Part shown: piece after piece, positions 1 through 47,928 of the stretch | Position numbering within the stretch: position 1 is the stretch's first letter | Layout of the letters: the number at the start of each line of letters is the position of its first letter | Source of the DNA: a virus | Taxonomy: Duplodnaviria > Heunggongvirae > Uroviricota > Caudoviricetes | Virus record (IMG/VR): IMGVR_UViG_2541047918_000003 | Length of the DNA: 47,928 bases | Strand: one strand, 5' to 3' | Made by a program: the position numbers and the translations under genes | The notes under the pieces: generated by a model | Told to the model about the DNA's origin: nothing | Databases searched by the model: none | The model's input: only the letters and a program-made list of their open reading frames with translations

Positions 1-249
1 ATGCGTATTGAAATCTGCATAGCCAAAGAAAAAATGACTAAAATGCCAACCGGTGCTGTGGATGCGTTAAAGGAAGAATTAACCCGACGCATCAGTAAAC
101 GTTATGACGATGTAGAGGTGATCGTAAAAGCCACCAGCAACGATGGCCTTTCTGTTACGCGCACCGCCGATAAAGATTCAGCTAAAACTTTTGTTCAGGA
201 AACTCTGAAAGATACCTGGGAGTCTGCTGACGAGTGGTTTGTTCACTAA
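1..249 (+). CDS. DinI-like damage-inducible protein family
   Basis: 82 aa; ends ...[16 protein letters not shown], closely resembling the DinI C-terminus as recalled; ATG at position 1. Confidence 0.7.
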
Positions 250-366
250 TTAGCACGTAAAATCAGTAACAGCTGGAAATCATTCAATACTCGCACTATC
301 GAAAGTTAACCAGCCAGCCGCAGTATCCTGTCATGACAAGTTACTGCGGCTTTTTACTTTTTATAT

Positions 367-654
367 TTAACGGATCAACATCCAGATCAGCAGACACGCC
401 ACCACCGGCACAGCAAAATCCATCAGGCTTGCCACATCCCATGCACGTGGATCAAAACCGCCCCACCACGGCATGTTAATCCGCTTGCCATGCCCGAACA
501 TTTCAATCCAGCGATATTCTGCCTGGGTGTGTTCACGCGCAATGAAGAACGTACAACCGGCTATCGCCCCGTAAGCCCAGTTTCCGGTAAAAAGACCAGC
601 CAGTACCTGCACCGCCACGGCACAAAGCGCATGAAGTATCGACGTGATATCCAT
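367..654 (-). CDS. small hydrophobic membrane protein, unknown function
   Basis: 95 aa with two hydrophobic stretches; ATG preceded by AAGGGGAG; sits 10 nt after the stop of the 664-942 ORF. Confidence 0.45.
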   Translation of the reverse strand: MDITSILHALCAVAVQVLAGLFTGNWAYGAIAGCTFFIAREHTQAEYRWIEMFGHGKRINMPWWGGFDPRAWDVASLMDFAVPVVACLLIWMLIR

Positions 655-663
655 CTGCTCCCC

Positions 664-942
664 TTAAAACCACTCCCTGAGCGGGCGCTCTGGTGTAACC
701 ACCCACTCACGGAACACGGATTCATCAAAGCCATCGTCAAGAAGACGAATATTAACAAAGTACCCTTCGTCTCGCGTGTATTCAGGCTCCCCGTCAGCAG
801 AAACACCTGACTCACTGAACGTAAAACCAATCTCATCAACCAGAACGGCATTCTGCAGCTCTTCGTCCTCTTCCCAGTTAAGTTTCCTGAGAAATGCCCT
901 GAAATCTGCTTTATCACTGAAACGCAACGTGAAATCTCTCAC
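664..942 (-). CDS. hypothetical acidic protein, possible tail-fibre accessory protein
   Basis: 92 aa; GTG start overlapping the tail fibre stop (GTGA); GGGGAGG upstream; no family recognised. Confidence 0.4.
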   Translation of the reverse strand: MRDFTLRFSDKADFRAFLRKLNWEEDEELQNAVLVDEIGFTFSESGVSADGEPEYTRDEGYFVNIRLLDDGFDESVFREWVVTPERPLREWF

Positions 943-3002
943 TCCACAACCTCCCCAAGCTGCGCATCTGTTAGCTCTTTATGCCAGAGACGAAAATTCC
1001 TCACATGCCCAAATAAATGGCGTAATCCTGCTGTAGTTTGTCCACCAATGCGAATGGTTGCTGTACTCCGGATATATTCCCATTTGGTTTTAGTTTCGCT
1101 GCTTAACTTACCGTTACTGACTACACATGTGGACCGTTCGGACTTTACCCGCATACCAATAAGCATTTTTTCCAGCCCGGCATTTTCATTTATTCGTCGG
1201 TCTGAACCACCTATATCGCAATACGGAAAACCGTCGTACCCACCTGATGAACCAAACCCCATTACGATCCCCGCATCTGCCTGATGCCGGTATGTGTCAA
1301 AAACACGCGGTGCTGCATTTGGCGTTTTATACCAGTTCTTATGTACCTCACAAAGAACCGTAAAAGGAAGATTATAAAGATTATTCTTAATCGGAACTGT
1401 AACCATATCGCTTGCCCGCGTTACCGGTGCCGTCCCCGTAACAATAAAAGATGATGCGCCTGTACCAGCCTCAATCTGTGGAGTGGTTACATCGAGATAA
1501 TCCCCTGATGCAACCATCTGCCCTGTATCCGGAGAATACTGGACAAAACCACCAACCGTATTTTCTGTTGTATCTGCTTTTAATGTAGCCTCAAAAAATA
1601 TCCAGCCAGTTGCATCATCCTTAACAGACCTTGCTGTAACACGGCTTGTCTGACCTGTCTTGCTAATTATGCGGGTGGTAAGGTTCAGGTTTGCTGCTCC
1701 TATTGATGTCCTTACCTCCCCATCATAATGTTCAAATAAAATACGAACGGCGATATTATCAACTTCACTTTTTACCCGACAGGATATAGTTACATGCTTT
1801 TCGTCCCCTGAAGTATCAACCCCTCCGGTACTCGAATACAGTCCGATAATGGTATGCGCTTTACTTGTACCAACAATCGAATCCTGTACGACAAACCGGC
1901 CATAATTAAACCCGAAACTATCTGTGCCTGTTTCTGTAACGTCCAGTGAAGTTGACTTATTCCACTTCGAAGGGTCTGTACTGTTCTGGAAGAAGTTCGT
2001 TCTTTGTCCCTCAATAAGCAGGCCATCACACTCAAATCGCGGCTCATTAATTTCCGCCGTTTTCAGTTCGCCAGATTTGTTGATATATGTTGCCGTTGAT
2101 GCGCGACTGAAATTAACCTGTTTATCACTGGCAACCTGAACCACATTATCGCCAATCTTCACTTTTTTATAACCCGGAGAATAGCCCGTAATCATATCCA
2201 GCGAATCATTAAAGGGTATCCACACATCCGGCAGCGGCTGTAAAACATATCTGTACGGCTCTGCTGTCTGGTTTGCGTATTCTCTGGCAGCATCTTCACT
2301 TGCTTTTGCTGCCGTCTGGCTTGCTGCCGATGCTTTCGCCGAGTTCGCCGCCGCTGTTTCGCTCACCTTTGCGTTGGCTTCACTGTCTTTGGCATTCGTC
2401 TCACTGGTTTTCGCTGCCGTCTGGCTGGATTTTGCGTTTTTTTCGCTGGCCTTTGTGGCTGTCTCGCTATTTTTCGCGCTGGTTTCTGATTTTTTGGCTG
2501 CTGTCGCGGAGTTTGCCGATGCAGTCTGCGAGGCCGCTGCCGCCTGTGCGCTGTTAGCTGCATTCGTTTCTGAGGTTTTCGCCGCGTTCTTCGATGAGGC
2601 CGCTGCAGTTTCGGATTTCTTTGCCGCCGCTGCGCTCTGTGATGACGCTCCGGCATGACGTGCCACTTCATTCACCATCAGCTCAAAACGGCGCAGTGCC
2701 TCCGGACGGGCATCATCCTCCGTCATGGCACCGAGAAAATCATTCAGCGTACCTGGTCTGGAACCTTCATAGACGGTAATGGTCCCGGCATGTGAAGGCG
2801 GAAAATCTTCAACCAGCAGGGTGACGCTGTACTGGCCATACTCAACATCCATGCTGTAACGCCCGGCTTCATCCGGATTTTCAGAGGCCACCGTGTTCAC
2901 CACCACCGTGCTGCTGGTCCGTCTGGCCTTCAGCACAATGGTGCAGTTCTGTACTGGTTTTCCTGTGCCATCTTTAAGCACGCCAGAAATTTTTACTGTC
3001 AT
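939..3002 (-). CDS. stf: side tail fibre protein (Stf-like)
   Basis: 687 aa; N-terminus MTVKISGVLKDGTGKPVQNCTIVL typical of lambdoid Stf; central Ala/Ser/Thr/Lys/Glu repeats (AAKKSETAA...); divergent C-terminal domain. Confidence 0.8.
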   Translation of the reverse strand: MTVKISGVLKDGTGKPVQNCTIVLKARRTSSTVVVNTVASENPDEAGRYSMDVEYGQYSVTLLVEDFPPSHAGTITVYEGSRPGTLNDFLGAMTEDDARPEALRRFELMVNEVARHAGASSQSAAAAKKSETAAASSKNAAKTSETNAANSAQAAAASQTASANSATAAKKSETSAKNSETATKASEKNAKSSQTAAKTSETNAKDSEANAKVSETAAANSAKASAASQTAAKASEDAAREYANQTAEPYRYVLQPLPDVWIPFNDSLDMITGYSPGYKKVKIGDNVVQVASDKQVNFSRASTATYINKSGELKTAEINEPRFECDGLLIEGQRTNFFQNSTDPSKWNKSTSLDVTETGTDSFGFNYGRFVVQDSIVGTSKAHTIIGLYSSTGGVDTSGDEKHVTISCRVKSEVDNIAVRILFEHYDGEVRTSIGAANLNLTTRIISKTGQTSRVTARSVKDDATGWIFFEATLKADTTENTVGGFVQYSPDTGQMVASGDYLDVTTPQIEAGTGASSFIVTGTAPVTRASDMVTVPIKNNLYNLPFTVLCEVHKNWYKTPNAAPRVFDTYRHQADAGIVMGFGSSGGYDGFPYCDIGGSDRRINENAGLEKMLIGMRVKSERSTCVVSNGKLSSETKTKWEYIRSTATIRIGGQTTAGLRHLFGHVRNFRLWHKELTDAQLGEVVE

Positions 3003-3016
3003 ACTTTTCCACCAAT

Positions 3017-3047
3017 AAAAAAAGCCCGCAGCAGTGACGCCACGGGC
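3017..3047 (-). terminator. hairpin plus T-run between lom and stf
   Basis: GCCCG...CGGGC stem followed by T7 on the minus strand. Confidence 0.4.
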
Positions 3048-3153
3048 TTCAGGACAGTGTAACTTTACGTTTCCTCAAACGCAGTTCACCCCATAAGGCG
3101 GATGAACCTGCGTATCATAACAATATTTACAGAAGATAAATCGGCGTCTGTTG

Positions 3154-3753
3154 TCAGAAACGGTATCCGATACCAACAATAAATGCATCCGTTCGCCAGT
3201 CGCCACTGCCGGAGCCTTCATAAGCAATATCAATGGCCACGGATTCGGTCGGGTTAAACTGCACGCCAGCTCCCCACGCCAGAGAGGTATTGCTGTGGCG
3301 ACCGTCATCACTTCCGGTCAGCACGTCGTGCGTTTTCCCCTTGTTGTCAGTTACGCGGAGATAATCCCCGGAGAAAGTCGACACACGGCTGTAAGCCACA
3401 CCCGCCATCGCATACGCGCTGAACCATTCATTCACGCGCACAGACGGCCCCGCCATCACGCTGAACCAGCGGTTACGCACGGAATCTTCATGCCAGCGGG
3501 TATCGCTGTAATGCGTTTTTTGCTCATCTTTGGCATTGGCATAACTGAATGACGTCACCAGCCCCAGCGTGTCCGTAAACTCATAACGGTATTTCACGTT
3601 AATCCCGTTCAGATCATCGCTGCCTGGCATATCAGTATGGGTCTGAAGATACCCGGCGCTTAGTGTGGACTGATGCTCTGCTGCGCTCGCTGGCGTACCA
3701 GCGGCAACCAGCCAGACTACTGCGGACAGAATAACAGCACATAATTTACGCAT
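3154..3753 (-). CDS. lom: Lom outer membrane protein (Ail/Lom family)
   Basis: 199 aa; signal peptide; beta-barrel pattern ending GIGYRF; position directly after J. Confidence 0.85.
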   Translation of the reverse strand: MRKLCAVILSAVVWLVAAGTPASAAEHQSTLSAGYLQTHTDMPGSDDLNGINVKYRYEFTDTLGLVTSFSYANAKDEQKTHYSDTRWHEDSVRNRWFSVMAGPSVRVNEWFSAYAMAGVAYSRVSTFSGDYLRVTDNKGKTHDVLTGSDDGRHSNTSLAWGAGVQFNPTESVAIDIAYEGSGSGDWRTDAFIVGIGYRF

Positions 3754-3777
3754 AATTACCTCTCGCTTTTCTGCAAT

Positions 3778-3801
3778 AAAAAAGGCGCCATTTCTGGCGC
3801 C
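3778..3801 (-). terminator. intrinsic terminator after J
   Basis: Perfect 7-bp stem GGCGCCA/TGGCGCC with loop, followed by T6 on the minus strand. Confidence 0.55.
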
Positions 3802-3820
3802 CGTATTGGGGTTATAAAAT

Positions 3821-6800
3821 TCAGCTAATCGTGATGCCTGCAGTGGCTTTCTTCATCACAACAACCAGCAAATCGCTGATACTTGCTGTGGGATACCAGC
3901 CATTTACCCACCATGCTGATACAGAAAACTCCAGCGTCATGTGGCCGCGACCAGCAGGCATATCAATAACACCACTGTAAACCAGCGTATTATCCATCGC
4001 GGTACGGTTATAAATTTCAGCACCGTTTTTCTTCACTATCAGGCGGCATGACGAATAAGTATCGCTGTTCTCCCGCTCATGTCTGGCACCGCTGAAAGCC
4101 ACCGCCGGAATAACAATCTGCCGGTTAAACGGCTGATCGTCATAAACCCTGACGGTAATGGTTCCTGATGGCCAACGCTTCGGTGCACGGGAGTCACGAG
4201 GGAAAGCCTTACCCACTGTTTTAACGAGATCGCCTTCAATCTGGTTTGCAGACAGTTTCCCTCTGATGACACAGTTCTCGTTAATGGTGACATTATTGAG
4301 CGTGCCGGTATTCGCCGTGATGGCTCCACTGATATCCGCATTGCGGGCTGTCAGCCTGCCATCCGGCGTCAGGGAAAACGTCGGAGGATTGCCGGATGAC
4401 GTGATGCTCACCGCAAACAGTCGCTTCAGGAACACGTCGTTCATGAACAGCTGATTCCCCTGCGCCACAAACAGCGGCGTGGTGTTGCCGTTCTCCGGGG
4501 TAATCATCGCAATGCGATCGGCCTGCAGCAGAATGTTACTCAGGGTCTGACCATCAACATCCTCAATCCCCGCGCCAATCCCGGCCACATAGGGAATACC
4601 GTTTTTTGTTTTCTGCACCTTCAGCATATACATGGCATTCAGCTCATTGCGCGTGTCTGACTGAACCCGCTGGATTTGCTGTATGGTCACGGCCTGGTCA
4701 CCCAGCTTTTTATCCGTGGTCGAGGTAATTTCACTCCCTTTTTTATCCACGTACTGGCGGACCTGTGCTATCTGTCGGGCGTTTTCTGACTGCCCCTGGC
4801 TGACAGTCTGTGAGATTTCACTGCTCACCCGGTCCACTTTCTGGCTCACCTGCGCGATGGCCAGTGTCTGGTCCTCATTCTTTTTCGCAACCAGCTGCGT
4901 GAGGCTGTTTTCCGCCTTCCCGATTTTCCGGGTCACTTCTGCGATATCCGTGTCCATCCGCTGACGGATATCTTCTTCCAGTTGCGTGACCTCCGTACGC
5001 AGCGCTGAAGCATCAATGCGCTCTTTCAGTGCCTGACCCAGAAGCGTCTCATCTATCAGCCCCCGGAAAATTTCCAGATACCCTTCACCATCATTGCTGG
5101 GCTGCCCGCTGGCTTCCACAAAAGCAGATTTTCCCACCAGGTTGACGCTTCGCACGTAAAACCAGAAATCCGTCCCCGGCTTAATCCGGCTCCCCTGGAC
5201 AGTCCACTGACTGCCGGTCCCCAGATAACGGGCAGATTTTTCCACCTGTGCTGTGTTCGTGATGCGTTTTTCTGAGAACCAGAATTCAAACTGTACCGTC
5301 GGGTCATACACCGCAAGACGCGGGACCGCCGTTATCTGAAAATACCCCGGCGTCAGCTCAATGGTGGCGGGTTTTGCAGGTGCGTTAATCCGGAACGATA
5401 CCGACGCCGGATCGCCCTGCTGTCCCCGGGCATTTACCGCCCGGACCGTCAGCGTGTAACGCCCCAGCGCCAGCTGCCTGAAGCGGTAAGTGGTTTCCGC
5501 CGTCCGGGCCGTGCTGACCAGCCGCTCACTGCCGTCATCCGCTGTTACGGTCAGACGGAGCAGGAAGCTCACGCCCTTCACCACCTTCGGCGTGTCCCAG
5601 CGCGCCAGCACCTGATATTCCCCGCTGTCTGCGGTGACTTCGGCGGTCAGGTGCTGCACCGCTGGCGGCGTGACACCATTCACCGTGCCGCTCTGGTCGC
5701 CGTCAAAGTGCGCTCCGTTATCCACGATGGCCTCTTTTTCCGGTACATGCTGCACGGCGGTGATGGCATACGCACCGTCATCGTTCTCCCGGATACTCAC
5801 ACAGCGGAACAGGCGCTGGCGCAGCGTCGGCAGCTTCAGCCCCCACACGCTGTATTCGGCAACGCCGTCAGGAATACGGCTCACTTTCACCTTCACGCCG
5901 TCGGTGACGGACTGGACCTCCACGCTGACCGGATTCCCACTTCCGTCAACCAGGCTTATCAGCGTGGTGCCGGAGGATGACAGCATGATTTCACGGTCGA
6001 GCGTCAGCGTCCGGGTCTGGCTGTTCACCGCCAGCACGCGCCCGCCGGTGCTGATACCGGCATAGTCATCATCACAGATTTCAATGACATCGCCCGGAAC
6101 ATGGCGAAGCCCTTCTGCGCCGACGCTGAAGTCCACGGTCTGCGTTTCCAGCAGTTCTGTTTTAATCAGCCACAGCCCGGCGCGGTGTGCCTGCCCCCGG
6201 CTGGTACAGCCAAAGGCATCCATCTTCGTGACGTTACGACCGTAACGGGCAATGGCCTGCGTGTCCTCCACAAGCTCTGTTGCCGTCTCCCAGCCGTTAT
6301 CCGGGTCAATCCAGTTCACCTCAACGGCATTATGGCGGTCCTTCAGGGCGCTGAAGCTGTAGCGGAACGGCGCGCCATCATCCGGCATCACCACATTACT
6401 GCGGTTATAGGTCCACACCTTATCCGACGGTCGGTCCTGCACGAACGTCAGCGTCTGCCCGTTCCATACCGGCATACAGCGCATCGCCGAGCAAAAATCA
6501 CTGAGCACATCCCACGCCTTGCGCTGTGTGGTCAGGTACGCATTACAGGTGATGCGCGGCTCCGTGCCGCCAAAGCCGTCCGGCACTGACTGGTCGCAGT
6601 ACTGGCCGATGACATACAGCGCCCATTTATCCACATCCGCTGCACCAAGACGTTTCCCCATGCCGTAGCGCGGATGGGTCAGCATATCCCACAGACACCA
6701 GGCCATGTTGTTGCTGTATGCCGGTTTAAACGTTCCGTCCCAGATACCGCTGTATTGCCGCGTCTGCGGGTTATAATTCGACGGCACCTGCAGAATACGC

Positions 6801-7519
6801 CCGCGCAGATGATAATTACGGCTCACCTGCTGGCTGCCGAACTGTTCCGAGTCCACCTGTACGCCGACCAGTGCCGTGTTCGGGTAGCACTGTTTCACAT
6901 CGATGATTTCGGTGTATGACGACCAGAGCGTTTTGTTCTGCAGCTGGTCTGTGGTGCTGTCCGGCGTCATCCTGCGCATCCGGATATTAAACGGGCGCGG
7001 CGGCAGGTTATCCACCACCACCGAGGCCAGATACTGCGAGGTGGTTTTGCCTTTAATGGTGATGTCTTTTTCCGTCACCCAGCCACCATTACGCTGTATC
7101 TGAACCAGCAGGCGGACTTCCGACGGATTCCGGTCACCCTTTGAGGTGGTTTCCACCAGTGCCTGCACACCGAAGGTAAAGCGCAGACGGTCGATGTTTG
7201 CCGACGTGATGGTGCGGGTGATCGGCGTGTCATATTTCACTTCTGTACCGAGCACCGTCTCGGAGCCGGAGGATTCAAAACCTTCCGGCGGTGTCTGCTC
7301 CTGCTCACCTGCCCGGAACACCACCGTGACGCCGGAGATGTTGGTATTCCCCTCACTGTCCAGCACCGGCGTACTGTTCAGCAGCACGCTTTTTAATCCA
7401 TCCACCGGACCTTCAATCGGCCCTTCGCTGATGGCATCAATCACACTCAGCAACTGCGTGGATTTCAGGTTGTCCTTCGCTTCGCGCGGGGTATGCCCCT
7501 TACTGCTTCCTTTGCCCAT
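3821..7519 (-). CDS. J: tail tip host-specificity protein J
   Basis: 1232 aa; lambda J-like N-terminal and central regions; fibronectin-like region and divergent C-terminal receptor-binding region. Confidence 0.9.
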
Positions 7520-7530
7520 TCGTCATGCTC

Positions 7531-7560
7531 CATAAACGACAAAACCGCCCGGAGGCGGTT
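7531..7560 (-). terminator. terminator-like hairpin between I and J
   Basis: AACCGCC CGGA GGCGGTT stem-loop followed by a T-rich run on the minus strand. Confidence 0.35.
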
Positions 7561-7579
7561 TCACATGAAATATTTTGCA

Positions 7580-8227
7580 TCAGCGGCCAATCACCACAAC
7601 CTGACCACCGTCCCCTTCATCTGCCGTGCTGATCTCCTGAGAAACCACACGAGACCCCACGCGCATTTCACCGTACAGAACAGGCAGAACATTGCCCTGG
7701 GCAACCATGTTATCCAGTGATGAGAAATAGGTGTTCTGCTTACCGTTATCCGTGCTGGTCGCTGTGGGCGTCCGGGCTTTCGGTGCCAGCATCTGGGCCA
7801 CACCACCCAGGATCATACTGGCCCCTGCCGCATACATGCCCGATACAGCCGCGGCACCCAGCCAGCCCACAGGGTTCCACCATGCCACCGCAATCAGCGC
7901 CGCCCCCAGCACCACCTGAAACACACCGCCACTTTTAGCTCCCGCCAGACGCGGCACGATGTGGATCACGGCACCATTTGCCAGCGGCTCATTAAGACGG
8001 GCAGATAATTCGGTTTCACCTGCATCACGCCCGGCAATGCGCACCTGATACCAGCCGTCATTCAGTTTCTGACGAAACGCCGGGAGCTGTGTGGACAACG
8101 CCCGGATGGCTTCAGCCCCCGTTTTTACACGAAGGTCGATGCGGCGGCCAAATCGTTGTAAATCCCCGTAAAGGCAGATGCGTGCCATGCCCGGTGACGC
8201 CAGAGGGAGTGTGTGCGTCGCTGCCAT
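7580..8227 (-). CDS. I: tail assembly protein I
   Basis: 215 aa; MAATHTLPLASPGMARICLYGDL... and C-terminus as in lambda I. Confidence 0.85.
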   Translation of the reverse strand: MAATHTLPLASPGMARICLYGDLQRFGRRIDLRVKTGAEAIRALSTQLPAFRQKLNDGWYQVRIAGRDAGETELSARLNEPLANGAVIHIVPRLAGAKSGGVFQVVLGAALIAVAWWNPVGWLGAAAVSGMYAAGASMILGGVAQMLAPKARTPTATSTDNGKQNTYFSSLDNMVAQGNVLPVLYGEMRVGSRVVSQEISTADEGDGGQVVVIGR

Positions 8228-8868
8228 TTGTCGGTATACCTCTCTCGTTTGCTCAGTTGTTCAGGAATATGGTGCAACAGCTCACCGTCGCCGCAGTAAA
8301 TGGCGGCATGATTCGGCACCGATGAACCAAAACAGCACAGCAGCACATCGCCCGGCTGCGCCGCTGACAACGGCACCTGATACAGCCCTGTGGCCTCCAG
8401 ATTATCCAGATAGAGATTCTGGCCGTTACACCACCAGTCATCCTCACGATGAAAGTCCGGCATCTCAATCCCCGCCAGATGATAAGCATCCCGGAACAGC
8501 GTGTAACAGTCCGTCGCCCCGTGCTCAAAGCGCCGCCCGGTAAGATGCGGCACACAGCGGAATTTATGAATCTCACCCCGGCAGACCAGCCACCAAGGCA
8601 AATCGCTCTGCACCTGCAGCCGCCTGTCAGCCTCACTCAGCCAGGGCAGGCCACCGGGGTGGCTGTGGACCAGCGCCACAATCTCACCCTGCATCTCTGC
8701 CCGCAGCCAGTCCTCCGGCGACATCCGGAAATACGCCTCCGGCTCACCGGAGATATTCACGCAGGGAAAATATCTTTCCCCTTCCGGCGTTCTCACCACG
8801 AAGCCGCACGACTCCGCTGGCGCACATCGCCGGGCGTGCGCCAGAATCGCTGATTCTGTCTGTGTCAT
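8125..8868 (-). CDS. K: tail assembly protein K (JAB/MPN plus NlpC/P60-like)
   Basis: MTQTESAILAHARRCAPAESCGFVV...; HSHP metal motif; ATG at 8868 four nt after the L stop; 103-nt overlap with I in another frame. Confidence 0.8.
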   Translation of the reverse strand: MTQTESAILAHARRCAPAESCGFVVRTPEGERYFPCVNISGEPEAYFRMSPEDWLRAEMQGEIVALVHSHPGGLPWLSEADRRLQVQSDLPWWLVCRGEIHKFRCVPHLTGRRFEHGATDCYTLFRDAYHLAGIEMPDFHREDDWWCNGQNLYLDNLEATGLYQVPLSAAQPGDVLLCCFGSSVPNHAAIYCGDGELLHHIPEQLSKRERYTDKWQRRTHSLWRHRAWHASAFTGIYNDLAAASTFV

Positions 8869-8872
8869 GGGA

Positions 8873-9571
8873 TTACTGCGAAAGTTTGTTAATGGAAAGG
8901 AAGCCGCCAAAGTTGCCGACGTTATTGCGGAACTTACAACCACTCAGGCATTTGCTGCATTTATCCTTCGTGATATCGGACGTCGGCTGGTCATATTCAT
9001 CCGCAACCGCCGGACCGTGATAACCGCACTCATCACCGCGATAGGTCCAGGTGCAGGTGTTGGCCAGCATGGTACGTCCCGGAAAAACAGCACCATCCGT
9101 TTCCGTCGGCGTGGACAGTACAAAAGAGGCACTCACCGCGCTCAGTTCGCTGCACTGCTCGATGCGCCAGCGGCTGATCACCTCCTGCTCTGGATCGGCT
9201 TCGCTGTTTCCGTTGACGAAGTTCACCACATCCAGAAAACGGGCGTAAACCTTACGCCTGACCACCGTTCCGCCGACCAGACTCTGCAGGTCTTCCGCCA
9301 TCCCGGTGACCATGCCGTGCAGATTAGAGACTTTCAGCGTTGGCCTTGCACTGGCTCCTTTGCCGTTCATCTCAAATCCACTTCCCTGAATGGGATAGGC
9401 CTGATACTGCCGCCCCTGCCAGGTGACTGGTTCACCTTTTTCGTTCTGCTCATTACAGAAGAAATAACGATCTCCGCCGACCTCTGTCAGATCAATTTCC
9501 CAGAGCACGACCAGCGCGGATTGCTCCGTTTTAGTGCACTCATTGAGTGTTTCCTGCTGTATATCCTGCAT
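8873..9571 (-). CDS. L: minor tail protein L
   Basis: 232 aa; lambda L-like with C-terminal Cys cluster; ATGA overlap with the M stop. Confidence 0.85.
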   Translation of the reverse strand: MQDIQQETLNECTKTEQSALVVLWEIDLTEVGGDRYFFCNEQNEKGEPVTWQGRQYQAYPIQGSGFEMNGKGASARPTLKVSNLHGMVTGMAEDLQSLVGGTVVRRKVYARFLDVVNFVNGNSEADPEQEVISRWRIEQCSELSAVSASFVLSTPTETDGAVFPGRTMLANTCTWTYRGDECGYHGPAVADEYDQPTSDITKDKCSKCLSGCKFRNNVGNFGGFLSINKLSQ

Positions 9572-9870
9572 CAGTGAGTGACCTCTTCAAAGGTACAGTT
9601 AAAATCGGTATACATGGCATTATCCGAAATGCTCCACTCCCTGCAGACAACCCGGACAGTCCTGTTGTGTTTTGGCGGACGCCACAAAAAAGCACGAACC
9701 CCGGCATGACGGGATAAAAAACTGTCCAGCGCGGCACGGGAATATTCATCCGTGACACGAAATACCGGTTTAAACGTTTTCAGATCTGCATTCAGACCAC
9801 CAGCCCGTCGCTGTTCATATCCGTCACCGAACTTTACCGTAATAACAGATGGCTTTCGTGTCGTCTCCAT
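9571..9870 (-). CDS. M: minor tail protein M
   Basis: Lambda M-like (KPSVITVKFGDGYEQR...); ATG at 9870 preceded by GAGGGG; the track ORF extends further upstream from a weaker start. Confidence 0.75.
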   Translation of the reverse strand: METTRKPSVITVKFGDGYEQRRAGGLNADLKTFKPVFRVTDEYSRAALDSFLSRHAGVRAFLWRPPKHNRTVRVVCREWSISDNAMYTDFNCTFEEVTH

Positions 9871-9904
9871 CCCCTCGCGGGGGATCCAGTTAAAAACTTC
9901 AGAC

Positions 9905-12900
9905 TCAGGCACTGCATAATCCTCCGTCCCGACGTGATGACTGCATAATTGACACAACCCTGCTGTCGATCAGATCCACCAGTCCCTTGGCTGACTGCGT
10001 ATCTATCTCGCCATTGCTCCCTTTATTCTGAATACTGATGTGATATACGGGAGAATAAACAAATCCACCGCCACCATTCACATTGCCAATGGCTCTGACT
10101 CCAAGAGAGCCGTCCGCTGCCCGAGTCAGTGGCATGATAGCTTCAGGCCCGGCCTCGCCCATCAGCCCGGCACCTTTCGCAAAAGCAAAATACGTCGGGG
10201 TATCCACAATGGTGTTACTGTAAGCACTCAGATTTGCCGATGTATAAACACCACCTTTTGCGTTTGCCACTGCACCGGAAAGCCAGTCGCCGACTGTACC
10301 AAGCCATCCTCCGGCACCGGACATGCTTTTGGAAAGTGACTTCAGCCCGTTAACGATGGCAGCGTTCATCAGAATTTTTGAAACTTCCTGGAGAATTGAA
10401 CTCCCCCAGTTTCTCCAGTCCACAACATTTCCGGCCAGTGCATCGGAAATATTTGATACCAGCCCGTCCATCGTGGAAACGACAGCATCTGCCGCCTGCG
10501 AAGCATAATCGGTGGCACTGTCTGCCCAGTTCGTCAGCCCCTCTTTGAGCCCGGCATTCCAGTTACTGCGTAAAGCATCAGCCTTTACATAATAATCCTG
10601 CTGATCGCTGAGACGCTCTTCCAGATATTTTTTATTCAGCTCTTTCTCCTGTTTCCACAGGGCTTCTTCAATTTCTCCGGCCTGATACTGTCTCAGTAGC
10701 TCGTTATTTTTCTGCTCAAACTCCTGCCGGATGCTCCACATTTCCTGAAGTCGTTCACGCATCCGTGAGCCTTCACCATATCCCAGTAACTGAGCCTCAT
10801 TTGATGCTCTGACACTGGCATTACTGTCCGCCAGACTGCTCTCATACGCAGCAAGCTGCTCACGAATCTTTTTCTGGTCGATAAGTGCTGCATTCTGCAA
10901 AAGCGTTTTTTTCTGCGCTTCTGACAGGGTTGATAATTCGCCCTGACTGACCTGATATTTCATCTTAGCCAGTTCAGTATTCTGCCCTGCCAGTGCTATC
11001 TGTTCTTTTTGCTGTTTAATCAGCCGTTTATAAATATCCTCTGTTTTTTCCGCTTCGGTCTTTTTATGCGCTTTGGGTTTATTTGCCTGGTTATTTCGCC
11101 ATGCATCCAGTGAGTTATTTATATAATTCAGTCTTGCTGTCTGATACGCCTCTCCCACAAATCCGAGATCATCCGCAGCATAACCCAGGCGGGCACGCTC
11201 ACGAGCTTCCCCCTTCAGGCGGGACAGAGCCAGTTCGCGCTCGCTGTTATTCAGTGCGGTCTGCTGTTTATCATCCAGGGTTGCCTGTGGTAGCCGTAAC
11301 GGTACATTCACCAGCCCCTGTCGCTGCTGAAGTAATTCATTACCGAGCCCGAGAAGGCGATTAAACTCGGTATGCTGCCCATTCATGATCAACAGGGACT
11401 GATACGCTTTGTTTTGTTCCGCTGCCTGTTGACGGATCAACGCCACCCGTCGCTCCTCCAGCCCGGCAAGCACATCCTGAATGGATTGCGCTTTGCCCTG
11501 CATTTGAGTGAGGCGAGACTGTTCAACTGCCAGTTGATTTGTTGCTTCTGCAAGCCCTTCTGTGACAGTTTTTACCGACGTCATGTGGTTAATCATAAAA
11601 CCGTTATCGGTTGTCCAGCCCGGGTTTGCCAGCACATACTGATAGCCAGCAATTTTTTCCTGTAAGGATTTAATCTTACTTTTCTGCTCGTCAATTAACC
11701 TGTTTTGCTCCTTCAGTGCCTGTCGCGTCTTTTCCTCATTATCTGACGCTTCAGGAAGCGACATTGCCGACGTTTTCTGGCGAATTTCGTCGATTGTTGC
11801 GGCATACTGGCGTGCAGATTCTCTGGCCTGCTCCTGATTCTGATACATCGTGTACCAGGCCGCAGCCCCCAGCATGACGAGTCCCGGCACACCACCAACC
11901 AGCCCCAGCGCGCCACTTAATAAACGACTCCCCACTGACGTAACATTATTCAGCGTTGTCTGTGCCGCTGTTCTGGCCGCAATATTACGGGTAAGTGACA
12001 CCTGGGCAGCTGTCAGCTTCGCTTCTGCTGCGGCCTGCCTTTCGGTACCGCGAGCAGCAACAACCGCCTGTTGCGCACGATAAACCGCCGCACGCGCCCT
12101 GGCGGTTGCTATCTGTGTCCCCCGAAGTTGCACTTCAGCAAGAGCCACTTCGTTTCTGGCTGCAGTAATTAATCCGGCAGTTGCAGATCCAGCAGACGAC
12201 GCCATATTGCCAAAATATCGGGCTACCCCGACGGCAACCAGAGCACCAGCAGCGGTTGCCACGGTGTCAATATTGCCTGCAATACCATTCAGCACACCGG
12301 AGAGCGTCTTCGTCACTCCGCTTGCCTCGTTCGCACCACCAACCCAGGCCATAAAGGCGTTTTCAACTTTGGTTGCAGAGGATGAAACCGTATCAGGCAT
12401 TGCTGCATATTCATCACGCAACGCCCCAAGCTGACTAATCAGTGCAGGAACAACCTTATCGGCGGTCAGTTTTCCGTTATCCGCCATGGCCTTCAGATCC
12501 TTACGGGCAACCCCCATTCCCGCAGCCAGCGCACGAATAACACGATCGCCGTTCTCATTCACCGAGTTAAACTCTTCACCGCGCAGCACTCCCTGCGCCA
12601 GTGCCTGACTGAACTGCGTGATCACCGAACTGGCTTCTGCTGTACTGGCACCGGATAATTTCAGGCCCGTGGAGATCGCCTCGGTGACTTTCAGTACCTC
12701 CTCAGAACTGTAACCATACTCCCGCATGGAAGCTGCAGAACGGGCAAAAAGGCTGGCGTTATCAGAAAACGCCGTCCCCGTTCTCTGGCTGATCGCCATT
12801 AATTCACGCTGTGATGACTGAAAATCATCACTGGACTGTGAGGCCTGCTTCAGACGGGCATTTACTGAATTCCACTCATCAGCGAGAGAAATAAGATGAC

Positions 12901-13150
12901 CGGTAGCAAAAGCCCCGGCAAATGCCCCCGCCATGTTCAGTGCCGAAGATTTAGCTGTATTTATCTGATCCGTCACTTCTGCCAGTGCACGCCGCATTTC
13001 ACGGGATGCAGCAGCGGACTGTCGGCCTCCGTTCTGCATGGTACGGTAGTAATCCTGCCCCATACGCGAAGCCCGGGAGATCTCTGACTGGAATGACCGG
13101 GAATTTGCCGAGATTTTAATAATCAATTCACGTAATGTCGCCACACTCAT
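9905..13150 (-). CDS. H: tail tape measure protein H
   Basis: 1081 aa; coiled-coil-rich; position between G/GT and M. Confidence 0.85.
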   Translation of the reverse strand: MSVATLRELIIKISANSRSFQSEISRASRMGQDYYRTMQNGGRQSAAASREMRRALAEVTDQINTAKSSALNMAGAFAGAFATGHLISLADEWNSVNARLKQASQSSDDFQSSQRELMAISQRTGTAFSDNASLFARSAASMREYGYSSEEVLKVTEAISTGLKLSGASTAEASSVITQFSQALAQGVLRGEEFNSVNENGDRVIRALAAGMGVARKDLKAMADNGKLTADKVVPALISQLGALRDEYAAMPDTVSSSATKVENAFMAWVGGANEASGVTKTLSGVLNGIAGNIDTVATAAGALVAVGVARYFGNMASSAGSATAGLITAARNEVALAEVQLRGTQIATARARAAVYRAQQAVVAARGTERQAAAEAKLTAAQVSLTRNIAARTAAQTTLNNVTSVGSRLLSGALGLVGGVPGLVMLGAAAWYTMYQNQEQARESARQYAATIDEIRQKTSAMSLPEASDNEEKTRQALKEQNRLIDEQKSKIKSLQEKIAGYQYVLANPGWTTDNGFMINHMTSVKTVTEGLAEATNQLAVEQSRLTQMQGKAQSIQDVLAGLEERRVALIRQQAAEQNKAYQSLLIMNGQHTEFNRLLGLGNELLQQRQGLVNVPLRLPQATLDDKQQTALNNSERELALSRLKGEARERARLGYAADDLGFVGEAYQTARLNYINNSLDAWRNNQANKPKAHKKTEAEKTEDIYKRLIKQQKEQIALAGQNTELAKMKYQVSQGELSTLSEAQKKTLLQNAALIDQKKIREQLAAYESSLADSNASVRASNEAQLLGYGEGSRMRERLQEMWSIRQEFEQKNNELLRQYQAGEIEEALWKQEKELNKKYLEERLSDQQDYYVKADALRSNWNAGLKEGLTNWADSATDYASQAADAVVSTMDGLVSNISDALAGNVVDWRNWGSSILQEVSKILMNAAIVNGLKSLSKSMSGAGGWLGTVGDWLSGAVANAKGGVYTSANLSAYSNTIVDTPTYFAFAKGAGLMGEAGPEAIMPLTRAADGSLGVRAIGNVNGGGGFVYSPVYHISIQNKGSNGEIDTQSAKGLVDLIDSRVVSIMQSSRRDGGLCSA

Positions 13151-13160
13151 TCTCCGGACG

Positions 13161-13182
13161 AAAAAAAACCGCCGAAGCGGTT
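13161..13182 (-). terminator. terminator-like hairpin between GT and H
   Basis: AACCGC TTCG GCGGTT followed by T8 on the minus strand, directly upstream of the H start. Confidence 0.35.
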
Positions 13183-13190
13183 ATGTTGAC

Positions 13191-13879
13191 TCACTGAGAC
13201 ACTATTAAAAGCGCGTTTTCCAGTCCAGCAAATGGATCTGATACGCCTTCTGTCTGCTCCTTCTCCCACTGAAGAAGCGCATCATTCAGTGGCACTTTGA
13301 CCCCCTGCGCACCGTAAACAGCTGAAACAATCTGGGCAGCCCGGATATCAGCCCGTTCGTCCCCCAGCGGGCTGAACCTGTCAAATTCTGCCCACATCAT
13401 GATTTCTGATGCGGACATTTCCCGGCGTAACTCTGACAATGTGCGCCCCATCCTGAGCGCCAGCATCATCAGAAAACGCATCCCCGGAAGCGCTACTTTT
13501 TTTTAACCTCGCCGGCATCACTGATTAGTTCCAGAGACTGCCGAAGAAGCCGCGCATGCACCGGGCCATACACGGCAATCACCTGTTCACGATCATCCTC
13601 TGAAAATACAGGTTGCAGTCCGGTATCACACAGAACATCGATGAACAGTTCAACATCCGCTTCCAGATTTCGGCGGGCGCGCTCCGCAACGGATAACGGT
13701 GTCTCATCATCTTTTGCTTTAACGATCTCCTGCCAGCGCAACCAGGCTTCTGCAGAAGGTTCCCGTAATACAACCGTTGCCCCTTCCCATTCAGGCACAT
13801 CAACAGTTTTATGGCGAAACCCCGACATCGTTGCCAGTGCCAGATTACGGATATTTTTAGTCATCACATCTATCCTCAT
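13191..13879 (-). CDS. T: tail assembly chaperone GT fusion, made by a -1 programmed frameshift
   Basis: T-frame ORF (13191-13481) is in the -1 frame relative to G; slippery A AAA AAG sits immediately before the G stop. Confidence 0.65.
13493..13879 (-). CDS. G: tail assembly chaperone G
   Basis: 128 aa; ends VKKK-stop; start overlaps the V stop (TAATG). Confidence 0.75.
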   Translation of the reverse strand: MRIDVMTKNIRNLALATMSGFRHKTVDVPEWEGATVVLREPSAEAWLRWQEIVKAKDDETPLSVAERARRNLEADVELFIDVLCDTGLQPVFSEDDREQVIAVYGPVHARLLRQSLELISDAGEVKKK

Positions 13880-14583
13880 TAACTGACGGTAACAGTGCAG
13901 GAAGTAGAGGTCACTTTGTTAACCGGGCTTGCTGAATCAGAAATCTCGCAGGTATATGCACCCGCATAACCGGATACTGCCGATGCCTTACTGAACGTTG
14001 CCGCCGTCTGTCCGGAAACAGGAGAACCACCTTTCTTCCAGACATAAGAATAAGGCGGCACACCACCCGCAGCCTCAACCGCCATTTCAAGTTTCGATCC
14101 GGAAGCAACCCGCAGCGTGCTTTTTAAATCGACCTTCACTTTCAGCGGCTCTGTCGTCAGCACAGGTTTACCTTTCAGGCGCAGAGAAAACGTTGCAGCC
14201 ACAACACCATTGGTTCCTGCAGACCAGGTATGCTGACGCACCTCTGCCATAAAGGTAAATCCGTTGCCTGACGGAAAAATAACTTTAAAGCCATACGTGG
14301 TGTCATTGTCATAGGCACTGCGCAACGCGTTCTGGGCAGCATTGAGGTAAAAGTTGCCTGACATGGAAATCTCTGAAGCAGCACCAAGGCCGTTAATATT
14401 TTCCTGCTCAACAGAACACAGCGTGGTGACATCAATATCCTGCTTTTGTCCTGCAGTAAACTGCACCTCTTTGATTGTACAGCTCAGGCCAAGATAGCTG
14501 GCAGAATCCAGGGTTTCTGCTGTTACCGGTGCAGACGAAATCATAATTTTCGTCAGTTGCGAACGCTCAAAATTAGAGGACAT
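13879..14583 (-). CDS. V: major tail protein V with C-terminal Ig-like domain
   Basis: MSSNFERSQ... start with GGAG upstream; Ig-like C-terminus (...YTCEISDSASPVNKVTSTSCTVTV). Confidence 0.8.
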   Translation of the reverse strand: MSSNFERSQLTKIMISSAPVTAETLDSASYLGLSCTIKEVQFTAGQKQDIDVTTLCSVEQENINGLGAASEISMSGNFYLNAAQNALRSAYDNDTTYGFKVIFPSGNGFTFMAEVRQHTWSAGTNGVVAATFSLRLKGKPVLTTEPLKVKVDLKSTLRVASGSKLEMAVEAAGGVPPYSYVWKKGGSPVSGQTAATFSKASAVSGYAGAYTCEISDSASPVNKVTSTSCTVTVS

Positions 14584-14596
14584 ACTCGTCTCCTGA

Positions 14597-14622
14597 AAAT
14601 AAAAAACCCGCCAGCGGCGGGT
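14597..14622 (-). terminator. terminator-like hairpin upstream of V
   Basis: ACCCGCC/GGCGGGT stem followed by T6ATTTT on the minus strand. Confidence 0.4.
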
Positions 14623-14642
14623 GGGTAAAATCATTAACGACC

Positions 14643-14987
14643 TCAGGCTATTACCTGAAATTCAAGCGTGGCTCTGCTCAGACGGGAGTCAGGATCATAC
14701 CCCTGCGTTTTAGAAATAACGGAGGGTGCCAGTTTCCTTACTGCATCAAGCGCCTGCTCACGAATATCATCTGCGTCATCAGGTACTGTCGCCCAGACAT
14801 CGATCTGCACGGTAATTCTGGATTCAGCCTGCCCATCAAGCACATCAGATGCCGTGTCAGACACCACAGAAAACACCAGCCACGGCGGAGATACCGCAGG
14901 CTTTCCCTCCGTCAGCGGGACCACATAAGGATAAACCTGTCCTCCGGCCAGCTGAGACAACAGGGAATACAGTGTGCCCTCCCTCAT
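14643..14987 (-). CDS. tail terminator / tail completion protein (U-position)
   Basis: 114 aa; positional; ATGA overlap with the upstream gene. Confidence 0.5.
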   Translation of the reverse strand: MREGTLYSLLSQLAGGQVYPYVVPLTEGKPAVSPPWLVFSVVSDTASDVLDGQAESRITVQIDVWATVPDDADDIREQALDAVRKLAPSVISKTQGYDPDSRLSRATLEFQVIA

Positions 14988-15430
14988 TTACTTAAGACCT
15001 CATCAATAGCCTGATTCATTCGCTGTATGGCAACCTGCGCCGCCAGCTCCTCTGTCGTATCGAAAGCCGGGCGAATGAATGGATGCGCGGGCATGTTTAT
15101 CGTTCCCAGCTCCACAAAGCGCCAGTAAAATGCATTTCGGGGATCGCTGGCTTTCATGCTGTTATCACTGTTTCCGGTTCGCAGGTTCCGTCCGCGAATG
15201 TGGACACCCGAGATAATTTCCCCCCGACGCTTTGAACGCTGAGTGAGAACAACCACATTTTTCTTCAGTTTCCCGGTTCGCTCCGGCGCACGTTCAACAA
15301 CTGCATCCCGCATAACTTCAGCACCGGCACGGGTGGCATCGCGCAGAACCTTATTGTTTTCTGCCCTGCTGAGCGTCTCCAGATCCCGTGCAATATCCGC
15401 CAGGCCGGAAAAATCAAGACTGAAATCCAT
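14984..15430 (-). CDS. HK97 gp10-family head-tail joining protein
   Basis: 148 aa from the ATG at 15430; gp10-family-like sequence; gene order. Confidence 0.55.
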   Translation of the reverse strand: MDFSLDFSGLADIARDLETLSRAENNKVLRDATRAGAEVMRDAVVERAPERTGKLKKNVVVLTQRSKRRGEIISGVHIRGRNLRTGNSDNSMKASDPRNAFYWRFVELGTINMPAHPFIRPAFDTTEELAAQVAIQRMNQAIDEVLSK

Positions 15431-15768
15431 CACACATTCCCCTTCAGGCTGCAGAGTATTTCAAGCCGGGTAGCGCGTGCATCCGGTATTGGTGGACCTT
15501 CTATACCCAGAATGGCCCCTTTAAATGCACCGGTCAGCACTTTCAGACGTGAAGTCGCTGTCACATCGCGCCGGAATCTCATCCAGACTCTGACCGTAGC
15601 CTGAGCGGTTTCTGCTCCGCCTGAGATTATCTCCCTCCCGCTGATACCCTTAACTTCTGCCCATACGGTAGCTCCCTCCGTCACCGTCTCCACCGGATGC
15701 CCTGACGGAGAGCGGGCGGTGGTGACATTCAGAATAATTACGCGATCACGTAATCTGCCCGCCTGCAT
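15430..15768 (-). CDS. head-tail adaptor / head closure protein
   Basis: 112 aa; strong AGGAGGAG upstream; gene order. Confidence 0.55.
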   Translation of the reverse strand: MQAGRLRDRVIILNVTTARSPSGHPVETVTEGATVWAEVKGISGREIISGGAETAQATVRVWMRFRRDVTATSRLKVLTGAFKGAILGIEGPPIPDARATRLEILCSLKGNV

Positions 15769-15776
15769 GTCTCCTC

Positions 15777-16094
15777 CTACAAAGGAATAAAACGATAAGG
15801 CTCCAGCAGAGAAGAAAAACCAAACGGGACTGGTGCCTTGCTGACATCTGAGGAATTTTCCCGGTTTTCGTACCAGTGCCCGACCAGCAACATGAGCGCC
15901 AGCAAAACATCATCAGCTATAAGCACCCCTTCAGGATCACCTTCCGGCACCGTCTCCTCATAAAGCTTACGGTTGATAAAATTTTCTGCCTTGCGGCAGG
16001 CAGCCCGGAAATACAGCATCAGTAACTCATCATCAGTTGCATCATCTGTATCAATACGGCACTGCGCCCTGAGTTTTTCCACTATTGCTGCCAT
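15777..16094 (-). CDS. head-tail connector protein (gp6-like)
   Basis: Start MAAIVEKLRAQ at the ATG at 16094 with GGAG upstream; the longer track ORF starts inside a hairpin region. Confidence 0.5.
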   Translation of the reverse strand: MAAIVEKLRAQCRIDTDDATDDELLMLYFRAACRKAENFINRKLYEETVPEGDPEGVLIADDVLLALMLLVGHWYENRENSSDVSKAPVPFGFSSLLEPYRFIPL

Positions 16095-16125
16095 CAGAAA
16101 CTCCTGCCCGCAACACTGTGCGGGC

Positions 16126-16149
16126 ATAAAAAAACCGCGTCGGCGCGGT
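16126..16149 (-). terminator. intrinsic terminator after the major capsid gene
   Basis: ACCGCG CCGA CGCGGT followed by T7 on the minus strand; a second perfect 8-bp hairpin (16104-16125) lies between it and the connector RBS. Confidence 0.5.
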
Positions 16150-16170
16150 CTGTAACTGAACAACGAGTGG

Positions 16171-17388
16171 TTATTTGCCAGTGAGCGCCTTGATGGCTGC
16201 CACATCTTCCAGCACACAGTCAAAACGATGGAAAGCCAGAAATGCCACCTGATCAAACTCAGCATAACGCTCAACCAGACGTTTCAGTTCCATATAAGTA
16301 ACGCGGCGAATGATAAAGCGGTTGAAATCCCCCAGGAAAATGAATTTTTTTCCGGTACCAATCCCGTCAATAGCCTGATCAATAACATAAGGGATCCCCA
16401 GCACAGTAGCCGGCGTACCGCCTGCAATATCCGGCAGCCATAACGGGCGTTTCTGCCCATCCTCCATCTCTTCAATAGTCTGCAATGTGGCATCATTGAA
16501 TGCCCAGCGGTATTTCGGCCCACCACGATATGCCGGATCAATGGCATGTTTCAGGGCATTCATTTCTTTCCAGGTGAAAGCGGCAGAGGCTGCAGTCTGG
16601 ATGGTTCCCGTCACCGACGCTGCCAGCCCTTTTGGCTGTAACGGTGATCCCGTTCCGGTCCCCTGAACCAGATATTTTGCCTCTCCACGACCAATACGCT
16701 GGGCAATACGGTTTGCCAGATAAGATTCAATATCCACCCCACTGTCCTGGAGCAGCTCATTGGACACACGAATTATTTTTGATGACAGCTTTTTAGCCCC
16801 CAGAATAGCGGTCCCGAACGTCACATCCTGTTCCGTTGCGGCTGTATTTTCCGCCAGCAGTTCGCCCTCTTCAGTCGTGCCATCAGACGTTGACCAGGTG
16901 ATATCCTGCCCGGTTGATGTGGTCAGAAGTTGCGCCACACTGGCAATCCCGCCATAAGCCTTCATGGTGTCAATGATTTTGTTACGCATCTGCGTGGGCA
17001 CCGTATATCCGCCCTGAGAATCCGTTGTTACACTCTGAGCCCGCAGTTCACGCATCAGATTACGCTCTTCAGCATTCAGTTCTGCAAATCCGGCACGCAG
17101 AAAACGGTTAAATGCCGCAGCGCGCTTCTCTTCCACCGCCTTTTTCCCGTTCTCCGCCTCATTATTCTGGCGCTCTTCCGGCCCGGACTCATCCACATAT
17201 GCCTGATCCTGACGGCGCAACTCTTCTTCACGGGCGATTTGCTCATCCAGCGCATCCAGCTCAGCTTTCGCCCTGTTCCACTCTGCCCGTTGCTCATCAG
17301 TCCATGCGTTATCACCAATTTTTTCATGCAGTGCACGCATATCCTTTGCAATGGTGTTTCGTTTTTGCTTCATCTCATGAAGTTTCAT
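16171..17388 (-). CDS. major capsid protein, HK97 fold, with N-terminal delta/scaffold domain
   Basis: 405 aa; coiled-coil N-terminus then capsid domain; follows the prohead protease. Confidence 0.85.
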   Translation of the reverse strand: MKLHEMKQKRNTIAKDMRALHEKIGDNAWTDEQRAEWNRAKAELDALDEQIAREEELRRQDQAYVDESGPEERQNNEAENGKKAVEEKRAAAFNRFLRAGFAELNAEERNLMRELRAQSVTTDSQGGYTVPTQMRNKIIDTMKAYGGIASVAQLLTTSTGQDITWSTSDGTTEEGELLAENTAATEQDVTFGTAILGAKKLSSKIIRVSNELLQDSGVDIESYLANRIAQRIGRGEAKYLVQGTGTGSPLQPKGLAASVTGTIQTAASAAFTWKEMNALKHAIDPAYRGGPKYRWAFNDATLQTIEEMEDGQKRPLWLPDIAGGTPATVLGIPYVIDQAIDGIGTGKKFIFLGDFNRFIIRRVTYMELKRLVERYAEFDQVAFLAFHRFDCVLEDVAAIKALTGK

Positions 17389-17402
17389 CGTCAGTAGTAT
17401 CC

Positions 17403-18002
17403 TTATGCATTAAGAAGGGTCAAAAGACGCTCACGCGCCATTCGTTCGTTAACAGCTTTCTTCAGCGCACCACTCGCCCGCGCTTCCTGCCAGGCTTTCA
17501 TTGAGCGGACACCAGAGTCTGCGTCCTGATAGGCCGGATATGTCACCGGGCTGACGTCATACAGACGAGAAATGCGCGTGATTTCCCGGATAACAATCCC
17601 CTCGTCGTCTTCATACCAGCTCTCTCCGTCACGGGCGACACGAAACGCGAACGAGGACTGATTAATGTCACCACGCAACATTGGAGACAGCACCAGGTCA
17701 CAAATAGTCGGAGTATCCGGTGCAACAATGTCATAACGTAAACCGCGTTCATCCACCGACAATGACAACGTGCCGGCAGAACTTCGTCCGAGAATGAAAT
17801 TAGGATCATGATTAAACAAGCCACGTACATCATCATTCAGTACATCATCAAAAGCCCCCGGCTTGATGATTTCACGAAATCCCCACAGAGGTTCTGAACG
17901 ACTGTTAAATACCGAGCCATACCCCAGAATGTGGGTCGGGGCATTATCATATTGTTCCGCCCGCACCTCCCCGCTGTAACAGCGCGTTTCACGGTCATTC
18001 AT
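17403..18002 (-). CDS. prohead protease (HK97 family)
   Basis: 199 aa; between portal and capsid. Confidence 0.8.
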   Translation of the reverse strand: MNDRETRCYSGEVRAEQYDNAPTHILGYGSVFNSRSEPLWGFREIIKPGAFDDVLNDDVRGLFNHDPNFILGRSSAGTLSLSVDERGLRYDIVAPDTPTICDLVLSPMLRGDINQSSFAFRVARDGESWYEDDEGIVIREITRISRLYDVSPVTYPAYQDADSGVRSMKAWQEARASGALKKAVNERMARERLLTLLNA

Positions 18003-19221
18003 CGTTCTTTTCCTCTTTGCCTTTCGTATCTTTAAAGTTATTCAACGGATTTGCTGCATTTACGCTGACCAGCATTTCATCCAGACCGTCAACCGGGTTC
18101 ATATCCTCAAATGCCCTGGCTTCATTCCGACTCATCCAGCCATCTGTAATGGCAAAGTGATAGAACTGCGCACGCTCCTGTGGGGTCCCACGGAGCAACC
18201 CCGTGAGGTTGAAACGAACGTAATACCCGGCAGCCCGTTCTGTACGGGTAAACAGGCGACGGTTAAGCTCCTGCTCCCAGTTCGCAACCCAGGGCATCAT
18301 CGTGTAGCGAACAAACTGAATCGCCTGCTGCGTAATATTCGAAAATGTGGCTTTTTCCAGGTCATTAATCATGTGCGCCGGGACATTAAAAATCCCGGCA
18401 ATCATCGACCGGTTCAGCTTGGTCATATCAATGATCTGAGCATCCACCGGAGAAACTGTCAGAGCGCGGTAATCCAGTTGCGCAGGCAGCAACATGGTTT
18501 TATTTTCCTGGCTGCGAAGCGCTGTCACCGCCCGCTGCCACATATTTTTAAGCCTGCCCCAGCTTTGTTCGTTCAGTTCATTTTTCACAGAAATAATACC
18601 GGCAGGACGGGCATTACCGTTAAAAAAGGCGCTGGTATACTGCTGGCCACTCATTCCCATACCAATGGTTTCAGCATGCTGCATGATCGGGCTCAGTCCC
18701 ATTTTCTGATTGTTTCCCAGCGCCCTGATATGGATCATGTCGTCCGGACTTACCGCAAATGCACCCTCTTCGTTATACACCCCGTAAGTATGACGCCCAC
18801 CGGTGTTAAGTAACGTGGTTTCCCATGGCATACAGCATTCAAGGCTGGTAACCTCTCCACGACGATTACGTTTTACCCACGTATAACCATTGCCCCACCC
18901 CAGCACATGACGCTGCTTCAGTTCCCGCCACTTATAGCTGGTCTGCCAGGCATTAGGTTCATCATGAACGAGCCAGAACAACGGATGATCGCGTGCCGGC
19001 TGAACATGCTCATTCGTTTTTCGCATCACATGCAGGGGCATCTGAGCCACACTGGATGAAATAACATAAATACAGGCATAGACAGCAGCCAGCTTCATGG
19101 ATGTTTCCGGACTGACATACACATCCCGGGCAAAAATATTATCCGTCTCAGCGGCCTCTCCGGTTACCGGAACCGAGGGATTTTCCAGAGGCTCACTGCG
19201 AAACAGAGCATCAAGAAGCAT
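17995..19221 (-). CDS. portal protein (HK97 family)
   Basis: 408 aa; AGGAG upstream of the ATG; follows terminase. Confidence 0.85.
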   Translation of the reverse strand: MLLDALFRSEPLENPSVPVTGEAAETDNIFARDVYVSPETSMKLAAVYACIYVISSSVAQMPLHVMRKTNEHVQPARDHPLFWLVHDEPNAWQTSYKWRELKQRHVLGWGNGYTWVKRNRRGEVTSLECCMPWETTLLNTGGRHTYGVYNEEGAFAVSPDDMIHIRALGNNQKMGLSPIMQHAETIGMGMSGQQYTSAFFNGNARPAGIISVKNELNEQSWGRLKNMWQRAVTALRSQENKTMLLPAQLDYRALTVSPVDAQIIDMTKLNRSMIAGIFNVPAHMINDLEKATFSNITQQAIQFVRYTMMPWVANWEQELNRRLFTRTERAAGYYVRFNLTGLLRGTPQERAQFYHFAITDGWMSRNEARAFEDMNPVDGLDEMLVSVNAANPLNNFKDTKGKEEKNDE

Positions 19222-19368
19222 GTTTTCTCCTCATGGACACCACCAGTGCATAAAGCAGCAACAAACAGCCCGACAGCATCAGAGACGCTGGCAGACCTGC
19301 ATACAGATAAACGCCAGCAGTGAGCAAACCGAAACCGATCAGCCCGGTCATATCAGTAATAAGCTGTT

Positions 19369-21126
19369 TCACAGAATTAACAGGTCCTCATCAGGATCAA
19401 GCGTGGACAGAAAGTCATTCACGCCCCCTCCATTTACCAGAAAGCGGCTCATGGCTGTAAAAAGCGCAACAGGGCCGTCGATTTTGGCTTCCGGCGTGGA
19501 TTTATTCGGGAAGATGTTGTCGTTTTTGTCCGGTTTTACAGTAACGTTAGACATCATCCAGTTCATGACCGGATGATTGCTGTGATGGAAACGCCCGGCA
19601 TAAACCAGTGATTCCGTTTCCTTCATGGCCTCTGACAGATTGCGGACCGTCTGCGGAACCTCCACCAGCGGTATCCCTTCTTCAGCCAGTGCCAGGCTGA
19701 ACTGCATTGCGCTCCACGGGTCAAATCCCAGTTCCCTGAGGTTTTCACCGCCAATCCATTCCAGTAAGTCACTTTTTATCTGAGCATGATCGATAACATC
19801 ACCATCCGTCAGGATGAGCTTATCCATCTCCGCCCACTTCCGGTAAAGTTCTGCCTGCTGCCGCGAGCATCGTTCCAGCCGTCCTTCCGGAAGCCAGAAT
19901 TTAAAATCAGCATGAACATGTCCGTTATCGGTTCGCCAGAGTTTTGCCGCCGCACAGATATCAATCTTATGAGCAAGGTCGACGCCGACCCACATGGGAT
20001 ATGTTTTCAGCTCATGTTGTGGAGCAATGTATTCGCACTTCTCCCACTTAATCATATCCATCCAGGCAGATTCGGCAGTGACCCACACATTCATGTGTTT
20101 GGTAAAAAAATTCACCCGCGCAGAGACCTGCTCCTTCGCTTTTTTCGCCAGACGACGCAGATCATCCCAGCGTTTACAGATGCCCAGGCCAGGATTCGCT
20201 TTCTGCCAGACCGTTTCATCAAACGGATCATCTCCCTCATCAAGCGTGTAAATGATCGCAAAGTAAGAGTCGTCTTTTACAGCGCCCTCCACGTCGCTGT
20301 TATAGCCTCGCAATACCTTGATGGCGTAATCACGCTGCTCGTAACAAATCCCTTCCTTGTTAAAGCCAGCCGTGGTGATACCAAATAACAGGGACTGCAG
20401 ACGGGCACCGGTTGCCGTTTCCAGAACGTCCCACACGTCGCGGGTTTTATGTGCATGCAGCTCATCAATAATGGCGCAGTGGATGTTCAGACCGTCCAGG
20501 TTGTTTGCATCCGAGGAAAGCGGTTCAAATTTTGATGCGCTCTGCTCCTGGTAAATCGCCAGCTTGTTGAAATCAAACAACCGCCCGAGTGTCGACCGGG
20601 CTTTTCTGACCATATTTTTGGCGTCTTCAAACACGATTCTGGCCTGGTCACGCGTGGTTGCGGCTGAATACACCTCAGCTCCGCCTTCACTATCTGCCCC
20701 CGTCATATACAGGCCGATACCCGATGACAGTGTTGATTTTGCGTTTTTACGGGCGACTTCGTTGTACGCCGTCCGGAACCGGCGCACCATCACCGGACGT
20801 CCGCTGCCATCGCTGCGCATGACAACTTCCCCGGTTTCTTCATTGACCAGCGGAATGACAAAACCAAAAATATTAATGAGGATAAATACATGCCAGTCCA
20901 TCAACTCAATGGGCTGGCCTGCCAGTGCCCCTTTTACATGAGGCACAAATTTGTAGAAATTCAGGATGTGCTGCGCACGGGGTTCACTGAAATAAATCCC
21001 CCGCTTTTCGCCGTACTTCAGATCATCAAGAAAACGCTGGCAGGCCAGGCGGACAAATTCGCCAGCAACAATTTCTCCTGCAACAACACGTTCGGCGTAG
21101 CGGATCCCGTCAGCCACTTTTGCCAT
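19369..21126 (-). CDS. terminase large subunit
   Basis: 585 aa; ATPase N-terminal half and nuclease C-terminal half; ATGA overlap with the small subunit. Confidence 0.85.
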   Translation of the reverse strand: MAKVADGIRYAERVVAGEIVAGEFVRLACQRFLDDLKYGEKRGIYFSEPRAQHILNFYKFVPHVKGALAGQPIELMDWHVFILINIFGFVIPLVNEETGEVVMRSDGSGRPVMVRRFRTAYNEVARKNAKSTLSSGIGLYMTGADSEGGAEVYSAATTRDQARIVFEDAKNMVRKARSTLGRLFDFNKLAIYQEQSASKFEPLSSDANNLDGLNIHCAIIDELHAHKTRDVWDVLETATGARLQSLLFGITTAGFNKEGICYEQRDYAIKVLRGYNSDVEGAVKDDSYFAIIYTLDEGDDPFDETVWQKANPGLGICKRWDDLRRLAKKAKEQVSARVNFFTKHMNVWVTAESAWMDMIKWEKCEYIAPQHELKTYPMWVGVDLAHKIDICAAAKLWRTDNGHVHADFKFWLPEGRLERCSRQQAELYRKWAEMDKLILTDGDVIDHAQIKSDLLEWIGGENLRELGFDPWSAMQFSLALAEEGIPLVEVPQTVRNLSEAMKETESLVYAGRFHHSNHPVMNWMMSNVTVKPDKNDNIFPNKSTPEAKIDGPVALFTAMSRFLVNGGGVNDFLSTLDPDEDLLIL

Positions 21127-21608
21127 CAGTCTCTCGCTTTTAAAAGCTCTGCCAGCGGATCAACATTATCCGGTCCGGCGGTATTTACTTTTGCCCGGCT
21201 TGCCGGTGACATACCAAATTCTGCAAGCATCGCCCGGATCCGCTTCCAGGCATCCGCTTTCATCGCAGCAGCCGGGTGTGCCTTAATCAGCACATCACCG
21301 TTCTGCGTTTCCGAGCGGTAGGTGTACCCCTCAACATCGAGTGTTTCGCAGTGATGCCGGTATTCGGTATAGGCTTCCACCAGTAGCTCAAGCGCACGCG
21401 CATCAAGCTGAGAAATGATCCCTTCCGCATTCAGCTCTTCCGCCATTCGCCTGAACCAGTACTTCCCCTGCGCCCCTAAATGTTGCGGAATTTTAGGGAG
21501 ACCTTTTTCATCCTTTTTAGCGGTTTTTTTGAGGTCTTTAACTGGCCGCTTTGAGGGGTTGCCTCGTATCAAATGCAGGCGTGGCGGGATTTTCGGGGGT
21601 CCAGACAT
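21126..21608 (-). CDS. terminase small subunit
   Basis: 160 aa; basic N-terminus; directly upstream of the large subunit. Confidence 0.7.
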   Translation of the reverse strand: MSGPPKIPPRLHLIRGNPSKRPVKDLKKTAKKDEKGLPKIPQHLGAQGKYWFRRMAEELNAEGIISQLDARALELLVEAYTEYRHHCETLDVEGYTYRSETQNGDVLIKAHPAAAMKADAWKRIRAMLAEFGMSPASRAKVNTAGPDNVDPLAELLKARD

Positions 21609-21680
21609 AATCGGTTTTACCTATCAATCATTTAATCACATTCCAAAAAAAAGTTTTCGAACCTGCGGCGATGCGAGGAA

Positions 21681-21700
21681 AGGTCAGGCGGCGGTACTGA
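21681..21700. other. candidate cosN (cohesive end site)
   Basis: Minus strand reads ACCGCCGCCTGACCT, resembling the lambda cohesive end GGGCGGCGACCT as recalled; lies between HNH and terS. Confidence 0.3.
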
Positions 21701-21755
21701 ACAGCCAGGGTTGCAGAGATTTGACCCGCCCCTCCCCTGCAGATGGGAGCTGTTA

Positions 21756-22106
21756 TCAATTGATGCGTTCGCGCGCTGTTTTTGCTTTATGACAGGGCCA
21801 GCACAGACTCTGCAGGTTACTGTCTGCATCCGTGCCACCATGAGCTTTCGGAATGATGTGGTCCACAGTTCTGGCTTCAACGGCTCTCCCATTGCGCAGG
21901 CAGTTCTGACACAGATGATTATCACGCTTCAGTATGCGCGCACGTATGGCATCCCATTTCGAGCCATAGCCACGCTGGTGGCGGCTCAGTCCGCGTTGAT
22001 GCTGTACCCATCCTTCGCCACGATGTTTATCGCAGTAACCAGAACTGTCTGTGGTTGTACCTGCACATCCACGCTTACGGCAGGCGCGTGGGATTAGTGC
22101 TGGCAT
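21756..22106 (-). CDS. HNH endonuclease (packaging-associated)
   Basis: 116 aa; Cys-rich HNH motif (...DHIIPKAHGGTDADSNLQSLCWPCH...); position before cos/terS. Confidence 0.8.
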   Translation of the reverse strand: MPALIPRACRKRGCAGTTTDSSGYCDKHRGEGWVQHQRGLSRHQRGYGSKWDAIRARILKRDNHLCQNCLRNGRAVEARTVDHIIPKAHGGTDADSNLQSLCWPCHKAKTARERIN

Positions 22107-22244
22107 GTTTCGCCCTTATATAAATCAAAGGTGACCTGCATTGAGTATCTCCATGGAATAGATTTGCTGCTGATATGAGACAGATCAATAGACTTCATGA
22201 GCCAACGGGTGTAGATATTACTTTTTACTTCAGAGGGTTAACTC

Positions 22245-22784
22245 ATGGATATTAAAGATAAAATCAATACCATTTTGTTATGTGACATTGCCATCCACCT
22301 AGGTATCGAAACTGATATTGATCCACAGCTTGTTAAATATGCTGTGTCATCTGGTAATGATTGGGTTATCAAGGCCGAATATTCACATTTGGATGTTGAC
22401 GAACCAAGTAAAGAAGATCGTGATTTTGTTACTGCTGTCTTGAATATGTATCGCGGACTTTCCAATGCTTTCAGGAAACTTAGTGATGACGAGCAAAAAG
22501 AATTAGTCCGTGACCATCATCTAAAAATACATGATGGGGCAATTCAGCTCCCAGGTTTCGACGGTAATAATGAATGCGATTACTTCAGTATCATTGAGGC
22601 ATATCAGAAAATTGATCGCTTCCCCGAACAGAAACAGCCCATTGCCAATACTCATTCACGTACAGAACATCTCTATAACGCAATGCTTGATGAGTTTAAG
22701 AAAATTGACGCTGTAAATCGAAGCTGGGATTTATCGAAGGAAGAACTGGCATCCATTCTTTCCACAGCTCCACGCAGTTTCTAA
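22245..22784 (+). CDS. YfbU (UPF0304)-like protein, moron
   Basis: 179 aa; C-terminal half follows the YfbU pattern as recalled (GFD ... Y.AML ... LS..E...I); GAGGG RBS; AT-rich; own terminator. Confidence 0.5.
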   Translation: MDIKDKINTILLCDIAIHLGIETDIDPQLVKYAVSSGNDWVIKAEYSHLDVDEPSKEDRDFVTAVLNMYRGLSNAFRKLSDDEQKELVRDHHLKIHDGAIQLPGFDGNNECDYFSIIEAYQKIDRFPEQKQPIANTHSRTEHLYNAMLDEFKKIDAVNRSWDLSKEELASILSTAPRSF

Positions 22785-22789
22785 GTGCT

Positions 22790-23056
22790 TTAGGCGGGTT
22801 TCCAACCCGCCTTATTATGCTCGTATATAGAGAAGGAAGCACCCAAATTAACCAGCGCGGATTTCTTTTCCTCAATACGGCTGTTAAGTTCAGCAACTGC
22901 ATGCGGGCGTATGGCCTCAAGAAAAGCACTATATTGATAGGCAGACTGGATTGTCACACCAAGCCCTGCACCACTTTCCAGTATACCTTTCTGTCGCTGT
23001 AGCTCTTTCATCTCGTTATAGATGTAATGTGCGTTACTTAGGTTTTCTACGTTCAC
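22790..23056 (-). CDS. hypothetical protein (doubtful)
   Basis: 88 aa; GTG start; its 3' end is encoded by the terminator palindrome of the opposite strand. Confidence 0.25.
   Translation of the reverse strand: MNVENLSNAHYIYNEMKELQRQKGILESGAGLGVTIQSAYQYSAFLEAIRPHAVAELNSRIEEKKSALVNLGASFSIYEHNKAGWKPA
22793..22818 (+). terminator. intrinsic terminator of the YfbU-like moron
   Basis: Perfect 8-bp stem GGCGGGTT/AACCCGCC, loop TCCA, then TTATTAT. Confidence 0.6.
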
Positions 23057-23211
23057 GCCCTAAGTTCTTCCTGCAGTTAGCCTGCACTGATTTGTTATGC
23101 GCCAATATGTCCCGCTTCGTCTGTTGCATTATCATAAGTAATAGCGTAGGTTGACACCTTGGCTCTCTTTCGCCACCGGCGAATCTTTAGCGGATTATCC
23201 TTGGCCGGTTT

Positions 23212-23679
23212 TTATCTGAGACATTGCTCACGAATGTATAGCTGTGCCCCTTCCAGTTGCTTCTGCATCGTCATCAACCGTTCTCTGAGGGTGAAATAAT
23301 CCCGTTCAGCGGTGTCTGCCAATCTGGGGCTGGTTGCATTATCCACGCTGGTGGGTCCGGTGGCTTCACGCACGGCTGCGGAGCAACTGGCATTGACCCG
23401 CAGGCGCTTACGACCAGCGGCAACATCAGCGCGCAGAGTTTCATTTTCAGCTTTCGCATTGGCTAATTCTCTCGAGTACTTTGCATCGAGCGCAGCAACA
23501 TCACGCTGACGCTGCTGCATGTCAGCGATGGTGGCGGTCAGCTGCTTCAGCTCACTGACTTTTTTATCACGCTGTTCTTTGTAGGTGATGGCGTTATCAC
23601 GGTAATGATTGACCGCCCACGACAGGCAGACGATGATGCAGATAACCAGAGCATAAATAATCGCGGCGACTCTGCTCAC
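23212..23679 (-). CDS. Rz: i-spanin Rz
   Basis: Lambda Rz-like ([25 protein letters not shown]...); GTG start overlapping the endolysin stop. Confidence 0.8.
23274..23459 (-). CDS. Rz1: o-spanin Rz1 lipoprotein, embedded in Rz in another frame
   Basis: 61 aa; lipobox LVVSAC; Pro-rich; lambda Rz1-like; entirely inside Rz. Confidence 0.75.
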
Positions 23680-24209
23680 TGATCTATTCCCCAACAGGCT
23701 AATGCGCTTTCTTGGTCACGACGAATAACCTGTCCATAGCAGTTATTTGAACGTATGCGGCAATCGCGCCCACCATCTTTTATCCACCAGCGAATCGCCT
23801 CGCATGCGCCCTTACGATCACCAGCATTCAGCCGCTTATAAAACGTCGATGGAAAACACTTACCGGGGCCAATGTTATAGGGACAAAATGACGCGATACC
23901 CGCTTTTTGTGGTTCGGTCAGTGGTACTTTAATATTGCGCTCCACCCATGCCAGCGCCTTATCACGCTCAATGGCGTTGACCTGGTCGCATTTTTCCTTC
24001 GACAGTTTCATACCGGGAAAAACGGGTTTTCCATCCACCATCGTGGCACCCCGACAGATGGTCCAGATGCCGGAACCATCGCGGTATGCCGTTGTGTGGT
24101 TACCTTCTTTTTCATCCAGAAACTGGTCGAGAATATCAGGCGCGGGCGCACCGACGGCAATCAGTGCCAGAACGGCAGCCGACAGGCCGTATCTGATTTT
24201 TGCGTTCAT
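23676..24209 (-). CDS. R: endolysin, T4-lysozyme-like with N-terminal SAR domain
   Basis: 177 aa; N-terminal uncharged hydrophobic stretch; catalytic region with E, D and T residues. Confidence 0.8.
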
Positions 24210-24272
24210 GGATATTTATCAGGATTTATCGGTTTCTGCCCACGGACAGGTTTATCTGTTCCGGTCAGTGAC

Positions 24273-24623
24273 TTAAGGTTGTGATTCCGGAGGAGTCTTC
24301 AGAGAACCAGTAATTCTTCCTGGTAGCTTTCCTTTGTAGGTTATCCACACATTCTGCGCCTCTAAAATTACGGGGCGCTTTTCCGGCGACTGCTCATCCC
24401 CTTCACATAACCCGGCAGCAACATCCAGGAAGACCTGTCTGATGCTCCTTCTGGCTGCTGCCTCATAAAACCCCAGCGCGGCACCTTCAACACGGTCCAG
24501 CGAGATGTCCAGGTCAAAAATTTCACCGTCAAAGCGTTTTTTGTCCCGTAACGCTAAAGTTACCGTAACTTTATTCTCAAAATTGCGGATCCCTTTCACA
24601 ATCAGTTCATAGTTTTGAGTCAT
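24273..24623 (-). CDS. hypothetical protein inserted between holin and endolysin
   Basis: 116 aa; ATG 4 nt after the holin stop; GGAGAG upstream; no family recognised. Confidence 0.45.
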   Translation of the reverse strand: MTQNYELIVKGIRNFENKVTVTLALRDKKRFDGEIFDLDISLDRVEGAALGFYEAAARRSIRQVFLDVAAGLCEGDEQSPEKRPVILEAQNVWITYKGKLPGRITGSLKTPPESQP

Positions 24624-24627
24624 TGAA

Positions 24628-24843
24628 TTACTCTCCCCGTGCAGCCTTACGACGGTCCTCTCTGATTTTGAAATACAGGTTAGTCAGATATGTCAGGAAG
24701 CCCAGAACCAGACTCCCCAGTACACCAATCGCAGCCCACTGTGACGGACTGACCTGATCAAGCCACTGTAAAAACCAGTAGCCAGCACTGCCTGCGGAGG
24801 TGCCGTAGGCAATGCCCGTTGAAATTTTATCCATGGATTTCAT
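24628..24843 (-). CDS. S: pinholin, phage 21 S-like, dual-start
   Basis: 71 aa [18 protein letters not shown]... matches S21 as recalled; Met1 and Met4 both present; GGAGGT RBS. Confidence 0.85.
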
Positions 24844-24980
24844 AGCCTCACCTCCGCAGCGAACGGATGGCGTAGTTATAAGGGGAGCGAAAAAGAAAGA
24901 ATGCGCGATTGCGCAATATGGTAACGTCAGGGTATTATCCACTGGCTGAATAGATCACTTCACGTTTTTTGTTCCTTGCC

Positions 24981-25008
24981 GCCCGTATCCATATGCGGGC
25001 TTTTTTTT
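24981..25008 (+). terminator. plus-strand intrinsic terminator in the holin-tRNA spacer
   Basis: GCCCG...CGGGC hairpin followed by T8 on the plus strand. Confidence 0.45.
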
Positions 25009-25014
25009 GCATGT

Positions 25015-25044
25015 AAAAAGGCCCCAACACATGTGCGTGGGGCC
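25015..25044 (-). terminator. minus-strand intrinsic terminator downstream of the tRNA cluster
   Basis: GGCCCCA/TGGGGCC stem followed by T5 on the minus strand. Confidence 0.45.
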
Positions 25045-25283
25045 TGAGAGTATACATGGTTTCAGTCAACTGCATGGTGCCGGGTGCCTCCCGGTGAATT
25101 CAGTACCAGCACCTGAATCCGCGATTATCCCATATACCTACTCGCTGATTGCCCCTCCGCACAGGGGGATTCACCATGCCAGTTTCTTTTAACAAACTCC
25201 CCGCAAAACAGACAACTGTCAACCGTCTGAATTGTGAGACATTTAAAAAAAGGCCCGCAAAAGCGAGCCGGGAAAAATAAGTC

Positions 25284-25360
25284 TGGCGCGTTGTACTGGA
25301 TTCGAACCAGTGACCGATTGCTTAGAAGGCAATTGCTCTGTCCGGTTGAGCTAACAACGC
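25284..25360 (-). tRNA. argO: tRNA-Arg (anticodon UCU)
   Basis: 77 nt; cloverleaf; anticodon loop CTTCTAA; T-arm GGTTCGAATCC; encoded CCA. Confidence 0.85.
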
Positions 25361-25373
25361 AGGGTACAGATAA

Positions 25374-25450
25374 TGGACCGCCATCGAGGACTCGAACCCC
25401 GCGCAACCAGCTTCGAAGGCTGGCGCTCTATCCTGATGAGCTAATGGCGG
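25374..25450 (-). tRNA. argN: tRNA-Arg (anticodon UCG)
   Basis: About 77 nt; anticodon loop CTTCGAA; T-arm TTCGAGT; CCA end; exact 5' end uncertain by 1 nt. Confidence 0.75.
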
Positions 25451-25457
25451 TATGTGA

Positions 25458-25533
25458 TGGTGGCCCTTGCTGGATTTGAACCAGCGACCTGGCGATTATG
25501 AGTCGCTCGCTCTCACCACTGAGCTAAAGGGCC
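25458..25533 (-). tRNA. ileZ: tRNA-Ile2 (anticodon CAU, lysidine type; would also score as Met)
   Basis: 76 nt GGCCCTTTAGCTCAGTGG...CTCATAA...GGTTCAAATCC...GGGCCACCA; close to E. coli ileX as recalled. Confidence 0.85.
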
Positions 25534-25573
25534 GGGAGCCGCATAATAACGACGCGTAATTAATTCTTCAATA

Positions 25574-25852
25574 TCATCCGTTCTGGCTGACTAAATCCTG
25601 TACTTCCCGAACCGTCTGCTCAAAACGTTCAGTCTCCAGCTCAACGCCAATTGCACGACGCCCGAGCGCCAGTGCCGCTTTCACTGTCGAACCCGACCCC
25701 ATGAAAAAATCTGCAATCAGGTCACCCGGACGACTGCTAGCGCTGATTATCTGCTGCAGCATTTCTGCCGGTTTTTCGCACGGATGTTTCCCGGGATAGA
25801 ACTGCACCGGTTTATGCGTCCAGACATCGGTATACGGCACCTGCGCCGTCAC
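25574..25852 (-). pseudogene. C-terminal remnant of an N6/N4 DNA methyltransferase
   Basis: 92 aa with the C-terminal motif (...KPAEMLQQIISASSRPGDLIADFFMGSGSTVKAALALGRRAIGVE); N-terminal catalytic part absent; GTG start only 58 nt below tR'. Confidence 0.6.
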
Positions 25853-25910
25853 GCCAAAATACCGCCGCAGTCGGCATTCACAACCACCAGCGCATTTAAC
25901 GTTCAGCCAT

Positions 25911-25933
25911 AAAAAAACCCGCTCGCGGCGGGT
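25911..25933 (-). terminator. late terminator tR' downstream of Q
   Basis: ACCCGC CGCGA GCGGGT followed by T7 on the minus strand, about 70 nt after the Q stop. Confidence 0.6.
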
Positions 25934-26003
25934 TTAAGCTGTGTGGCGAAGTAACCACTCTTAACATACTGACATACTTTTTGCGGACCGCACTAATCAT
26001 TTT

Positions 26004-26384
26004 TTACTTTTTTAGCAGCCAGTCGTCCATCTCCAGTCTTACCCCCAGCACAGACAAACATCCGTCAATAAACCCTTCGGCTATCTGCATCTCAATTCGT
26101 ATTGCTTTTTCGCTTTTCTTTCTCGTCCTGGCTATCTGTCTTTTTGATATTCGCAACAAATAATGAGCAATGAGAAGCGAATACTCCTCAGGTTTTTTCT
26201 GCTTCAGACGAGCAAGACAGTTTTCAATGATAAGTCCGTCATCATCGCAGCAGGCCGGACGTGGTTTAGTGGCAGATGGTAAAAGTCCTTTGAATCCGGC
26301 AGCGATCGGAGAATAGTCCACCCCGGTGTTACCACTTGCAGCCCATGCCCCCCAGCGTTCAAGAACCATCTGAATATCACGCAT
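26004..26384 (-). CDS. late antiterminator Q (small Q family, QuuD-like)
   Basis: Starts MRDIQMVLERWGAWAA...; ATG at 26384 with GGAGAAAG upstream; the track ORF starts at an upstream TTG. Confidence 0.7.
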   Translation of the reverse strand: MRDIQMVLERWGAWAASGNTGVDYSPIAAGFKGLLPSATKPRPACCDDDGLIIENCLARLKQKKPEEYSLLIAHYLLRISKRQIARTRKKSEKAIRIEMQIAEGFIDGCLSVLGVRLEMDDWLLKK

Positions 26385-26401
26385 CAACTTTCTCCACAAA
26401 A

Positions 26402-27421
26402 TCAGGACAGCACACCAATCGCCAGCGCGCGATCGATAAAACGAAATATCAGCTCCAGTTGGGAGCCATACTTCTCTTCAAATGCCACGGTATCCGCATG
26501 CAGTTCGTCATGGTGTTTTCTGCACAAAGGCAACACAAAAAGGTCATGCGCTTTTGTTCCCATTCCACCCTGACCGTGACCTATCAGGTGGTGGGGATCA
26601 TCAGCGGGCTTTCCACAACATGCACACGGCTGTGTCTTAACCCAGCGCGTGTACTTTTCATTAACCCAGCGGCGACGTTTTGGGCGTAACATAAAAGACT
26701 CCGGCGACTCCGGATCCACTTTCAGCGCCAGCACCTTTTTCGCCTTATCCCGGATGATGCTGGTGGCAGGAACCGAAGGCACAAGGTCACTTTCCCGGGT
26801 AACAGTCGGCACAACAGGCTTCGGTAATCTCAGTGCCTTACGGGCTGCACTTTCCGGTAAGGCATCCGCCAGATCATTACGAATCAGCCACCAGCACAGT
26901 TCCGGCATTGTCACAACGTGACTGTCATCAAAACCGAGATCCCGACGCACAACAGACAACACCCAGCGGGCACAGTTATCCGTTGCCCTTGATTCCAGCC
27001 GTTCCGTGAACTGATCGCGCAGCTGATTATCGCAGTGCCAGCACAGACGGATTGCACCCGGAGCGTGTCGCATTGTGGTCATGTTCTCGCTGTGCCAGTC
27101 GGAATGAGGCCACTGGCAGCCTTTTTCACGAAGTAACCAGCTTTCAAGACATTCCACGCCACCAGCACGACGGATCACTGCCTCATTGCGGAACACGGCC
27201 CGAACGGCAGGATCATCCGCCAGCGGTTGTGATGCCGCCGGAACGGCACCGCTGGCGAAAGATGAATAACGTTCCGGCTCAGGCTCCAGCAGGACACGCC
27301 CCTGCATAAACAGGGGCATCAGCTCTGAACCGGGCCTGAACAATACAATCCCCATACGCGGGGCAATTTCAGGGGTCAGCAGTGCTCTCACGGTCACCTC
27401 AGCAAACGATATTGAATGCAT
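26402..27421 (-). CDS. DUF968-family protein (YdfU-like) with C-terminal Cys/His cluster
   Basis: 339 aa; C-terminal CACCGKPADDPHHLIGHGQGGMGTKAHDLFVLPLCRKHHDELH; Q-proximal position. Confidence 0.55.
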   Translation of the reverse strand: MHSISFAEVTVRALLTPEIAPRMGIVLFRPGSELMPLFMQGRVLLEPEPERYSSFASGAVPAASQPLADDPAVRAVFRNEAVIRRAGGVECLESWLLREKGCQWPHSDWHSENMTTMRHAPGAIRLCWHCDNQLRDQFTERLESRATDNCARWVLSVVRRDLGFDDSHVVTMPELCWWLIRNDLADALPESAARKALRLPKPVVPTVTRESDLVPSVPATSIIRDKAKKVLALKVDPESPESFMLRPKRRRWVNEKYTRWVKTQPCACCGKPADDPHHLIGHGQGGMGTKAHDLFVLPLCRKHHDELHADTVAFEEKYGSQLELIFRFIDRALAIGVLS

Positions 27422-27442
27422 ACAGAGAAAAAAACTCAGTCA

Positions 27443-27700
27443 TCACGCAGTAAACTCCTTCACCAGTATTTCAAACTGGCTTACCTGTCCTTCCAGTTCC
27501 GCCACGCAATCCACCAGCTCATCCACCGCCTTTTGTGTGCGGTGTTTTGCCTGCAGCAGATCACGAAGCGCCGGAGTAAGCTGCTTGCGGAGCGTATCTT
27601 TTTTCACGCTCGTTTTTTCCATCTGTTCAGCACAACGAAGCATCTCCTGCGCCTGCCGACGAAGTTGTTCCGGTGAAACAGTGATTGTTCTGTTGTTCAA
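27443..27700 (-). CDS. hypothetical coiled-coil protein
   Basis: 85 aa; TTG start overlapping the DnaB-like stop; no strong RBS. Confidence 0.3.
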   Translation of the reverse strand: MNNRTITVSPEQLRRQAQEMLRCAEQMEKTSVKKDTLRKQLTPALRDLLQAKHRTQKAVDELVDCVAELEGQVSQFEILVKEFTA

Positions 27701-29097
27701 AATAAACGCTCCGTTTTACTGCCCGACATGCGGTTATTGCTGTATCTGCGCGGATTGCCCGGCGTCATGGGAGTGGAAAGAACCCGGGCACTCTCCTGGT
27801 CCACAGGCAGAAAATGTCCGTTATGAAAACGCCGGTAAATGGTCCCGAGTGTGCCATTACGCTGTTTCGTGATGTTGATTTCTGCTATGCCTCTGGCCTG
27901 TGTATCCGGGTTATACACCTCATCCCTGTAAAGCATCAGAATGATATCGGCATCAGCCTCTATTTCCCCGGAGTTTTTCAGGTCTGAGTTCATGGGACGT
28001 TTATTGGGTCTGGATTCCACGCCTCGGGAGAGCTGGCTCAGAGCAATCAGCGGGAAACCGCCGGATTTTGCCAGGCTTTTAAGTCCCTTTGAGATTTCCC
28101 CCACAGCAAGGTCGTGACGCCCCGTGCTGCGGGTTTTAATCAGACCGAGGTAATCGACCACCACCAGCGCCGTTTCCGGGTGTTTCATCCGGTGGTGCTT
28201 CGTGGTTGCACATATCTCATCAATGGTCAGGTTTGCCTGATCCACCATCCAGATATTACGCCCCGTCATTCGTCCCACGCCCTGCGAGAAACGCGCCCAG
28301 TCTTCATCTTCAAAACGGGCAACAGACTTAAGACGGGATACCGGCATTCCACCGGCAGCAGACACCATACGTTCACCAATCTGGATGTTCGCCATCTCCA
28401 TGGTGAACAGAAGCACGCCATGCCCCTGCTCAGTCACCTTGTCGATGATGTCCAGCGCAAGTTCGGTTTTCCCCATCGAAGGACGGGCGGCAATGAATAC
28501 CAGGTCTCCGGGCTCCATACCGCCCGTTTTTGCGTCCAGTTCATCAATACCGGTCATCAGCGCCCTGGATTTCTCCAGTCCCTGATTGCGGCATTCAACA
28601 CGGTCGACCACTTCCGGAAGGACATCATCAATGTGAACCGGCTGAATGACGCCCTTTCCGGTCGACAGTGAGGCCATCATGTTCTGCACATCCTTCAGGG
28701 CATCCTCGGCTGCTTCACAGGTATACGCATCACGTAAATTCTGTAATGCTTCAGTCAGTGTTTTTTCTGCATCGCGCAGTGCGGCATTGCGCCGCAACGC
28801 TGCGACATAGTGCTCCAGTGAAGACTTCACCCAGGTTTTGCGTCCGGTGTCGGTAATCACCGGGGCAAGTTCCGGCATCTCATTGCACAGCAGTACGGGG
28901 TCAATGACGCCGGATATGCTAGCCTGTCTGCAAATCCCCGCGTAAATATCCCGGTACTGACGCACAAAAAATACATCCGCCGGAAGTGTGGCCAGAATAT
29001 CCATCACTTCCGGATCGGCCCCACGCAGAAAAAACGCACCGATGACAGCGCCTTCCAGGTCATCGTTACGCCATGCCGGGGTGTTCTGGCTGGTCAT
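27697..29097 (-). CDS. replicative DNA helicase (DnaB family)
   Basis: 466 aa; Walker A ARPSMGKTELALD; RecA-like C-terminal domain. Confidence 0.85.
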   Translation of the reverse strand: MTSQNTPAWRNDDLEGAVIGAFFLRGADPEVMDILATLPADVFFVRQYRDIYAGICRQASISGVIDPVLLCNEMPELAPVITDTGRKTWVKSSLEHYVAALRRNAALRDAEKTLTEALQNLRDAYTCEAAEDALKDVQNMMASLSTGKGVIQPVHIDDVLPEVVDRVECRNQGLEKSRALMTGIDELDAKTGGMEPGDLVFIAARPSMGKTELALDIIDKVTEQGHGVLLFTMEMANIQIGERMVSAAGGMPVSRLKSVARFEDEDWARFSQGVGRMTGRNIWMVDQANLTIDEICATTKHHRMKHPETALVVVDYLGLIKTRSTGRHDLAVGEISKGLKSLAKSGGFPLIALSQLSRGVESRPNKRPMNSDLKNSGEIEADADIILMLYRDEVYNPDTQARGIAEINITKQRNGTLGTIYRRFHNGHFLPVDQESARVLSTPMTPGNPRRYSNNRMSGSKTERLF

Positions 29098-29993
29098 GCG
29101 GCAACACCTCCGATACGAGAACGGTAGCTGGGCCAGTTAAACGACAACCAGTTGCGCCCGCCATCGGTGATTCTGTCGGCAATCCGGGGACTGATGAACG
29201 CCCACAATTCTTCCGGTGAAAGGTTGCTGATCAGGATAGTTGGCAAAATACCCTCATACCGGGCATTGATAATTTCCTGCAAAATGGCCATTTCAGCCGC
29301 ACTGCCAAACTGAACGCCGACTTCGTCGACAATCAGCAAATCCAGTGACGCATAATGCTCAATGACGTCATCCGCTGTTTTTTCACTGTCATTCCGCCAG
29401 CAGTTTTTCACAGCCCGGGTAAGGCGCATCACGTCGGTGATCTCCACACTGGCCAGATAGTTACGGATGATGTGTTTTGCCATTGATACCGCCAGATGAT
29501 TTTTCCCGGTACCGCAACTGCCGGTCATAACAAGACTGGTACCGTTCTCCAGCATATCTGGCCAGTTCTCCGCATAGCGGCGACAGGCCGCAAGATTTCT
29601 GGCTGCGTCAGGATTAACCTCCAGATAATTATCAAACTCGCAGTCCCGAAAACGCAGAGCAATTCCGGCGTTATCAGTCAGTTCTTCCGCCTTGAGGGAC
29701 GACAGTTCCATGGTCAAATCACTGGCCTCAGCGATCAAGCAGTCAGGGCAGCATGAAATTTTTTCTCTGTCCTCGCCATTACGATCGATCCACACCAGTA
29801 TATGCGTACGATATTTACCGTGTTTTTCGCAATATCCGCGACCTTCACGCATCAGGCAGGAACGATAAGGCCATGGCTTTTCGCCCTTCTGAGCAAATGC
29901 AATCTCTGCCCGTAACTCATCCATTTCTGCCCGTAACTCATCCATTCGCGCCTGTAGTCTTGTTTGTTTCTCACGTTGGTCAATCGTCATCAT
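29094..29993 (-). CDS. DnaC-like helicase loader (IstB-like AAA+ ATPase)
   Basis: Walker A GSCGTGKNHLA; Walker B LLIVDEVG; ATG at 29993 with GAGGTGA upstream. Confidence 0.8.
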   Translation of the reverse strand: MMTIDQREKQTRLQARMDELRAEMDELRAEIAFAQKGEKPWPYRSCLMREGRGYCEKHGKYRTHILVWIDRNGEDREKISCCPDCLIAEASDLTMELSSLKAEELTDNAGIALRFRDCEFDNYLEVNPDAARNLAACRRYAENWPDMLENGTSLVMTGSCGTGKNHLAVSMAKHIIRNYLASVEITDVMRLTRAVKNCWRNDSEKTADDVIEHYASLDLLIVDEVGVQFGSAAEMAILQEIINARYEGILPTILISNLSPEELWAFISPRIADRITDGGRNWLSFNWPSYRSRIGGVAA

Positions 29994-30003
29994 CGCTGTC
30001 ACC

Positions 30004-30930
30004 TCAGAATGTCAATTTGTTACTGGATTTACCGAATTTGTCAGACATGGCTCCCAGGCCAGCCAGGACATCGACCTGTCGCTGTCGCCCACCTCCGTGA
30101 GCGGCTGGCTGTTGCCAGTAATCTTCGAAGTGACGATCGGGTCCAAAGAACGTCGCAGCCTGCTTCACGAACTGTGTGCCGGTATTTCCTGTAGCACGTA
30201 CCCAGGCGGCATACCGCTTCACGCCATCAAGCATGGTCTCCGGTTTTATTCCCTCCCTGATACGGGCTTTCCAGGCTTTGAAGGCTGCTGATTTGGAATT
30301 GCCACCAGCACGTTTGGGATATTCCTGCCAGGCCTGTTCAAATTCCGGTGAATATTCCTGTCTGGCAGAACGCGCTGGTGCAGACGCGTCAGCGGATGCG
30401 CCAATATCTTGCGGTTCATGTTTTGAATTTACTGGTGGTTCATGTTTTAAACCTTGTGGATCTGGAGTCAGATTCTGAAGGGTCAAACGCGTATTTTTGC
30501 CAGAATCTGAAGGGTCAAACACGCCTGAACATACAGATTCTGACGGTTCAGATTTTGAAGGTTCAGAATCTGAAGGGTCACGTAATACTGAAAGTCTGCG
30601 CTGCTGTTTCAGTTCTGCAACCTTATCCCGCTCAGTTCTGGCAAGCTGCTCAAGCCGATCAGCATTCAGATGATAAAGATTGGACGTATTACGGTTACCT
30701 TTGCGGCGTGACTGACGCGTCAGCCAGCCATCAGCCTCCAGTTCGGAGATTGCCGTTCTGACTGTACTTTCTCCCAATCCAAGCTGTCGACATATGGTTT
30801 CAACACCCGGGTAGCACACCCCGTCATCATTCGAATAATCAGCCAGGCGCGCCATAATCATCAGTTTTGCACCTTTGACGCCATATGCTGCGCATGCATC
30901 CCAGACATTACCGAGGATCTTGCTACTCAT
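30004..30930 (-). CDS. replication initiator (O-like) with internal origin iterons
   Basis: 308 aa; N-terminal winged-helix-like region; low-complexity linker encoded by the iterons; heads the replication operon. Confidence 0.7.
   Translation of the reverse strand: MSSKILGNVWDACAAYGVKGAKLMIMARLADYSNDDGVCYPGVETICRQLGLGESTVRTAISELEADGWLTRQSRRKGNRNTSNLYHLNADRLEQLARTERDKVAELKQQRRLSVLRDPSDSEPSKSEPSESVCSGVFDPSDSGKNTRLTLQNLTPDPQGLKHEPPVNSKHEPQDIGASADASAPARSARQEYSPEFEQAWQEYPKRAGGNSKSAAFKAWKARIREGIKPETMLDGVKRYAAWVRATGNTGTQFVKQAATFFGPDRHFEDYWQQPAAHGGGRQRQVDVLAGLGAMSDKFGKSSNKLTF
30468..30580. repeat. origin iterons inside the initiator gene
   Basis: Five copies of a CAGAWTCTGAAGGGTCA-like 17-20-bp motif; a nearby GGTTCATGTTTT pair at 30410-30450. 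Confidence 0.6.
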
Positions 30931-31151
30931 ACGACACCTCCCAGACGCTTAAACATTTTTCCGGACTGAAACGCCACCAGCGGGTAACTCAGGGTATAAG
31001 TACGCCCCTGCACCTGGCAGACAACCTTCTGACTTTCTGCATTGACCAGGCAAACCCGCAGAACGAGGCCGTTGCTGGTGGTAAACCACTGCCCCACTCG
31101 GGGGCAACGGTTGTATCGGTGATACAGGGAATTAACGATGTGGCGGATCAT
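30927..31151 (-). CDS. hypothetical small protein (74 aa)
   Basis: ATGA overlaps with both neighbours. Confidence 0.4.
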   Translation of the reverse strand: MIRHIVNSLYHRYNRCPRVGQWFTTSNGLVLRVCLVNAESQKVVCQVQGRTYTLSYPLVAFQSGKMFKRLGGVV

Positions 31152-31342
31152 GGACGCACCTCCGCCGTAGTTACGTATTTAACCGGGCTACCTTTCATTG
31201 AGATGGTTTCACACATCTCTGCCGCTTTCAGTTCCGCTGTTTTTCTGGATTTATAGCGACGGTGCCAGACAGATACATCCGTGCGAACTGATACATCGTT
31301 TCTGTATTCCGTAGTGGAGATGATGATTTCGTAACTAATCAT
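31148..31342 (-). CDS. hypothetical small protein (64 aa)
   Basis: Strong AAGGAGG RBS; ATGA overlaps with both neighbours. Confidence 0.45.
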   Translation of the reverse strand: MISYEIIISTTEYRNDVSVRTDVSVWHRRYKSRKTAELKAAEMCETISMKGSPVKYVTTAEVRP

Positions 31343-32205
31343 GGGCGAACCTCCTTGTCAGAACCATTCAGCCTAGAATCAACAAGTGCAGCGCCAAAAA
31401 CAGCATCACCAACACGGTCGTACAGTTTGCTAGCCAGCGGAGATTCAACGGCCTTAAGCATTGGATAAAGCTGGCTTGTCCAGATTTGATGGATTTCACG
31501 CAAATGCAGGTATACGCCTCTGGCGTTTCGTGCGACAGCTGACATATCAGACGCATCGGCACCTGATAAACTCTTCTCCATCAGGTTAAAGGCGTTGATG
31601 TATGCCTCTTTGAACCGGGCAGCACGTTTACCCGTGAAACCCATAGCAAGAAATGCAAAACCGTCTCGTGTGATTTGATAGCAAGGGAGCTTGCGTGTAC
31701 CGCCGTTCGGTTGATTTACCGAAATCGATGTCTCCGCAAAATTGCGGGCACAAAACTCTGGAGAACAATCCAAAATGCGAATCTTTTTCAGAACATCGTC
31801 ATGACGTTTAGAGAAGAAGTCAGCAACAGCCAAAGAAGATGTAACAGCCTGACCATCAACGATGGCAATTTCAGGTTGAGAGAGGGTTGGGAGAGTAGTC
31901 ATAGTGACAGCCCCGGTAGTCAGTTTTTTAGAAAACTCACCACATGGGACGCCAATCACAGAGGTGGTGAGACGTACAGGGTTGGCGTTACCGGAGACTA
32001 CCGAACCCGGCCCGACCGAAGTCGGCCCTGTACGCCCCACCATAATTTGGGCGTAGCAATGCTCATGACACGAAAAAACCGCATGAGCGCGGTTATGCTC
32101 AGTAATCAATTTCAGGACGCCAATCCCGGCACCCGCTTTATAAGGTGCGGAGACAGTGTAACGTCCCGAAATTGCAGAATCAATATTTGGTCTTGAAATG
32201 ATCAT
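31339..32205 (-). CDS. Rha-family phage regulatory protein; start uncertain (alternative ATG at 31902)
   Basis: Central motif AIVDGQAVTSSLAVADFFSKRHDDVLKKIR; no strong RBS at any candidate start. Confidence 0.55.
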   Translation of the reverse strand: MIISRPNIDSAISGRYTVSAPYKAGAGIGVLKLITEHNRAHAVFSCHEHCYAQIMVGRTGPTSVGPGSVVSGNANPVRLTTSVIGVPCGEFSKKLTTGAVTMTTLPTLSQPEIAIVDGQAVTSSLAVADFFSKRHDDVLKKIRILDCSPEFCARNFAETSISVNQPNGGTRKLPCYQITRDGFAFLAMGFTGKRAARFKEAYINAFNLMEKSLSGADASDMSAVARNARGVYLHLREIHQIWTSQLYPMLKAVESPLASKLYDRVGDAVFGAALVDSRLNGSDKEVRP

Positions 32206-32228
32206 ATAGCTGCTGATATCTTTAGAAC

Positions 32229-32314
32229 TGTTCTTGGATGTTTCGGAGCCGTTTTATGCGAAACAGCTCCCCGTTATTGATGTTGAGTGAGCCGGGTTAC
32301 TCCCGGCTTTTTTT
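32229..32314 (+). ncRNA. candidate OOP-like antisense RNA
   Basis: Plus-strand terminator GCCGGG TTACT CCCGGC plus T7 (32291-32314) in a region of minus-strand genes; possible TTGAAA-N18-TATCTT promoter about 85 nt upstream. Confidence 0.3.
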
Positions 32315-33021
32315 CACCGCTGCCAACCAATAACCTGAAATAACCCCATTTTCGGGTGATACCAGCGAGTCCCTCGCGGTTCTGCTTCCTCCATAACCCG
32401 ATAAAAAGCAGCCATAAACGGTTCCACAGCAACAATTGCGCGACGTGACAACAATCCGTCCGGCGTCATGAACTCATGGGTGTCTGTAGGAATCTGATAG
32501 GCGTTCACCAGATTGCGGCATTTATCATCTGACAAACCGGTTTTTGCTTTCAGTTGGCGATATCCGGCATAGCCCTCACGAATAGTGCCCTTTTTAATTT
32601 GCTCGACTGTTTCAGCAACGTGGCTGACTTTTTCTTCCACCTGAGTGATCCGTTTCTGCTGACGAACTGCTTCAAGAGCCATCGCGGCAACCATTTCGAT
32701 TTCGCTCATTGGCTTACGGATCTGTTCTTCCAGTTCGCGCCAGCGATCTACCAGGCGAGCAGTGAATTCAGGACAGAGCTGTGCGACGACAATGATGCTG
32801 TCGCGCTTACCTTGTTCTCCTTCAAACAGGTAATGCTCATATTGAACTTTAAAACCTAAGTTATTGATTCTTTCGGAAACCTCAATTTGAGGAGACCGGA
32901 CAACGCCACCTTTGGCTAATGTTTCAATAGTGCGTTTCACATTGTCATGACGTTTACCCACCAGCTCTGCAATTTCAACGCTGGTCATGGATGCTTTGCC
33001 GTTAAAAATTGCGGTGTTCAT
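32314..33021 (-). CDS. Rha-family phage regulatory protein, antirepressor-like
   Basis: 235 aa; N-terminal motif TSVEIAELVGKRHDNVKRTIETL; AGGAGA RBS. Confidence 0.65.
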   Translation of the reverse strand: MNTAIFNGKASMTSVEIAELVGKRHDNVKRTIETLAKGGVVRSPQIEVSERINNLGFKVQYEHYLFEGEQGKRDSIIVVAQLCPEFTARLVDRWRELEEQIRKPMSEIEMVAAMALEAVRQQKRITQVEEKVSHVAETVEQIKKGTIREGYAGYRQLKAKTGLSDDKCRNLVNAYQIPTDTHEFMTPDGLLSRRAIVAVEPFMAAFYRVMEEAEPRGTRWYHPKMGLFQVIGWQR

Positions 33022-33245
33022 TGTTGGTCTCCTGTGGGCTTGTCATCTTCTGTATTCGCTAGACTTGGGTGTGTATATGGAATGCTCGTATCCAGATGAC
33101 AAAGAATGGCAACATCCTCCGGAACACCTCGCGTTTTCCACTTTCCAACACCTTGACTGCCACGAGGCCTTCCTTTCTTTGGGAACCTGCGACCAATAGC
33201 GGCATTGGTTTTAAATTGAATTTTTAATATTTCATAAAGGGTCAT
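33018..33245 (-). CDS. possible Cro-position early regulator
   Basis: 75-aa basic ORF, first on the minus strand after the operator region; weak RBS; no clear helix-turn-helix. Confidence 0.3.
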   Translation of the reverse strand: MTLYEILKIQFKTNAAIGRRFPKKGRPRGSQGVGKWKTRGVPEDVAILCHLDTSIPYTHPSLANTEDDKPTGDQQ

Positions 33246-33356
33246 TCTTTAGTCTCACACCAGATACTTTGTTATCCAACGATGTTAACCACAGGAACCC
33301 AAAGTATCAAGAAATTCTGTTACTTTAGTATCAACAGCCATGAGAGGAGAAGAAAA
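33246..33356. promoter_or_regulatory. right operator/promoter region (OR-like)
   Basis: 111-bp divergent region between the cro-like gene and cI with repeated GTATCAA/TTGATAC-type half-sites. Confidence 0.5.
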
Positions 33357-34013
33357 ATGAAGTCTTTAGGTGAACGTCTCATCAACGCACGGCAAAAAGC
33401 TGGGTTAACACAAGATGCGTTGGCTAAAAAAGCTGGGGTCACCAGAGTTGCAATCAGTAAAGCCGAGCAAGGCCTTACAAAAAGTTTCAACGGTGACACC
33501 CTTTTTAAAGTTGCAGCTGCACTGCAGTGTTCACCGCAGTGGCTTCAGAACGGAGATGAAAAAGATAAGCATTGGGAAAATAATGTTAAGAGCTGCCCAC
33601 AGAGAGACACAGCATACTCTTACCCTGTAATTAACTGGGTTCAGGCAGGATTATTCGCAACTTCTGGTGATGACTACAACATGTATGATCAGGATAATTG
33701 GAGGCATTCTGTAAAATACGCTGGTGAGAGGGGGTTCTGGCTGGAAGTGCACGGAGACTCAATGACTTCGCCCGTAGGAATAACATTTCCTGAAGGAATG
33801 TCGATCCTTGTCAACCCAGATAAAGAAGTTTTTTCAGGGTGTTACGTCATCGCCAGAAAAAAATCTACCAATGAAGCAACATTCAAAAAATATATTTCTG
33901 AAATGGGAAAGGCGTTTCTAAAGCCCCTTAATCCACAATATCCAATCATAGAAATGGACAATGATTGCGAAATAGTAGGTGTTGTGGTTGATGCCAGGTG
34001 GGATATTTTCTAA
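33357..34013 (+). CDS. cI: CI-like repressor (XRE helix-turn-helix plus S24 LexA-like peptidase)
   Basis: MKSLGERLINARQKAGLTQDALAKKAGV... helix-turn-helix; C-terminal peptidase-like domain; AGGAGA RBS. Confidence 0.85.
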   Translation: MKSLGERLINARQKAGLTQDALAKKAGVTRVAISKAEQGLTKSFNGDTLFKVAAALQCSPQWLQNGDEKDKHWENNVKSCPQRDTAYSYPVINWVQAGLFATSGDDYNMYDQDNWRHSVKYAGERGFWLEVHGDSMTSPVGITFPEGMSILVNPDKEVFSGCYVIARKKSTNEATFKKYISEMGKAFLKPLNPQYPIIEMDNDCEIVGVVVDARWDIF

Positions 34014-34029
34014 CCAGACACAAAACACA

Positions 34030-34100
34030 AAAAGAAACCAAAGTATCAAAAATCACTTGCCACACCTTGATACCTTAGTTACCATAAAACAAAGTTCGTA
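34030..34100. promoter_or_regulatory. left operator/promoter region (OL-like)
   Basis: Inverted GTATCAA ... TTGATAC pair matching the half-site seen in the OR region. Confidence 0.4.
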
Positions 34101-34116
34101 ACTGAGGTATCATCTC

Positions 34117-34533
34117 ATGATCAATAAAGCTACAACTCTTGACTGTCTCGAAGAACTGAAAAACCTCGGCAGCCTCATTACACTAATAGCAAAAGCAACA
34201 CCTGATGCTACGCTCTCTAGCGATATAGAGTCATGCGCAGGACTGGCATGGGATATGACAAATAGCATATCCAGAAAGCTATCGTCAGCAATGCTTTTAC
34301 AGAACAAAAATTCTGCAATCAACAACCGTCTTCGCACCCAACGCGAAGCCTGCGGCTTAACAACCGCCGAACTCGCCAGGCTGCTCGATCTCGATGAAGA
34401 AATTATCATCCAGTGGGAGAGCGGAGAGTATGAACCAACTATCAGTATGCTTATCCCACTGGCAAATATTCTTGGCTGCGATCCGATGTGGCTGTTAACT
34501 GGCGAAACGGCAGCAAAGGATATCTGCGCATGA
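34117..34533 (+). CDS. helix-turn-helix (XRE-type) protein with unknown N-terminal domain
   Basis: 138 aa; C-terminal GLTTAELARLLDLDEEIIIQWESGEYEPTISMLIPLANILGCDPMWLL; GAGGT RBS; first gene after the OL-like region. Confidence 0.6.
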   Translation: MINKATTLDCLEELKNLGSLITLIAKATPDATLSSDIESCAGLAWDMTNSISRKLSSAMLLQNKNSAINNRLRTQREACGLTTAELARLLDLDEEIIIQWESGEYEPTISMLIPLANILGCDPMWLLTGETAAKDICA

Positions 34534-34772
34534 AAAACTGTGATGCTTACCATATTTGTCTCATTGGTGAATTGCTTGATTTCATACAAAAAAGCACTGC
34601 GCGCAATAATAAAAATATAACATATGGTGATCTGGTAATAATTTCAGAGGATATAAAGAGCATCGCTCTTAAATTCAAGAGCGACGCGAGTATTGATGAC
34701 GCTATTTACGCTTATCTTGCGAAAATAATTGACGGATCCAAAATCCAGCCTCTGGATGAACCTCGTCAGTGA
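34530..34772 (+). CDS. hypothetical protein (80 aa)
   Basis: ATGA overlap with the upstream gene; AT-rich. Confidence 0.4.
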   Translation: MKNCDAYHICLIGELLDFIQKSTARNNKNITYGDLVIISEDIKSIALKFKSDASIDDAIYAYLAKIIDGSKIQPLDEPRQ

Positions 34773-34929
34773 AAAACTCCTTTGATGAAGATGAGAACTG
34801 CTTCATAAACTTTACTTTATCTTCAGGTGAAACTACCTGACGAATTAATGCGGAGATAGCAACTTTGTGCCAAATTAATTCTTTTTTGAGTTCTGAAATC
34901 TCTTTTTCGAGTTGCTCTGCGTTAATCAT
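34702..34929 (-). CDS. hypothetical coiled-coil protein (75 aa), convergent with 34530-34772
   Basis: Strong GGAGG RBS 5 nt before the ATG at 34929; overlaps the neighbour's 3' end by 71 nt. Confidence 0.4.
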   Translation of the reverse strand: MINAEQLEKEISELKKELIWHKVAISALIRQVVSPEDKVKFMKQFSSSSKEFFTDEVHPEAGFWIRQLFSQDKRK

Positions 34930-35108
34930 TTATCCTCCATTGAGAGCTGAATTGAAAATGGGGACCAACACGCGGCTACGTGTGGTCGTGCGCCGGACAC
35001 GGATAAGCATCCGGTAACTGATTATCAATCATTGCGGAAACAGTCTCAATATGAAAACACTTCTGAGACTCGCTATATAGCAGGACATATAAGTCAGCTG
35101 AGGAAGCC

Positions 35109-35474
35109 ATGAAAAAGTTCGAAAACATAACTGTTCTCCATGTTGATGACTTTGATTATACAAACCCGGAACTTCTCCCGGAGGTTGTAAAGGCAATAGA
35201 TGTTGCCGATATAGTGATTAGAGGAAAGAGAATTGTCAAAAACAGGCTCGCATGCACTTCAGAAGCAATGACAGAAACAACCTCACAGCAAGATAATTAC
35301 GAAGGCATTTGTCTGGAGCCTGATTCATTTGCGGTAAATGTTTATCATTTATTGCATGCAACACAGGTATTACATATGTCCAGTAATCACGAAACGAAAA
35401 CACTCGGCAGCGAAATTCTGAATTTTGCATGTGAGTATGCAAAAACTGCTGCCGAAAAAGAATTAGCGCAATAA
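35109..35474 (+). CDS. hypothetical protein (121 aa)
   Basis: GAGGAAG RBS; possible hairpin plus T-run after the stop. Confidence 0.5.
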   Translation: MKKFENITVLHVDDFDYTNPELLPEVVKAIDVADIVIRGKRIVKNRLACTSEAMTETTSQQDNYEGICLEPDSFAVNVYHLLHATQVLHMSSNHETKTLGSEILNFACEYAKTAAEKELAQ

Positions 35475-35552
35475 CAACAAATATGCTCTGAACGTTTATT
35501 GCGGTTTTATCGCCGGGGATTGTTACAATCTTAATCCACAGGAGGATTTATT

Positions 35553-35666
35553 ATGACTTTTATAAAGAATATGGCATCACACAAGACCGCCTGTCTTATT
35601 GCACAATACGGTGAAAATTACATGCATATTGCCTGCTTATTTCTGCGTAAAGCATACGGGAAATAA
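35553..35666 (+). CDS. candidate 37-aa leader peptide
   Basis: ATG preceded by AGGAGG; stop 3 nt before the next ATG; too short for the ORF track. Confidence 0.3.
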   Translation: MTFIKNMASHKTACLIAQYGENYMHIACLFLRKAYGK

Positions 35667-35669
35667 CAA

Positions 35670-36029
35670 ATGACACATGAACCCATTAATACATATCGTC
35701 GCCGTATAGCTGTTGCAGCACTCCATCGAATAAAACGTAAAACAGGTGGTGATCTGCTTATTGTTGACCTTCTGGATGGGAACATTACGACCATAGAAAT
35801 AACAGAACAGTTTATAAACCAGTTGCTGTTGCGCTTTGAAGATATTACCCGTGGTGAATTGGGTCGAGTGGAGGGTGAAACAGAATTCCGAACTGCATAC
35901 CAGAATGCCATCGGGATTAATCAACATACTGAATACCAGGCTGAAACCGGAAAGTTAATTATAGACAACCTTTTACAAGAGGTTATTGATTACGCGAAAG
36001 AAAAATATATCAGCGGAGGAATTAACTGA
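35670..36029 (+). CDS. hypothetical protein (119 aa)
   Basis: First gene of a four-gene overlapping operon. Confidence 0.5.
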   Translation: MTHEPINTYRRRIAVAALHRIKRKTGGDLLIVDLLDGNITTIEITEQFINQLLLRFEDITRGELGRVEGETEFRTAYQNAIGINQHTEYQAETGKLIIDNLLQEVIDYAKEKYISGGIN

Positions 36030-36244
36030 TGGCTAATTTATCCCCTGTATCTGTTGTGCACGAAAAAGTGCAGATCGTTATGACAATTGAAAATGGCCAG
36101 GTAACAGATGTCTGCAAAGTCCGCGATGGAGAGCTGATTGCCAGCATGGATACATTCATATGGCTGGCAGAAAGAGCGGGGTATCAGATAACAGCACCTG
36201 CTCAGGAGGAAACCAGTGACATTAACAGCAACGCGAATTCCTGA
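36029..36244 (+). CDS. hypothetical protein (71 aa)
   Basis: GGAGG RBS; start overlaps the upstream stop. Confidence 0.45.
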   Translation: MANLSPVSVVHEKVQIVMTIENGQVTDVCKVRDGELIASMDTFIWLAERAGYQITAPAQEETSDINSNANS

Positions 36245-36434
36245 GTGGGTCCACCAGCAGGCGTTGCTGGTCCTGCGGCGGTACAGATGCCGACGTATAT
36301 TCCCGCATCGGATACAGCGCAACGGATATCTCAGTCTGAAGGTTAACCGTCGCTGGCGGCTGTTATCGAAAGACGACGGCCGGAACTGGGAAATAATGAG
36401 TCATGAACGTTATTCGGGAGAAATAAAGAAATGA
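36216..36434 (+). CDS. hypothetical basic protein (72 aa)
   Basis: GTG start with AGGAGG RBS; Arg-rich; overlaps both neighbours. Confidence 0.4.
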   Translation: MTLTATRIPEWVHQQALLVLRRYRCRRIFPHRIQRNGYLSLKVNRRWRLLSKDDGRNWEIMSHERYSGEIKK

Positions 36435-36823
36435 TCGACAACCGCACCGCCAGCGCCATTGACCAGGCATTACAGAAACATGATACACCCGTCGGCCCGT
36501 TATTTTTTGTAACACATCACGGAAGAACAAAAAAATGCCTCACTCGAAAAACGGCAATTCGTTACCTGGCATTCTTTATGACCACCCGCGCTTTTGAACG
36601 TTCAGGATTCCGACAACGCCATCCTGACAAGCGTTTTATCTTCAACGGGAATGAAATATGGAAACGTGGAGAATCAACCACAGAGTACACCCGCGCACAC
36701 CAGCGAACAATCAGACGACTGCGCAGACTCATCGCCAGGAAACAGTATACAGAAAAATGGTTCAGAAAATATGACACATGGAGCGCCGGATATTACGAAC
36801 TGATGGCAACAAAACCATTCTGA
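36431..36823 (+). CDS. hypothetical basic protein (130 aa)
   Basis: ATGA overlap with the upstream gene; Arg/Lys-rich C-terminus. Confidence 0.5.
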   Translation: MIDNRTASAIDQALQKHDTPVGPLFFVTHHGRTKKCLTRKTAIRYLAFFMTTRAFERSGFRQRHPDKRFIFNGNEIWKRGESTTEYTRAHQRTIRRLRRLIARKQYTEKWFRKYDTWSAGYYELMATKPF

Positions 36824-36883
36824 CGTAAACGAAATTAACCATGACGCAATTAAATAAGGCAAGCTGAATACAGCAGGAGGACC

Positions 36884-37072
36884 ATGAACATTTATTTCAG
36901 AATAGTTATATCACTGGCAATTATCGCATGTATTTACGGATTGCTCGTCCCGTTTCTGATATCAATGAAGGATACGGTAGCGGTGATTTCTGGCTTTGCA
37001 CTGACGTTTCTAACCCCGCCATGTATTTATACCATTTATAAGGGGCTTTCTTTCACTAAGGATAAAAGATGA
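36884..37072 (+). CDS. small membrane protein with two predicted transmembrane helices
   Basis: 62 aa; AGGAGG RBS; ATGA overlap with the SPFH gene. Confidence 0.5.
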   Translation: MNIYFRIVISLAIIACIYGLLVPFLISMKDTVAVISGFALTFLTPPCIYTIYKGLSFTKDKR

Positions 37073-37896
37073 AAAAAATTATTTTTTCTTTAGCCATTGT
37101 TCTGCCTGCCATTGGCCTTGTCGGTTGTGATCGTGTTGAGCCTGGTAATGTGGGCATCAAAGTCAACAAACTTGGCGACGACAAAGGCGTCGGTGAAGTG
37201 GTCGGTGTTGGTCGCTACTGGACAGGCTGGAACACTGAAGTTTATATCTTCCCGACCTTTAAGCAGATGAAGACCTACGATGATCCATTCAGTTTCCAGA
37301 TGAGCGATGGAACAACCATTGGTTACCACATCGGAGTAGCCTACAAGGTTGATCCATCCAAAGTTACCACAGTCTTTCAGACCTACCGCAAAGGCGTGGA
37401 CGACATTACCGACACCGACCTGCGCCAGAAGATAGCCGACGCACTCAACCGACTGGCCAGCAAAATGACCACCGACAAATTTATCGACGGCGGCAAGTCT
37501 GAGCTGCTGGATGCAGCTCTTAAAGACATTCAGGAAGAAATGACGCCCATCGGTATTCAGGTAATAAGCCTCTCATATGTGGGTAAGCCGGAGTACCCGC
37601 CTACTGTTATCGACAGCATTAATGCCAAAGTCACGGCGAACCAGAAAACTCTGCAACGCGAGCAGGAAGTAAAACAGCGCGAAGCGGAAGCCAACATGTT
37701 GCGCGCGGAAGCTGCCGGACAGGCTGATGCGATTCGCACAAAAGCCCAGGCTGAAGCCGATGCTATTCGTTTACGCGGTGAAGCTCTGCGTCAGAACCCC
37801 GGTGTTATGGAGCTGGAAGCCATCAATAAATGGAACGGCACGCTGCCGCAATACATGACCAGCGGTGCCAATACACCATTTATCCAGGTTAAATAA
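37069..37896 (+). CDS. SPFH (band 7 / prohibitin-like) lipoprotein
   Basis: 275 aa; signal peptide with lipobox LVGC; SPFH-like core; coiled-coil Ala/Glu/Gln-rich C-terminal region. Confidence 0.75.
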   Translation: MKKIIFSLAIVLPAIGLVGCDRVEPGNVGIKVNKLGDDKGVGEVVGVGRYWTGWNTEVYIFPTFKQMKTYDDPFSFQMSDGTTIGYHIGVAYKVDPSKVTTVFQTYRKGVDDITDTDLRQKIADALNRLASKMTTDKFIDGGKSELLDAALKDIQEEMTPIGIQVISLSYVGKPEYPPTVIDSINAKVTANQKTLQREQEVKQREAEANMLRAEAAGQADAIRTKAQAEADAIRLRGEALRQNPGVMELEAINKWNGTLPQYMTSGANTPFIQVK

Positions 37897-37967
37897 CTTA
37901 ATATGCCCGGCAGGCCGTCGGGCTAAGGGAAAAGCAGATAAACACTCATAATACTCAACCGCAAATA

Positions 37968-38309
37968 ATGAACTATGACCCAAATCTGACGTCATGCGGA
38001 CGCATGGCGAAACAAACCGTTCGATTAACTTTCGGGCAATGGGAATACCGCGAAACATTCGAAGTCACTGTCGGTGGCAACCTGACCGGACTCGATGTTA
38101 TCAGTTGCGCTATTGAAAGCCTGTACGCAACGCTGCCTTATGAAGAAGTCGAGGATGAGCGTACAGGGGAAACAGATATCATGGCCACCATTAATATTGG
38201 CGAACTGACATGCCAGGATGAAGACCTGTCCGGAGAGCTCTGGCTTGCCGGGATGCTTATCTCAGCAGAAATTATCAGTATTGAACCCGCTACAAACATA
38301 CGGCTCTGA
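37968..38309 (+). CDS. hypothetical acidic protein
   Basis: 113 aa; weak RBS; start uncertain. Confidence 0.35.
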   Translation: MNYDPNLTSCGRMAKQTVRLTFGQWEYRETFEVTVGGNLTGLDVISCAIESLYATLPYEEVEDERTGETDIMATINIGELTCQDEDLSGELWLAGMLISAEIISIEPATNIRL

Positions 38310-38340
38310 AGTTCTCACTATTCAGAGAGCAGGAGAAAAA

Positions 38341-38583
38341 ATGTTCGCTTTGATTAATCAGGGACAACTGTATACCGACAGTGCCGGTTACCCGGTAATA
38401 ATTATTCGCTGCATAAACAACACTGTGTTGTACAGAAGAATTGATGGGCGAACACAGTCAGTAAAAATAAACGATTTCAATGAACTGTTTGAACGGATTG
38501 ATCACCAGGAATACCGACAAATTCTGGCAGAAACAGAGCAGGAGGCTCATCTGAAAAAATTACGGGCCATGAAAAGGAAGTAA
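38341..38583 (+). CDS. hypothetical protein (80 aa)
   Basis: AGGAG RBS directly before the ATG at 38341. Confidence 0.45.
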   Translation: MFALINQGQLYTDSAGYPVIIIRCINNTVLYRRIDGRTQSVKINDFNELFERIDHQEYRQILAETEQEAHLKKLRAMKRK

Positions 38584-38586
38584 AGA

Positions 38587-38733
38587 ATGAATAAAGCGTT
38601 TGAGCTATGGGTGCGCCAGCGTTACGGCAATCGCTATGACCTGACGCGAGATGTTGACGGCTTCTACTGTCGTGAAATTGTGAAACGAATGTTTGAAGTG
38701 TGGTGCCACTGCCGTGGGCTGAGTGTTGTGTGA
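38587..38733 (+). CDS. candidate 48-aa protein directly upstream of xis
   Basis: MNKAFELWVRQRYGNRYDLTRDVDGFYCREIVKRMFEVWCHCRGLSVV; AGGAAG RBS. Confidence 0.3.
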   Translation: MNKAFELWVRQRYGNRYDLTRDVDGFYCREIVKRMFEVWCHCRGLSVV

Positions 38734-38741
38734 GGTAATAC

Positions 38742-38978
38742 ATGGGCAATGTGATTCAACTGGCTCCCAATGAATGGGTTTGTGAAAGCGTTCTTATCGC
38801 AATTACCGGGCTCAAACCAGGCACAATTCTTCGGGCCCGGAAAGAATGCTGGATGGTTGGAAGAGAGTATATTCACGTATCACCAGACGGTAATCCAAAG
38901 CCTTCCAGTGAATGTATGTATAACAGAAAAGCAATAGATGCCTGGGTCGCCTCAATGAAAAACAAACAACCCAGGTGA
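38742..38978 (+). CDS. xis: excisionase (Xis-like)
   Basis: 78 aa; immediately upstream of int; GAGG RBS. Confidence 0.65.
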   Translation: MGNVIQLAPNEWVCESVLIAITGLKPGTILRARKECWMVGREYIHVSPDGNPKPSSECMYNRKAIDAWVASMKNKQPR

Positions 38979-39033
38979 TTTAATATCATGAAATATGTAA
39001 GCTCGTATCGCTCTTGGGCGTCTGGAGGTATCG

Positions 39034-40347
39034 ATGGATAAAGTCAAATATCCAACAGGCGTCGAAAACCACGGCGGCACATTACGCATCTGGTTTAATT
39101 TTAAAGGTAAACGTGTCAGGGAAAATCTTGGTGTCCCTGACACTGCCAAGAACAGGAAGATCGCCGGGGAACTGCGGACATCAGTATGTTTTGCCATCCG
39201 CACAGGAAGCTTTGATTATGCTGCACAGTTCCCTGACTCCCCCAACCTTCAGGCTTTTGGGGTAAGTAAAAAAGAAATTACGGTGAAGGAACTTGAAGAA
39301 AAGTGGCTGGATCTGAAACGAATGGAAATCTCTGCAAATGCATTCAATCGCTATGAATCCGTTGCAAGAACGATGGTTCCGAAAATTGGAGGCAGTAAAC
39401 TGGTGTCATCGGTAACCAAAGAGGAATTGCTGTATATCAGGAAAGATTTGCTGACCGGGTATCAGAATTCAACGAAAAACAAAGCAGCAGCAAAAGGACG
39501 GAGCGTCGTTACTGTAAATTATTACATGACGACAATCGCTGGAATGTTTCAGTTTGCTGCAGATCACGGTTACTTAGAAGCAAATCCCTTCCAGGGAATT
39601 AAGCCTCTTAAAAGAGCCAGGGCAGAGCCAGATCCGCTAACTCGTGACGAATTTATTCGCCTGATAGATGCTTGCCGACATCAGCAGACGAAAAACCTGT
39701 GGTCATTGGCTGTGTACACAGGAATGCGTCACGGTGAACTGGTCTCCCTGGCCTGGGAAGATATCGATCTGAAGGCAGGAACAATTACCATCAGGCGCAA
39801 TTATACGAAACTTGGTGAGTTCACTCTACCGAAAACTGAAGCAAGCACAAACAGGGTTGTGCACCTTATCCAGCCCGCTATCAGTGTCCTGAAAAATCAG
39901 GCTGAAATGACAAGACTGGGTAAGCAGTACAACATCAAGGTGCAACTACGTGAATATGGACGTTCAGTGAACCATGAATGTACTTTCGTGTTTAACCCTC
40001 AAGTGGTTAGAAAAAGCGAACAGGTAGGTTTTGTCTACAAAGTCGATTCTGTAGGTGACTCATGGGAAACAGCCATTAAGCGTGCAGGGATCAGGCATCG
40101 AAAGGCATACCAGTCACGACACACTTATGCGTGCTGGTCATTATCTGCCGGAGCAAACCCAAGCTTCATTGCCAGCCAGATGGGCCATGCAAGTGCCCAG
40201 ATGGTATTCAATGTATACGGAGCATGGATGACTGACAGCAATGCAGAACAGATCGCAATGCTGAATCAGAAGCTGACAGATTATGTCCCAATGATGCCCC
40301 ATAGTCACCAAAGTGACACCAGAGGCTTATTAAAATCAGTAAGTTAA
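39034..40347 (+). CDS. int: tyrosine integrase
   Basis: 437 aa; conserved Arg, His-x-x-Arg (SRHTYACW) and C-terminal Tyr; GGAGG RBS; stop abuts the host gene remnant. Confidence 0.9.
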   Translation: MDKVKYPTGVENHGGTLRIWFNFKGKRVRENLGVPDTAKNRKIAGELRTSVCFAIRTGSFDYAAQFPDSPNLQAFGVSKKEITVKELEEKWLDLKRMEISANAFNRYESVARTMVPKIGGSKLVSSVTKEELLYIRKDLLTGYQNSTKNKAAAKGRSVVTVNYYMTTIAGMFQFAADHGYLEANPFQGIKPLKRARAEPDPLTRDEFIRLIDACRHQQTKNLWSLAVYTGMRHGELVSLAWEDIDLKAGTITIRRNYTKLGEFTLPKTEASTNRVVHLIQPAISVLKNQAEMTRLGKQYNIKVQLREYGRSVNHECTFVFNPQVVRKSEQVGFVYKVDSVGDSWETAIKRAGIRHRKAYQSRHTYACWSLSAGANPSFIASQMGHASAQMVFNVYGAWMTDSNAEQIAMLNQKLTDYVPMMPHSHQSDTRGLLKSVS

Positions 40348-40373
40348 TCCTTAATACCCGTCATGTTAACTGC

Positions 40374-40775
40374 GTGGAGGGTAACACCACGCTTTATGCC
40401 CTGCCGAAACCCGAGGTTGTCCTGCGCTGGCGTGAGCAGACCACAGATGACTTCCGCTTCTGTTTTAAGTTTCCGGCGACCATTTCGCATCAGGCAGCAT
40501 TACGGCATTGCGATGATTTAGTGACTGAATTTTTGACCCGCATGTCACCGTTGGCTCCGCGCATTGGACAATACTGGCTGCAACTGCCTGCCACATTCGG
40601 CCCACGGGAGCTGCCTGCGCTTTGGCATTTTCTCGATTCTCTTCCCGGTGAATTTAATTATGGGGTGGAAGTCCGCCATCCACAGTTTTTCGCCAAAGGG
40701 GAAGAGGAACAAACGCTTAATCGCGGTTTACATCAGCGCGGCGTTAATCGGGTGATTTTTATTAGACACGTTTAA
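40374..40775 (+). pseudogene. yecE: internal fragment of a DUF72-family host gene (yecE-like), truncated at both ends
   Basis: 133-aa ORF with a DUF72-like pattern (EGNTTLYALPKPEVVLRW...FRFCFKFPATISH...); frame is open upstream into the int 3' end; sequence diverges at about 40757. Confidence 0.6.
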
Positions 40776-40825
40776 ATACACCATCTAAAACGATACAATC
40801 TAGGGCATCAGTTTTGAGGTGAACA

Positions 40826-42349
40826 ATGAAACGTGCCATTTCTTACATCAGGTTTTCATCTGAGAAGCAATCCCGAGGTGATTCATTACGCCGACAGTCT
40901 AAGATGGTTAATGACTGGCTTAAGGCTCATCCTGAGTACTACCTTGACCAAGATTTATCTTTTCGTGATTTGGGGGTGAGTGGGTTCACTGGTAAGCACT
41001 TGAAAGGTGGCTTAGGTGACTTTTTAACCGCTATCGAGAAAGGGCTTGTTAAAGCTGGTGATACGCTCTTGATAGAATCTCTTGACCGTCTGTCACGTCA
41101 AGATGTAGACCAAGCAAGTGAGCTACTCAGAAACATTCTTCGCTCTGGTGTAGATGTGGTCACCTTGTCCGATGGTGAACATTACACAAAGGAAAGCTTA
41201 AAAGACCCGTTAGCTCTGATTAAAAGCATTTTGATAATGCAGCGGTCGCATGAGGAGAGTTTGCGTAAATCTGAACGTATCCAAGCTGCATGGGATGCAA
41301 AGAAAGAAGCTGCTAAAGCCGGTATCAAGATTTATAAGCGTTGTCCTGCATGGCTTAAGCTTAATGATGACCGTAAGACCTTCTCTGTGATACCTGAGAA
41401 GGTAGAAACTGTGAAGAGGTGCTTTCAATTACGGTTAGAGGGTAAGTCTATTTGGGAGATTGTCAGGACTCTTAATGATGAAGGTCACCAGACACTTAAC
41501 CAGTACAAAGCAGGTAAGTTTGGTCAAACCTCAGTGCAAGACCTTCTGAAAAATCGCTCTGTAATTGGTTACTTCACACCTAAAGGCTGTGAGGAGATAG
41601 CTGGTTATTTCCCCCCTATCATCCCTGAGACTGATTTCTACAAAGTCCAGCAACTATCATATTCTCGTTATGGAAGAAAGCCTGCTTCAGATAAACCATT
41701 GAGTGTGAATCTTTTCAAAGGTGTTATCCGTTGTTCTGAATGTGGTCATGCTTTGATTATCACAGGCTTTAGCGATACAAGAAACGGGATTTATCGTTGT
41801 CCTCTTCGTAATGAAAACCGTTGTAGTGCTAAAGGACTTTCACGTAAGCAAACCGATGGTACATTGCTTGCCCTGCTATCCCGTATAGACCGATTTGATA
41901 GCGATATGACGAATACCATAGACACACTGAAGCTACACCGTGAACACATCTCAAGCAATATTGAAAAGCTGGTACAGCTATCACTTGAAATTGAAGACTT
42001 GTCCGCTATTACCAGCAAACTAAAACAGTTAAAAGGTGAGCTATCACAGGTTGATGCGGATATCGAGAAGGAGACACAACGCCTTAAATCTATTGATGTT
42101 GGTTGTTTGTCTGATTGTGACTTGACTACAAAGGCGGGAAGGATTGAAGCACAACTGATAATCAAAAGTGCTGTTAAAGAGGTCATTTTAAATACTGCTA
42201 AACGTCGCTGTAAAGTAACTTTTCACAATAGTAAGTCAATCACCCTACCAATAACAGAAACCCCCTCAGAGGACGTTACAGAGGCTATACAGTCGCTTTC
42301 TGAAGTCACTGAGAGGGGGTTGATAGATGTTGATGAGGTTATCATATAG
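40826..42349 (+). CDS. large serine recombinase (integrase)
   Basis: 507 aa; N-terminal resolvase-type domain MKRAISYIRFSSEKQ; Cys-containing recombinase domain and coiled coil; GAGGTG RBS. Confidence 0.9.
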   Translation: MKRAISYIRFSSEKQSRGDSLRRQSKMVNDWLKAHPEYYLDQDLSFRDLGVSGFTGKHLKGGLGDFLTAIEKGLVKAGDTLLIESLDRLSRQDVDQASELLRNILRSGVDVVTLSDGEHYTKESLKDPLALIKSILIMQRSHEESLRKSERIQAAWDAKKEAAKAGIKIYKRCPAWLKLNDDRKTFSVIPEKVETVKRCFQLRLEGKSIWEIVRTLNDEGHQTLNQYKAGKFGQTSVQDLLKNRSVIGYFTPKGCEEIAGYFPPIIPETDFYKVQQLSYSRYGRKPASDKPLSVNLFKGVIRCSECGHALIITGFSDTRNGIYRCPLRNENRCSAKGLSRKQTDGTLLALLSRIDRFDSDMTNTIDTLKLHREHISSNIEKLVQLSLEIEDLSAITSKLKQLKGELSQVDADIEKETQRLKSIDVGCLSDCDLTTKAGRIEAQLIIKSAVKEVILNTAKRRCKVTFHNSKSITLPITETPSEDVTEAIQSLSEVTERGLIDVDEVII

Positions 42350-42363
42350 TTGAGATTCTATCG

Positions 42364-43137
42364 TCAGAATCGCTTGTTAGGATTCACAGAAAATTTCTTC
42401 AAAGTACTACCTGTACCAGCATTATTAAGCACCTTTGAAGCTTGCGCATTAGCGGCATCTGAGAAGGTGCTTTTTCCATTCTCAACTTTGACACTTTTAC
42501 CACAATTGATACGGGCTTGAAGTTGCTCATTAGTGAGTTCACTCGTAGAGCGATTATATAGCTCCTGACACAGCAACATACCATTACCTAGACTTGTCGT
42601 AGTGTTACCAGTGTTCTTCTTAGAAGTTGCACCACCATCATTCGTGGTAGCAGTCTTTCCAGTTGCAGCAGAAATATCAGTCTGACCAACAATAGCTTTG
42701 AAGTTAATTTCCTGAAAAGTTAGCTGGATTCTTAGACCGTTTGAAATCCCCACATCTTTAGAGGCTTTAAAACTCGTAATAATGGAATCGTCAATTTTAA
42801 TTCCGTCTTTACAGATGACCGAAATAATCTGTTTCTGGTCACGCCAGCTTTCAAGAGTGTCGATGAAGTTTTCTACTAATTGACCCTGACGAGTTAATAA
42901 TAAGCTTCCTTCATAGCCAACTACAACGACACCACTAATAGTGATTGTTCTGGGTGCTCTTTGCACATTATCTGTAACGGTTTGTCCTGATTGCATGTTC
43001 TGTGTAGTCACCTGCATAGGACTATCAAATTCCATGTTTTCAGTTGCTGATAAGGTTAAGAAGGCATCTACATTATCTCTTAAGTGGAAATAGATGCCGT
43101 CTTTGCCACTATATTTGATTTGGTTAGAGTAAATCAT
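42364..43137 (-). CDS. hypothetical protein downstream of the tape measure (possible distal tail protein)
   Basis: 257 aa from the ATG at 43137 with AAGGGGAA upstream; Ser/Thr/Asn-rich. Confidence 0.45.
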
Positions 43138-43211
43138 TAAATTCCCCTTTGATTTCAAAGGCTTAGTGTATTTTAATCATTTTTAACCAAGCCTTTGATA
43201 TATAAGTGTTT

Positions 43212-43288
43212 TCTCTGTTAAGCGTGTTGTACGTAAATTCTATTTTTCAGTGTGGGTATTAGCTTTACAGATTTCACGTAGCATTCGA
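43212..43288. repeat. copy A of a ~77-bp direct repeat
   Basis: Shares CTCTGTTAAGCGTG, TACGTAAA and AGATTTCACGTAGCA with copy B at 45357-45433. Confidence 0.6.
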
Positions 43289-43294
43289 CTATTA

Positions 43295-45343
43295 TCAATC
43301 ATCTTCTGGGAATGATGAACTTAATAGCGTAGCTTCTGCGTATTGGTCGTAGATATTACTGCTAAAGGTCATAAAGCTGGTTTCATCTGGTTTAATGGCA
43401 ACTTCACCACCAAGTGAAACTTTCACAGGCTCCTGAATACGTTTGCTCAAAGCACTAATTTCATCTCTCAGGCTTTGGATATCCGTATTCGTTAATGCCG
43501 CATCTTGTCTCATGGTGATTAATTCTGGATGCTGGAAGTTAGCAAGATTCATAGCTGCACTATTAAACCAACCTTTCACATCGTCCATAGTAAATACTGG
43601 CTTAAGTCCAGATTCTTTAGCTAACTCTGGTAATTTAGCTTGTGCTTCCATTCGTTCAGGTGTAGAGGCTAGTCTTTCATAACCTGCATAGAGAGCGCTA
43701 CCAGCTAATAGCATATTCCCAAGATTCAGTCTTGATGGTTTCCCATTCTTTCTATTCACGTTATCCGCTGTAGTATCAGCAACCTGACCTAATCTTGTGA
43801 TAGCAGTCATAAGCCCGTAAATACTTCTGGTTACACCAACAACTTTATTTACAGCAATAACACCAGCCAAGACTTTTAAACTATTAATCAAGCCAGAACC
43901 TAAAGCATCAACAACTTTCTTTTGTTCATCGGTTAAACCACGATAAGCTAATGTCACCTCATCAAAGAACGCTCGCACCTTGTAACTAATATCGGCCAGA
44001 CTATCGACACCATGTGACATATCAGTCATCAAGCTACCAAGAGATTCACCAAGACTTTTACCACTTCCACCAAGAGCGTTTAAAAGCGTTGTTAAGCTTC
44101 TTGTAAAATCTTGCAGACCACTTTCAGAACCTCTGAAGATACTATCAAGCGTGGTATTCCAAGAGTTTTTCAGGTTCCCTAATTGTGCCTGTGTACTTTC
44201 TGAAATAGCTTTCCAGCCACCTTTAGCGGTGATTTGTCTATTCAGTTCCTGAGTGACCTTCTGAAGAGTATCGGCAGATTTTAAAGCCCCCTTCTTCATG
44301 GCATCAAATAATTCCTGTTCAGTCTTTCCGGTTGCTTTAGCGAATACCTGAACCATACCAGGAACAGCTTCAGCTAGTTGCCCCTTAAGCTCTTCAGCCA
44401 TAACCTGACCCTTACCAGCCATCTGTGATAATGCTGTCAGTGCTCGCTTAATCTCTTCTTCACTTCGACCCATCAGACGAGAATAGCCAATCATACTTCT
44501 AAAAAGTTCTTCAGAACCTTGAATACCCATAGACTCTTTAGCTGAAGCACCGAAACCAGCAAACTGTGATTGCAGTTCAGCGATATCTAAACCCGTTGTT
44601 TGAGCTAATGACTTTGTGAACTCTTTTACCTGACCTGCATCTTTATCAAATACGAAATCAATTGAACGTTCAGCACTTGCACGCTGTAAACCAATTTCCA
44701 TTACTCGCTGATAAGCTGCCAAAGCACTTTGAAAAGTGTAAATAGCCGTACCCGCTTTAATTGCACTTGAAGCTAGTACATCTAAACCATTTGAAGCATT
44801 TTCACTGTGATTATTTTTGCTGGTGGTCTTGTTAAACTTAGAAAGTGTTTCACGTAGATTTTGATTTAACTTTGCTAACTCACGATTAAAAGCTTCGTTT
44901 CCAAGTGTCTTGGATTTACTACTTAATGCGTAAAACTGACTCTTAATGTATTTCTCGACAATTGGGTTAAGACCTTTCAGCTTAGACATATTCGCTGAAT
45001 AAGCCGCTGTGATTGCTCTGTTGCCGCTAATTCGTGGCTGTCTTGGCTGTCTAAGTGGCTTTAAAGTATCCTCAATTTCCGTTTTAATCTTAAACGCTCT
45101 AGTGTTTTTAAGACGCTGCTCAATCTTGTCAAAGGTCTTATTAAACTTCCTTTCAAGTTGCCCTAAAGAACTTGTCAGATTGCTGTCAAGTTGCTTGGTA
45201 TCGACCTTAAACGCTCTATTCAAATTACGTTCAATTCTTTGTGCTGACTGCAAAGCTGCCTTTTCAACTCTTTGCAAGCCCTTAATAACGTTCTCGCTGA
45301 AGCCTAGCTCAACGATAAAACTATCAACTTTAAATTGTGCCAT
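43295..45343 (-). CDS. phage tail tape measure-like protein
   Basis: 682 aa; central motif RALTALSQMAGKGQVMAEELKGQLAEAVPGMVQVFA; long coiled-coil segments; GAGGTGA RBS. Confidence 0.7.
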   Translation of the reverse strand: MAQFKVDSFIVELGFSENVIKGLQRVEKAALQSAQRIERNLNRAFKVDTKQLDSNLTSSLGQLERKFNKTFDKIEQRLKNTRAFKIKTEIEDTLKPLRQPRQPRISGNRAITAAYSANMSKLKGLNPIVEKYIKSQFYALSSKSKTLGNEAFNRELAKLNQNLRETLSKFNKTTSKNNHSENASNGLDVLASSAIKAGTAIYTFQSALAAYQRVMEIGLQRASAERSIDFVFDKDAGQVKEFTKSLAQTTGLDIAELQSQFAGFGASAKESMGIQGSEELFRSMIGYSRLMGRSEEEIKRALTALSQMAGKGQVMAEELKGQLAEAVPGMVQVFAKATGKTEQELFDAMKKGALKSADTLQKVTQELNRQITAKGGWKAISESTQAQLGNLKNSWNTTLDSIFRGSESGLQDFTRSLTTLLNALGGSGKSLGESLGSLMTDMSHGVDSLADISYKVRAFFDEVTLAYRGLTDEQKKVVDALGSGLINSLKVLAGVIAVNKVVGVTRSIYGLMTAITRLGQVADTTADNVNRKNGKPSRLNLGNMLLAGSALYAGYERLASTPERMEAQAKLPELAKESGLKPVFTMDDVKGWFNSAAMNLANFQHPELITMRQDAALTNTDIQSLRDEISALSKRIQEPVKVSLGGEVAIKPDETSFMTFSSNIYDQYAEATLLSSSFPEDD

Positions 45344-45356
45344 TGTTCATATTTCA

Positions 45357-45433
45357 CCTCTGTTAAGCGTGAGCTACGTAAAAAATAATTTTTGGTGGGT
45401 ATATCTGTTCAGAAGATTTCACGTAGCACACAT
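45357..45433. repeat. copy B of the ~77-bp direct repeat
   Basis: About 80 percent identical to copy A; lies in the leader region upstream of the tape measure gene. Confidence 0.6.
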
Positions 45434-45526
45434 ACAAAAAAGGGAGAAACTACCGAATAATATCGATAATCTCTCCCCGTGTTATAGATTCGATAGAACC
45501 TATCTCATACACCCAACCAATCTTTT

Positions 45527-45736
45527 TTAATGCCTGACAAGATAATGTAGTTCCGTTTCACCTATAATTTGAGCATCGGAAGGGATACGGTCGATACACC
45601 ACTTTGGAATCTTGCGTGTTTTTGGTTTGCGTGAGGTGATAATTTGATGTTTGGTTTTAATTCTTAAGGCTGGCTTAGTTTGTAACTTTAAGTTTTCACA
45701 AACAGACCGAATAGTCTCTAAACGTTCTTCAAACAT
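45527..45736 (-). CDS. hypothetical basic protein (69 aa)
   Basis: AAGAGGTGA RBS; Lys/Arg-rich. Confidence 0.45.
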   Translation of the reverse strand: MFEERLETIRSVCENLKLQTKPALRIKTKHQIITSRKPKTRKIPKWCIDRIPSDAQIIGETELHYLVRH

Positions 45737-45759
45737 TAATCACCTCTTTTAATTCATAA

Positions 45760-46467
45760 TCAAAGTGCTTTGCTGTATTTCTGAGAAATCTTCGTTAACT
45801 GCTCAATATCAGCCTGCATAGCAACCTTCTTCTGCGTTTCATAGTCACTAATAATCGCTTTCATGCTATCAAGTTCTTTTTTAAGCTTTTGCTTTAACTT
45901 ATCCAGTTTACCGGAATAATGCTTAGTCAAATTAGCTTCAGCTAACTGAAGAATCTCTTCATCTGTTTTATCACTCATCAGAATAAATTGACCAGAACCC
46001 CTTAATGCTTGTCTGACATCAATTAACCGGAACCCTTCAGGGATACTTTGAAGAACTTTAGGAACGTCTTCAATCGCTGTACCAAAACCATCATTAAAGT
46101 TTCCTTCATAATAGATAAACGGGTTTGACTTAATCTCGTAAGCAATATCATATTCTGAAGGTTTCGAGGTTTCTTCGAAGTTCTTAACCGCATCGTAAGC
46201 AATATCAAGTTTAATTCTTTGTGCTTTCAGTAGTGGGTAATATTCACGCTCAAGCTCAAGTAATGATTCAGTTTTGCATACATCAGGCATCTCTTGAGGT
46301 TCAGGAGTCACAAAGATGATTTCCTTTGGTGACATCTTTAACTCTTGCTCAAGTGCAATTCTTTCATCGTGCTCTTTGCGCTGAATAGCGATAGCTGGAT
46401 GTTCAGTCTGTGGTGACCAGTCACCGAAGCTATCAATCTTTTTACCGTTAATATATAGATTTTCCAT
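45760..46467 (-). CDS. hypothetical protein (235 aa)
   Basis: Start MENLYINGKK at the ATG at 46467 with GAGGAAAA upstream; coiled-coil C-terminus. Confidence 0.5.
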   Translation of the reverse strand: MENLYINGKKIDSFGDWSPQTEHPAIAIQRKEHDERIALEQELKMSPKEIIFVTPEPQEMPDVCKTESLLELEREYYPLLKAQRIKLDIAYDAVKNFEETSKPSEYDIAYEIKSNPFIYYEGNFNDGFGTAIEDVPKVLQSIPEGFRLIDVRQALRGSGQFILMSDKTDEEILQLAEANLTKHYSGKLDKLKQKLKKELDSMKAIISDYETQKKVAMQADIEQLTKISQKYSKAL

Positions 46468-46720
46468 TTCATTTTCCTCTTCTAAGTAATATTCAGTTTT
46501 TAAAAAGCACACCTGACAGCCTATCTAAACTTAGAAGAGACTTAAAAGGCGGTTTGCCAAGTATGCTTTTTAAAAGCTGAAAAAGCCCTAAACATAGGTG
46601 ATTCGGATATTCATGGAATCATCCTTATCTGTGAAGGGCTTTGGAGGTTTGCTTTATAACGTTAACGAAGTTTCAGGAAAAACTTTCTTTAAAAGTTCTG
46701 TTTAAAAACTCTTAAAGAAA

Positions 46721-46740
46721 GCCCTAATCATGATTAGGGC
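46721..46740. promoter_or_regulatory. 20-bp perfect palindrome, candidate operator
   Basis: GCCCTAATCATGATTAGGGC; the AGCCCTAA half-motif recurs at about 46585, 47006 and 47413. Confidence 0.45.
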
Positions 46741-46962
46741 AAAGCTGTAAAGGGTTCAATGAATGAATGATTAAGCACTTTTCGAGATGACCTCTCAGGT
46801 TATATAAGAGGCCATGTAGCGAAAAGCATTGCACCTTTCAGAATAACTATCCCTAGATGTAGATGGAATTGTTGAAAGAAATAAGAGAGCAATTCTCTCT
46901 ATAATTAAAATTATGTCATGCTTAAGGTTATTTGTCAACAGCTTTTTAACAGATTGGTAACA

Positions 46963-47040
46963 TTAATTCTTATTTACCGTATTACCTACCCAGCAACCAA
47001 CAAATAGCCCTAAAACCGTCCAGAGAATAACGAGTGTCAT
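46963..47040 (-). CDS. candidate 25-aa hydrophobic peptide
   Basis: MTLVILWTVLGLFVGCWVGNTVNKN; its ATG overlaps the stop of the upstream gene (TAATG). Confidence 0.25.
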   Translation of the reverse strand: MTLVILWTVLGLFVGCWVGNTVNKN

Positions 47041-47345
47041 TACATCACCTCACTGTAAGGGTTTAATTCATTCTGATAGGTCAAGAATACATTCAGCTTC
47101 AATAATTGCTCCGGGCTTAAATCAAGTCGGTTGCATTCGCTTGTGATAAATCTCTTGTAGTCTGGGTCTGTTACTTCCAGTTTATGAACAAAGTCACCAA
47201 GTTTAATTTCGTTGATTATATGCTTGTCAATATACGTTGACGCTTCAAAACAATGCATGAAATAGATATTAAAGCCCGACCTGTTCAGGTCATTAAGCCA
47301 ATTCATAGTTTCTTGGTCAACCATAACTTGCATTGAATAATTCAT
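47040..47345 (-). CDS. hypothetical protein (101 aa)
   Basis: AT-rich ORF; no family recognised. Confidence 0.4.
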   Translation of the reverse strand: MNYSMQVMVDQETMNWLNDLNRSGFNIYFMHCFEASTYIDKHIINEIKLGDFVHKLEVTDPDYKRFITSECNRLDLSPEQLLKLNVFLTYQNELNPYSEVM

Positions 47346-47491
47346 TTTTAAAATCCTTCCTGTATCGCATTCTAAGACGTTTTAACCCCTTTTTTAGACC
47401 ACTTAAGGCGATTCCCTAAGTTACCCTGATTAGGGGCTTAAAATCGCTTAGAATTCGTCTGGTAAAGCCTGAGAGATATGTTTTACTGTTT

Positions 47492-47707
47492 TTAGCTCAA
47501 GTCTGAGACTAATAGCCCCATCTGGTGACCGTAGTCTTTTAACCAGCTTTGCTTAACCGGAGCCTTCAGAGAATAGTTAGGGGCTGACAAGTGAAGATAG
47601 ATATCATCTTTGCCGTGGATGCTTCCCCATCCTTCGTATAACTCAAGCAAGTTTTCAAAATAACGAAATGCTTTATTAGTCTGAAGTTGTACTGTGATAG
47701 TTTTCAT
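47492..47707 (-). CDS. hypothetical protein (about 71 aa)
   Basis: ATG at 47707 overlaps the upstream stop; the track ORF starts 12 nt further upstream. Confidence 0.4.
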   Translation of the reverse strand: MKTITVQLQTNKAFRYFENLLELYEGWGSIHGKDDIYLHLSAPNYSLKAPVKQSWLKDYGHQMGLLVSDLS

Positions 47708-47928
47708 CAAGCACCCCATTCAGAAATAAGCTTAATTCCCTGCTCAAGCTGTTCAGGGTCGTTATAGTCGAGTATTACCAGTGGCTTTAATTCGTGTTTA
47801 AGCTGGTGGATTTGAGAGGGTTTTAATCGTTTGTTTGCTTTGAGGGTCACATCTTCAAATTCAGCATCTGCTAAATTCTGTCTGATTAGGTGGCTGCCAA
47901 GTGTGGAATATTGGAACCTGTAACACAT
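47707..47928 (-). CDS. hypothetical protein, possibly truncated at the window edge
   Basis: ORF runs to the last base of the window. Confidence 0.35.
   Translation of the reverse strand: MCYRFQYSTLGSHLIRQNLADAEFEDVTLKANKRLKPSQIHQLKHELKPLVILDYNDPEQLEQGIKLISEWGA

Follow-up and report, generated by a model that had tools for sequence, protein, structure and literature searches.

Putative 14-bp operators on both sides of cI suggest a lambda-like immunity switch in a phiP27-like prophage

Introduction

The cI locus described here very probably serves a temperate phage of phiP27 type as its immunity switch, with a lambda-like layout and a DNA specificity of its own. It lies in a phiP27-like Escherichia coli prophage of 47,928 bp, the whole of which was analysed and is called the window below. 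Six 14-bp imperfect dyads flank cI, with the pattern GWWAC-N4-GTATC and the ideal form GATAC-N4-GTATC (Table 1). Three of them (a, b, and c) are in the cro-cI intergenic region, and three (d, e, and f) are just 3' of cI. These putative sites are clustered, are conserved at fixed positions, overlap predicted promoters, and covary with a helix of the repressor, while homologies place the proteins encoded around them. The locus is a further variation on the lambda/434 theme, and the principle is not new. Literature searches on the operators and immunity region of phiP27 and on the motif strings returned nothing relevant, the original phiP27 genome paper lying outside the search. The result is a testable operator map for the phiP27 prophage group.

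Table 1. Features of the cI region in the window; operators, promoters, and transcription starts are predictions. Column identities are from 12 class-I loci.
Feature	Position	Strand	Sequence	Column identity	Remarks
Rha/anti-repressor-like protein	32314..33021	-			Second in the PR-like operon; ATGA overlap of its start with the cro stop
cro-like gene (75 aa, phrog_4749)	33018..33245	-			P22-Cro-type HTH, by profile homology; first gene of the PR-like operon
Operator a (OR1-like)	33263..33276		GATACTTTGTTATC	0.82	Over the predicted PR start and early leader
PR-like promoter	33282..33310	-			-35 TTGATA (33310..33305), 17-nt spacer, -10 TAACAT (33287..33282); predicted start ~33275
Operator b (OR2-like)	33295..33308		GAACCCAAAGTATC	0.96	Overlaps the PR -35 hexamer and spacer
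Operator c (OR3-like)	33319..33332		GTTACTTTAGTATC	0.92	Holds a weak candidate cI-promoter -10
cI (218 aa)	33357..34013	+			434/P22-c2-like HTH_3 N-domain and lambda-cI-like Peptidase_S24 C-domain
Operator d (OL, distal)	34034..34047		GAAACCAAAGTATC	0.88	Upstream of the PL-like -35
PL-like promoter	34057..34085	+			-35 TTGCCA, 17-nt spacer, -10 TACCAT; predicted start ~34092
Operator e (OL)	34069..34082		GATACCTTAGTTAC	0.95	Over the PL spacer and into the -10
Operator f (OL, proximal)	34098..34111		GTAACTGAGGTATC	0.75	About +6 to +19 of PL
138-aa protein, C-terminal HTH_3 (phiP27 L10 homologue)	34117..34533	+			First gene of the PL-like operon

The Repressor and Its Predicted Operators

The cro-like gene diverges from cI, leaving 111 bp between the two, and this divergent pairing is found in all 16 loci examined. 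The cI gene is preceded by the Shine-Dalgarno sequence AGGAG (33345-33349). Its product matches HTH_3 (E 7e-15) and Peptidase_S24 (E 3e-22) in Pfam. In PDB sequence searches the C-domain finds the lambda repressor (3bdn, E 3e-34), and further matches are P22 c2 (E 3e-9), 434 Cro (E 8e-9), and the 434 repressor (E 1.5e-4). The VQA|GLF cleavage motif, the G(D/N)SM serine (GDSM in the window), and the TFKK lysine all align with those of lambda cI. When contigs are scanned with the cI alignment, only distant relatives appear, mostly from Pseudomonas and at 36-43% identity and below.

A preliminary description had reported GTATC motifs on both sides of cI, and they are indeed there. Six RGTATC fall in the two cI-flanking intergenic stretches (111 and 103 bp), where 0.26 would be expected (Poisson P ~3e-7); the window as a whole holds 57, both strands counted. 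All exact matches in the window to the stricter pattern GWWMCNNNNGTATC, five in number, are in these two stretches, and site a is one mismatch away from it. The 9-mer AAGTATCAA is not enriched across the window (17 matches with at most one mismatch, 10.9 expected), and therefore the signal is in the clustering and not in the overall count. Each site carries a G..AC-type partner half at a fixed 4-bp spacing. In the window this weaker half is usually GTAAC, GAAAC, or GTTAC, and at site b it is GAACC. The strong half of site a changes side from genus to genus, and in the Stx2 phage L002 the site is a perfect palindrome, GATACTTAAGTATC. Among the 66 halves of 33 distinct class-I 14-mers, the consensus bases are counted as G 63, A 52, T 43, A 61, and C 60. 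The 5+4+5 architecture is fixed in 48 distinct sites, some of which, in relatives, are perfect palindromes. From this pattern, the predicted operator unit is a 14-bp imperfect dyad, with GTATC(AA) as no more than its better half.

Conservation and Covariation with cI

The 16 loci compared come from E. coli prophages and phages, from five other named enterobacterial genera, and from one metagenome contig. Sites and promoters keep the same positions in all of them as the surrounding sequence drifts. Footprints were compared in 12 class-I loci (E. coli prophages and phages, Klebsiella, Photorhabdus, Salmonella, Citrobacter, and Yersinia). There, non-site columns have an identity of 0.55 in both the OR and the OL regions, against the site values of Table 1; since TT+GATAC/GAAAC of site b doubles as the PR -35, part of the conservation of that site is promoter conservation. 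The E. coli loci share 85-100% identity in this region, and being so closely related they do not count as independent samples. The OL region holds two or three sites, by genus: the E. coli and Photorhabdus loci have site f, and those of Klebsiella, Salmonella, Citrobacter, and Yersinia lack it. The preliminary description had made its operator reading depend on the motif being kept in prophages with the same repressor, and on this the 12 class-I loci agree.

The loci fall into classes by the third helix of cI. In class I, the helix V(T/S)RVAISKAE(Q/L)GLTK pairs with GATAC half-sites. In class II, which consists of only three loci (E. coli 2013C-3033, Providencia, and one metagenome contig), helix 3 is VSRVTISKIELGDSQDTRS, with SRVTISK...DSQDTRS in place of the class I TRVAISK, and it pairs with GAAAC/GAAAT half-sites and no GATAC. 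At position 3 of the half-site, the T:A ratio is 43:21 in class I vs 3:25 in class II (Fisher P 7e-7). The class II sites GAAACCTAGATTTC and GAAAGTTTTCTTTC are near-perfect 14-bp palindromes. A different recognition helix thus goes with GAAAC-type sites, and the motif tracks cI. The Cro-like proteins of the two classes also differ in their N-terminal third (residues 9-31), so that covariation alone cannot assign the sites exclusively to cI. Two putative immunity specificities can be named for the phiP27 group, a GATAC type and a GAAAC type. Among the members of this group are Stx1a-, Stx2a-, and Stx2e-converting phages, whose toxin release is under the control of the repressor.

Predicted Promoters

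Predicted PR leads away from the cro-cI junction, and predicted PL leads away from the 3' end of cI, with the same orientation as that gene. On the minus strand, the PR-like promoter scores highest in 16 of 16 loci, and its position is always the same. At the aligned PL position, TTGnnn-17-TAnnnT is visible in every locus, with a hexamer column identity of 0.88. This is the top plus-strand candidate in 13 of the 16, ranking second in L004 and third in L085, and falling outside the top three in L089. Site f shares bases with the Shine-Dalgarno sequence of the following gene; it also runs just beyond the end of the region that had been singled out in the preliminary description. With three sites on each flank of cI, overlap with both promoters, conservation, and a change linked to the helix, the lambda-like OR/OL arrangement proposed there, for a repressor of distinct specificity, is supported.

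Promoter scoring of the cro-cI region in the 16 loci did not find a convincing conserved maintenance promoter (PRM) for cI. The best candidate, GTATCA-16-TAGTAT, scores only 4.4. Its -10 (TAGTAT, 33326-33331) is inside site c and its -35 is under site b, which is centred at about -36 vs -42 for lambda OR2. With so weak a candidate and a geometry that is not that of lambda, PRM activation in the lambda style is therefore unsupported. Since site c covers the only plausible -10 of a cI promoter, it is likely to be a site of negative autoregulation. Klebsiella, Salmonella, Citrobacter, and Yersinia have a strong plus-strand TTGTAT-17-TAGAAT. Its counterpart in the window is degraded (TTGTTA-17-CAGGAA), and the corresponding start would fall inside site b.

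Other Readings of the Sites

The sites could be real operators that serve mainly or solely the Cro-like protein, or the downstream HTH protein autoregulating its own promoter, with cI binding elsewhere. Both proteins are predicted DNA binders, sites d-f are directly upstream of the HTH gene, and the Cro-like proteins differ between classes, as seen above. However, a single motif stands on both flanks of cI, and it is kept in the loci of Klebsiella, Salmonella, Citrobacter, and Yersinia, all of which lack the downstream HTH gene. In phi467 and PhiR49_2 the same HTH module comes after an unrelated cI, and the repeats, again on both sides, are ATCAAGT/ACTTGAT; on this ground the downstream HTH gene was rejected as the owner of the sites. 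In Cro, the region predicted to contain the recognition helix (VGKWKxRGVPEDVAILCH) hardly changes between classes I and II, whereas helix 3 of cI and the loop that follows it vary with the motif. We consider it improbable that cI is not the main ligand. Sharing of the sites by Cro is expected if cI binds them, and does not count against that explanation.

It has also to be asked what forms one site, and whether there is a dedicated site at all. Each repressor dimer might recognize, directly or through looping, a long-range inverted 7-bp pair GTATCAA...TTGATAC with arms 17-31 bp apart, the kind of inverted pair that the preliminary description had taken as the unit. Sites d and e do form inverted arms (14 nt, 86% complementary, 17 nt apart), and GATAC of site a, which is inverted relative to b and c, faces GTATC of site b across 31 nt. 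To this extent the earlier claim of inverted pairs stands. It does not extend to b and c, which are direct repeats, or to f, which is also direct and has no inverted partner. The site spacings are 32 and 24 bp in OR, and 35 and 29 bp in OL. Every GTATC has its own partner half 4 bp away, so the two halves of the supposed pair belong to separate 14-bp dyads, and both the L002 palindrome and the class II palindromes have this compact form. The N-domain of cI is homologous to the HTH domains of 434 and P22 c2, which bind compact 14-18-bp dyads. A long-range unit is very hard to reconcile with these features, and we give it little credence. As for a locus with no dedicated operator, TTGATAC/GTATCAA would be nothing but -35-like hexamers and AT-rich sequence, conserved for promoter function or by recent descent. 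This would fit the TTGATA of site b, which is the PR -35 hexamer, the chance-level count of the 9-mer across the window, and the close identity of the E. coli loci. Yet b alone among the six sites provides a -35, and the other five are conserved although they have no such role. The sites persist in five other named genera, where flanking columns have an identity of 0.55, and the motif shifts coherently at all positions in the three loci with a different cI helix 3. Promoter function or recent descent alone is thus a most improbable source of the pattern, and 14-bp operators for cI remain the preferred explanation.

The Cro-position Gene

The open reading frame (ORF) at the Cro position is a real gene: it is conserved in 16 loci, and its substitutions cluster at third codon positions. 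As the preliminary description had it, its product is basic (pI 9.5, and 10.2 for residues 1-60), its Shine-Dalgarno sequence is weak (GAGA, 7 nt upstream), and it has no obvious HTH. There is no Pfam match at E <= 0.1 and none in NCBIfam or PADLOC, and the PHROGs match is to an unnamed family only. Searching 37 family members against Pfam at E <= 10 does not yield P22_Cro (PF14549), only a faint Phage_CI_repr, and a PDB search with the profile of close relatives (A4) gives only noise (topoisomerase I, E 0.8). The link to known proteins comes through intermediates. Among 1.8 billion proteins, the profile of the ORF family (A5) finds P0047-P0056 at E 1.5e-11 to 4e-4, and hhalign pairs A5 with the profile of these canonical relatives (A6) at a probability of 99.7% (E 5e-26). 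In turn, P22 Cro (1rzs) is matched by the A6 profile (E 3.6e-5), and with 31.2 bits P0052 is above the Pfam P22_Cro cut-off of 30.2. Direct hhalign of A5 with a P22 Cro sequence gives the expected alignment at a non-significant probability of 2.9%, and carries no weight here. The AF2 model is helical, with a pLDDT of 86.8 overall and above 90 for residues 1-60. Its top Foldseek matches are Cro and YdaS-like phage proteins, at non-significant levels (PDB E 0.65; BFVD E 0.07, probability 0.98). By transitive profile homology, then, the ORF is identified as a diverged P22-Cro-type HTH protein, whereas the lytic-side regulator had earlier been left without an identity.

The family is narrow: its 42 clusters are all more than 60% identical, and their named sources are all Enterobacterales. 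A conserved basic insertion of five residues, PKKGR (PRRGK), sits in the HTH turn. Taken together with a cI promoter that lacks a lambda-like activating geometry, this could point to a switch unlike that of lambda, with a "helix-loop-helix" Cro, a combined reading that we find rather unlikely. If it were true, the basic loop of Cro would add DNA contacts or shift operator preference. The -35 of the cI promoter would be under site b, back-to-back with the PR -35, and the level of cI might be set by competition with PR or by read-through and not by direct activation.

A Model of the Switch

A model can be proposed in which, during lysogeny, cI dimers would bind the 14-bp quasi-palindromic operators of the class consensus GATAC-N4-GTATC. 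On a and b, cI would silence the leftward operon, which includes cro, two Rha/Ant-like genes, and replication genes. On e and f, it would silence the PL-like promoter, from which transcription would run from the 3' end of cI through the HTH gene toward xis/int. Cooperative binding, possibly with OR-OL looping over ~750 bp, is plausible given site d and the lambda-like C-terminal domain. Upon induction, DNA damage would lead to RecA-stimulated self-cleavage of cI at Ala97-Gly98, and PR would fire. The first PR product, a P22-Cro-type protein in which the HTH turn is enlarged and basic, would presumably bind the operators of cI too and commit the phage to lytic growth.

Comparison with Known Systems

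Lambda has 17-bp operators, and its OR and OL are 2.4 kb apart. Like lambda, the locus has divergent cI and cro genes around a region of ~110 bp with three predicted operators, and a second predicted cluster past the 3' end of cI, at a promoter reading in the cI direction. The C-terminal domain of cI is also homologous to that of lambda, with the Ala-Gly cleavage site and the Ser and Lys aligned. Unlike those of lambda, the predicted operators have 14 bp, another sequence, and other spacings, and the N-domain of cI is 434/P22-c2-like. Only ~20 bp, and no rexAB-type genes, separate the cI stop from the OL region, and the OR-OL distance is accordingly ~750 bp. There is no identified PRM with an OR2-like geometry, the first PL gene encodes an HTH protein instead of an N-like antiterminator, and Cro is of the P22 (all-alpha) type.

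The locus shares with 434 an HTH_3 N-domain of the same family and, judging by sequence pattern, 14-bp dyads whose outer bases would be the contacted ones, around an AT-rich centre that is not conserved. It differs in having a 5-bp GATAC half-site and a 4-bp centre (ACAA-N6-TTGT in 434), a recognition helix TRVAISK vs TQQSIEQ, and a C-terminal domain that is clearly lambda-like. As with the Cro proteins of P22 and Xfaso 1 (PF14549; 1rzs, 3bd1), the Cro-position gene is divergent from cI, and its relatives match P22_Cro. Unlike P22 Cro, it has no direct Pfam or PDB sequence match, and PKKGR stands where a tight turn is expected. Also close is phiP27 itself (NC_003356), whose L10-L12 region has 95% nucleotide identity and the same six sites. 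In its annotation L11 is a putative lambda repressor/HTH protein, L12 is hypothetical, and operators are not given. The conserved gene of phrog_4749, formerly "hypothetical", can now be named as the probable Cro of phiP27-group phages.

Prophage and gene layout

The window is a phiP27-type prophage of E. coli. Segment 32900-34600 shares 95% identity with the Stx2e phage phiP27 and 85-86% with several Stx1a and Stx2a phages, and 33000-34200 is 100% identical to the E. coli E100341 chromosome. A longer cI reading frame from 33282 is a mechanical extension. The stop codon of the cro-like gene overlaps the start of the Rha/anti-repressor-like gene in an ATGA at 33018-33021 (minus strand), which suggests translational coupling of the two. 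The PR-like operon carries two Rha/Ant-type genes after Cro, where lambda has cII/O/P. Convergent to the PL-like operon is a 75-aa, coiled-coil-like ORF (34702-34929, minus strand; phrog_20080), which overlaps the end of an opposite-strand 80-aa ORF (34530-34772).

Features of the immunity region and flanking genes
Feature	Position	Strand	Details
Site a	33263-76		GATACTTTGTTATC
Site b	33295-308		GAACCCAAAGTATC
Site c	33319-32		GTTACTTTAGTATC
Site d	34034-47		GAAACCAAAGTATC
Site e	34069-82		GATACCTTAGTTAC
Site f	34098-111		GTAACTGAGGTATC
cI	33357-34013	+	218 aa; AGGAG upstream, 33345-33349
Cro-position ORF	33245..33018	-	75 aa, divergent from cI
Rha/anti-repressor-like gene	33021..32314	-	next after Cro-position ORF
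Second Rha/Ant-type gene, Ash domain	32205..31339	-	follows first Rha/anti-repressor-like gene
138-aa protein, C-terminal HTH_3, phiP27 L10 homologue	34117-34533	+	downstream of cI
PR-like promoter (predicted)	TTGATA 33310..33305, TAACAT 33287..33282	-	17-nt spacer
PL-like promoter (predicted)	TTGCCA(34057)-17-TACCAT(34085)	+	after cI
Integrase	39034-40347
Structural genes		-	left of immunity region

Probable compact operators on both sides of cI

RGTATC occurs 57 times on the two strands of the 47,928-bp window, and six occurrences fall within the 111-bp and 103-bp intergenic stretches around cI, vs 0.26 expected (Poisson P ~3e-7). The 9-mer of the preliminary description is not over-represented window-wide (17 matches vs 10.9 expected); the evidence for the sites is their clustering, not the window-wide count. 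Every GTATC at the cI flanks is matched, at constant spacing, by a partner half. The window contains five perfect copies of the pattern GWWMCNNNNGTATC, each of them one of the six sites; site a differs from it by one mismatch. GTATC motifs do flank cI on both sides, as had been noted, but the proposed pairing of GTATCAA with TTGATAC across 17-31 bp gives way to compact 14-bp dyads. Sites b and c lie in direct, not inverted, orientation, and f is without a distant partner. Site a is a perfect palindrome in the Stx2 phage L002 (GATACTTAAGTATC) and has its consensus half on the opposite side in other genera (GAAACTATTGTATC); both halves are therefore equally constrained. Over 33 distinct sites from 13 class I loci (GATAC-type sites, window-like cI helix 3), the half-site reads, outside-in, G (63/66), A (52), T (43), A (61), C (60), then a variable AT-rich centre. 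The arrangement of b, c and f, the symmetry of site a across loci and these half-site statistics all point to the 14-bp dyad as the operator unit.

Sixteen loci were compared: the window, phiP27, two Stx phages, five E. coli chromosomes (71-96% identity), one metagenome contig, and six loci of other genera reached via the Cro-like protein (Providencia, Klebsiella, Photorhabdus, Salmonella, Citrobacter and Yersinia). All 16 have a divergent cro-like/cI pair, an OR of 104-115 bp with three sites at offsets of ~17, 49 and 73 from the cro start codon, and two or three sites downstream of cI. In a 12-locus class I alignment, mean column identity is 0.82, 0.96 and 0.92 for sites a, b and c in OR, and 0.88, 0.95 and 0.75 for d, e and f in OL, vs 0.55 for non-site columns in each region. 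Site f is restricted to loci with a gene close behind it, those of E. coli and Photorhabdus. Conservation of the motif in prophages with the same repressor had been set beforehand as the refutation test, and the sites are indeed kept in class I loci.

The protein to which the sites probably belong

The cI product has HTH_3 (E 7e-15) and Peptidase_S24 (E 3e-22) domains. Its C-terminal two-thirds align with lambda repressor (E 3e-34), the VQA|G cleavage motif, G(D/N)SM serine and TFKK lysine being in register, and the nearest relatives of its N-domain are P22 c2 and 434 Cro (~1e-9). In three class II loci (E. coli 2013C-3033, Providencia heimbachae and one metagenome contig), the repressors are only ~51% identical to the window cI, and helix 3 with the following loop reads VSRVTISKIELGDSQDTRS, vs V(T/S)RVAISKAE(Q/L)GLTK(S/N)FN in class I. 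Their sites, at the same positions, are GAAAC/GAAAT-N4 (e.g., GAAACCTAGATTTC, GTAACCTAGGTTTC), with no GATAC half in any of the three loci. At half-site position 3, class I has a T:A ratio of 43:21 and class II one of 3:25 (Fisher P 7e-7); as the loci are not independent samples, the P value is no more than indicative. VGKWKxRGVPEDVAILCH, the region with which the Cro-like protein is predicted to recognise DNA, hardly varies across the two classes. Sites that flank cI, overlap predicted promoters and vary with cI helix 3 support the lambda-like OR/OL layout and the repressor of distinct specificity that had been proposed.

The HTH gene downstream of cI might also have owned the motif. Four genera lack it yet retain d and e, and in phi467 and PhiR49_2 the same HTH module follows an unrelated cI with another flanking repeat; the gene therefore cannot be the owner. 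In these two phages the module has 92-99% nucleotide identity and both cI flanks carry an ATCAAGT/ACTTGAT repeat, which also shows a modular layout: cI flanked by its own operators, then this HTH gene.

Both phages (phi467, L092 303-436 and 1127-1272; PhiR49_2, L093 275-407 and 1098-1242) are of a different immunity type with the same layout, an unrelated 229-aa cI lying between the repeats and a strong TTGACA promoter following it. The window's HTH gene is itself a mosaic (segment ~34330-34505): its HTH half shares 92-99% nucleotide identity with genes of phi467, PhiR49_2 and some Stx2a phages behind unrelated cI, and the N-terminal half of the product is variable (relatives of 138, 167 or 216 aa). 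The module is a 'CII-like regulator' in PHROGs and DicA in one record.

Predicted promoters

In 16/16 loci the PR-like promoter outscores the other leftward candidates and keeps its position. Site b overlaps its predicted -35 and spacer, and site a covers its predicted start near 33275. The PL-like promoter, which as in lambda has the same direction as cI, is kept at the aligned position in all 16 loci (TTGnnn-17-TAnnnT in relatives); its plus-strand score is the highest in 13 of them, second in locus L004, third in L085 and outside the top three in L089. Site e covers its predicted spacer and -10, d is upstream of the -35, and f spans ~ +6 to +19 and also the next gene's Shine-Dalgarno sequence.

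No convincing PRM, the cI maintenance promoter, was found; the best candidate in E. coli loci is GTATCA-16-TAGTAT (score 4.4), with its -10 within site c and its -35 beneath site b, a geometry that does not match lambda OR2 activation. The OR of Klebsiella, Salmonella, Citrobacter and Yersinia (L085, L088, L089, L090) contains a strong plus-strand promoter-like site, TTGTAT-17-TAGAAT (~21-53 from the cro start), interleaved with PR, with a predicted start within site b; its counterpart in the window is degraded. Such a site might drive cI in competition with PR. Directly 3' of the cI stop, the non-E. coli loci (L083, L085, L087-L090) have a GC-rich hairpin and T-run, i.e., an intrinsic terminator. 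None is present in the window (34014-34033) or in the other class I E. coli loci of the OL alignment, and cI transcripts of the window may therefore extend across OL and into the HTH gene (34117-34533).

A P22-type Cro

The Cro-position ORF family comprises 42 protein clusters, all >60% identical, and all named sources are Enterobacterales species. Substitutions relative to the window ORF are mostly in the third codon position (e.g., Klebsiella, 11/8/34), and by this sequence evidence the ORF is a real gene. Its product is basic (pI 9.5) and its Shine-Dalgarno sequence here is weak (GAGA), both as previously described; relatives have a better one, such as GAGGA in L002. Direct homology searches with the ORF gave no match. 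The AlphaFold model (37-sequence alignment) is helical and confident, with a mean pLDDT of 86.8 (>90 for residues 1-60). The PDB matches ranked highest by Foldseek are Cro proteins, XPH1 (E 0.65) and Xfaso 1 (E 4.4); in BFVD they are YdaS-like phage proteins, with probabilities of 0.98 and 0.91. No match is significant alone.

An exhaustive profile search supplied the decisive link, through intermediates. Among remoter relatives it yielded ten (P0047-P0056; E from 1.5e-11 to 4e-4) with a canonical FGV(T/S)RxAVSxWK helix-turn-helix. Seven of the ten match Pfam P22_Cro, only P0052 above the cut-off (31.2 vs 30.2 bits) and the rest below, and their joint profile matches P22 Cro 1rzs (E 3.6e-5). 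Aligned with these relatives, the Cro-position family gives an hhalign probability of 99.7% (E 5e-26) and a single 5-residue gap. Judged by these profiles, the product is of the P22-Cro type, its HTH turn enlarged by a basic PKKGR insertion. Thus the absence of a direct HTH match stands, but the lytic regulator, left open in the preliminary description, is now assigned through intermediates. The entire phrog_4749 family has this 5-residue basic insertion (PKKGR/PRRGK; product residues 22-26), exactly in the HTH turn relative to the P22-Cro-matching relatives, and AlphaFold predicts it with high confidence as a structured loop.

Proposed switch

From the computed sites, positions, conservation, covariation and homologies, we infer binding, occupancy order, cooperativity, PRM position and Cro targets. 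During lysogeny, cI dimers would block PR from sites a and b, and PL from e and f, and site c would probably let cI repress its own gene. Cooperative or looped cI complexes are plausible, given site d, a C-terminal domain homologous to that of lambda and the short OR-OL distance of ~750 bp. Upon induction, RecA-stimulated cleavage of cI at Ala97-Gly98 would free both promoters, and Cro, the first PR product, would commit the phage to lysis, presumably on the same operators. The switch probably works like lambda's, with most of the features of its class. It joins 14-bp operators and an N-domain of 434/P22-like type to a C-domain like that of lambda and a Cro of the P22 type. OL adjoins the cI stop codon. 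In the phiP27 record and the literature found, the operators are not annotated and Cro is unnamed. The assignment is useful to Stx-phage biology and no surprise to a specialist, the only mildly unusual element being the insertion in the Cro HTH turn.

Follow-up and report, generated by a model that had tools for sequence, protein, structure and literature searches.

Predicted head of a CI-repressed early-left operon carrying an antisense accessory cassette in a phiP27-like lambdoid prophage without N

Results

Genes and regulatory signals at the locus

The DNA analysed here (the window, 47,928 nt in total) is a lambdoid E. coli prophage closely related to phiP27. It contains a Q gene and lacks an N gene. 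The features considered in this study are as follows.

26004-26399, minus strand: Q-type antiterminator (PF06530, E 1.6e-52)
34034-34048, 34068-34082 and 34098-34112: three OL-type CI operator sites (motif matches)
34057-34085: PL-like promoter TTGCCA-17-TACCAT, overlapping the OL sites (promoter scan)
34117-34533, plus strand: gene 1, 138 aa, first gene of the CI-controlled early-left operon
34505-35021: mosaic cassette of 517 bp with the tail of the HTH gene, ORF80, ORF75 and a leader (alignments)
34530-34772, plus strand: ORF80, 80 aa, ATGA-coupled to gene 1
34660-34687, minus strand: 12-bp hairpin followed by UCUUUAUAUC, 14 nt after the ORF75 stop codon and inside ORF80 (terminator scan)
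34929-34702, minus strand: ORF75, 75 aa, small helical protein, putative moron cargo
34930-35015, minus strand: structured 5′ leader of ORF75, 86 nt
35021-35049, minus strand: sigma-70-like promoter of ORF75, TTGAGA-17-GATAAT (promoter scan, 10/12 matches, a consensus match only)
35109-35474, plus strand: 121-aa ORF, next conserved early-left gene

A sequence-only reading of this DNA had proposed OL-like sites and a Q-like late antiterminator. Both were borne out, the latter by its match to PF06530. The operator motif GWAACYNARGTATCA matches eight times in the window, with 1.3 matches expected, and the matches are clustered: three CI operators lie on either side of cI, those of the OR side at 33295-33333 between cro and cI. 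The repressor gene itself is of the LexA type and forms a separate gene upstream of the 138-aa HTH gene. The interval between cI and gene 1 is devoid of a terminator in the window, and some read-through expression of gene 1 in lysogens is possible. A comparison of 9-mers in the PL regions of different immunity types revealed no common regulator-binding motif.

A nut site of the lambda type was considered and rejected. In the window the boxA octamer CGCTCTTA occurs once (at 34664; 1.13 occurrences expected by chance), and it has neither a counterpart in the PR operon nor an adjoining boxB-like hairpin. A boxA with a boxB hairpin in both early operons, as expected for nut sites, is therefore not present.

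A helix-turn-helix gene in the position of N

Gene 1 resembles the N gene of lambda and nun of HK022 in its location, being the first gene downstream of OL/PL, directed away from cI, in a Q-bearing lambdoid genome. It differs from them in that an arginine-rich motif and a nut boxA/boxB pair are both lacking. Indeed, the first 50 residues (MINKATTLDCLEELKNLG...) contain no arginine at all and are predicted to form a helical hairpin. The protein matches phrog_4739. Pfam HTH_3 was detected at residues 72-126 (E 2.5e-11, 43.9 bits, cut-off 23), and residues 1-65 gave no Pfam match. This agrees with the earlier description of a C-terminal XRE helix-turn-helix behind an unknown N-terminal domain, which occupies the N position in place of an arginine-rich antiterminator. 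The N-terminal part can now be described as a two-helix module of approximately residues 1-66, which we designate type A.

In the AF2 model (pLDDT 80.5) the HTH domain adopts the five-helix fold of the Cro/c2 type. Foldseek superposed it on P22 c2 (3jxb_C) with an rmsd of 0.8 Å over 63 columns, 32% identity and a target TM-score of 0.90. The best named match was DicA (NCBIfam NF007257), which stayed below its threshold (46 bits, cut-off 101) and was restricted to the HTH region; no characterised early regulator was matched. Despite this likeness to P22 c2, 434 Cro and DicA-type domains, gene 1 is not the immunity repressor, its HTH domain is C-terminal behind a novel helical module, and its relatives carry two tandem HTH domains. 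Because the fold is of the Cro/CI DNA-binding type, the gene 1 product is a predicted DNA binder, and not an N-type antiterminator or another RNA-binding antitermination or termination factor.

A mosaic cassette with two convergent overlapping ORFs

The tail of gene 1 and the following sequence belong to the mosaic cassette. In SF-088 about 157 nt are found in its place, in L142 it is wholly missing, and 54 of 5426 complete E. coli genomes contain it. Presence or absence among otherwise collinear relatives is the behaviour of a moron.

Both ORFs predicted earlier within this region could be located. ORF80 starts with the ATG at 34530 and not at 34531, since the frame from 34531 contains stop codons; after this small correction the ATGA coupling to gene 1 (34530-34533) holds. 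ORF75 on the minus strand is preceded by the strong GGAGG motif that had been noted (34938-34934, 4 nt before the ATG), and it overlaps the 3′ end of ORF80 by the 71 nt described (34702-34772). In dinucleotide-preserving shuffles of 34505-35021, an ATG-initiated ORF of at least 75 aa occurred in 213 of 2000 sequences, and ORFs of this length on both strands in only 6 of 2000. The lengths of 80 and 75 codons are kept between clades with a DNA divergence of about 9%. Outside the overlap omega is approximately 0.2 in pairwise comparisons for both ORFs; site-wise, the signal is moderate for ORF75 and weak for ORF80. Within the overlap, 3 synonymous and 8 non-synonymous changes were counted in each frame, which is uninformative on selection.

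ORF75 is called by PGAP (WP_000606214.1) and matches phrog_20080. Its own frame contains 10 synonymous and 14 non-synonymous changes, compared with 1-4 synonymous changes in the other two minus-strand frames, and the codon-usage log-likelihood is +13.6. In phiP27, L013 and L203 the ORF carries frameshifts at A-runs (two independent events, 3 of 18 unique variants), so that it is either dispensable or the reads are in error.

For ORF80, a match to phrog_23054 was found. The ORF is absent from the PGAP calls and from the phiP27 record, and its body corresponds to the 3′ flank of the ORF75 unit. In L142, a relative without the cassette, the 121-aa gene has the identical start region. Since this unrelated gene starts at the same junction, the ATGA coupling belongs to the slot and not to a cognate gene pair. 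ORF80 is thus probably translated from the coupled start of the slot across the 3′ flank of the moron.

This raises the question whether ORF75 is the only real gene. The cassette may have landed behind an existing coupled start, with an open frame that is fortuitous, or one that is kept open so that ribosomes keep following RNA polymerase (anti-polarity). The shared start region and the missing annotation are in line with such a by-product, as is the substitution pattern, which gives only weak support for coding: in the part specific to ORF80 the variable sites are distributed 7:6:10 over codon positions 1:2:3, and synonymous counts are alike in all six frames. Homologues beyond the cassette were not found, nor was a fold match. 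Nevertheless, all 80 codons are intact in 18 of 18 unique variants, although ORF75 suffered its two frameshift events in the same set. Furthermore, a comparison of the main clades gives an omega of about 0.2 in the ORF80 frame only, codon usage (log-likelihood +8.8) is 2.7 sd above off-frame sequence, and an SD-like motif upstream is kept in three diverged tails. The AF2 model (pLDDT 69) predicts amphipathic helices, arranged as three helices with a disordered tail, and the rarity of double-strand ORFs in the shuffles also argues against chance. Taken together, the evidence for ORF80 as a selected gene is only moderate, and we regard the two by-product variants jointly as a serious but less probable alternative.

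Several other origins of ORF80 were rejected. The sum of 138 and 80 residues equals 218, but there is no similarity to the 218-aa two-HTH forms of the family, and the predicted three-helix structure is not the five-helix HTH expected of a missing second HTH domain. No slippery heptamer precedes the stop codon of gene 1, as a −1 frameshift extension would demand, and ORF80 is unrelated to the 121-aa protein.

Homologues of ORF80 and ORF75 are confined to close variants. A search of 5.8 billion proteins gave only sequences at least 71% identical, scans of species-representative genomes gave none, and a metagenome scan gave only variants 80-100% identical. PADLOC, used to look for known defence or toxin families, returned generic HTH matches only. 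The literature on phiP27, the RefSeq protein accessions, the dicBF operon and Stx2e contained nothing on these genes.

The regulator family and its small helical modules

Gene 1 is a short, single-HTH form of a large E. coli prophage family whose members usually carry two tandem HTH domains. The family is present on thousands of E. coli contigs and, in our family survey, was invariably the first gene after cI. Its HTH hardly changes from member to member, in contrast to the N-terminal modules. The type A module also exists on its own: in L204-L207 it forms the gene directly following cI.

A second module, type B, was found in the 121-aa ORF, of which PGAP calls only the last 68 codons. Its residues 69-115 make up a free-standing type B module, whose homologue is found at the N-terminus of the 230-aa regulators, the commonest form of the family (45% identity to residues 24-70 of P0084, E 3e-10). 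In L139, P0084 is followed by a 66-aa gene to which the ORF is 52% identical; the ORF also matches phrog_5451, phrog_4587 and phrog_4836. In L204-L207, genes 1 and 2 of the operon consist of type A and type B alone, and both types also occur as N-terminal fusions to an HTH domain. Homology between A and B was not detectable with hhalign (probability 0.2%), and a distant relationship of the two was rejected. In the same way ORF80 is not a stand-alone copy of type A or type B (0.4% and 0.2%, respectively).

This arrangement is reminiscent of SinR/SinI, where an XRE HTH and a helical hairpin are likewise combined and stand-alone hairpin paralogues are encoded alongside. By analogy, the helical N-module of the regulator might pair with stand-alone module proteins of the same operon, namely the 121-aa type B protein and perhaps ORF80, and thereby switch DNA binding. 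The occurrence of both modules as free genes 1 and 2 and as HTH fusions would fit such a circuit, and so would L139, in which the 230-aa regulator directly precedes a 66-aa paralogue (48% identical) of its own N-module. However, the regulator in the window has type A and the stand-alone protein type B, two modules without detectable homology, and ORF80 is related to neither. The helical module is moreover N-terminal here, and an interaction of the modules is purely hypothetical. We therefore consider a SinR/SinI-like circuit rather unlikely at this locus.

The sequence-only reading had also suggested that gene 1 and ORF80 might form a regulator pair or a toxin-antitoxin-like module. The comparison did not support the toxin-antitoxin-like reading, and it spoke neither clearly for nor clearly against a regulator pair. 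In a pair of the MqsA type, the N-module would neutralise ORF80 and the HTH would autoregulate. Gene 1 indeed shares with MqsA and other XRE antitoxins the order of a non-DNA-binding, potentially partner-binding N-terminal domain and a C-terminal XRE HTH, together with a small coupled neighbour. Its HTH has weak matches to antitoxin families, and ORF80 was never found without an HTH gene upstream. However, the match to the MqsA family TIGR03830 reaches 25 bits against a cut-off of 61.8 and covers the HTH only, and gene 1 has neither the CxxC motifs nor the zinc ribbon. Searches of Pfam, NCBIfam, PADLOC and PDB with ORF80, which lies downstream, revealed neither a toxin family nor a toxin fold (no PDB structure reached an E below 7), and ORF80 has no profile similarity to the type A or B modules. 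In type II systems the toxin is inherited together with the toxin-binding domain of its antitoxin. ORF80 does not co-vary in this way: it follows two different regulator N-termini (138-aa and 152-aa forms), and the N-module of the window is common without ORF80, for example in SF-088 and L142. An unrelated gene uses the same coupling site, and a separate ParE-like toxin gene, which overlaps its own upstream partner, is located 1.5 kb downstream. A pair in which the N-module neutralises ORF80 is thus very improbable. A type I system was rejected as well. In txpA/RatA, toxin and antitoxin genes overlap convergently at their 3′ ends, but neither ORF80 nor ORF75 encodes a small hydrophobic peptide.

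ORF75 as a putative antisense moron with a structured leader

Leader conservation begins at 35015, and the −10 element of the promoter predicted for ORF75 ends 5 nt ahead of this base. An inverted repeat, AGTCTCA-N15-TGAGACT (35042-35070), contains the −35 element in its left arm. The −10-like hexamer differs in three other genomic contexts and lies there at an unchanged distance from the leader start. The sequence GTAACTGATTATCAA (35012-35026) resembles the OL site at 34098-34112 but is one base short in spacing; it fails the operator pattern within two mismatches and was rejected as a CI operator.

Downstream of ORF75, the hairpin has a folding energy of −19.2 kcal/mol (z −3.3) and a poor U-tract, and all variants retain its palindrome. 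It probably serves either as an intrinsic terminator of low strength or to stabilise the 3′ end of the ORF75 mRNA. With its predicted promoter, leader and hairpin, the ORF75 unit is, as judged from sequence, a putative autonomous antisense moron. It resembles sieB of lambda, P22 and Rac and morons of the HK97 type: the gene is small, has its own predicted promoter and hairpin, is oriented against the early-left operon, varies in presence among close relatives and should be expressed from the prophage. The ORF75 sequence, however, is unrelated, and for sieB or the classical morons we found no description of a structured leader common to many cargo families.

The 86-nt leader is not limited to this cassette. 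It is 81-98% conserved in 1047 of the 5426 complete E. coli genomes (about a fifth) and precedes approximately 14 unrelated families of small ORFs. In 83 of 93 distinct leader contexts the longest ORFs on both flanks are opposite in strand to the cargo. Conservation extends from the predicted transcription start to the ATG of the cargo and includes the GGAGG. The predicted structure consists of two 5′ hairpins and an anti-SD segment of the CUCCAUU type, whose possible pairing partner is the AAUGGAG at the ribosome-binding site. In helix 2, four pairs are changed on both sides, compared with 0.6 in shuffles; helices 1 and 3 are almost invariant and the loci were partly selected by patterns containing both, and the covariation refers to helix 2. 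The leader folds better on the minus strand (z −2.2 and −2.6) than on the plus strand (z −0.2 and −1.8). U·G pairs at 7-18 and 39-44, as well as U·G intermediates of the compensatory changes, would be A·C mismatches on the plus strand. Thus, covariation and U·G pairs favour a minus-strand RNA.

None of 4227 Rfam families matched positions 34000-35300 with an E up to 1, and the O157 copy gave no Rfam match either, although the adjoining DicF was found. Leaders that sequester the SD sequence, such as RNA thermometers and translational riboregulators, share with this element a conserved anti-SD segment downstream of stabilising 5′ hairpins. The element differs from them in lying outside the Rfam families, in being portable across unrelated ORFs and in having no known ligand or signal.

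The 86-nt element also lies within the PL transcript of a phage that has no N, is found about 250 nt upstream of DicF in Qin/Rac-type prophages, and persists in K-12 Qin as a 35-nt remnant without a cargo gene. A role on the plus strand, be it in antitermination (put- or nut-like), in RNA processing or as a small RNA, is nevertheless very improbable, in view of conservation that runs exactly from the predicted minus-strand start to the cargo ATG including GGAGG, the A·C mismatches, the better minus-strand folding and a sole boxA-like octamer at chance level.

Discussion

Our preferred reading is that the locus represents the head of a CI-repressed operon of the PL type in an N-less phiP27-like prophage, into which an accessory cassette has been inserted. 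For this reading with the whole mechanism outlined below we estimate a probability slightly above one half (about 0.55).

In the lysogen, PL would be shut and ORF75 would be transcribed alone, in the manner of sieB-type morons. The gene 1 product would be made once CI repression is lifted. Since prophages of different immunity types share an almost unchanged HTH, the protein may act as a transcription factor on a DNA site common to many prophages, with the N-module serving for dimerisation or partner binding. Upon induction, PL transcription would run head-on through the ORF75 unit and may silence it by transcriptional interference and antisense pairing. Conversely, ORF75 transcripts that pass the weak terminator would be antisense to ORF80 and to the regulator mRNA.

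A further-reaching proposal is more tentative. The leader may be a new portable cis-regulatory RNA module of E. coli lambdoid prophages that is stabilised by its 5′ hairpins, sequesters the SD sequence and puts about 14 unrelated cargo genes, inserted antisense in early operons, under a shared post-transcriptional control, alongside an N slot composed of A and B modules. The signal that controls it could be, for example, head-on early transcription together with RNase III, temperature, or a shared trans-acting factor.

The locus offers a clean test case for annotation, since current pipelines drop one of two genes that overlap convergently by 71 nt. Accessory genes appear to be plugged in antisense behind one common structured leader, and the leader-linked cargo genes are candidates for exclusion or host-modifying functions. 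If the leader is indeed regulatory, a single test of it would bear on a whole class of prophage cargo genes. The phiP27-related lambdoid prophages without N include Shiga-toxin converting phages. Their N slot is held here by a modular family of DNA-binding regulators that had no prior characterisation, and what appeared as the unknown N-terminal domain of gene 1 is an autonomous module, able to be the first early gene alone. If the slot is in fact defined by the small helical modules A and B, either free or fused to XRE domains, this would point to a previously undescribed early circuit in the decision between lysis and lysogeny.

The early-left operon and its first gene

The window is a lambdoid prophage. 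Its segment 33047-35667 shares 93.5% identity with the Stx2e phage phiP27 and 100% with a prophage of E. coli ZH063. The plus-strand operon described here ends in genes for an excisionase and an integrase.

Features of the immunity region and the early-left operon
33018-33245, minus strand, cro-like gene adjoining three operator sites
33282/33357-34013, plus strand, cI gene of the LexA/S24 type, between two sets of three operator sites
34034-34112, three operator copies on the OL side, same motif as the cro-cI set, overlapping a PL-like promoter
34117-34533, plus strand, gene for the helix-turn-helix (HTH) protein, 138 aa
34530-34772, plus strand, ORF80, 80 codons
34929-34702, minus strand, ORF75, 75 codons
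35015-34930, minus strand, leader of ORF75
35049-35021, minus strand, predicted ORF75 promoter, TTGAGA-17-GATAAT, consensus match
35109-35474, plus strand, 121-aa ORF, next conserved gene
36029-36244, plus strand, 71-aa gene overlapping the ParE-like gene from upstream
36216-36434, plus strand, ParE-like toxin gene (PF24732, E 1.6e-17)

The operator motif GWAACYNARGTATCA is matched 8 times in the window (1.3 expected), and the matches are concentrated in the gaps between cro and cI and between cI and the HTH gene. In lambda the N gene lies directly behind this region. The order cro-like gene, operators, cI, operators with PL, HTH gene therefore places the gene at 34117 in the lambda N position, as the sequence-only reading had proposed. 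No terminator hairpin was found between cI and the PL region (34014-34033) in comparison with the loci L139, L006 and L204, so that PRM-type read-through into the HTH gene is conceivable. A clear hairpin with a T-run is present between cI and PL in L204 and in relatives with other repressors.

The PR side has Rha/Ant genes together with the isrK and C4 RNAs, as well as replication genes and a Q antiterminator (PF06530, E 1.6e-52). The C4 antisense RNA (82 bits) lies in tandem with isrK (59 bits) at 31960-32148 on the minus strand, directly upstream of an Ash/Rha-type antirepressor-like gene; this arrangement gives the PR operon a second layer of immunity resembling P1/P7 immI. Downstream of Q, in the position of a late-promoter leader, an STnc100 sRNA (140 bits) and three tRNA genes are located (25009-25533, minus strand).

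Residues 72-126 of the HTH protein form a canonical XRE domain (HTH_3, 43.9 bits), and the protein has no arginine-rich motif, which agrees with the earlier view that it is not an N-type antiterminator. A boxA-like octamer occurs once in the whole window, as expected by chance. Further downstream, a basic protein of 130 aa (36431-36823, plus strand; phrog_1886, unknown function) has the arginine-rich stretch RTIRRLRRLIARK near its C-terminus. An AlphaFold model of the HTH protein based on 19 homologues (pLDDT 80.5) shows long N-terminal helices (residues 2-27 and 31-78) continuing into a five-helix domain, which can be superposed on P22 c2 (0.8 A) as well as on 434 Cro and the controller protein C.AhdI. 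No characterised protein matched the HTH protein, DicA reaching 46 bits against a cut-off of 101.

The homology search led to a large unnamed protein family of E. coli prophages, the nearest relatives having 215-230 aa and two tandem HTH domains. The 138-aa form has a single HTH and terminates in a sequence similar to the end of the second repeat. Within the family the first HTH is nearly invariant and the N-terminal module variable. The gene comes first after a cI-type repressor in every locus examined, and these loci cover three or more different immunity regions. Since the same operators are combined with different N-terminal modules, the module does not determine immunity specificity.

Two small modules in the N slot

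Residues 1-68 (type A) were used as query in an exhaustive HMMER search of 1.8 billion representatives. Only 8 proteins reached E ≤0.001, including stand-alone proteins of 65-72 aa. Two of these (P0136, 65 aa; P0133, 67 aa) were traced to contigs. On both contigs the gene comes first after a cI-type repressor, with operators of the same kind upstream and, next downstream, a 63-aa protein belonging to a second type (type B).

Stand-alone modules as first two genes after cI in related prophages, no HTH attached
L204, 3001-3392, type A (65-67 aa) followed by type B (63 aa)
L206, 3001-3398, the same order

In the window, type B makes up residues 69-115 of the 121-aa ORF, of which PGAP calls the last 68 codons only; in locus L142 the complete ORF is coupled to the regulator by ATGA. 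This module is 45% identical (E 3e-10) to the N-terminal module of the commonest two-HTH regulator (230 aa), and at the locus of that regulator a 66-aa paralogue of its own module follows directly downstream. From free modules and XRE fusions we infer a slot built of two small helical modules, either free or fused to XRE. Homology between types A and B was not detectable. A SinR/SinI-like logic may be considered as a hypothesis only.

A convergent ORF pair in an exchangeable cassette

The three predicted ORFs exist with the convergent overlap of 71 nt; the start of ORF80 was corrected from 34531 to 34530. ORF80 and ORF75 lie in a 517-bp cassette (34505-35021). Among 5426 complete E. coli genomes, 54 have this cassette, and the clades that carry it differ by about 9%. 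Strain SF-088 has about 157 nt in its place and a regulator with a different, 166-aa end, while in L142 a 218-aa regulator is ATGA-coupled straight to the 121-aa gene. The junction ...GGGGATACTTGCGCATGAAAAA is identical in L142 and the cassette-bearing loci, which diverge immediately past ATGAAAAA. According to this, the initiation site of ORF80 belongs to the slot, and its body is the DNA downstream of ORF75. An inverted repeat, AGTCTCA-N15-TGAGACT (35042-35070), overlaps the -35 element of the ORF75 promoter; it is also found in the cassette-less SF-088, where the predicted promoter would be directed at the 3′ end of the regulator gene.

In 6 of 2000 dinucleotide-preserving shuffles of the segment, both strands carried an ORF of at least 75 codons. 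ORF75 is called by PGAP, has a pairwise omega of about 0.2 outside the overlap and a codon-usage log-likelihood of +13.6. Its frame contains 10-11 synonymous and 14 non-synonymous variable sites, compared to 1-4 synonymous sites in the other two minus-strand frames. It is frameshifted in phiP27 (loci L001 and L027), L013 and L203 by single-base changes in two different A/T runs (A-runs; equivalent to about 34875-34905 of the window), and carries an IS1 insertion in L011. Because of its frameshift, the phiP27 record annotates only a shortened L09. Either ORF75 is dispensable or some of those records contain errors. We consider ORF75 a real gene with a probability of about 0.85.

For ORF80, comparison of the main clades gives a pairwise omega of about 0.2 in its own frame only. 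Variable sites are distributed 7:6:10 over codon positions 1:2:3 with all variants counted, which is weak evidence. The codon-usage log-likelihood is +8.8 (real genes in frame 17 ± 8, off-frame sequence -21 ± 11), and the length is 80 codons in all 18 unique variants. An SD-like motif (AAGGA, GGGGA or TGGAGA) 9-10 nt upstream is retained in three diverged tails. The AF2 model shows three helices (pLDDT 69) without a fold match and a disordered tail coinciding with the overlap, where each frame has 3 synonymous and 8 non-synonymous changes, numbers that are uninformative on selection. ORF80 is probably translated, and the chance that it is a selected functional protein is even or slightly better.

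The observations of the sequence-only reading are confirmed, and its interpretation is supported in part: it was right about an HTH protein in the N slot, but a toxin-antitoxin-like module finds no support. An MqsA-like antitoxin is unlikely, as the HTH protein lacks the zinc ribbon of MqsA. Pairing of the HTH protein with ORF80 had been suggested by their coupling, which is however inherited from the slot; ORF80 matches no toxin family or fold and does not co-vary with the N-terminal module of the regulator. The ParE-like gene and its overlapping partner (36029-36434) make the more credible toxin-antitoxin pair of this operon.

A leader shared by unrelated small genes

On the minus strand the predicted promoter is followed by the 86-nt leader, a GGAGG motif and ORF75, and a 12-bp hairpin (-19.2 kcal/mol, weak U-tract) lies 14 nt past the stop codon. 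Judged by this layout, ORF75 would be an autonomous antisense unit. No part of the region is more conserved than the leader, which has matches of 81-98% identity in 1047 of the 5426 complete E. coli genomes, without any annotated feature over them.

Leader copies, 86-91 nt
Window, 34930-35015, minus strand
L005, 2501-2593
L008, 1267-1352

The 159 collected copies precede about 14 unrelated families of small ORFs (57-110 aa) with no known function, one having a borderline GhoS match. In O157:H7 the leader lies upstream of an unrelated 69-aa gene, and in O157 and O104 prophages full leaders with a cargo gene precede DicF and dicB by about 250 nt. E. coli K-12 Qin (L135, 19103-19136, between ydfC and dicF) retains only a 35-nt remnant, the first hairpin, without a cargo gene. 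Conservation begins 5-6 nt past a -10-like hexamer, as seen with several unrelated sequences upstream, and stops at the ATG. For 83 of the 93 distinct contexts, both flanks have their longest ORFs on the strand opposite to the small gene.

The minus strand of the leader folds better than the plus strand, and its frequent U.G pairs fit minus-strand RNA only. Helix 2 is supported by compensatory changes in the alignment, with 4 pairs changed on both sides compared to 0.6 ± 0.7 in shuffles (observed value reached in 1 of 500). The predicted helices 1 and 3 (anti-SD/SD pairing) show scarcely any variation, partly owing to the way the loci were fished. No Rfam family matched the leader.

Proposed working of the region

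The kinds of components, namely XRE regulator, moron and structured leader, are already known. The modular occupancy of the N slot by A/B plus XRE, the leader common to about 14 gene families and the convergent ORF80/ORF75 overlap appear to be undescribed in the libraries and papers searched.

As long as CI occupies OL, the plus-strand operon would be silent, while the ORF75 unit may be transcribed from its own promoter, resembling sieB-type prophage genes in this respect. Upon induction or infection, PL transcription would yield the regulator and, through coupling, ORF80. It would meet the ORF75 unit head-on and may lower ORF75 expression by polymerase collision and duplex RNA. Conversely, read-through beyond the putative weak ORF75 terminator would produce RNA antisense to ORF80 and the 3′ end of the regulator gene. 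Furthermore, the leader may hide the ribosome-binding site of ORF75, which would leave room for a further layer of control.

Follow-up and report, generated by a model that had tools for sequence, protein, structure and literature searches.

The question raised by this locus is whether a compact run of small overlapping genes in a temperate phage, originally suggested to be one co-translated module, perhaps for anti-defence, host takeover or superinfection exclusion, makes up a single system or a set of genes with separate roles. The window analyzed here, the whole stretch of 47,928 nucleotides, is a phiP27/Fels-1-like prophage at yecE, and sequence comparison showed that it is 100% identical to stretches of E. 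coli chromosomes. According to the list of open reading frames, the block is encoded on the + strand and comprises orf37 (37 aa, ATG start; 35553-35666), g1 (119 aa; 35670-36029), g2 (71 aa; 36029-36244), g3 (72 aa, GTG start; 36216-36434) and g4 (130 aa; 36431-36823). As read from the sequence, the stop codon of orf37 is 3 nt apart from the ATG of g1, and the genes that follow are compact and translationally coupled, with a 1-nt overlap at g1/g2 (TGATG), a 29-nt overlap at g2/g3 and a 4-nt overlap at g3/g4 (ATGA). Ribosome-binding sites of the form AGGAGG or GGAGG precede orf37, g2 and g3, a GGAG is found ahead of g4, and the site of g1 is weak. The gene coordinates, overlaps and ribosome-binding sites originally described were confirmed in the sequence, and so was the presence of two strongly basic proteins, g3 (pI 11.3) and g4 (pI 10.8); g1 (pI 5.4) and g2 (pI 4.3) are acidic.

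All five open reading frames are real genes under purifying selection. Their homologues were collected from dozens of diverged loci, and the median pairwise dN/dS, computed at a dS of about 1.1-1.7, was 0.20 for orf37, 0.17 for g1, 0.33 for g2, 0.18 for g3 and 0.16 for g4. The spread of homologues over dozens of diverged loci, together with ratios of 0.16-0.33, places the five reading frames beyond chance.

In the identical E. coli loci, the block is found between a LexA/CI-like repressor gene and the xis-int genes at yecE. The repressor gene (33357-34013, + strand) was identified by the RefSeq annotation and by Pfam matches in the identical loci (HTH_3 and Peptidase_S24). Just 3' of it we infer a candidate PL promoter/operator region (34027-34112, + strand), which has GATAC-type repeats in common with the cI-cro intergenic region (33263-33311) and in which a consensus scan found a promoter-like site, TTGCCA-17-TACCAT, at 34057-34085. 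About 2 kb separate cI from the block downstream, with one opposite-strand gene in between; the block belongs to a long operon, which is probably kept repressed in the lysogen. The next genes of the same operon encode a membrane protein of 62 aa and, overlapping with it, an SPFH/Band-7 lipoprotein (36884-37896, + strand), both of which are also found in phiP27 and the Stx phages, and the prophage ends with excisionase and tyrosine integrase genes (38742-40347, + strand) adjoining yecE (DUF72). The predicted early-left placement is thus borne out, with the block 3' of the CI/LexA-like repressor and the candidate PL and 5' of xis-int. The block resembles the early-left genes of lambda (kil, cIII, ea10, ral and sieB) in where it lies with respect to the repressor and int and in its small overlapping genes; among its five proteins, none was detectably similar to Kil, CIII, Ea10, Ral, orf28 or N.

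The order orf37-g1-(g2)-g3-g4 is widely conserved in Enterobacterales prophages. Among 96 distinct related locus variants, which were gathered by searching with these same genes and therefore give biased co-occurrence counts, all four genes g1-g4 were present in 61 and g1 in 94. With the same bias, g3 and g4 occurred together in 86 of the 94 variants holding either (g3 without g4 in 3/89 variants, g4 without g3 in 5), and g2 was missing from 25 of the 89 variants that retain g3. The ATGA overlap between g3 and g4 was preserved in 80/86 close variants, and in the variants without g2 the same g3-overlapping tail is fused to g1. Individual phages lack different members: Fels-1 has g1-g2-g4 with g3 missing, phi467 has g1-g2-g3 with g4 missing, and Aeromonas phage AsXd-1 has g1-g3-g4 with g2 missing. 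Because some relatives lack g2, others g3 and others g4, the block is not an obligate unit. The original description of a module is therefore not supported: the gene order is widely kept (61 of the 96 variants), yet the components are separable. Sequence identity was also uneven between neighbours in the same loci (for example, 86% for g3 vs 97-98% for g4), indicating recombination inside the block.

The first gene, orf37, is not a leader peptide, as had been proposed, and belongs to a conserved small-protein family. The family consists of basic proteins of 32-38 aa with the consensus MxFIKDKAAYKTAxLxAxxGxxYxxIAxLFLRKAYGR, in which A13, G20, L29 and K33-A34-Y35-G36 are invariant, and 63 distinct nucleotide versions in the related loci retain the protein pattern. 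The proposal of a leader peptide is contradicted by this conservation of the protein (dN/dS as given above), by its location 5' of unrelated genes in phiP27 and the Stx phages, and by the lack of an attenuator-type structure or terminator at this site. Consistently, the segment 35480-35669 is conserved by itself in prophages without g1-g4. A leader peptide, attenuator or nut-like RNA upstream of orf37 was rejected after searches that gave no Rfam match, no significant fold (RNA fold z-score near orf37, 0.12) and, in a terminator scan, no + strand terminator nearby. A Pfam search, including 20 family members, gave no match for orf37. Its resemblance by eye to lambda Kil or CIII was also rejected, since blastp gave no alignment and the hhalign probability was 1.9%.

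As for the remaining genes, the original statement that none resembled a family has to be divided. The proteins g1-g4 do not lie outside any family, as all four fall into existing PHROG families (1737, 340, 1525 and 1886, respectively, with E from 2e-25 to 6e-59), all labelled "unknown function". It still holds for g1, g2 and g4 that no function can be assigned, and fails for g3, which is a member of Pfam PF24732, as described below. Sequence and profile searches found no solved-structure relatives of g1-g4. The g1 protein is a full-length member of PHROG 1737 (phrog_1737, E=5e-50), with no Pfam, NCBIfam or PDB relatives in sequence and profile searches; its lone PADLOC-DB match, to a type II restriction-enzyme model (14 bits, E=0.0076), was not significant, and the HMM search of PADLOC-DB gave no match for the other proteins. 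The g2 protein is a full-length member of PHROG 340 (phrog_340, E=2e-25) and weakly matches (5.6e-5) the C-terminal portion of an anti-repressor PHROG; sequence and profile searches found no Pfam or PDB relatives of g2, and no NCBIfam match was found. Homology of g1 and g2 to PaaR2 and PaaA2 was considered and rejected, as neither was found by sequence or profile searches of the PDB. Some g2 homologues have a precomputed PF27490 assignment. The g4 protein is a full-length member of PHROG 1886, predicted to fold as alpha / beta-hairpin / alpha / beta-hairpin / long C-terminal helix, and searches of Pfam, NCBIfam and PDB sequences gave no match and no HTH.

Profile and structure-based homology searches, which had been suggested as a check, were informative for g3, with PF24732 and a RelE-type fold as the result; the g4 model had no meaningful fold relative in PDB or BFVD. 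The g3 protein, a full-length member of PHROG 1525, matches PF24732 (ParE_like) over profile positions 1-65 of 67 with 63.7 bits (E=1.6e-17; gathering cutoff, 24.4 bits), this family is present in 56/56 close g3 homologues, and the RefSeq name is "ParE family toxin-like protein". The 72-aa form of g3 is favoured over the 40-aa form given by some annotators, because an SD-like core is located upstream of the GTG/ATG start in 35 of 42 distinct relatives. The AlphaFold model of g3 (pLDDT 91.6) superposes on structures of RelE, HigB, YoeB, YafQ and ParE and has the elements of the RelE/ParE fold, namely an N-terminal helix packed on a 3-4-stranded antiparallel sheet. Its G-x-x-S-hydrophobic...W-R-L-L strand motif and C-terminal H-E-x-Y resemble motifs of HigB and YoeB. 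Unlike typical RelE toxins, g3 is only 72 aa long and has one N-terminal helix in place of two, the second helix (alpha2) being missing.

In a family alignment of 52 diverse members (mean column identity, 35%), R48 in the central strand is invariant, and H63 and Y66 show at least 90% conservation and make up a near-invariant His-x-x-Tyr where the C-terminal helix begins. The active site of YoeB includes His83 and Glu46 (PMC2807027). R48 and G37 of g3 were aligned by hhalign to R65 and G54 of YoeB at 13% probability, and the match to HigB had 32% probability; note that both are low-probability matches and that the register with YoeB and HigB stops short of the C-terminal His/Tyr. The Arg/His/Tyr set suggests an mRNA-interferase-type site, and g3 is probably an mRNA-interferase-type effector, as judged from the predicted fold and residue conservation. 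It is the sole member of the block whose biochemistry can be inferred, through a minimal RelE/HigB/YoeB-type fold. Literature searches with PF24732 and the five RefSeq protein accessions gave no result.

We also surveyed the neighbourhoods of PF24732 genes in 120 species-level genomic loci, which were obtained by a degenerate DNA pattern scan and are thus ascertained by g3. In about 54 of the 120, the PF24732 gene is located after DUF2857/BisC-like genes and before STY4528-type replication genes; in 11 it follows an Rv2179c-like exoribonuclease gene, with primase or Dam in such neighbourhoods; and in about 25-30 it follows g1-type prophage genes, with g4 downstream in only about half of them. 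PF24732 genes are also present, adjoining lysis genes, in the genomes of Murrayvirus, which is presumed lytic.

These results were used to weigh possible explanations of the block. The idea that g1-g4 act as a single co-translated anti-defence, host-takeover or superinfection-exclusion system is compatible with a location in the early-left arm, the place of such functions in lambdoid phages, with the tight coupling of the genes, with the order conserved in 61/96 variants and with the three proteins without known relatives. We nevertheless consider it very unlikely, since the components are individually dispensable in natural relatives, recombination has occurred inside the block, g3 relatives occur in unrelated gene neighbourhoods and no defence-system HMM was matched. 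Nothing specific to anti-defence or exclusion was found, and the absence of a significant PADLOC match is a weak negative because PADLOC covers defence systems only. The block is a conserved run of separable accessory genes, not one new system. The main rival explanation is a type II toxin-antitoxin pair, in which g3 would be the toxin and the antitoxin would be either g2 (antitoxin-first, ParD/RelB-like) or g4 (toxin-first, HigBA-like), serving prophage stabilisation or abortive infection. The RelE/ParE fold and Pfam family of g3 and the toxin or mRNA-interferase names given by RefSeq and one phage annotator are consistent with such a pair, as is the small acidic g2 overlapping the small, very basic g3 by 29 nt, a classic type II layout; the linkage of g3 and g4 through the widely preserved 4-nt overlap would fit a HigBA-like toxin-first pair. 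There is also a precedent for a ParE-type pair in the immunity region of a lambdoid prophage, the three-gene toxin-antitoxin locus paaR2-paaA2-parE2 of the cryptic prophage CP-933P in E. coli O157:H7 (PMC8630535). In that locus, however, the CI-like repressor is itself encoded by the first gene, so that the genes form the immunity operon, in contrast to the present block, which is found about 2 kb downstream of cI and beyond the opposite-strand gene.

Several observations make a toxin-antitoxin pair fairly unlikely in spite of this layout. A cognate antitoxin that adjoins g3 and is inherited with it was not found in the locus variants or in the family-wide neighbourhoods: g3 persists without g2 in the 25 variants counted above and without g4 in phi467-type phages, Fels-1 keeps g2 and g4 with g3 missing, g4 is downstream in only about half of the prophage-type loci of the g3-ascertained species-level sample, and the neighbours are unrelated in the ICE, exonuclease/primase and Murrayvirus contexts. 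Searches of Pfam, NCBIfam and PDB sequences detected no RHH, HTH, AbrB or Phd/YefM domain in g2 or g4 and no resemblance to any antitoxin of solved structure (PaaA2 and PaaR2 among them), and the Xre-type HTH protein expected downstream of a HigB-type toxin was not found, as g4 has no HTH match. The genes are also preceded by about 2 kb of a long operon whose expression in the lysogen is probably repressed, in contrast to a two-gene autoregulated operon, and this location argues against such a pair. No promoter-like site was seen on the + strand near g2/g3 (7 sites in total vs 7.6 expected from shuffled sequences), as judged by a consensus scan, which cannot exclude a promoter. It could alternatively be supposed that g3 is a catalytically inactive RelE-fold regulator binding the ribosome, RNA or a protein, and that the block consists of unrelated accessory genes without a common theme. 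The shortness of g3 relative to canonical toxins and the missing alpha2 would agree with this, and a gene that stays intact in hundreds of genomes with no consistent antitoxin is most easily explained if its product is non-toxic. On the other hand, the Arg is invariant and the His/Tyr near-invariant at a mean column identity of about 35%, these being positions with a catalytic role in YoeB-type enzymes, and a prophage gene repressed in the lysogen can persist even if toxic; we therefore regard an inactive g3 as distinctly unlikely.

The explanation we prefer, and to which we give about an even chance of being right, is that of a series of early accessory genes, independent of one another, with g3 as a RelE-fold effector expressed on induction. 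The block is part of the early-left operon, on the side near CI, in a temperate phage of the phiP27/Fels-1 type at yecE, with five coupled genes kept in order by common descent while each can be lost or replaced singly. On prophage induction, g3 would be made from PL and may act as an endoribonuclease on translating ribosomes or mRNA, damping or re-programming host translation in the manner of T4 RegB; the proposed mechanism is drawn from the fold and the conserved residues only. RegB, an early phage endoribonuclease of RelE/YoeB-like structure, inactivates mRNAs and is not known to have an antitoxin (PMC3014915); it is proposed by analogy as the functional model for g3. Likewise, g3 would work without a dedicated antitoxin. 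In this lineage g2 and/or g4 might modulate g3, and g2 is a candidate modulator or antitoxin.

A difference of g3 from the RelE/ParE superfamily toxins is that its family, PF24732, has no conserved cognate antitoxin. A wider proposal, which we regard as rather unlikely, is that PF24732 comprises antitoxin-independent RelE-fold effectors of several kinds of mobile elements, with g4 as a lineage-specific partner or modulator. Such effectors might be switched on in activation operons and cause a brief arrest or re-programming of host translation during replication or transfer of the element, whether in temperate phages (from the early-left operon), bisDC-type integrative conjugative elements, primase-bearing satellite-like elements or some presumed-lytic phages. 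Should g3 prove to be an active RNase made with no dedicated antitoxin, RelE-type enzymes would count among the ordinary early effectors that temperate phages and ICEs employ, beyond toxin-antitoxin addiction modules, and, if this reading of g3 is true, it would offer a testable handle on the damping of host translation at prophage induction and ICE activation. The block as a whole is typical "dark matter" of the lambdoid early-left arm, with one member, g3, already catalogued. Both g4 and the 37-aa family occur widely in prophages of Enterobacterales, clinical E. coli, Klebsiella and Salmonella among them, and are reasonable yet unremarkable targets for functional screens.

The five small early-left ORFs of the window all lie on the + strand: orf37 (35553-35666, 37 aa), g1 (35670-36029, 119 aa), g2 (36029-36244, 71 aa), g3 (36216-36434, 72 aa, GTG start) and g4 (36431-36823, 130 aa), and the ORF listing confirmed the positions given in the original prediction. 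The start-stop overlaps and AGGAGG/GGAGG sites that it described were also seen directly in the sequence: orf37 and g1 are 3 nt apart, the g1/g2 junction is TGATG, g2 and g3 overlap by 29 nt, the g3/g4 junction is ATGA, and orf37, g2 and g3 each have an upstream AGGAGG or GGAGG. The computed pI of g2 is acidic (4.3), and the two proteins described as strongly basic are indeed so (g3, pI 11.3; g4, pI 10.8). Searches of IMG/VR with each of g1-g4 yielded 44-161 relatives per protein, and HMM searches iterated on the retrieved loci yielded 59-87 distinct sequences per family. Median pairwise dN/dS values, taken at a dS of ~1.1-1.7, were 0.20 (orf37), 0.17 (g1), 0.33 (g2), 0.18 (g3) and 0.16 (g4); because these medians lie between 0.16 and 0.33, all five ORFs are protein-coding. 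Some annotators call a 40-aa form of g3; the 72-aa form is supported over this call by the family alignments, which extend to its residue 1, and by an SD-like core that 35 of 42 distinct relatives have 5' of the GTG or ATG.

The 37-aa ORF, which had been proposed to be a leader peptide, belongs to a conserved family of 32-38 aa with the consensus MxFIKDKAAYKTAxLxAxxGxxYxxIAxLFLRKAYGR, in which A13, G20, L29 and K33-A34-Y35-G36 are invariant. The DNA at 35480-35669 is kept on its own, at up to 96% identity, in many E. coli prophages and Stx/phiP27 phages, where the homology ends exactly at the end of orf37 and different genes follow. Around orf37, we found no terminator on the + strand, Rfam gave no match and the RNA fold was not significant (z = 0.12). 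We reject the reading as an attenuator of g1-g4, and comparison across the family indicates that orf37 is a small protein gene. A resemblance to lambda Kil noticed by eye was ruled out by blastp and hhalign.

The order orf37, an acidic gene of ~70 aa, g1, (g2), g3, g4 and a gene of ~192 aa recurs in prophages of Escherichia, Klebsiella, Salmonella, Enterobacter, Citrobacter and Aeromonas. Of the 96 distinct locus variants whose flanks were long enough, 61 have all four of g1-g4 and 86 have both g3 and g4 (with the ATGA overlap preserved in 80), while g3 occurs without g2 in 25, g3 without g4 in three and g4 without g3 in five; as the genes themselves served as queries to find the loci, these counts carry an upward bias. 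In prophage-type loci found with a DNA pattern of the g3 family, using one genome per species, g4 follows g3 in only about half. The genes are separable in named phages as well: Aeromonas phage AsXd-1 has g1-g3-g4, phi467 has g1-g2-g3 and Fels-1 has g1-g2-g4. The predicted compact co-translated module is thus a conserved syntenic run but not an obligate unit. In one set of loci, g3 is 86% identical whereas g4 is 97-98% identical, and such unequal identity of neighbours points to recombination inside the block. In some loci, an ORF of 213-219 aa takes the place of g3 (L132 and L160, both 3352-4011; L152, 3363-4004) with g4 still downstream; in L132 and L160, the first ~10 codons of g3 (ALTAIRIPE...) are kept before the sequence diverges. 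A homing-endonuclease-type insertion into g3 may account for this ORF.

The description of g1, g2 and g4 as unknowns held: profile searches of Pfam, NCBIfam and PDB gave no function, PADLOC gave nothing of note, sequence and profile searches found no PDB relative, and the predicted model of g4 had no fold relative in PDB or BFVD. They fall into PHROGs labelled "unknown function"; apart from g3, the genes of the block are already catalogued. g2 weakly matched (5.6e-5) the C-terminal portion of an anti-repressor PHROG, and some g2 homologues (P0246, P0252, P0253, P0270) carry a precomputed match to Pfam PF27490. The conserved C-terminal tail of g2, "...DSNTNS", spans the g3 overlap (36216-36244; alignments A5 and A6) and is there because it overlaps the conserved N-terminus of g3 in another frame. 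Variants lacking g2 have this tail joined to g1, so that the g3 overlap survives the deletion of g2.

The statement that none of the proteins resembled a family did not hold for g3, which matches the Pfam "ParE-like toxin domain" PF24732 with 63.7 bits (cutoff 24.4) and is already named "ParE family toxin-like protein" in RefSeq. By this match, g3 is a further member of a catalogued family within the RelE/ParE superfamily. A g3 profile run against 1.84 billion cluster representatives found 130 at E<=0.001, mostly stand-alone proteins of ~70 aa. In 52 diverse family members, A16 and R48 never vary, and conservation is at least 90% at L49, H63 and Y66. The family was aligned by hhalign with sequences of HigB and YoeB; the probabilities were low (32% and 13%, respectively), the register was as expected, and G37 and R48 of g3 aligned with G54 and R65 of YoeB. 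The YoeB sequence used reproduced the published numbering of E46 and H83 (PMC2807027). The conserved Arg and H-E-x-Y would make up a putative YoeB/HigB-type mRNA-interferase site.

A degenerate DNA pattern for the WRLLS...W...H motif, scanned in species-representative genomes, found 120 loci (L255-L374), nearly all from Enterobacterales. In ~54 of these, the PF24732 gene directly follows a DUF2857 (BisC-like) gene and precedes an STY4528-family island replication gene (e.g. L262 5332-7742; L257 5662-7948). It overlaps the DUF2857 gene by 4 nt in several of the loci inspected, and several (e.g. L262 and L277) have an additional ParB-like ORF farther upstream. DUF2857 is the BisC domain, and BisC with the ParB-domain protein BisD forms BisDC, the activator of ICEclc transfer competence (PMC7423338); from its neighbours, the RelE-fold gene appears to ride in a bisDC-type activation operon of SPI-7/ICEclc-like elements. 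In another 11 loci, an unrelated neighbourhood, it follows an Rv2179c-like 3'-5' exoribonuclease and precedes a primase or Dam methylase (L265 3233-6720; L274 4473-6222; L276; L288; the primase-like gene is of 885 aa), and ~25-30 are of the prophage type, as in the window. Relatives were likewise found in 68 phage records; in the Murrayvirus genomes among them, the gene adjoins lysis genes. These three neighbour classes and phage contexts show that PF24732 genes often travel in activation or early operons of different types of mobile element, with no common partner.

The region 35000-37900 has 100% identity with chromosomes of E. coli strains including ZH063, in which a LexA/CI-like repressor and a second HTH protein lie upstream of the block, and a 62-aa membrane protein, an SPFH lipoprotein, DUF5406 and DUF4222 proteins, an excisionase and a tyrosine integrase lie downstream; yecE (DUF72), yecN and cmoA adjoin the prophage. 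Such an arrangement is typical of the early-left arm in lambdoid phages. Phage phiP27 and several Stx phages share the flanks of the block at ~89-92%, but have other genes in place of g1-g4. GATAC-type repeats occur between cI and cro (33263-33311) and again directly downstream of cI (34027-34112), and are candidate OL/PL and OR operators. A promoter-like TTGCCA-17-TACCAT (34057-34085) adjoins the latter repeats, making 34027-34112 a candidate PL; with this PL, the block would be early-left and probably repressed in the lysogen.

We give about an even chance to the reading that orf37 and g1-g4 are separate early accessory genes and not one system, among which g3 would be a RelE-fold endoribonuclease made upon induction, damping or redirecting host translation with no antitoxin of its own. 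The nearest functional analogue that we propose is T4 RegB, which has a RelE/YoeB-like structure and no known antitoxin (PMC3014915). The main rival, which we regard as less likely, is a type II toxin-antitoxin module in which the antitoxin would be either g2, encoded ahead of the toxin, or g4, encoded after it as in HigBA. The overlapping layout of acidic g2 and basic g3, the tight g3-g4 linkage in the close lineage and the precedent of the prophage locus paaR2-paaA2-parE2 (PMC8630535) fit such a module; however, g2, g3 and g4 are separable in nature, searches found neither a DNA-binding domain nor antitoxin similarity in g2 and g4, no promoter is evident 5' of the pair, and the genes lie inside a long, probably repressed operon.

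An inactive regulatory RelE fold for g3 is unlikely, and the single four-gene anti-defence or exclusion system originally suggested for g1-g4 is slightly more so. The occurrence of PF24732 across mobile elements without a fixed partner and of g4 without a fold relative is of mild interest. That PF24732 proteins are antitoxin-free translation-arrest effectors common to phages and ICEs is a rather doubtful reading, which, if true, would be of greater interest than the present result.

Some neighbours of the block were also noted. An opposite-strand 75-aa gene (34702-34929, - strand; "hypothetical" in RefSeq) with its own terminator-like hairpin (34660-34687) lies within the + strand early-left operon, flanked by the HTH gene and a 121-aa gene, and may be a moron that the lysogen expresses. 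For the 121-aa ORF (35109-35474), upstream of orf37, RefSeq calls only 68 aa (start 35268), phiP27 is annotated with all 121 aa, and PHROG 5451 spans the full length, with a weak match (3.7e-4) to a CII-like regulator PHROG. At 36884-37896, the 62-aa membrane protein (PHROG 1130, "host takeover/moron") has an ATGA overlap with the SPFH/Band-7 lipoprotein; the pair resembles SPFH proteins with a small membrane partner and is common to phiP27, P88 and many Stx phages; in some of these phages, the SPFH protein is labelled "serine protease".

Follow-up and report, generated by a model that had tools for sequence, protein, structure and literature searches.

Why would a phage encode an SPFH lipoprotein, and why beside a very small membrane protein? 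The question is raised by two overlapping genes in a 47,928-nucleotide stretch of viral DNA (the window, by which we mean this whole stretch), which is a phiP27-type prophage inserted at yecE. Recent work has shown that SPFH proteins such as prohibitin, stomatin, flotillin and HflK/C build cages at membranes, the purpose of which is debated, and a compact phage version is carried by roughly a tenth of complete E. coli genomes. The initial annotation of the locus, made from the sequence alone, had put forward the idea that the phage protein alters the activity of FtsH or the organisation of the membrane, biasing the lysis-lysogeny decision or excluding superinfecting phages. The evidence presented below shifts the hypothesis for this prophage from control of lysogeny towards a general function in infection.

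Gene layout and fold of the SPFH lipoprotein

The first gene (36884..37072, + strand) is an ORF for a 62-aa two-helix membrane hairpin, recognised by its PHROG 1130 match, its alignments and its charge distribution, and the second (37069..37896, + strand) codes for a 275-aa SPFH lipoprotein homologous to L05 of phiP27 (PHROG 200). The two sizes, and the ATGA in which the stop codon of the hairpin gene overlaps the start codon of the SPFH gene (37069..37072, + strand), were found to be as initially annotated. A Shine-Dalgarno-like GGAGGA (36876..36881, + strand) is located 2 nt 5' of the ATG of the hairpin gene, and the overlap implies that translation of the two genes is probably coupled. The same ATGA overlap, or a close abutment, is present in phiP27, P88, a P1 variant, N4, BcepF1 and phiE125. 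On the 3' side of the SPFH gene are found, all on the + strand, DUF5406 and DUF4222 genes, xis (excisionase, 38742..38978) and int (tyrosine integrase, 39034..40347), and a cI-like XRE regulator gene lies upstream of the pair on the same strand, with the Cro-side genes divergent. "Early-left region", the term chosen for this location at the outset, is a fair name for it. The lysis cassette of this prophage is ~16 kb from the pair and on the opposite strand. The pair is 100% identical to that of E. coli ATCC 43886, the remaining window being 91–99% identical to the prophage of that strain. No promoter-like or terminator-like sites flanking the pair on its own strand were found in a consensus scan, for which the regional counts equalled the shuffled expectation; the scan was a crude one, which a weak constitutive promoter could escape. 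The pair is probably co-transcribed with the early-left operon and, since this operon is a leftward early one and no promoter of the pair's own was found, the module is probably made after infection or induction and not in the quiet lysogen.

The 275-aa protein starts with MKKIIFSLAIVLPAIGLVGC followed by DR, and the lipoprotein signal described initially was confirmed: the signal peptide and the lipobox L-V-G-C, ending at Cys20, span 37069..37128 (+ strand). The lipobox cysteine is at least 90% conserved in the SPFH family alignments, and together with the predicted signal peptide it suggests that the protein is attached to the membrane at its N-terminus. The residues which follow it, Asp21-Arg22 (37129..37134, + strand), would be positions +2 and +3 of the mature lipoprotein and are a candidate Lol-avoidance signal.

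Pfam Band_7 (PF01145) is matched over aa 22–208 with 109.3 bits (cut-off 23.6 bits; E = 2.9e-31), and the protein falls in PHROG 200 ("lipoprotein") with E = 9e-115. Many GenBank records carry the label "serine protease" for such proteins, which we reject, since the Pfam scan recognised no domain other than Band_7. An SPFH fold, on which the initial annotation had staked its claim, was recovered by structure prediction: the AlphaFold2 model, computed with 111 diverse relatives as input, has a mean pLDDT of 90.3 and consists of a core (aa 20–175, pLDDT mostly > 90), a 65-residue helix (aa 178–242), a short helix (aa 244–253) and a low-confidence tail. According to Pfam, AlphaFold and Foldseek, the SPFH (Band 7) alpha/beta core corresponds to aa 22–176 (37132..37596, + strand), and the single long helix, which is rich in Ala, Glu and Gln, is encoded by 37600..37794 (+ strand). 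A Foldseek search of the PDB returned full-length matches to the cages of HflK/HflC, prohibitin, erlin and stomatin with E-values from 1e-14 to 1e-11; PDB matches at E ≤ 0.001 numbered 70, and each of the best 50 of these 70 is either an SPFH protein or the major vault protein, which contains an SPFH domain. The long helix aligns to the coiled-coil region of HflK and of prohibitin-2 (6iqe), and in the model it would correspond to the coiled-coil wall of SPFH cages. The C-terminal signature W255-x-G257-x-x-P260 (KWNGxLP, 37831..37848, + strand), seen in the alignment of relatives, has W255 and G257 invariant and P260 at least 90% conserved among the 111 diverse SPFH relatives, and the tail around these residues has a pLDDT < 60 in the monomer model. 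A floppy but conserved C-tail of this kind is compatible with a cap formed between subunits.

When searched as a single sequence, the protein has HflK as its best PDB match (E = 2e-4), and the family profile ranks PHB1 first (E = 2.4e-10), followed by PHB2, HflK (2.5e-7), QmcA and HflC. The scores against the NCBIfam equivalogs are below their cut-offs (26.2 vs 134.4 bits for HflC and 23.6 vs 159.4 bits for HflK). The protein is a member of the SPFH superfamily which is nearest to its prohibitin/HflKC side, yet it is neither HflK nor HflC.

The hairpin partner, its fusions and its probable topology

The 62-aa protein matches PHROG 1130 ("membrane protein", E = 3.6e-23), a family placed in the category "moron, auxiliary metabolic gene and host takeover", and it has zero matches in Pfam and NCBIfam. 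Its first transmembrane helix covers approximately aa 7–26 and its second approximately aa 32–52, with a turn (S27-T31) between them and a basic C-tail behind; Pro23 and Ser27, at the probable periplasmic end of the first helix, are invariant among 19 hairpin sequences. A comparison of 80 related viral contigs showed an intact ORF in 79, with codon differences amounting to 330 synonymous vs 163 non-synonymous ones. These contigs are near-identical loci from a narrower-alignment search and, because the hairpin alleles are not independent, the differences are only a rough sign of purifying selection on the ORF.

Outside these close relatives, homologous hairpin ORFs of 62–80 aa abut the SPFH gene on its 5' side, usually overlapping it, in P88 (P2-like), a P1 variant, an SSU5-like phage-plasmid and coliphage N4. 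A hairpin HMM extended this list to a 142-kb Salmonella phage (E = 2e-16), a Bruynoghevirus (3e-7), an Alcaligenes N4-like phage (1e-5) and BcepF1 (1e-4), the match lying 5' of the SPFH gene in each, and the signal is weak in phiE125 and in a crAss-like phage. Near the SPFH genes of Kayvirus, a haloarchaeal virus and a Caulobacter phage, the HMM found no recognisable hairpin, and these relatives form a counterpoint to the reading of the two genes as one module.

A search of 1.84 billion representative proteins gave 3,023 clusters at E ≤ 0.001, 225 of them at E ≤ 1e-30. About 20 of the top 150 SPFH clusters are 320–390 aa long and bear an N-terminal extension which aligns without gaps to the stand-alone hairpins; after this extension come, in turn, a hydrophobic segment resembling a signal sequence, a lipobox and the SPFH domain. 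With an HMM built from six stand-alone hairpins only, the extension was found in 16 of the 150 representative clusters at E ≤ 1e-3, and the same HMM had no matches among the reversed sequences used as control. In one cluster (P0153) the hairpin is placed after the SPFH domain, probably because two adjacent genes of the opposite order were merged. Another fused homologue (P0143) adjoins a PDDEXK exonuclease gene amid many small ORFs of the same strand, a contig which looks like a phage early region; its AlphaFold model has helices at residues 2–27, 32–51 and 58–73 ahead of the SPFH core, with a pLDDT of ~85. The adjacency conserved across phage lineages and the fusions bear out the initial view of the two genes as a genuine pair. 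Judged by these comparisons, the 62-aa ORF is a real and conserved partner of the SPFH lipoprotein and not a chance ORF.

On which side of which membrane would this pair be found? Across the hairpin alignment, the number of Lys and Arg residues per sequence is 1.8 in the N-tail, 0.3 in the five-residue turn and 3.3 in the C-tail, a positive-inside pattern which suggests that both ends are cytoplasmic (N-in/C-in). If the C-end of the hairpin is likewise cytoplasmic in the fusions, the signal-like helix that comes next would run N-in/C-out and the SPFH domain would be periplasmic; a hairpin with a third, signal-like helix and a lipobox behind it fits this arrangement only. Of 120 close relatives from enterobacteria, at least 95 have Asp-Arg directly after the cysteine. 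Retention of lipoproteins in the inner membrane of E. coli depends on Asp at +2 along with certain residues at +3 (PMC9595528); Arg at +3 does not belong to the strong partners classically described for this Asp, so partial sorting to the outer membrane could occur. In an SSU5-like subgroup a Tyr replaces the lipobox Cys, and the more distant SPFH relatives have a plain N-terminal hydrophobic anchor. Since the charge distribution, the Asp at +2, the anchor variants and the fusions agree, we infer that the SPFH domain is periplasmic on the inner membrane, on the same side as HflKC.

Distribution of the module and its possible roles

Of 5,426 complete E. coli genomes, 571 carry the pair or its SPFH gene; the copies lie at 418 sites on chromosomes and 241 on plasmids, most of the latter sites being in phage-plasmids of the P1-like and SSU5-like types. 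Carriers of the pair include prophages of ETEC and STEC, Stx2 phages among them. Reference P1, whose upl/plp genes were considered as a candidate for this pair, is absent from the 23 near-identity DNA matches, in which P1 variants (RCS47) do appear. Between the phiP27-type, P88-type and P1-type versions, DNA identity is 86–90% over the body of the SPFH gene and breaks near codon 18, which suggests that the hairpin gene and the signal peptide move jointly as a separate mosaic unit.

Relatives of the SPFH gene were found by tblastn in 784 of 50,697 phage records, most of them of virulent phages, and the records include Staphylococcus Kayvirus and phages of Pseudomonas, Erwinia, Klebsiella, Enterococcus, Burkholderia, Halorubrum and Caulobacter; crAss-like and haloarchaeal viruses also carry relatives. 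The complete two-gene module is present in lambdoid, P2-like, P1-like and SSU5-like elements and, among virulent phages, in N4, N4-like phages, a Bruynoghevirus, BcepF1 and the 142-kb Salmonella phage. It makes up the first two genes of BcepF1, lies at the left end of the Bruynoghevirus genome, follows the RNAP II genes of N4 and is in an early region of the Salmonella phage. In an N4 isolate, the module adjoins a gene labelled "superinfection exclusion protein" in the database.

The reading we put forward, with confidence that is evenly balanced, is that both genes form one inner-membrane module with a periplasmic SPFH assembly and a general role in infection. The 62-aa protein would be an inner-membrane hairpin with cytoplasmic ends and a periplasmic turn of five residues, its synthesis being kept in step with that of the lipoprotein by the ATGA overlap. 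The prohibitin/HflK-like SPFH domain and the long helix would oligomerise in the periplasm into a ring or dome, which is the form taken, to our knowledge, by all solved full-length SPFH proteins. The hairpin would act as the membrane-spanning partner, in place of the transmembrane helix with which HflK/C and prohibitin begin, or of the part of NfeD that lies in the membrane. Made from the leftward early operon after infection or induction, the module would most likely fence off a patch of the inner membrane together with the host proteins inside it. Since many strictly virulent phages retain the module, for the most part among their early genes, a general job in the infected cell is suggested. 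HflK/HflC and the prohibitins are SPFH proteins that cage FtsH-type proteases, and by this analogy FtsH would be the leading candidate, and the best single guess, for the client.

Part of this reading can be given a more specific form, which we hold only tentatively: the module would be a minimal phage-specific cage, deployed early by very different phages in order to close off part of the host's inner membrane. In temperate coliphages, N4, Burkholderia phages and perhaps crAss-like phages, such a cage might trap FtsH or another host machine, or seal the site of injection. If true, this would be a host-takeover device new for phages, of greater interest still if the assembly traps FtsH or another host machine. 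Knowing the client would tell which alterations of the host inner membrane phages need, and could shed light on the working of SPFH cages generally, and the module is easily handled in model phages (N4, P2-like and lambdoid).

In the role originally proposed for it, the SPFH protein would mimic or antagonise HflKC, alter the degradation of a CII-like regulator by FtsH and thus bias the choice between lysis and lysogeny. Its nearest sequence relatives, HflK/HflC and the prohibitins, do partner FtsH-type proteases, its probable periplasmic orientation agrees with that of HflKC, and its gene belongs to the early-left operon, the one in which lambda encodes cIII, an inhibitor of FtsH. However, control of CII or lysogeny cannot be the general role of the family, because phages without lysogeny keep the module: N4, the N4-like phages, the Bruynoghevirus, BcepF1 and the 142-kb Salmonella phage are strictly virulent, and the wider SPFH family too is found mostly in virulent phages. 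The P2-like, P1-like and SSU5-like carriers, moreover, have differing lysogeny circuits, and the HflK/HflC equivalog cut-offs are missed widely (26 vs 134 and 24 vs 159 bits). The proposal is very unlikely in this form; what stands of it is the FtsH link, which is possible by analogy. Superinfection exclusion, membrane resealing and lysis timing are possibilities as well. Exclusion or resealing would take place early in infection or, if expression is leaky, in the lysogen, and the position of the module in the early regions of virulent phages is typical for exclusion genes. The neighbouring gene in the N4 isolate bears the unverified label mentioned above, the category of PHROG 1130 includes "moron" and "host takeover", and the module is accessory and mobile across phage types, as seen from its occurrence in 571 of 5,426 E. 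coli genomes and from mosaic boundaries within the gene. In contrast, a search of PADLOC-DB with both proteins and three neighbours gave no match to a defence model at E ≤ 0.1, the Pfam, PHROG and NCBIfam scans revealed no homology to known exclusion proteins, and the consensus scan detected no promoter of the pair's own for expression in the lysogen; on balance we consider this explanation unlikely.

A function in lysis timing or envelope protection, in which the SPFH assembly would lend stability to the inner membrane, or would organise holins and secreted lytic enzymes or sequester them, and so prolong the productive period, draws on the Kayvirus relative. There, the SPFH gene mbpS sits between the genes for endolysin and the transglycosylase Tgl, and the authors of that work suggested that MbpS may aid Sec-dependent export of Tgl (PMC7150955). 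The size and probable topology of the hairpin are also like those of small two-helix holins. The Kayvirus partner is, however, a different one-helix protein without homology to the hairpin, the lysis cassette of the present prophage is distant and on the other strand, and the module is among early and not lysis genes in most of the Gram-negative phages examined, which makes this explanation distinctly unlikely. There is, lastly, only a very slim chance that the protein is a surface or vesicle lipoprotein of lysogenic conversion with an effect on the animal host; such a role has been claimed for PM0222 (Pmorf0222), which is encoded by a prophage of Pasteurella multocida. PM0222, a protein of 25–35 kDa, was found in outer-membrane vesicles of the lysogen and linked to TLR1/2 signalling, and its deletion attenuates virulence in mice (PMC9872710). 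That the pair is found in ETEC and STEC prophages, including those of Stx2 phages, would fit such a role. Any triacylated lipoprotein triggers TLR1/2, though, and the Asp at +2, the inner-membrane hairpin, the fusions and the presence of the module in virulent environmental phages favour a role inside the infected cell.

Relation to known SPFH systems

HflK/HflC of E. coli (PDB 7vhp, 7vhq, 7wi3, 9cz2) share with the phage protein the SPFH core and the long helix (full-length Foldseek match, E = 2e-14) and, as far as the phage topology can be predicted, the periplasmic orientation on the inner membrane. Sequence identity is only 15–18%. This low identity, along with scores far under the equivalog cut-offs, is to be noted as a counterpoint to FtsH as the client. 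HflK and HflC are a paralogous pair of 419 and 334 aa with N-terminal transmembrane helices, whereas the phage locus has a single SPFH gene, for a protein of 275 aa with a predicted lipid anchor and a shorter helical wall, next to its 62-aa hairpin neighbour; HflK/HflC have no counterpart of this dedicated two-helix partner. Prohibitin (PHB1/PHB2, PDB 8rrh, 9o9z) matches the profile over nearly its whole length (the E-value being that given above for PHB1) and the model with a Foldseek E = 2.5e-14, and is similar in size (272–299 aa). It is, however, a hetero-oligomer of eukaryotic mitochondria, anchored by a transmembrane segment at its N-terminus, and has neither a lipobox nor a hairpin partner.

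The SPFH domain of QmcA faces the cytoplasm, unlike that of the phage protein, which is probably periplasmic. QmcA is among both the Foldseek and the profile matches, and NfeD-SPFH operons (QmcA-YbbJ, PDB 8z5g) likewise combine a small membrane protein with an SPFH protein, with fusions known. An identity of the hairpin as NfeD was considered and rejected: it has no NfeD or OB-fold domain and consists of two helices and short tails only. Rz/Rz1 spanins, encoded in the lysis cassette, are made up of a small outer-membrane lipoprotein and a protein of the inner membrane whose coiled coil extends into the periplasm. The pair was rejected as a spanin as well, given that the hairpin has just a five-residue periplasmic turn, the lipoprotein is a 275-aa SPFH protein and the lysis genes are ~16 kb away on the other strand. 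PM0222, which could be compared through its published description only, is also HflK/C-like and of similar size, and differs in that an outer-membrane vesicle location and an effect on virulence are reported for it, unlike the inner-membrane place which the phage pair would occupy; if the two are related, the vesicle location would be a counterpoint to that place. Overall, the module is most aptly seen as a phage-specific SPFH variant, lipid-anchored and prohibitin/HflK-like, with a dedicated two-helix partner instead of NfeD. At 275 and 62 residues, the lipid-anchored protein and its partner would be the smallest two-component SPFH system.

Phage SPFH genes are known as annotations (e.g. PMC1524935), and a literature search of incomplete coverage returned annotations and one speculation, and no functional study of the phage SPFH family, the hairpin or the fusions. 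The module is thus long annotated, widespread and functionally uncharacterised, and the role of the hairpin as a partner is new. The closest described locus is that of phiP27, in which L05 has 97.8% amino-acid identity to the present protein, is preceded by an unannotated upstream ORF and occupies the same place before xis/int; L05, PHROG 200 and PHROG 1130, all known as database annotations, display no structural difference from the pair. Some phage records label their SPFH copy "prohibitin family protein".

A mosaic boundary within the SPFH gene

The body of the SPFH gene is well conserved between phage types, with 86-90% DNA identity among the phiP27-type copies, the P88-type copies (L002, from the P2-like phage P88) and the P1-type copies (L003, from a P1 variant), but this identity is gone 5' of approximately codon 18. 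The segments compared with L002 and L003 were the signal-peptide end of the SPFH gene (window 37069-37125) and the preceding hairpin gene (window 36884-37072). Because identity is kept in the SPFH body and lost upstream of codon ~18, the alignments indicate that the signal peptide belongs with the hairpin gene in a mosaic unit of its own, the two being swapped jointly.

Variant lipoboxes and gene order

The SSU5-like phage-plasmid subgroup among the SPFH relatives (P0113-P0119) carries a Tyr in place of the lipobox Cys (…IIGYDRVEPG…), an example being the gene at 2944-3774 of the SSU5-like phage-plasmid L004. Judging from this substitution, these copies are predicted to be incapable of lipid modification, and they are presumably held in the membrane by an uncleaved N-terminal helix. 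A different arrangement is seen in P0153, a metagenomic representative of 344 aa in which the hairpin homology is C-terminal (aa 291-335), beyond the SPFH domain, and is preceded by an internal Met. This protein probably represents two neighbouring genes in reversed order, joined via a frameshift or an assembly error.

In the N4 isolate OLB145, the gene directly 5' of the hairpin/SPFH pair (L005 2236-2550) is annotated as a "superinfection exclusion protein". Two genes 5' of the pair in the window lies a 72-aa ORF (36216-36434, + strand) which overlaps its neighbours, and which RefSeq annotates in the matching prophage as "ParE family toxin-like protein".

Origin and boundaries of the prophage

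The window matches the prophage of E. coli ATCC 43886 (L006) at 98.7% identity only over 35022-40759, while the remaining segments (region considered, ~19400-35000) are either 91-93% identical or unmatched. Since the high identity is limited in this way, the window must derive from a different, mosaic phiP27-like prophage and not from that of ATCC 43886. The right prophage-host junction is marked by what is left of the host's yecE (DUF72) gene, directly 3' of int (40374-40775, + strand), which in the related genome is followed by yecN and cmoA.

Three consecutive prophage tRNA genes (25284-25533, - strand) comprise Arg-TCT, Arg-TCG and a tRNA with a CAT anticodon, the last being assigned to Met by ARAGORN but to Ile by RefSeq in the related prophage. 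Adjacent genes in that prophage encode a TerB-family protein and a DNA methyltransferase.

Follow-up and report, generated by a model that had tools for sequence, protein, structure and literature searches.

Two independent insertions side by side in yecE: a phiP27-like prophage and a possibly satellite-like island with Felixounavirus-like tail genes

Phage phiP27 was reportedly found by Recktenwald and Schmidt in 2002 to integrate into yecE. This gene is a well-documented phage attachment site, and Stx1 and Stx2 phages that integrate into it have been described (Nakamura et al. 2021; PMC8112680). A different group of elements uses large serine recombinases (LSRs), as represented by the phiC31, Bxb1 and TP901-1 integrases, the Ccr recombinases of SCCmec, and XisF. 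PLE of Vibrio cholerae is ~18 kb in size compared to ~126 kb for phage ICP1, and no tape measure protein or tube initiator is known from it. PLE is a satellite of the virulent myovirus ICP1 (PMC8096241, PMC7567579). PICI, cf-PICI and P4-like satellites have tyrosine integrases, temperate helpers and capsid-directed functions, which include capsid-size redirection, small terminases and, in cf-PICI, whole capsids (PMC10085698, PMC8628076).

Here we describe a viral record of 47,928 nucleotides (IMG/VR IMGVR_UViG_2541047918_000003; hereafter the window) in which yecE has been interrupted twice, independently and site-specifically, by neighbouring elements of which neither is nested in the other (Table 1). 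One is a lambdoid prophage; the other is an 11.2-kb island with its own LSR, inserted 377 bp downstream of the prophage core. We give a probability of roughly 60% to the joint explanation that yecE received two independent insertions and that the LSR island is a phage-parasitic, satellite-like element.

Table 1. Features of the window, with the basis for each assignment.
Feature	Coordinates	Strand	Basis
phiP27-like lambdoid prophage, ~41 kb total	1-40365		99.9% match to AP045169, RefSeq annotation
Prophage excisionase gene, 78 aa	38742-38978	+	AP045169: excisionase family protein
Prophage tyrosine integrase, 437 aa	39034-40347	+	Pfam, protein identity
Prophage attR	40354-40376		attB/attL/attR three-way comparison; BLAST overlap L001 2001-2023
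yecE (DUF72) middle fragment, nt 74/86 to 479 of 819	40354-40759	+	BLAST, Pfam, AP045169 pseudogene
Island crossover overlap TGATTTT (attL; yecE nt 473-479)	40753-40759		attB/attL/attR comparison
Island-side half of attP (TATTAGACACGTTTAAATACAC)	40760-40781		Inverted partner of GTGTATTTAGAC... at island far end
Candidate sigma-70-like LSR promoter TTTAAA-17-TACAAT	40771-40799	+	Consensus scan
LSR gene, 507 aa	40826-42349	+	Pfam, PHROG
Tube initiator (TI) homolog, 257 aa, annotated 'phage baseplate protein' / Dit_like	42364-43137	-	PDB 9ndy_A
Tape measure protein (TMP) homolog, 682 aa	43295-45343	-	Pfam TMP_3, PDB 9ndy_F
Predicted strong terminator-like hairpin, 16-bp stem then T run, between 69-aa gene and TMP gene	45441-45478	-	Consensus scan
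Small conserved island gene, 69 aa	45527-45736	-	Position conservation
Island-specific marker protein, 235 aa (NCBI name 'transposase' lacks domain support)	45760-46467	-	Protein clusters, no phage homolog
Conserved non-coding leader upstream of marker gene: promoter then several hairpins	46513-47039	-	Promoter scan
Small island ORFs, 101, 75 and 73 aa	47040-47928	-	ORF list

The RefSeq annotation of AP045169 gives the prophage a P27-family small terminase, an HK97-type head, lambda-like tail genes, Q, a LexA-family repressor, xis and int. The window begins ~0.66 kb inside the left end of the prophage, so prophage attL is absent from it. The integrase stops at 40347, as the first-pass annotation had read it, and contains the Pfam domains Arm-DNA-bind_2 (9.8e-24) and Phage_integrase (3.1e-18); its protein identity is 95.4% over 436 aa to phiP27 Int (AJ298298) and 99.8% to Int of phage PhiR49_2. 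An exact 11-bp core, TTAACTGCGTG, lies at 40366-40376 and corresponds to yecE nt 86-96. It falls within a 23-bp imperfect identity, with 12 further bases imperfectly common to attP and attB, and this exact core in its imperfect surroundings occurs in attL, attR and attB of the prophage. The att sequence published for phages of this type has 21 bp. Like phiP27 and the Stx phages of yecE, the prophage has this type of integrase, an att site near the yecE 5' end with a short core, and int as the last gene beside attR; the P27-family small terminase and lambdoid layout are likewise shared with phiP27. It differs from those phages in having no stx genes annotated between Q and the lysis genes in AP045169, where three tRNAs and an STnc100-like RNA are all that the Q - tRNA - lysis interval contains, and it is thus a non-Stx member of the phiP27 type. 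A second difference is the unrelated element downstream.

Intact yecE (CP049852) aligns with the window over 406 nt at 99.0% identity, within the limits of the middle fragment in Table 1 and with no continuation past 40759. Both breakpoints are mapped by this alignment, which the first-pass annotation had proposed; its lambdoid junction at about 40350-40372, its second insertion point at about 40757 and its host remnant of ~390 bp needed only small corrections. The reading frame at 40374-40775, which had been taken to resemble DUF72, matches Pfam DUF72 (PF01904) with E = 1.3e-31. This frame follows a TGA at 40314, is open from 40317 and overlaps the final 31 nt of int, as had been noticed; similarity breaks at 40759, two bases beyond the earlier estimate, and a stop follows at 40773-40775. 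The fragment is annotated as a DUF72 pseudogene in AP045169. The missing 5' and 3' parts of yecE, which had been expected at the far ends of the two elements, were found in that genome, which is 99.9% identical to the window; the window itself starts inside the prophage and ends inside the island. In AP045169 the 5' piece (nt 1-96) lies beside yecD, where the ~41-kb prophage has its far end, and the 3' piece (nt 473-819) marks the distal end of an 11,195-bp element whose first gene encodes the serine recombinase. Together the three pieces rebuild the 819-nt gene exactly, with order and orientation kept, between yecD and yecN, both of which are in their native flanking places.

The yecE part of the window is matched in 5,412 of 5,426 complete E. 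coli genomes, and its two flanks are matched only in the genome subsets that carry the respective element. The phage junction occurs in at least 507 of these genomes and the island junction in 222; both occur together in 11, compared to ~21 expected by chance. Prophage and island are independent because many genomes hold just one of them at the same junction, and they are unrelated because a tyrosine integrase with phiP27-like lambdoid genes stands against an LSR with Felixounavirus-like tail genes. The earlier view that one gene had been hit twice by unrelated elements is upheld by these single-element genomes and by the differing recombinases and gene sets. Double occupancy is an ordinary coincidence, since co-occupancy is no commoner than chance and yecE is a known phage hotspot. 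Each element retains its own attL/attR pair, so each may exit independently.

All seven attB bases of the island overlap TGATTTT are retained in both attL and attR, and exactly the same island junction occurs in 15 further copies. Identity between attB and attP is 7 bp. The reconstructed attP, GTGTATTTA...TAAATACAC, forms an imperfect 46-bp dyad centred on a TT within the overlap. A core site directly upstream of an LSR gene that starts at 40826 with its own ribosome-binding site had been recognised at first reading: the overlap is 66 nt upstream of the start codon, and GAGGTG lies 5 nt upstream of the ATG. The LSR has Resolvase (PF00239), Recombinase (PF07508) and Zn_ribbon_recom (PF13408) domains, matches PHROG 95 integrase at 6.5e-77, and has an N-terminal catalytic serine motif Y7-x-R9-x-S11-x3-Q15 that is readable in the translation. 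The scan for a sigma-70-like promoter returned one site compared to 0.7 expected, which is weak evidence for the candidate in Table 1. The three-domain recombinase, the 7-bp attB/attP identity without long direct repeats, the ~46-bp dyad attP centred on the crossover, and the position of the recombinase gene directly beside attP are all shared with known LSR elements. Similarity to XisF and CcrA is weak in NCBIfam and far below their cut-offs. The cargo is different: in place of a phage genome or a resistance cassette, there is a small replicon-like island with two tail genes. No recombination directionality factor was identified for the island.

The LSR island is active in nature. An excised circular form exists, because a metagenome contig (L033; 11,473 nt) holds an intact joined attP, with the island right end joined to the left end, is circularly permuted and contains no yecE sequence; its ends are adjacent in a related island.

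A gene of 62-91 aa, mostly 67-71 aa, lies just upstream of TMP in every copy examined, and the 69-aa version here has no family match in profile scans. The 235-aa marker protein is represented by 3,073 clusters (90% identity) in E. coli, Shigella, Salmonella and E. fergusonii; it has no homolog among 50,697 phage genomes and no Pfam, NCBIfam, PHROG or PADLOC match. Marker homologs with merely 25-40% identity still occupy the same island architecture. The leader upstream of the marker gene has a predicted near-consensus promoter (TTGACA-17-CATAAT at 46938-46910, score 11/12) that is invariant in all 10 of the 10 family members compared; leader RNA structure had no covariation support. In AP045169, ~4.0 kb of island lie past the window end and encode a replication-initiator-like HTH protein (PHROG 8102, 428, 270) and a Dam methylase, and the right end consists of 1.1 kb of non-coding DNA followed by attR. 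In PHROG, Pfam and NCBIfam scans, the matches of the island ORFs were limited to integrase, TMP, TI/Dit-like, replication-initiator-like and Dam families.

The two tail genes connect the island to virulent phages. Its TI matches the Bas63 tube initiator gp018 (PDB 9ndy_A) with E = 2e-129; the two proteins hardly differ over residues 5-190, and a 544-nt stretch has 94-95% DNA identity to more than 200 Felixounavirus genomes. The C-terminal ~67 aa are island-specific, with 41-45% identity to the phage protein compared to 61-91% among islands, and fall within the region of a ~100-aa C-terminal extension that in Bas63 runs beside baseplate spacer proteins (PMC12609058). The island TMP matches Bas63 TMP gp017 (PDB 9ndy_F) with E = 2e-63. 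Its best phage homologs are all Felixounaviruses, with 27-30% identity over the full length, and no closer phage TMP was found among 50,697 phages. Read against the Bas63 structure (PMC12609058), TMP is conserved with the phage in its N-terminal ~50 aa and in the hub-contacting C-terminal tip, while its middle is only ~30% identical. In TI and TMP alike, the parts facing the phage are the ones retained. Three intact island copies have TMPs of 682-696 aa, which is 39-53 aa shorter than the 735 aa of garuso. Both proteins are direct full-length homologs of Bas63 gp17 and gp18 in the same order, TMP then TI, as garuso genes 118 and 119; the island versions differ in being encoded in a bacterial chromosome on an integrative element. 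Ratios of dN/dS among island copies are 0.08-0.15 for TI and 0.18-0.29 for TMP, with synonymous divergence reaching saturation, which suggests that both genes are kept under purifying selection. For the non-coding right end of the island, the only matches are in intergenic DNA of Ounavirinae (253 phage records), over short stretches of 40-80 nt. A decayed Felixounavirus prophage was ruled out as the source of the island because Felixounaviruses are virulent and lack an integrase (garuso annotation).

The island appears to be a member of a widespread 11-12 kb family in E. coli, Shigella and Salmonella. The family core consists of the LSR, TI, TMP, the small protein and the 235-aa protein beside a variable replication module, and all copies examined keep TMP and TI homologous to those of virulent Felixounaviruses together with Felixounavirus-like intergenic DNA. 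The same architecture, at 11-12 kb, occurs at yecE, at the tonB start codon, at dinB-lafU, and beside an lpxL-like gene for a lipid A acyltransferase (Pfam Lip_A_acyltrans), with LSRs at different sites that are only 30-41% identical. At least part of an island is present in 570 of 5,426 complete E. coli genomes. Decay is under way in many copies, as seen from IS insertions or frameshifts in TMP in several of them. No published description of the family was found.

A phage-parasitic, satellite-like element with a logic like that of PLE is the most likely working model for the island, by analogy. The island may be an undescribed parasite of Felixounaviruses, and we infer a satellite-like or interfering role for it. 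Part of the general definition of a satellite applies: it is small and integrative, brings its own integrase and replication functions, and has TMP and TI as its only structural genes. Under the working model, the island would remain silent in the chromosome until a Felixounavirus infects the cell, would respond to that infection via shared regulatory or origin-like DNA, and would then be excised by its own LSR and replicate. Its TMP and TI would be inserted into Felixounavirus tail assembly, so that the island either rides in modified virions or spoils the phage tails.

The island resembles PLE in several respects. Both are small LSR-integrated islands with their own replication initiator, both are associated with a virulent myovirus and not with a temperate helper, and both are ~1/7-1/8 the size of the phage genome (11-12 kb compared to 86-88 kb here). 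For the island, the links to a helper are indirect and consist of helper-like tail genes and intergenic DNA. In contrast, induction, replication, packaging and interference have been demonstrated for PLE, and no sequence homology of the island to PLE genes was detected. Like PICI, cf-PICI and P4-like satellites, the island is chromosomal, has an integrase and a replication module, carries an incomplete structural gene set and is frequent in E. coli (PMC10085698, PMC8628076). It differs from them in that its structural genes are tail-core genes. General PHROG, Pfam and NCBIfam profiles, which are not satellite-specific, revealed no satellite hallmark genes in any island ORF, including those of P4-like elements (sid/psu/delta/alpha), PICI (alpA/terS/capsid-morphogenesis), cf-PICI, PLE (repA/tcaP) and PICMI. 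We would only tentatively, and at less than even odds, extend the model to propose that the island opens a class of satellites, not recognised before, that exploit virulent Felix O1-like myoviruses in E. coli, Shigella and Salmonella. Such a satellite would exchange the tail core of the helper (TMP and TI) for its own and not remodel the helper capsid, would sense the helper via copied regulatory or origin DNA, and would incidentally protect about 1/10 of E. coli strains from these phages. If the island interacts with Felix O1-like phages, as its genes suggest, phage parasitism or defence would be extended to a virulent group on which typing, biocontrol and therapy of Salmonella and E. coli draw. 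It would also be the first mobile island to carry the tape measure protein and tube initiator of its helper, and a common unannotated 11-12 kb island, at least partially present in ~10% of complete E. coli genomes, would be explained.

A serious but unlikely alternative is that the island serves mainly in anti-phage defence, in which case TMP and TI would be dominant-negative decoys that co-assemble with Felixounavirus baseplate hubs to produce dead tails, and the island would spread by LSR excision and generalised transduction, conjugative mobilisation or transformation, without being a dedicated satellite. A TI with a phage-identical tube-like domain and an island-specific C terminus, and a TMP with conserved ends and a diverged middle, are what such decoys could look like. 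ORF scans found no packaging-related gene (terminase small subunit, capsid-size factor) on the island, a search of the viral contig collection for the island attP was negative, and IMG/VR matches to the LSR are prophage predictions from genomes; the last two results also weigh against the working model. However, no model of a known defence system in PADLOC-DB matched the island, where the scan returned only an orphan methyltransferase and a spurious weak LmuB match in the LSR coiled coil, and the tight 11-12 kb size, replication module and phage-like non-coding DNA exceed what a decoy needs and fit a packaged helper-dependent element. Interference and satellite lifestyles are also not mutually exclusive, and PLE combines both.

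It is improbable that the island is inert debris left by a temperate phage formerly equipped with the serine recombinase, its tail genes being functionless leftovers. The damaged TMP genes in several copies would suit a remnant, as would the facts that just two structural genes can be recognised and that most other ORFs lack an assigned function. Against this, gene content and size stay constant across four or more sites despite the divergence of LSRs and markers, the low TI and TMP dN/dS values (0.08-0.29) persist across saturating synonymous divergence, no phage among the 50,697 has the 235-aa gene or a closer TMP, the tail genes stem from virulent phages without an integrase, and an excised form of the island exists. 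The idea that the 406-bp DUF72 piece is a yecE-like attB copy borne by one element, or that both recombinases belong to one composite or nested element, is barely tenable and was rejected: prophages with 100-bp yecE-like attB copies at 87% identity are documented (PMC8112680), but this piece shares 99% identity with chromosomal yecE across its 406 nt and completes the 819-nt gene exactly between yecD and yecN, the island sits outside the prophage att pair, and for each element there are hundreds of genomes that have it, without the other, at this junction.

The double insertion itself is a routine case of a crowded integration hotspot and is mainly an annotation matter, in which fragments annotated as yecE pseudogenes point to two distinct att sites. 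The island family also provides several new LSR/att pairs whose sites are mapped, at yecE, the tonB start codon and elsewhere, and which are potential genome-engineering tools. Prophage-prediction tools fuse the island with the neighbouring prophage.

The yecE remnant in the window results from two independent site-specific insertions, and both attachment sites can be mapped. A BLAST search of the window with the uninterrupted yecD-yecE-yecN locus of CP049852 (yecE at 1928-2746) gave a single match at 99.0% identity with no alignment past either end; the first-pass annotation had predicted that intact yecE would break off here. The open DUF72 frame differs from that of the tyrosine integrase gene (437 aa; Pfam domains Arm-DNA-bind_2 and Phage_integrase), overlaps its 3' end by 31 nt and continues through upstream phage DNA without an ATG. 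The large serine recombinase (LSR) gene that follows has a GAGGTG ribosome-binding site and encodes Resolvase, Recombinase and zinc-ribbon domains. The annotation's account of an integrase ending at 40347, a DUF72 frame already open through that end and an LSR gene at 40826 with its own ribosome-binding site is correct because the integrase and DUF72 ORFs, the sole BLAST match and the LSR gene all agree with it. Its two junctions also exist, and its positions for them (~40350-40372 and ~40757, the latter also given for the frame break) are a few bases off. In the complete genome of E. coli JNEC-KY173 (NZ_AP045169), which matches window 20340-47928 at 99.9% identity, with 24 mismatches over 27.6 kb, yecE is found as three pieces between yecD and yecN in native order and orientation. 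The missing 5' and 3' parts were expected at the far ends of the respective elements and were located there, beyond a ~41-kb prophage and an 11,195-bp island whose first gene encodes the LSR.

Coordinates of features in the window and in related sequences
Feature	Sequence	Coordinates	Strand	Remark
Q-tRNA (Ile, Arg, Arg)-lysis layout	window	24843-25870		no stx genes
STnc100-like small RNA	window	25009-25208		Q-lysis gap
C4 antisense RNA	window	31960-32047	-	Rfam
isrK Hfq-binding RNA	window	32072-32148	-	Rfam
Tyrosine integrase ORF	window	39034-40347		ORF list
DUF72 frame	window	40317-40775		TGA at 40314; stop 40773-40775
DUF72 ORF	window	40374-40775		Pfam E = 1.3e-31; GTG at 40374 first possible start
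yecE homology	window	40354-40759		CP049852 locus 2001-2406
Prophage att core	window	40366-40376		TTAACTGCGTG
Island att core	window	40753-40759		TGATTTT
LSR gene start	window	40826	+	first island gene (AP045169)
TMP and TI genes	window	42364-45343	-	682 and 257 aa
Hairpin, 16-bp stem, then T run	window	45441-45478	-	between 69-aa and TMP genes
Marker gene	window	45760-46467	-	235 aa
Marker leader	window	46513-47039	-	~500 nt
yecE first piece	AP045169	yecE nt 1-96		adjoins yecD, far end of prophage
yecE middle piece	AP045169	yecE nt 74/86-479		piece in window
yecE last piece	AP045169	yecE nt 473-819		far end of island
Phage-like non-coding stretches, 40-80 nt	L002	30556-30811		right end, ~3 kb past window end
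Same	L004	33825-33881		family copy
Same	L019	11833-12327		family copy
Same	L020	11085-11142		family copy
Shared intergenic segments, 58-80 nt	garuso	57722-57777, 49667-50115, 5652-5709		Felixounavirus
24-nt perfect inverted repeat	L002	31225-31248, 31577-31600		around 328-nt segment
Third related repeat copy	L002	30808-30842
tonB-site insertion	L020	1164-1254		sister island
attP	L033	2941-2981		metagenome contig

The attB, attL and attR of the prophage have an 11-bp exact common core, to the left of which 12 further bases are imperfectly common to attP and attB. Island attL and attR have only a 7-bp core in common with attB. The restored island attB in yecE is GGGTGATTTTAGACAGCC, and the attP junction for excision is GACCTTGATGATTTT joined to TATTAGACACG. 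An attP rebuilt from the joined element ends (GTGTATTTAGACCTTGATGATTT followed directly by TTATTAGACACGTTTAAATACAC) is a 46-bp imperfect dyad with its centre (TT) within the 7-bp overlap; a dyad centred on a short overlap is the form expected of an LSR attP. The yecE-island junction is identical in 15 further copies. The crossover sites of the two elements lie 377 bp from each other, and that of the island falls 66 nt before the LSR start codon, directly upstream as the first reading had it. The island lies outside the prophage att pair, and the elements are therefore tandem, not nested.

Within the phiP27 group the prophage is an unremarkable representative without stx, inserted at a known site. 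Its integrase is 95.4% identical to phiP27 Int and 99.8% to that of phage PhiR49_2, its small terminase is of the P27 family, and its gene layout is lambdoid. A Q-tRNA-lysis order, as found here, is typical of Stx phages; the Q-lysis gap also holds a truncated methyltransferase pseudogene beside a small RNA, and the early region encodes adjacent C4 and isrK RNAs. Integration of phiP27 and of Stx1 and Stx2 phages into yecE, at a 21-bp att sequence, is well documented (PMC8112680). Of 5,426 complete E. coli genomes, 222 have yecE joined to the island, at least 507 have the phage-type junction and 11 have both, with flanks in several sequence variants (H91-H101). Double occupancy is not enriched, since independence would give 20.7 such genomes; the nominal P(X<=11) of 0.01 takes no account of shared ancestry or phylogeny. 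Junction mapping and singly occupied genomes bear out the idea that unrelated elements with different recombinases hit the same gene twice. The double hit is an ordinary coincidence of two common site-specific elements with sites in one dispensable gene, and we rate it as already-known biology. The three pieces restore the 819-nt gene exactly, and hundreds of genomes hold one element only; these results exclude a yecE-like attB copy borne by the phage, nesting of one element in the other, and one composite element. Automated prophage calls at yecE probably lump two elements, because virus prediction joins the island and neighbouring DNA into single 22-53 kb 'viral' contigs in IMG/VR records L010-L018.

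We rate the island as a new form of phage-associated integrative island; no published account of the family was found in a literature search covering few subscription journals. In AP045169 the LSR gene is followed by - strand genes for a 'baseplate' (Dit-like) protein of 257 aa, a tape measure protein (TMP) of 682 aa, a protein of 69 aa and one of 235 aa used here as a marker, and by several small - strand ORFs. Beyond these lie genes for an HTH protein resembling replication initiators and for a Dam methylase, and then a non-coding right end of 1.1 kb. Island parts are present in 570 of the 5,426 genomes at up to five places per genome, and sites include yecE, the tonB start codon, the interval between dinB and lafU, and a position beside an lpxL-like (lipid A acyltransferase) gene. 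At the tonB site a sister island (L020, L021, L022) has a different LSR (36% identical), and its insertion point coincides with the start codon; both junctions contain ATGACCCTTGA, and the tonB start is therefore preserved. Marker sequences from E. coli, Shigella, Salmonella and E. fergusonii fall into 3,073 clusters when grouped at 90% identity; no homolog was detected in 50,697 phage genomes, and no Pfam, NCBIfam, PHROG or PADLOC model matched it. Its AlphaFold model (pLDDT 78.7) has a coiled-coil hairpin and a small alpha/beta domain, for which Foldseek returned nothing below E = 0.1 in PDB or BFVD. The NCBI name 'transposase' in many records looks like an annotation artefact because the marker has neither a domain match nor an informative fold match. 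An Rfam search of the island gave no family, even at E = 0.1. SpLE2 of O157 Sakai (13,459 bp), similar in size to the O157 island copy, is unrelated; it is CP4-44-like and sits at yeeX. The LSR relatives in IMG/VR come from prophages predicted in isolate genomes rather than from virome particles.

This conserved family carries Felixounavirus-type tail genes under selection together with phage-like intergenic DNA. The 257-aa protein corresponds to the tube initiator (TI) gp018 of the Felix O1-like phage Bas63 (9ndy_A, E = 2e-129) and hardly differs from it over residues 5-190, and a 544-nt stretch of its gene is 94-95% identical to more than 200 Felixounavirus genomes. Island TMP is homologous to Bas63 gp017 (9ndy_F, E = 2e-63), and the two phage genes are adjacent in the same order as in the island. 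The closest phage homologs of island TMP are all from Felixounaviruses, at only 27-30% identity. In the Bas63 structure the TI hexamer is an adapter between the three-fold hub and the six-fold tube, the TI C-terminal extension runs along baseplate spacer proteins, and the last 25 TMP residues touch the puncture apparatus and hub (PMC12609058). The tube-like part of island TI is 72-96% identical to phage TI, and its last 67 residues are island-specific (41-45% identity to phage, 61-91% among islands). In island TMP the first ~50 residues are phage-like and the tip LLSSS(Y/F)PE(E/D)(E/D) is retained at the C-terminus, with a diverged middle. Homologs of both genes are present in every family copy examined (L004, L005, L019-L023 and L026-L030), with dN/dS of 0.08-0.29, indicating purifying selection, and synonymous divergence up to saturation. 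Matches of the non-coding right end to phage DNA are confined to Ounavirinae (253 records) and always fall between genes in DNA that carries no annotation, for example just upstream of garuso gene 96 or in the repeat-rich 49.4-50.6 kb region; islands elsewhere in the family resemble different intergenic repeats of Felixounaviruses. These stretches may be copied promoters, origin sequences or packaging signals. In a check for correspondence to the physical genome ends or the pac site of Felixounaviruses, one phage record was seen to open in that intergenic region, and termini are defined in none of the annotations or papers examined. Felixounaviruses are virulent and encode no integrase; the island has therefore taken up parts of a phage which it can only encounter during infection of its host cell, and it continues to exchange them. 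Felixounavirus contigs are known from bacterial assemblies (PMC12768965).

Excision of the island occurs in nature. The rebuilt attP had no match in viral and genome contig collections and matched one metagenome contig (L033; ERZ1090866 NODE_760; 11,473 nt), in which the island right end is joined via attP to the LSR end, with no yecE sequence or chromosomal flanks. Its first and last 600 nt are adjacent in a related island, so the contig holds a complete yecE-type island in circular permutation and represents an excised circle or a head-to-tail concatemer. Only the direct attP search yielded a true excised form. Island-size contigs (11.3-11.9 kb) from metagenomes and Logan were rejected as episomes and are integrated copies cut at the junctions: one (L022) has tonB flanks and another (L026; Logan SRR31670500, 11,654 nt) has exactly 30 nt of yecE per side. 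The assembly graph of the latter therefore branches at both junctions, which fits a sample with occupied and empty yecE sites, from mixed strains or ongoing excision.

These findings favour, with a probability of about 0.6, a functional interaction between the island and Felix O1-like phages. The island would be silent until Felixounavirus infection, which would induce excision; it would then replicate from its own initiator and iteron-rich right end, and its TMP and TI would enter tail assembly of the phage. The outcome would be either particles carrying the island or dead tails protecting the population. That it is a true satellite is a tentative proposal to which we give clearly less than even odds. 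Its closest counterpart in logic is PLE of Vibrio cholerae, with which it has in common an LSR, its own replication initiator and a virulent myovirus partner (for the island, a putative Felixounavirus link), as well as a similar relative size, about one seventh to one eighth that of the phage genome. No genes shared with PLE, PICI, cf-PICI or P4-like satellites were detected among island ORFs, and the island carries tail-core genes rather than capsid-directed functions; it works like LSR integrative elements and belongs among them. The main rival, a pure decoy or defence role, would also employ phage-type tail proteins and is rather unlikely; no PADLOC defence model matched the island. An inert remnant is very improbable, given that the same architecture and a size of 11-12 kb (IS elements subtracted) are kept at several sites by copies whose LSRs are only 30-41% identical.

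Putative regulatory features fit conditional expression, as read from sequence. The conserved, non-coding leader of the marker gene contains a promoter close to consensus (TTGACA-17-CATAAT) that does not vary among 10 copies; several hairpins lie after it, of which two are terminator-like. RNAalifold gives hairpins with no compensatory changes or covariation. The leader may act as a small RNA or be controlled by antitermination. The strong terminator-like hairpin before the TMP gene suggests that TMP and TI expression would need read-through or a separate signal. At the right end, the segment between the 24-nt inverted repeats abuts the attP arm, and a small serine recombinase gene (~180 aa) is present in this region of other family members; together these raise the possibility of an invertible switch.
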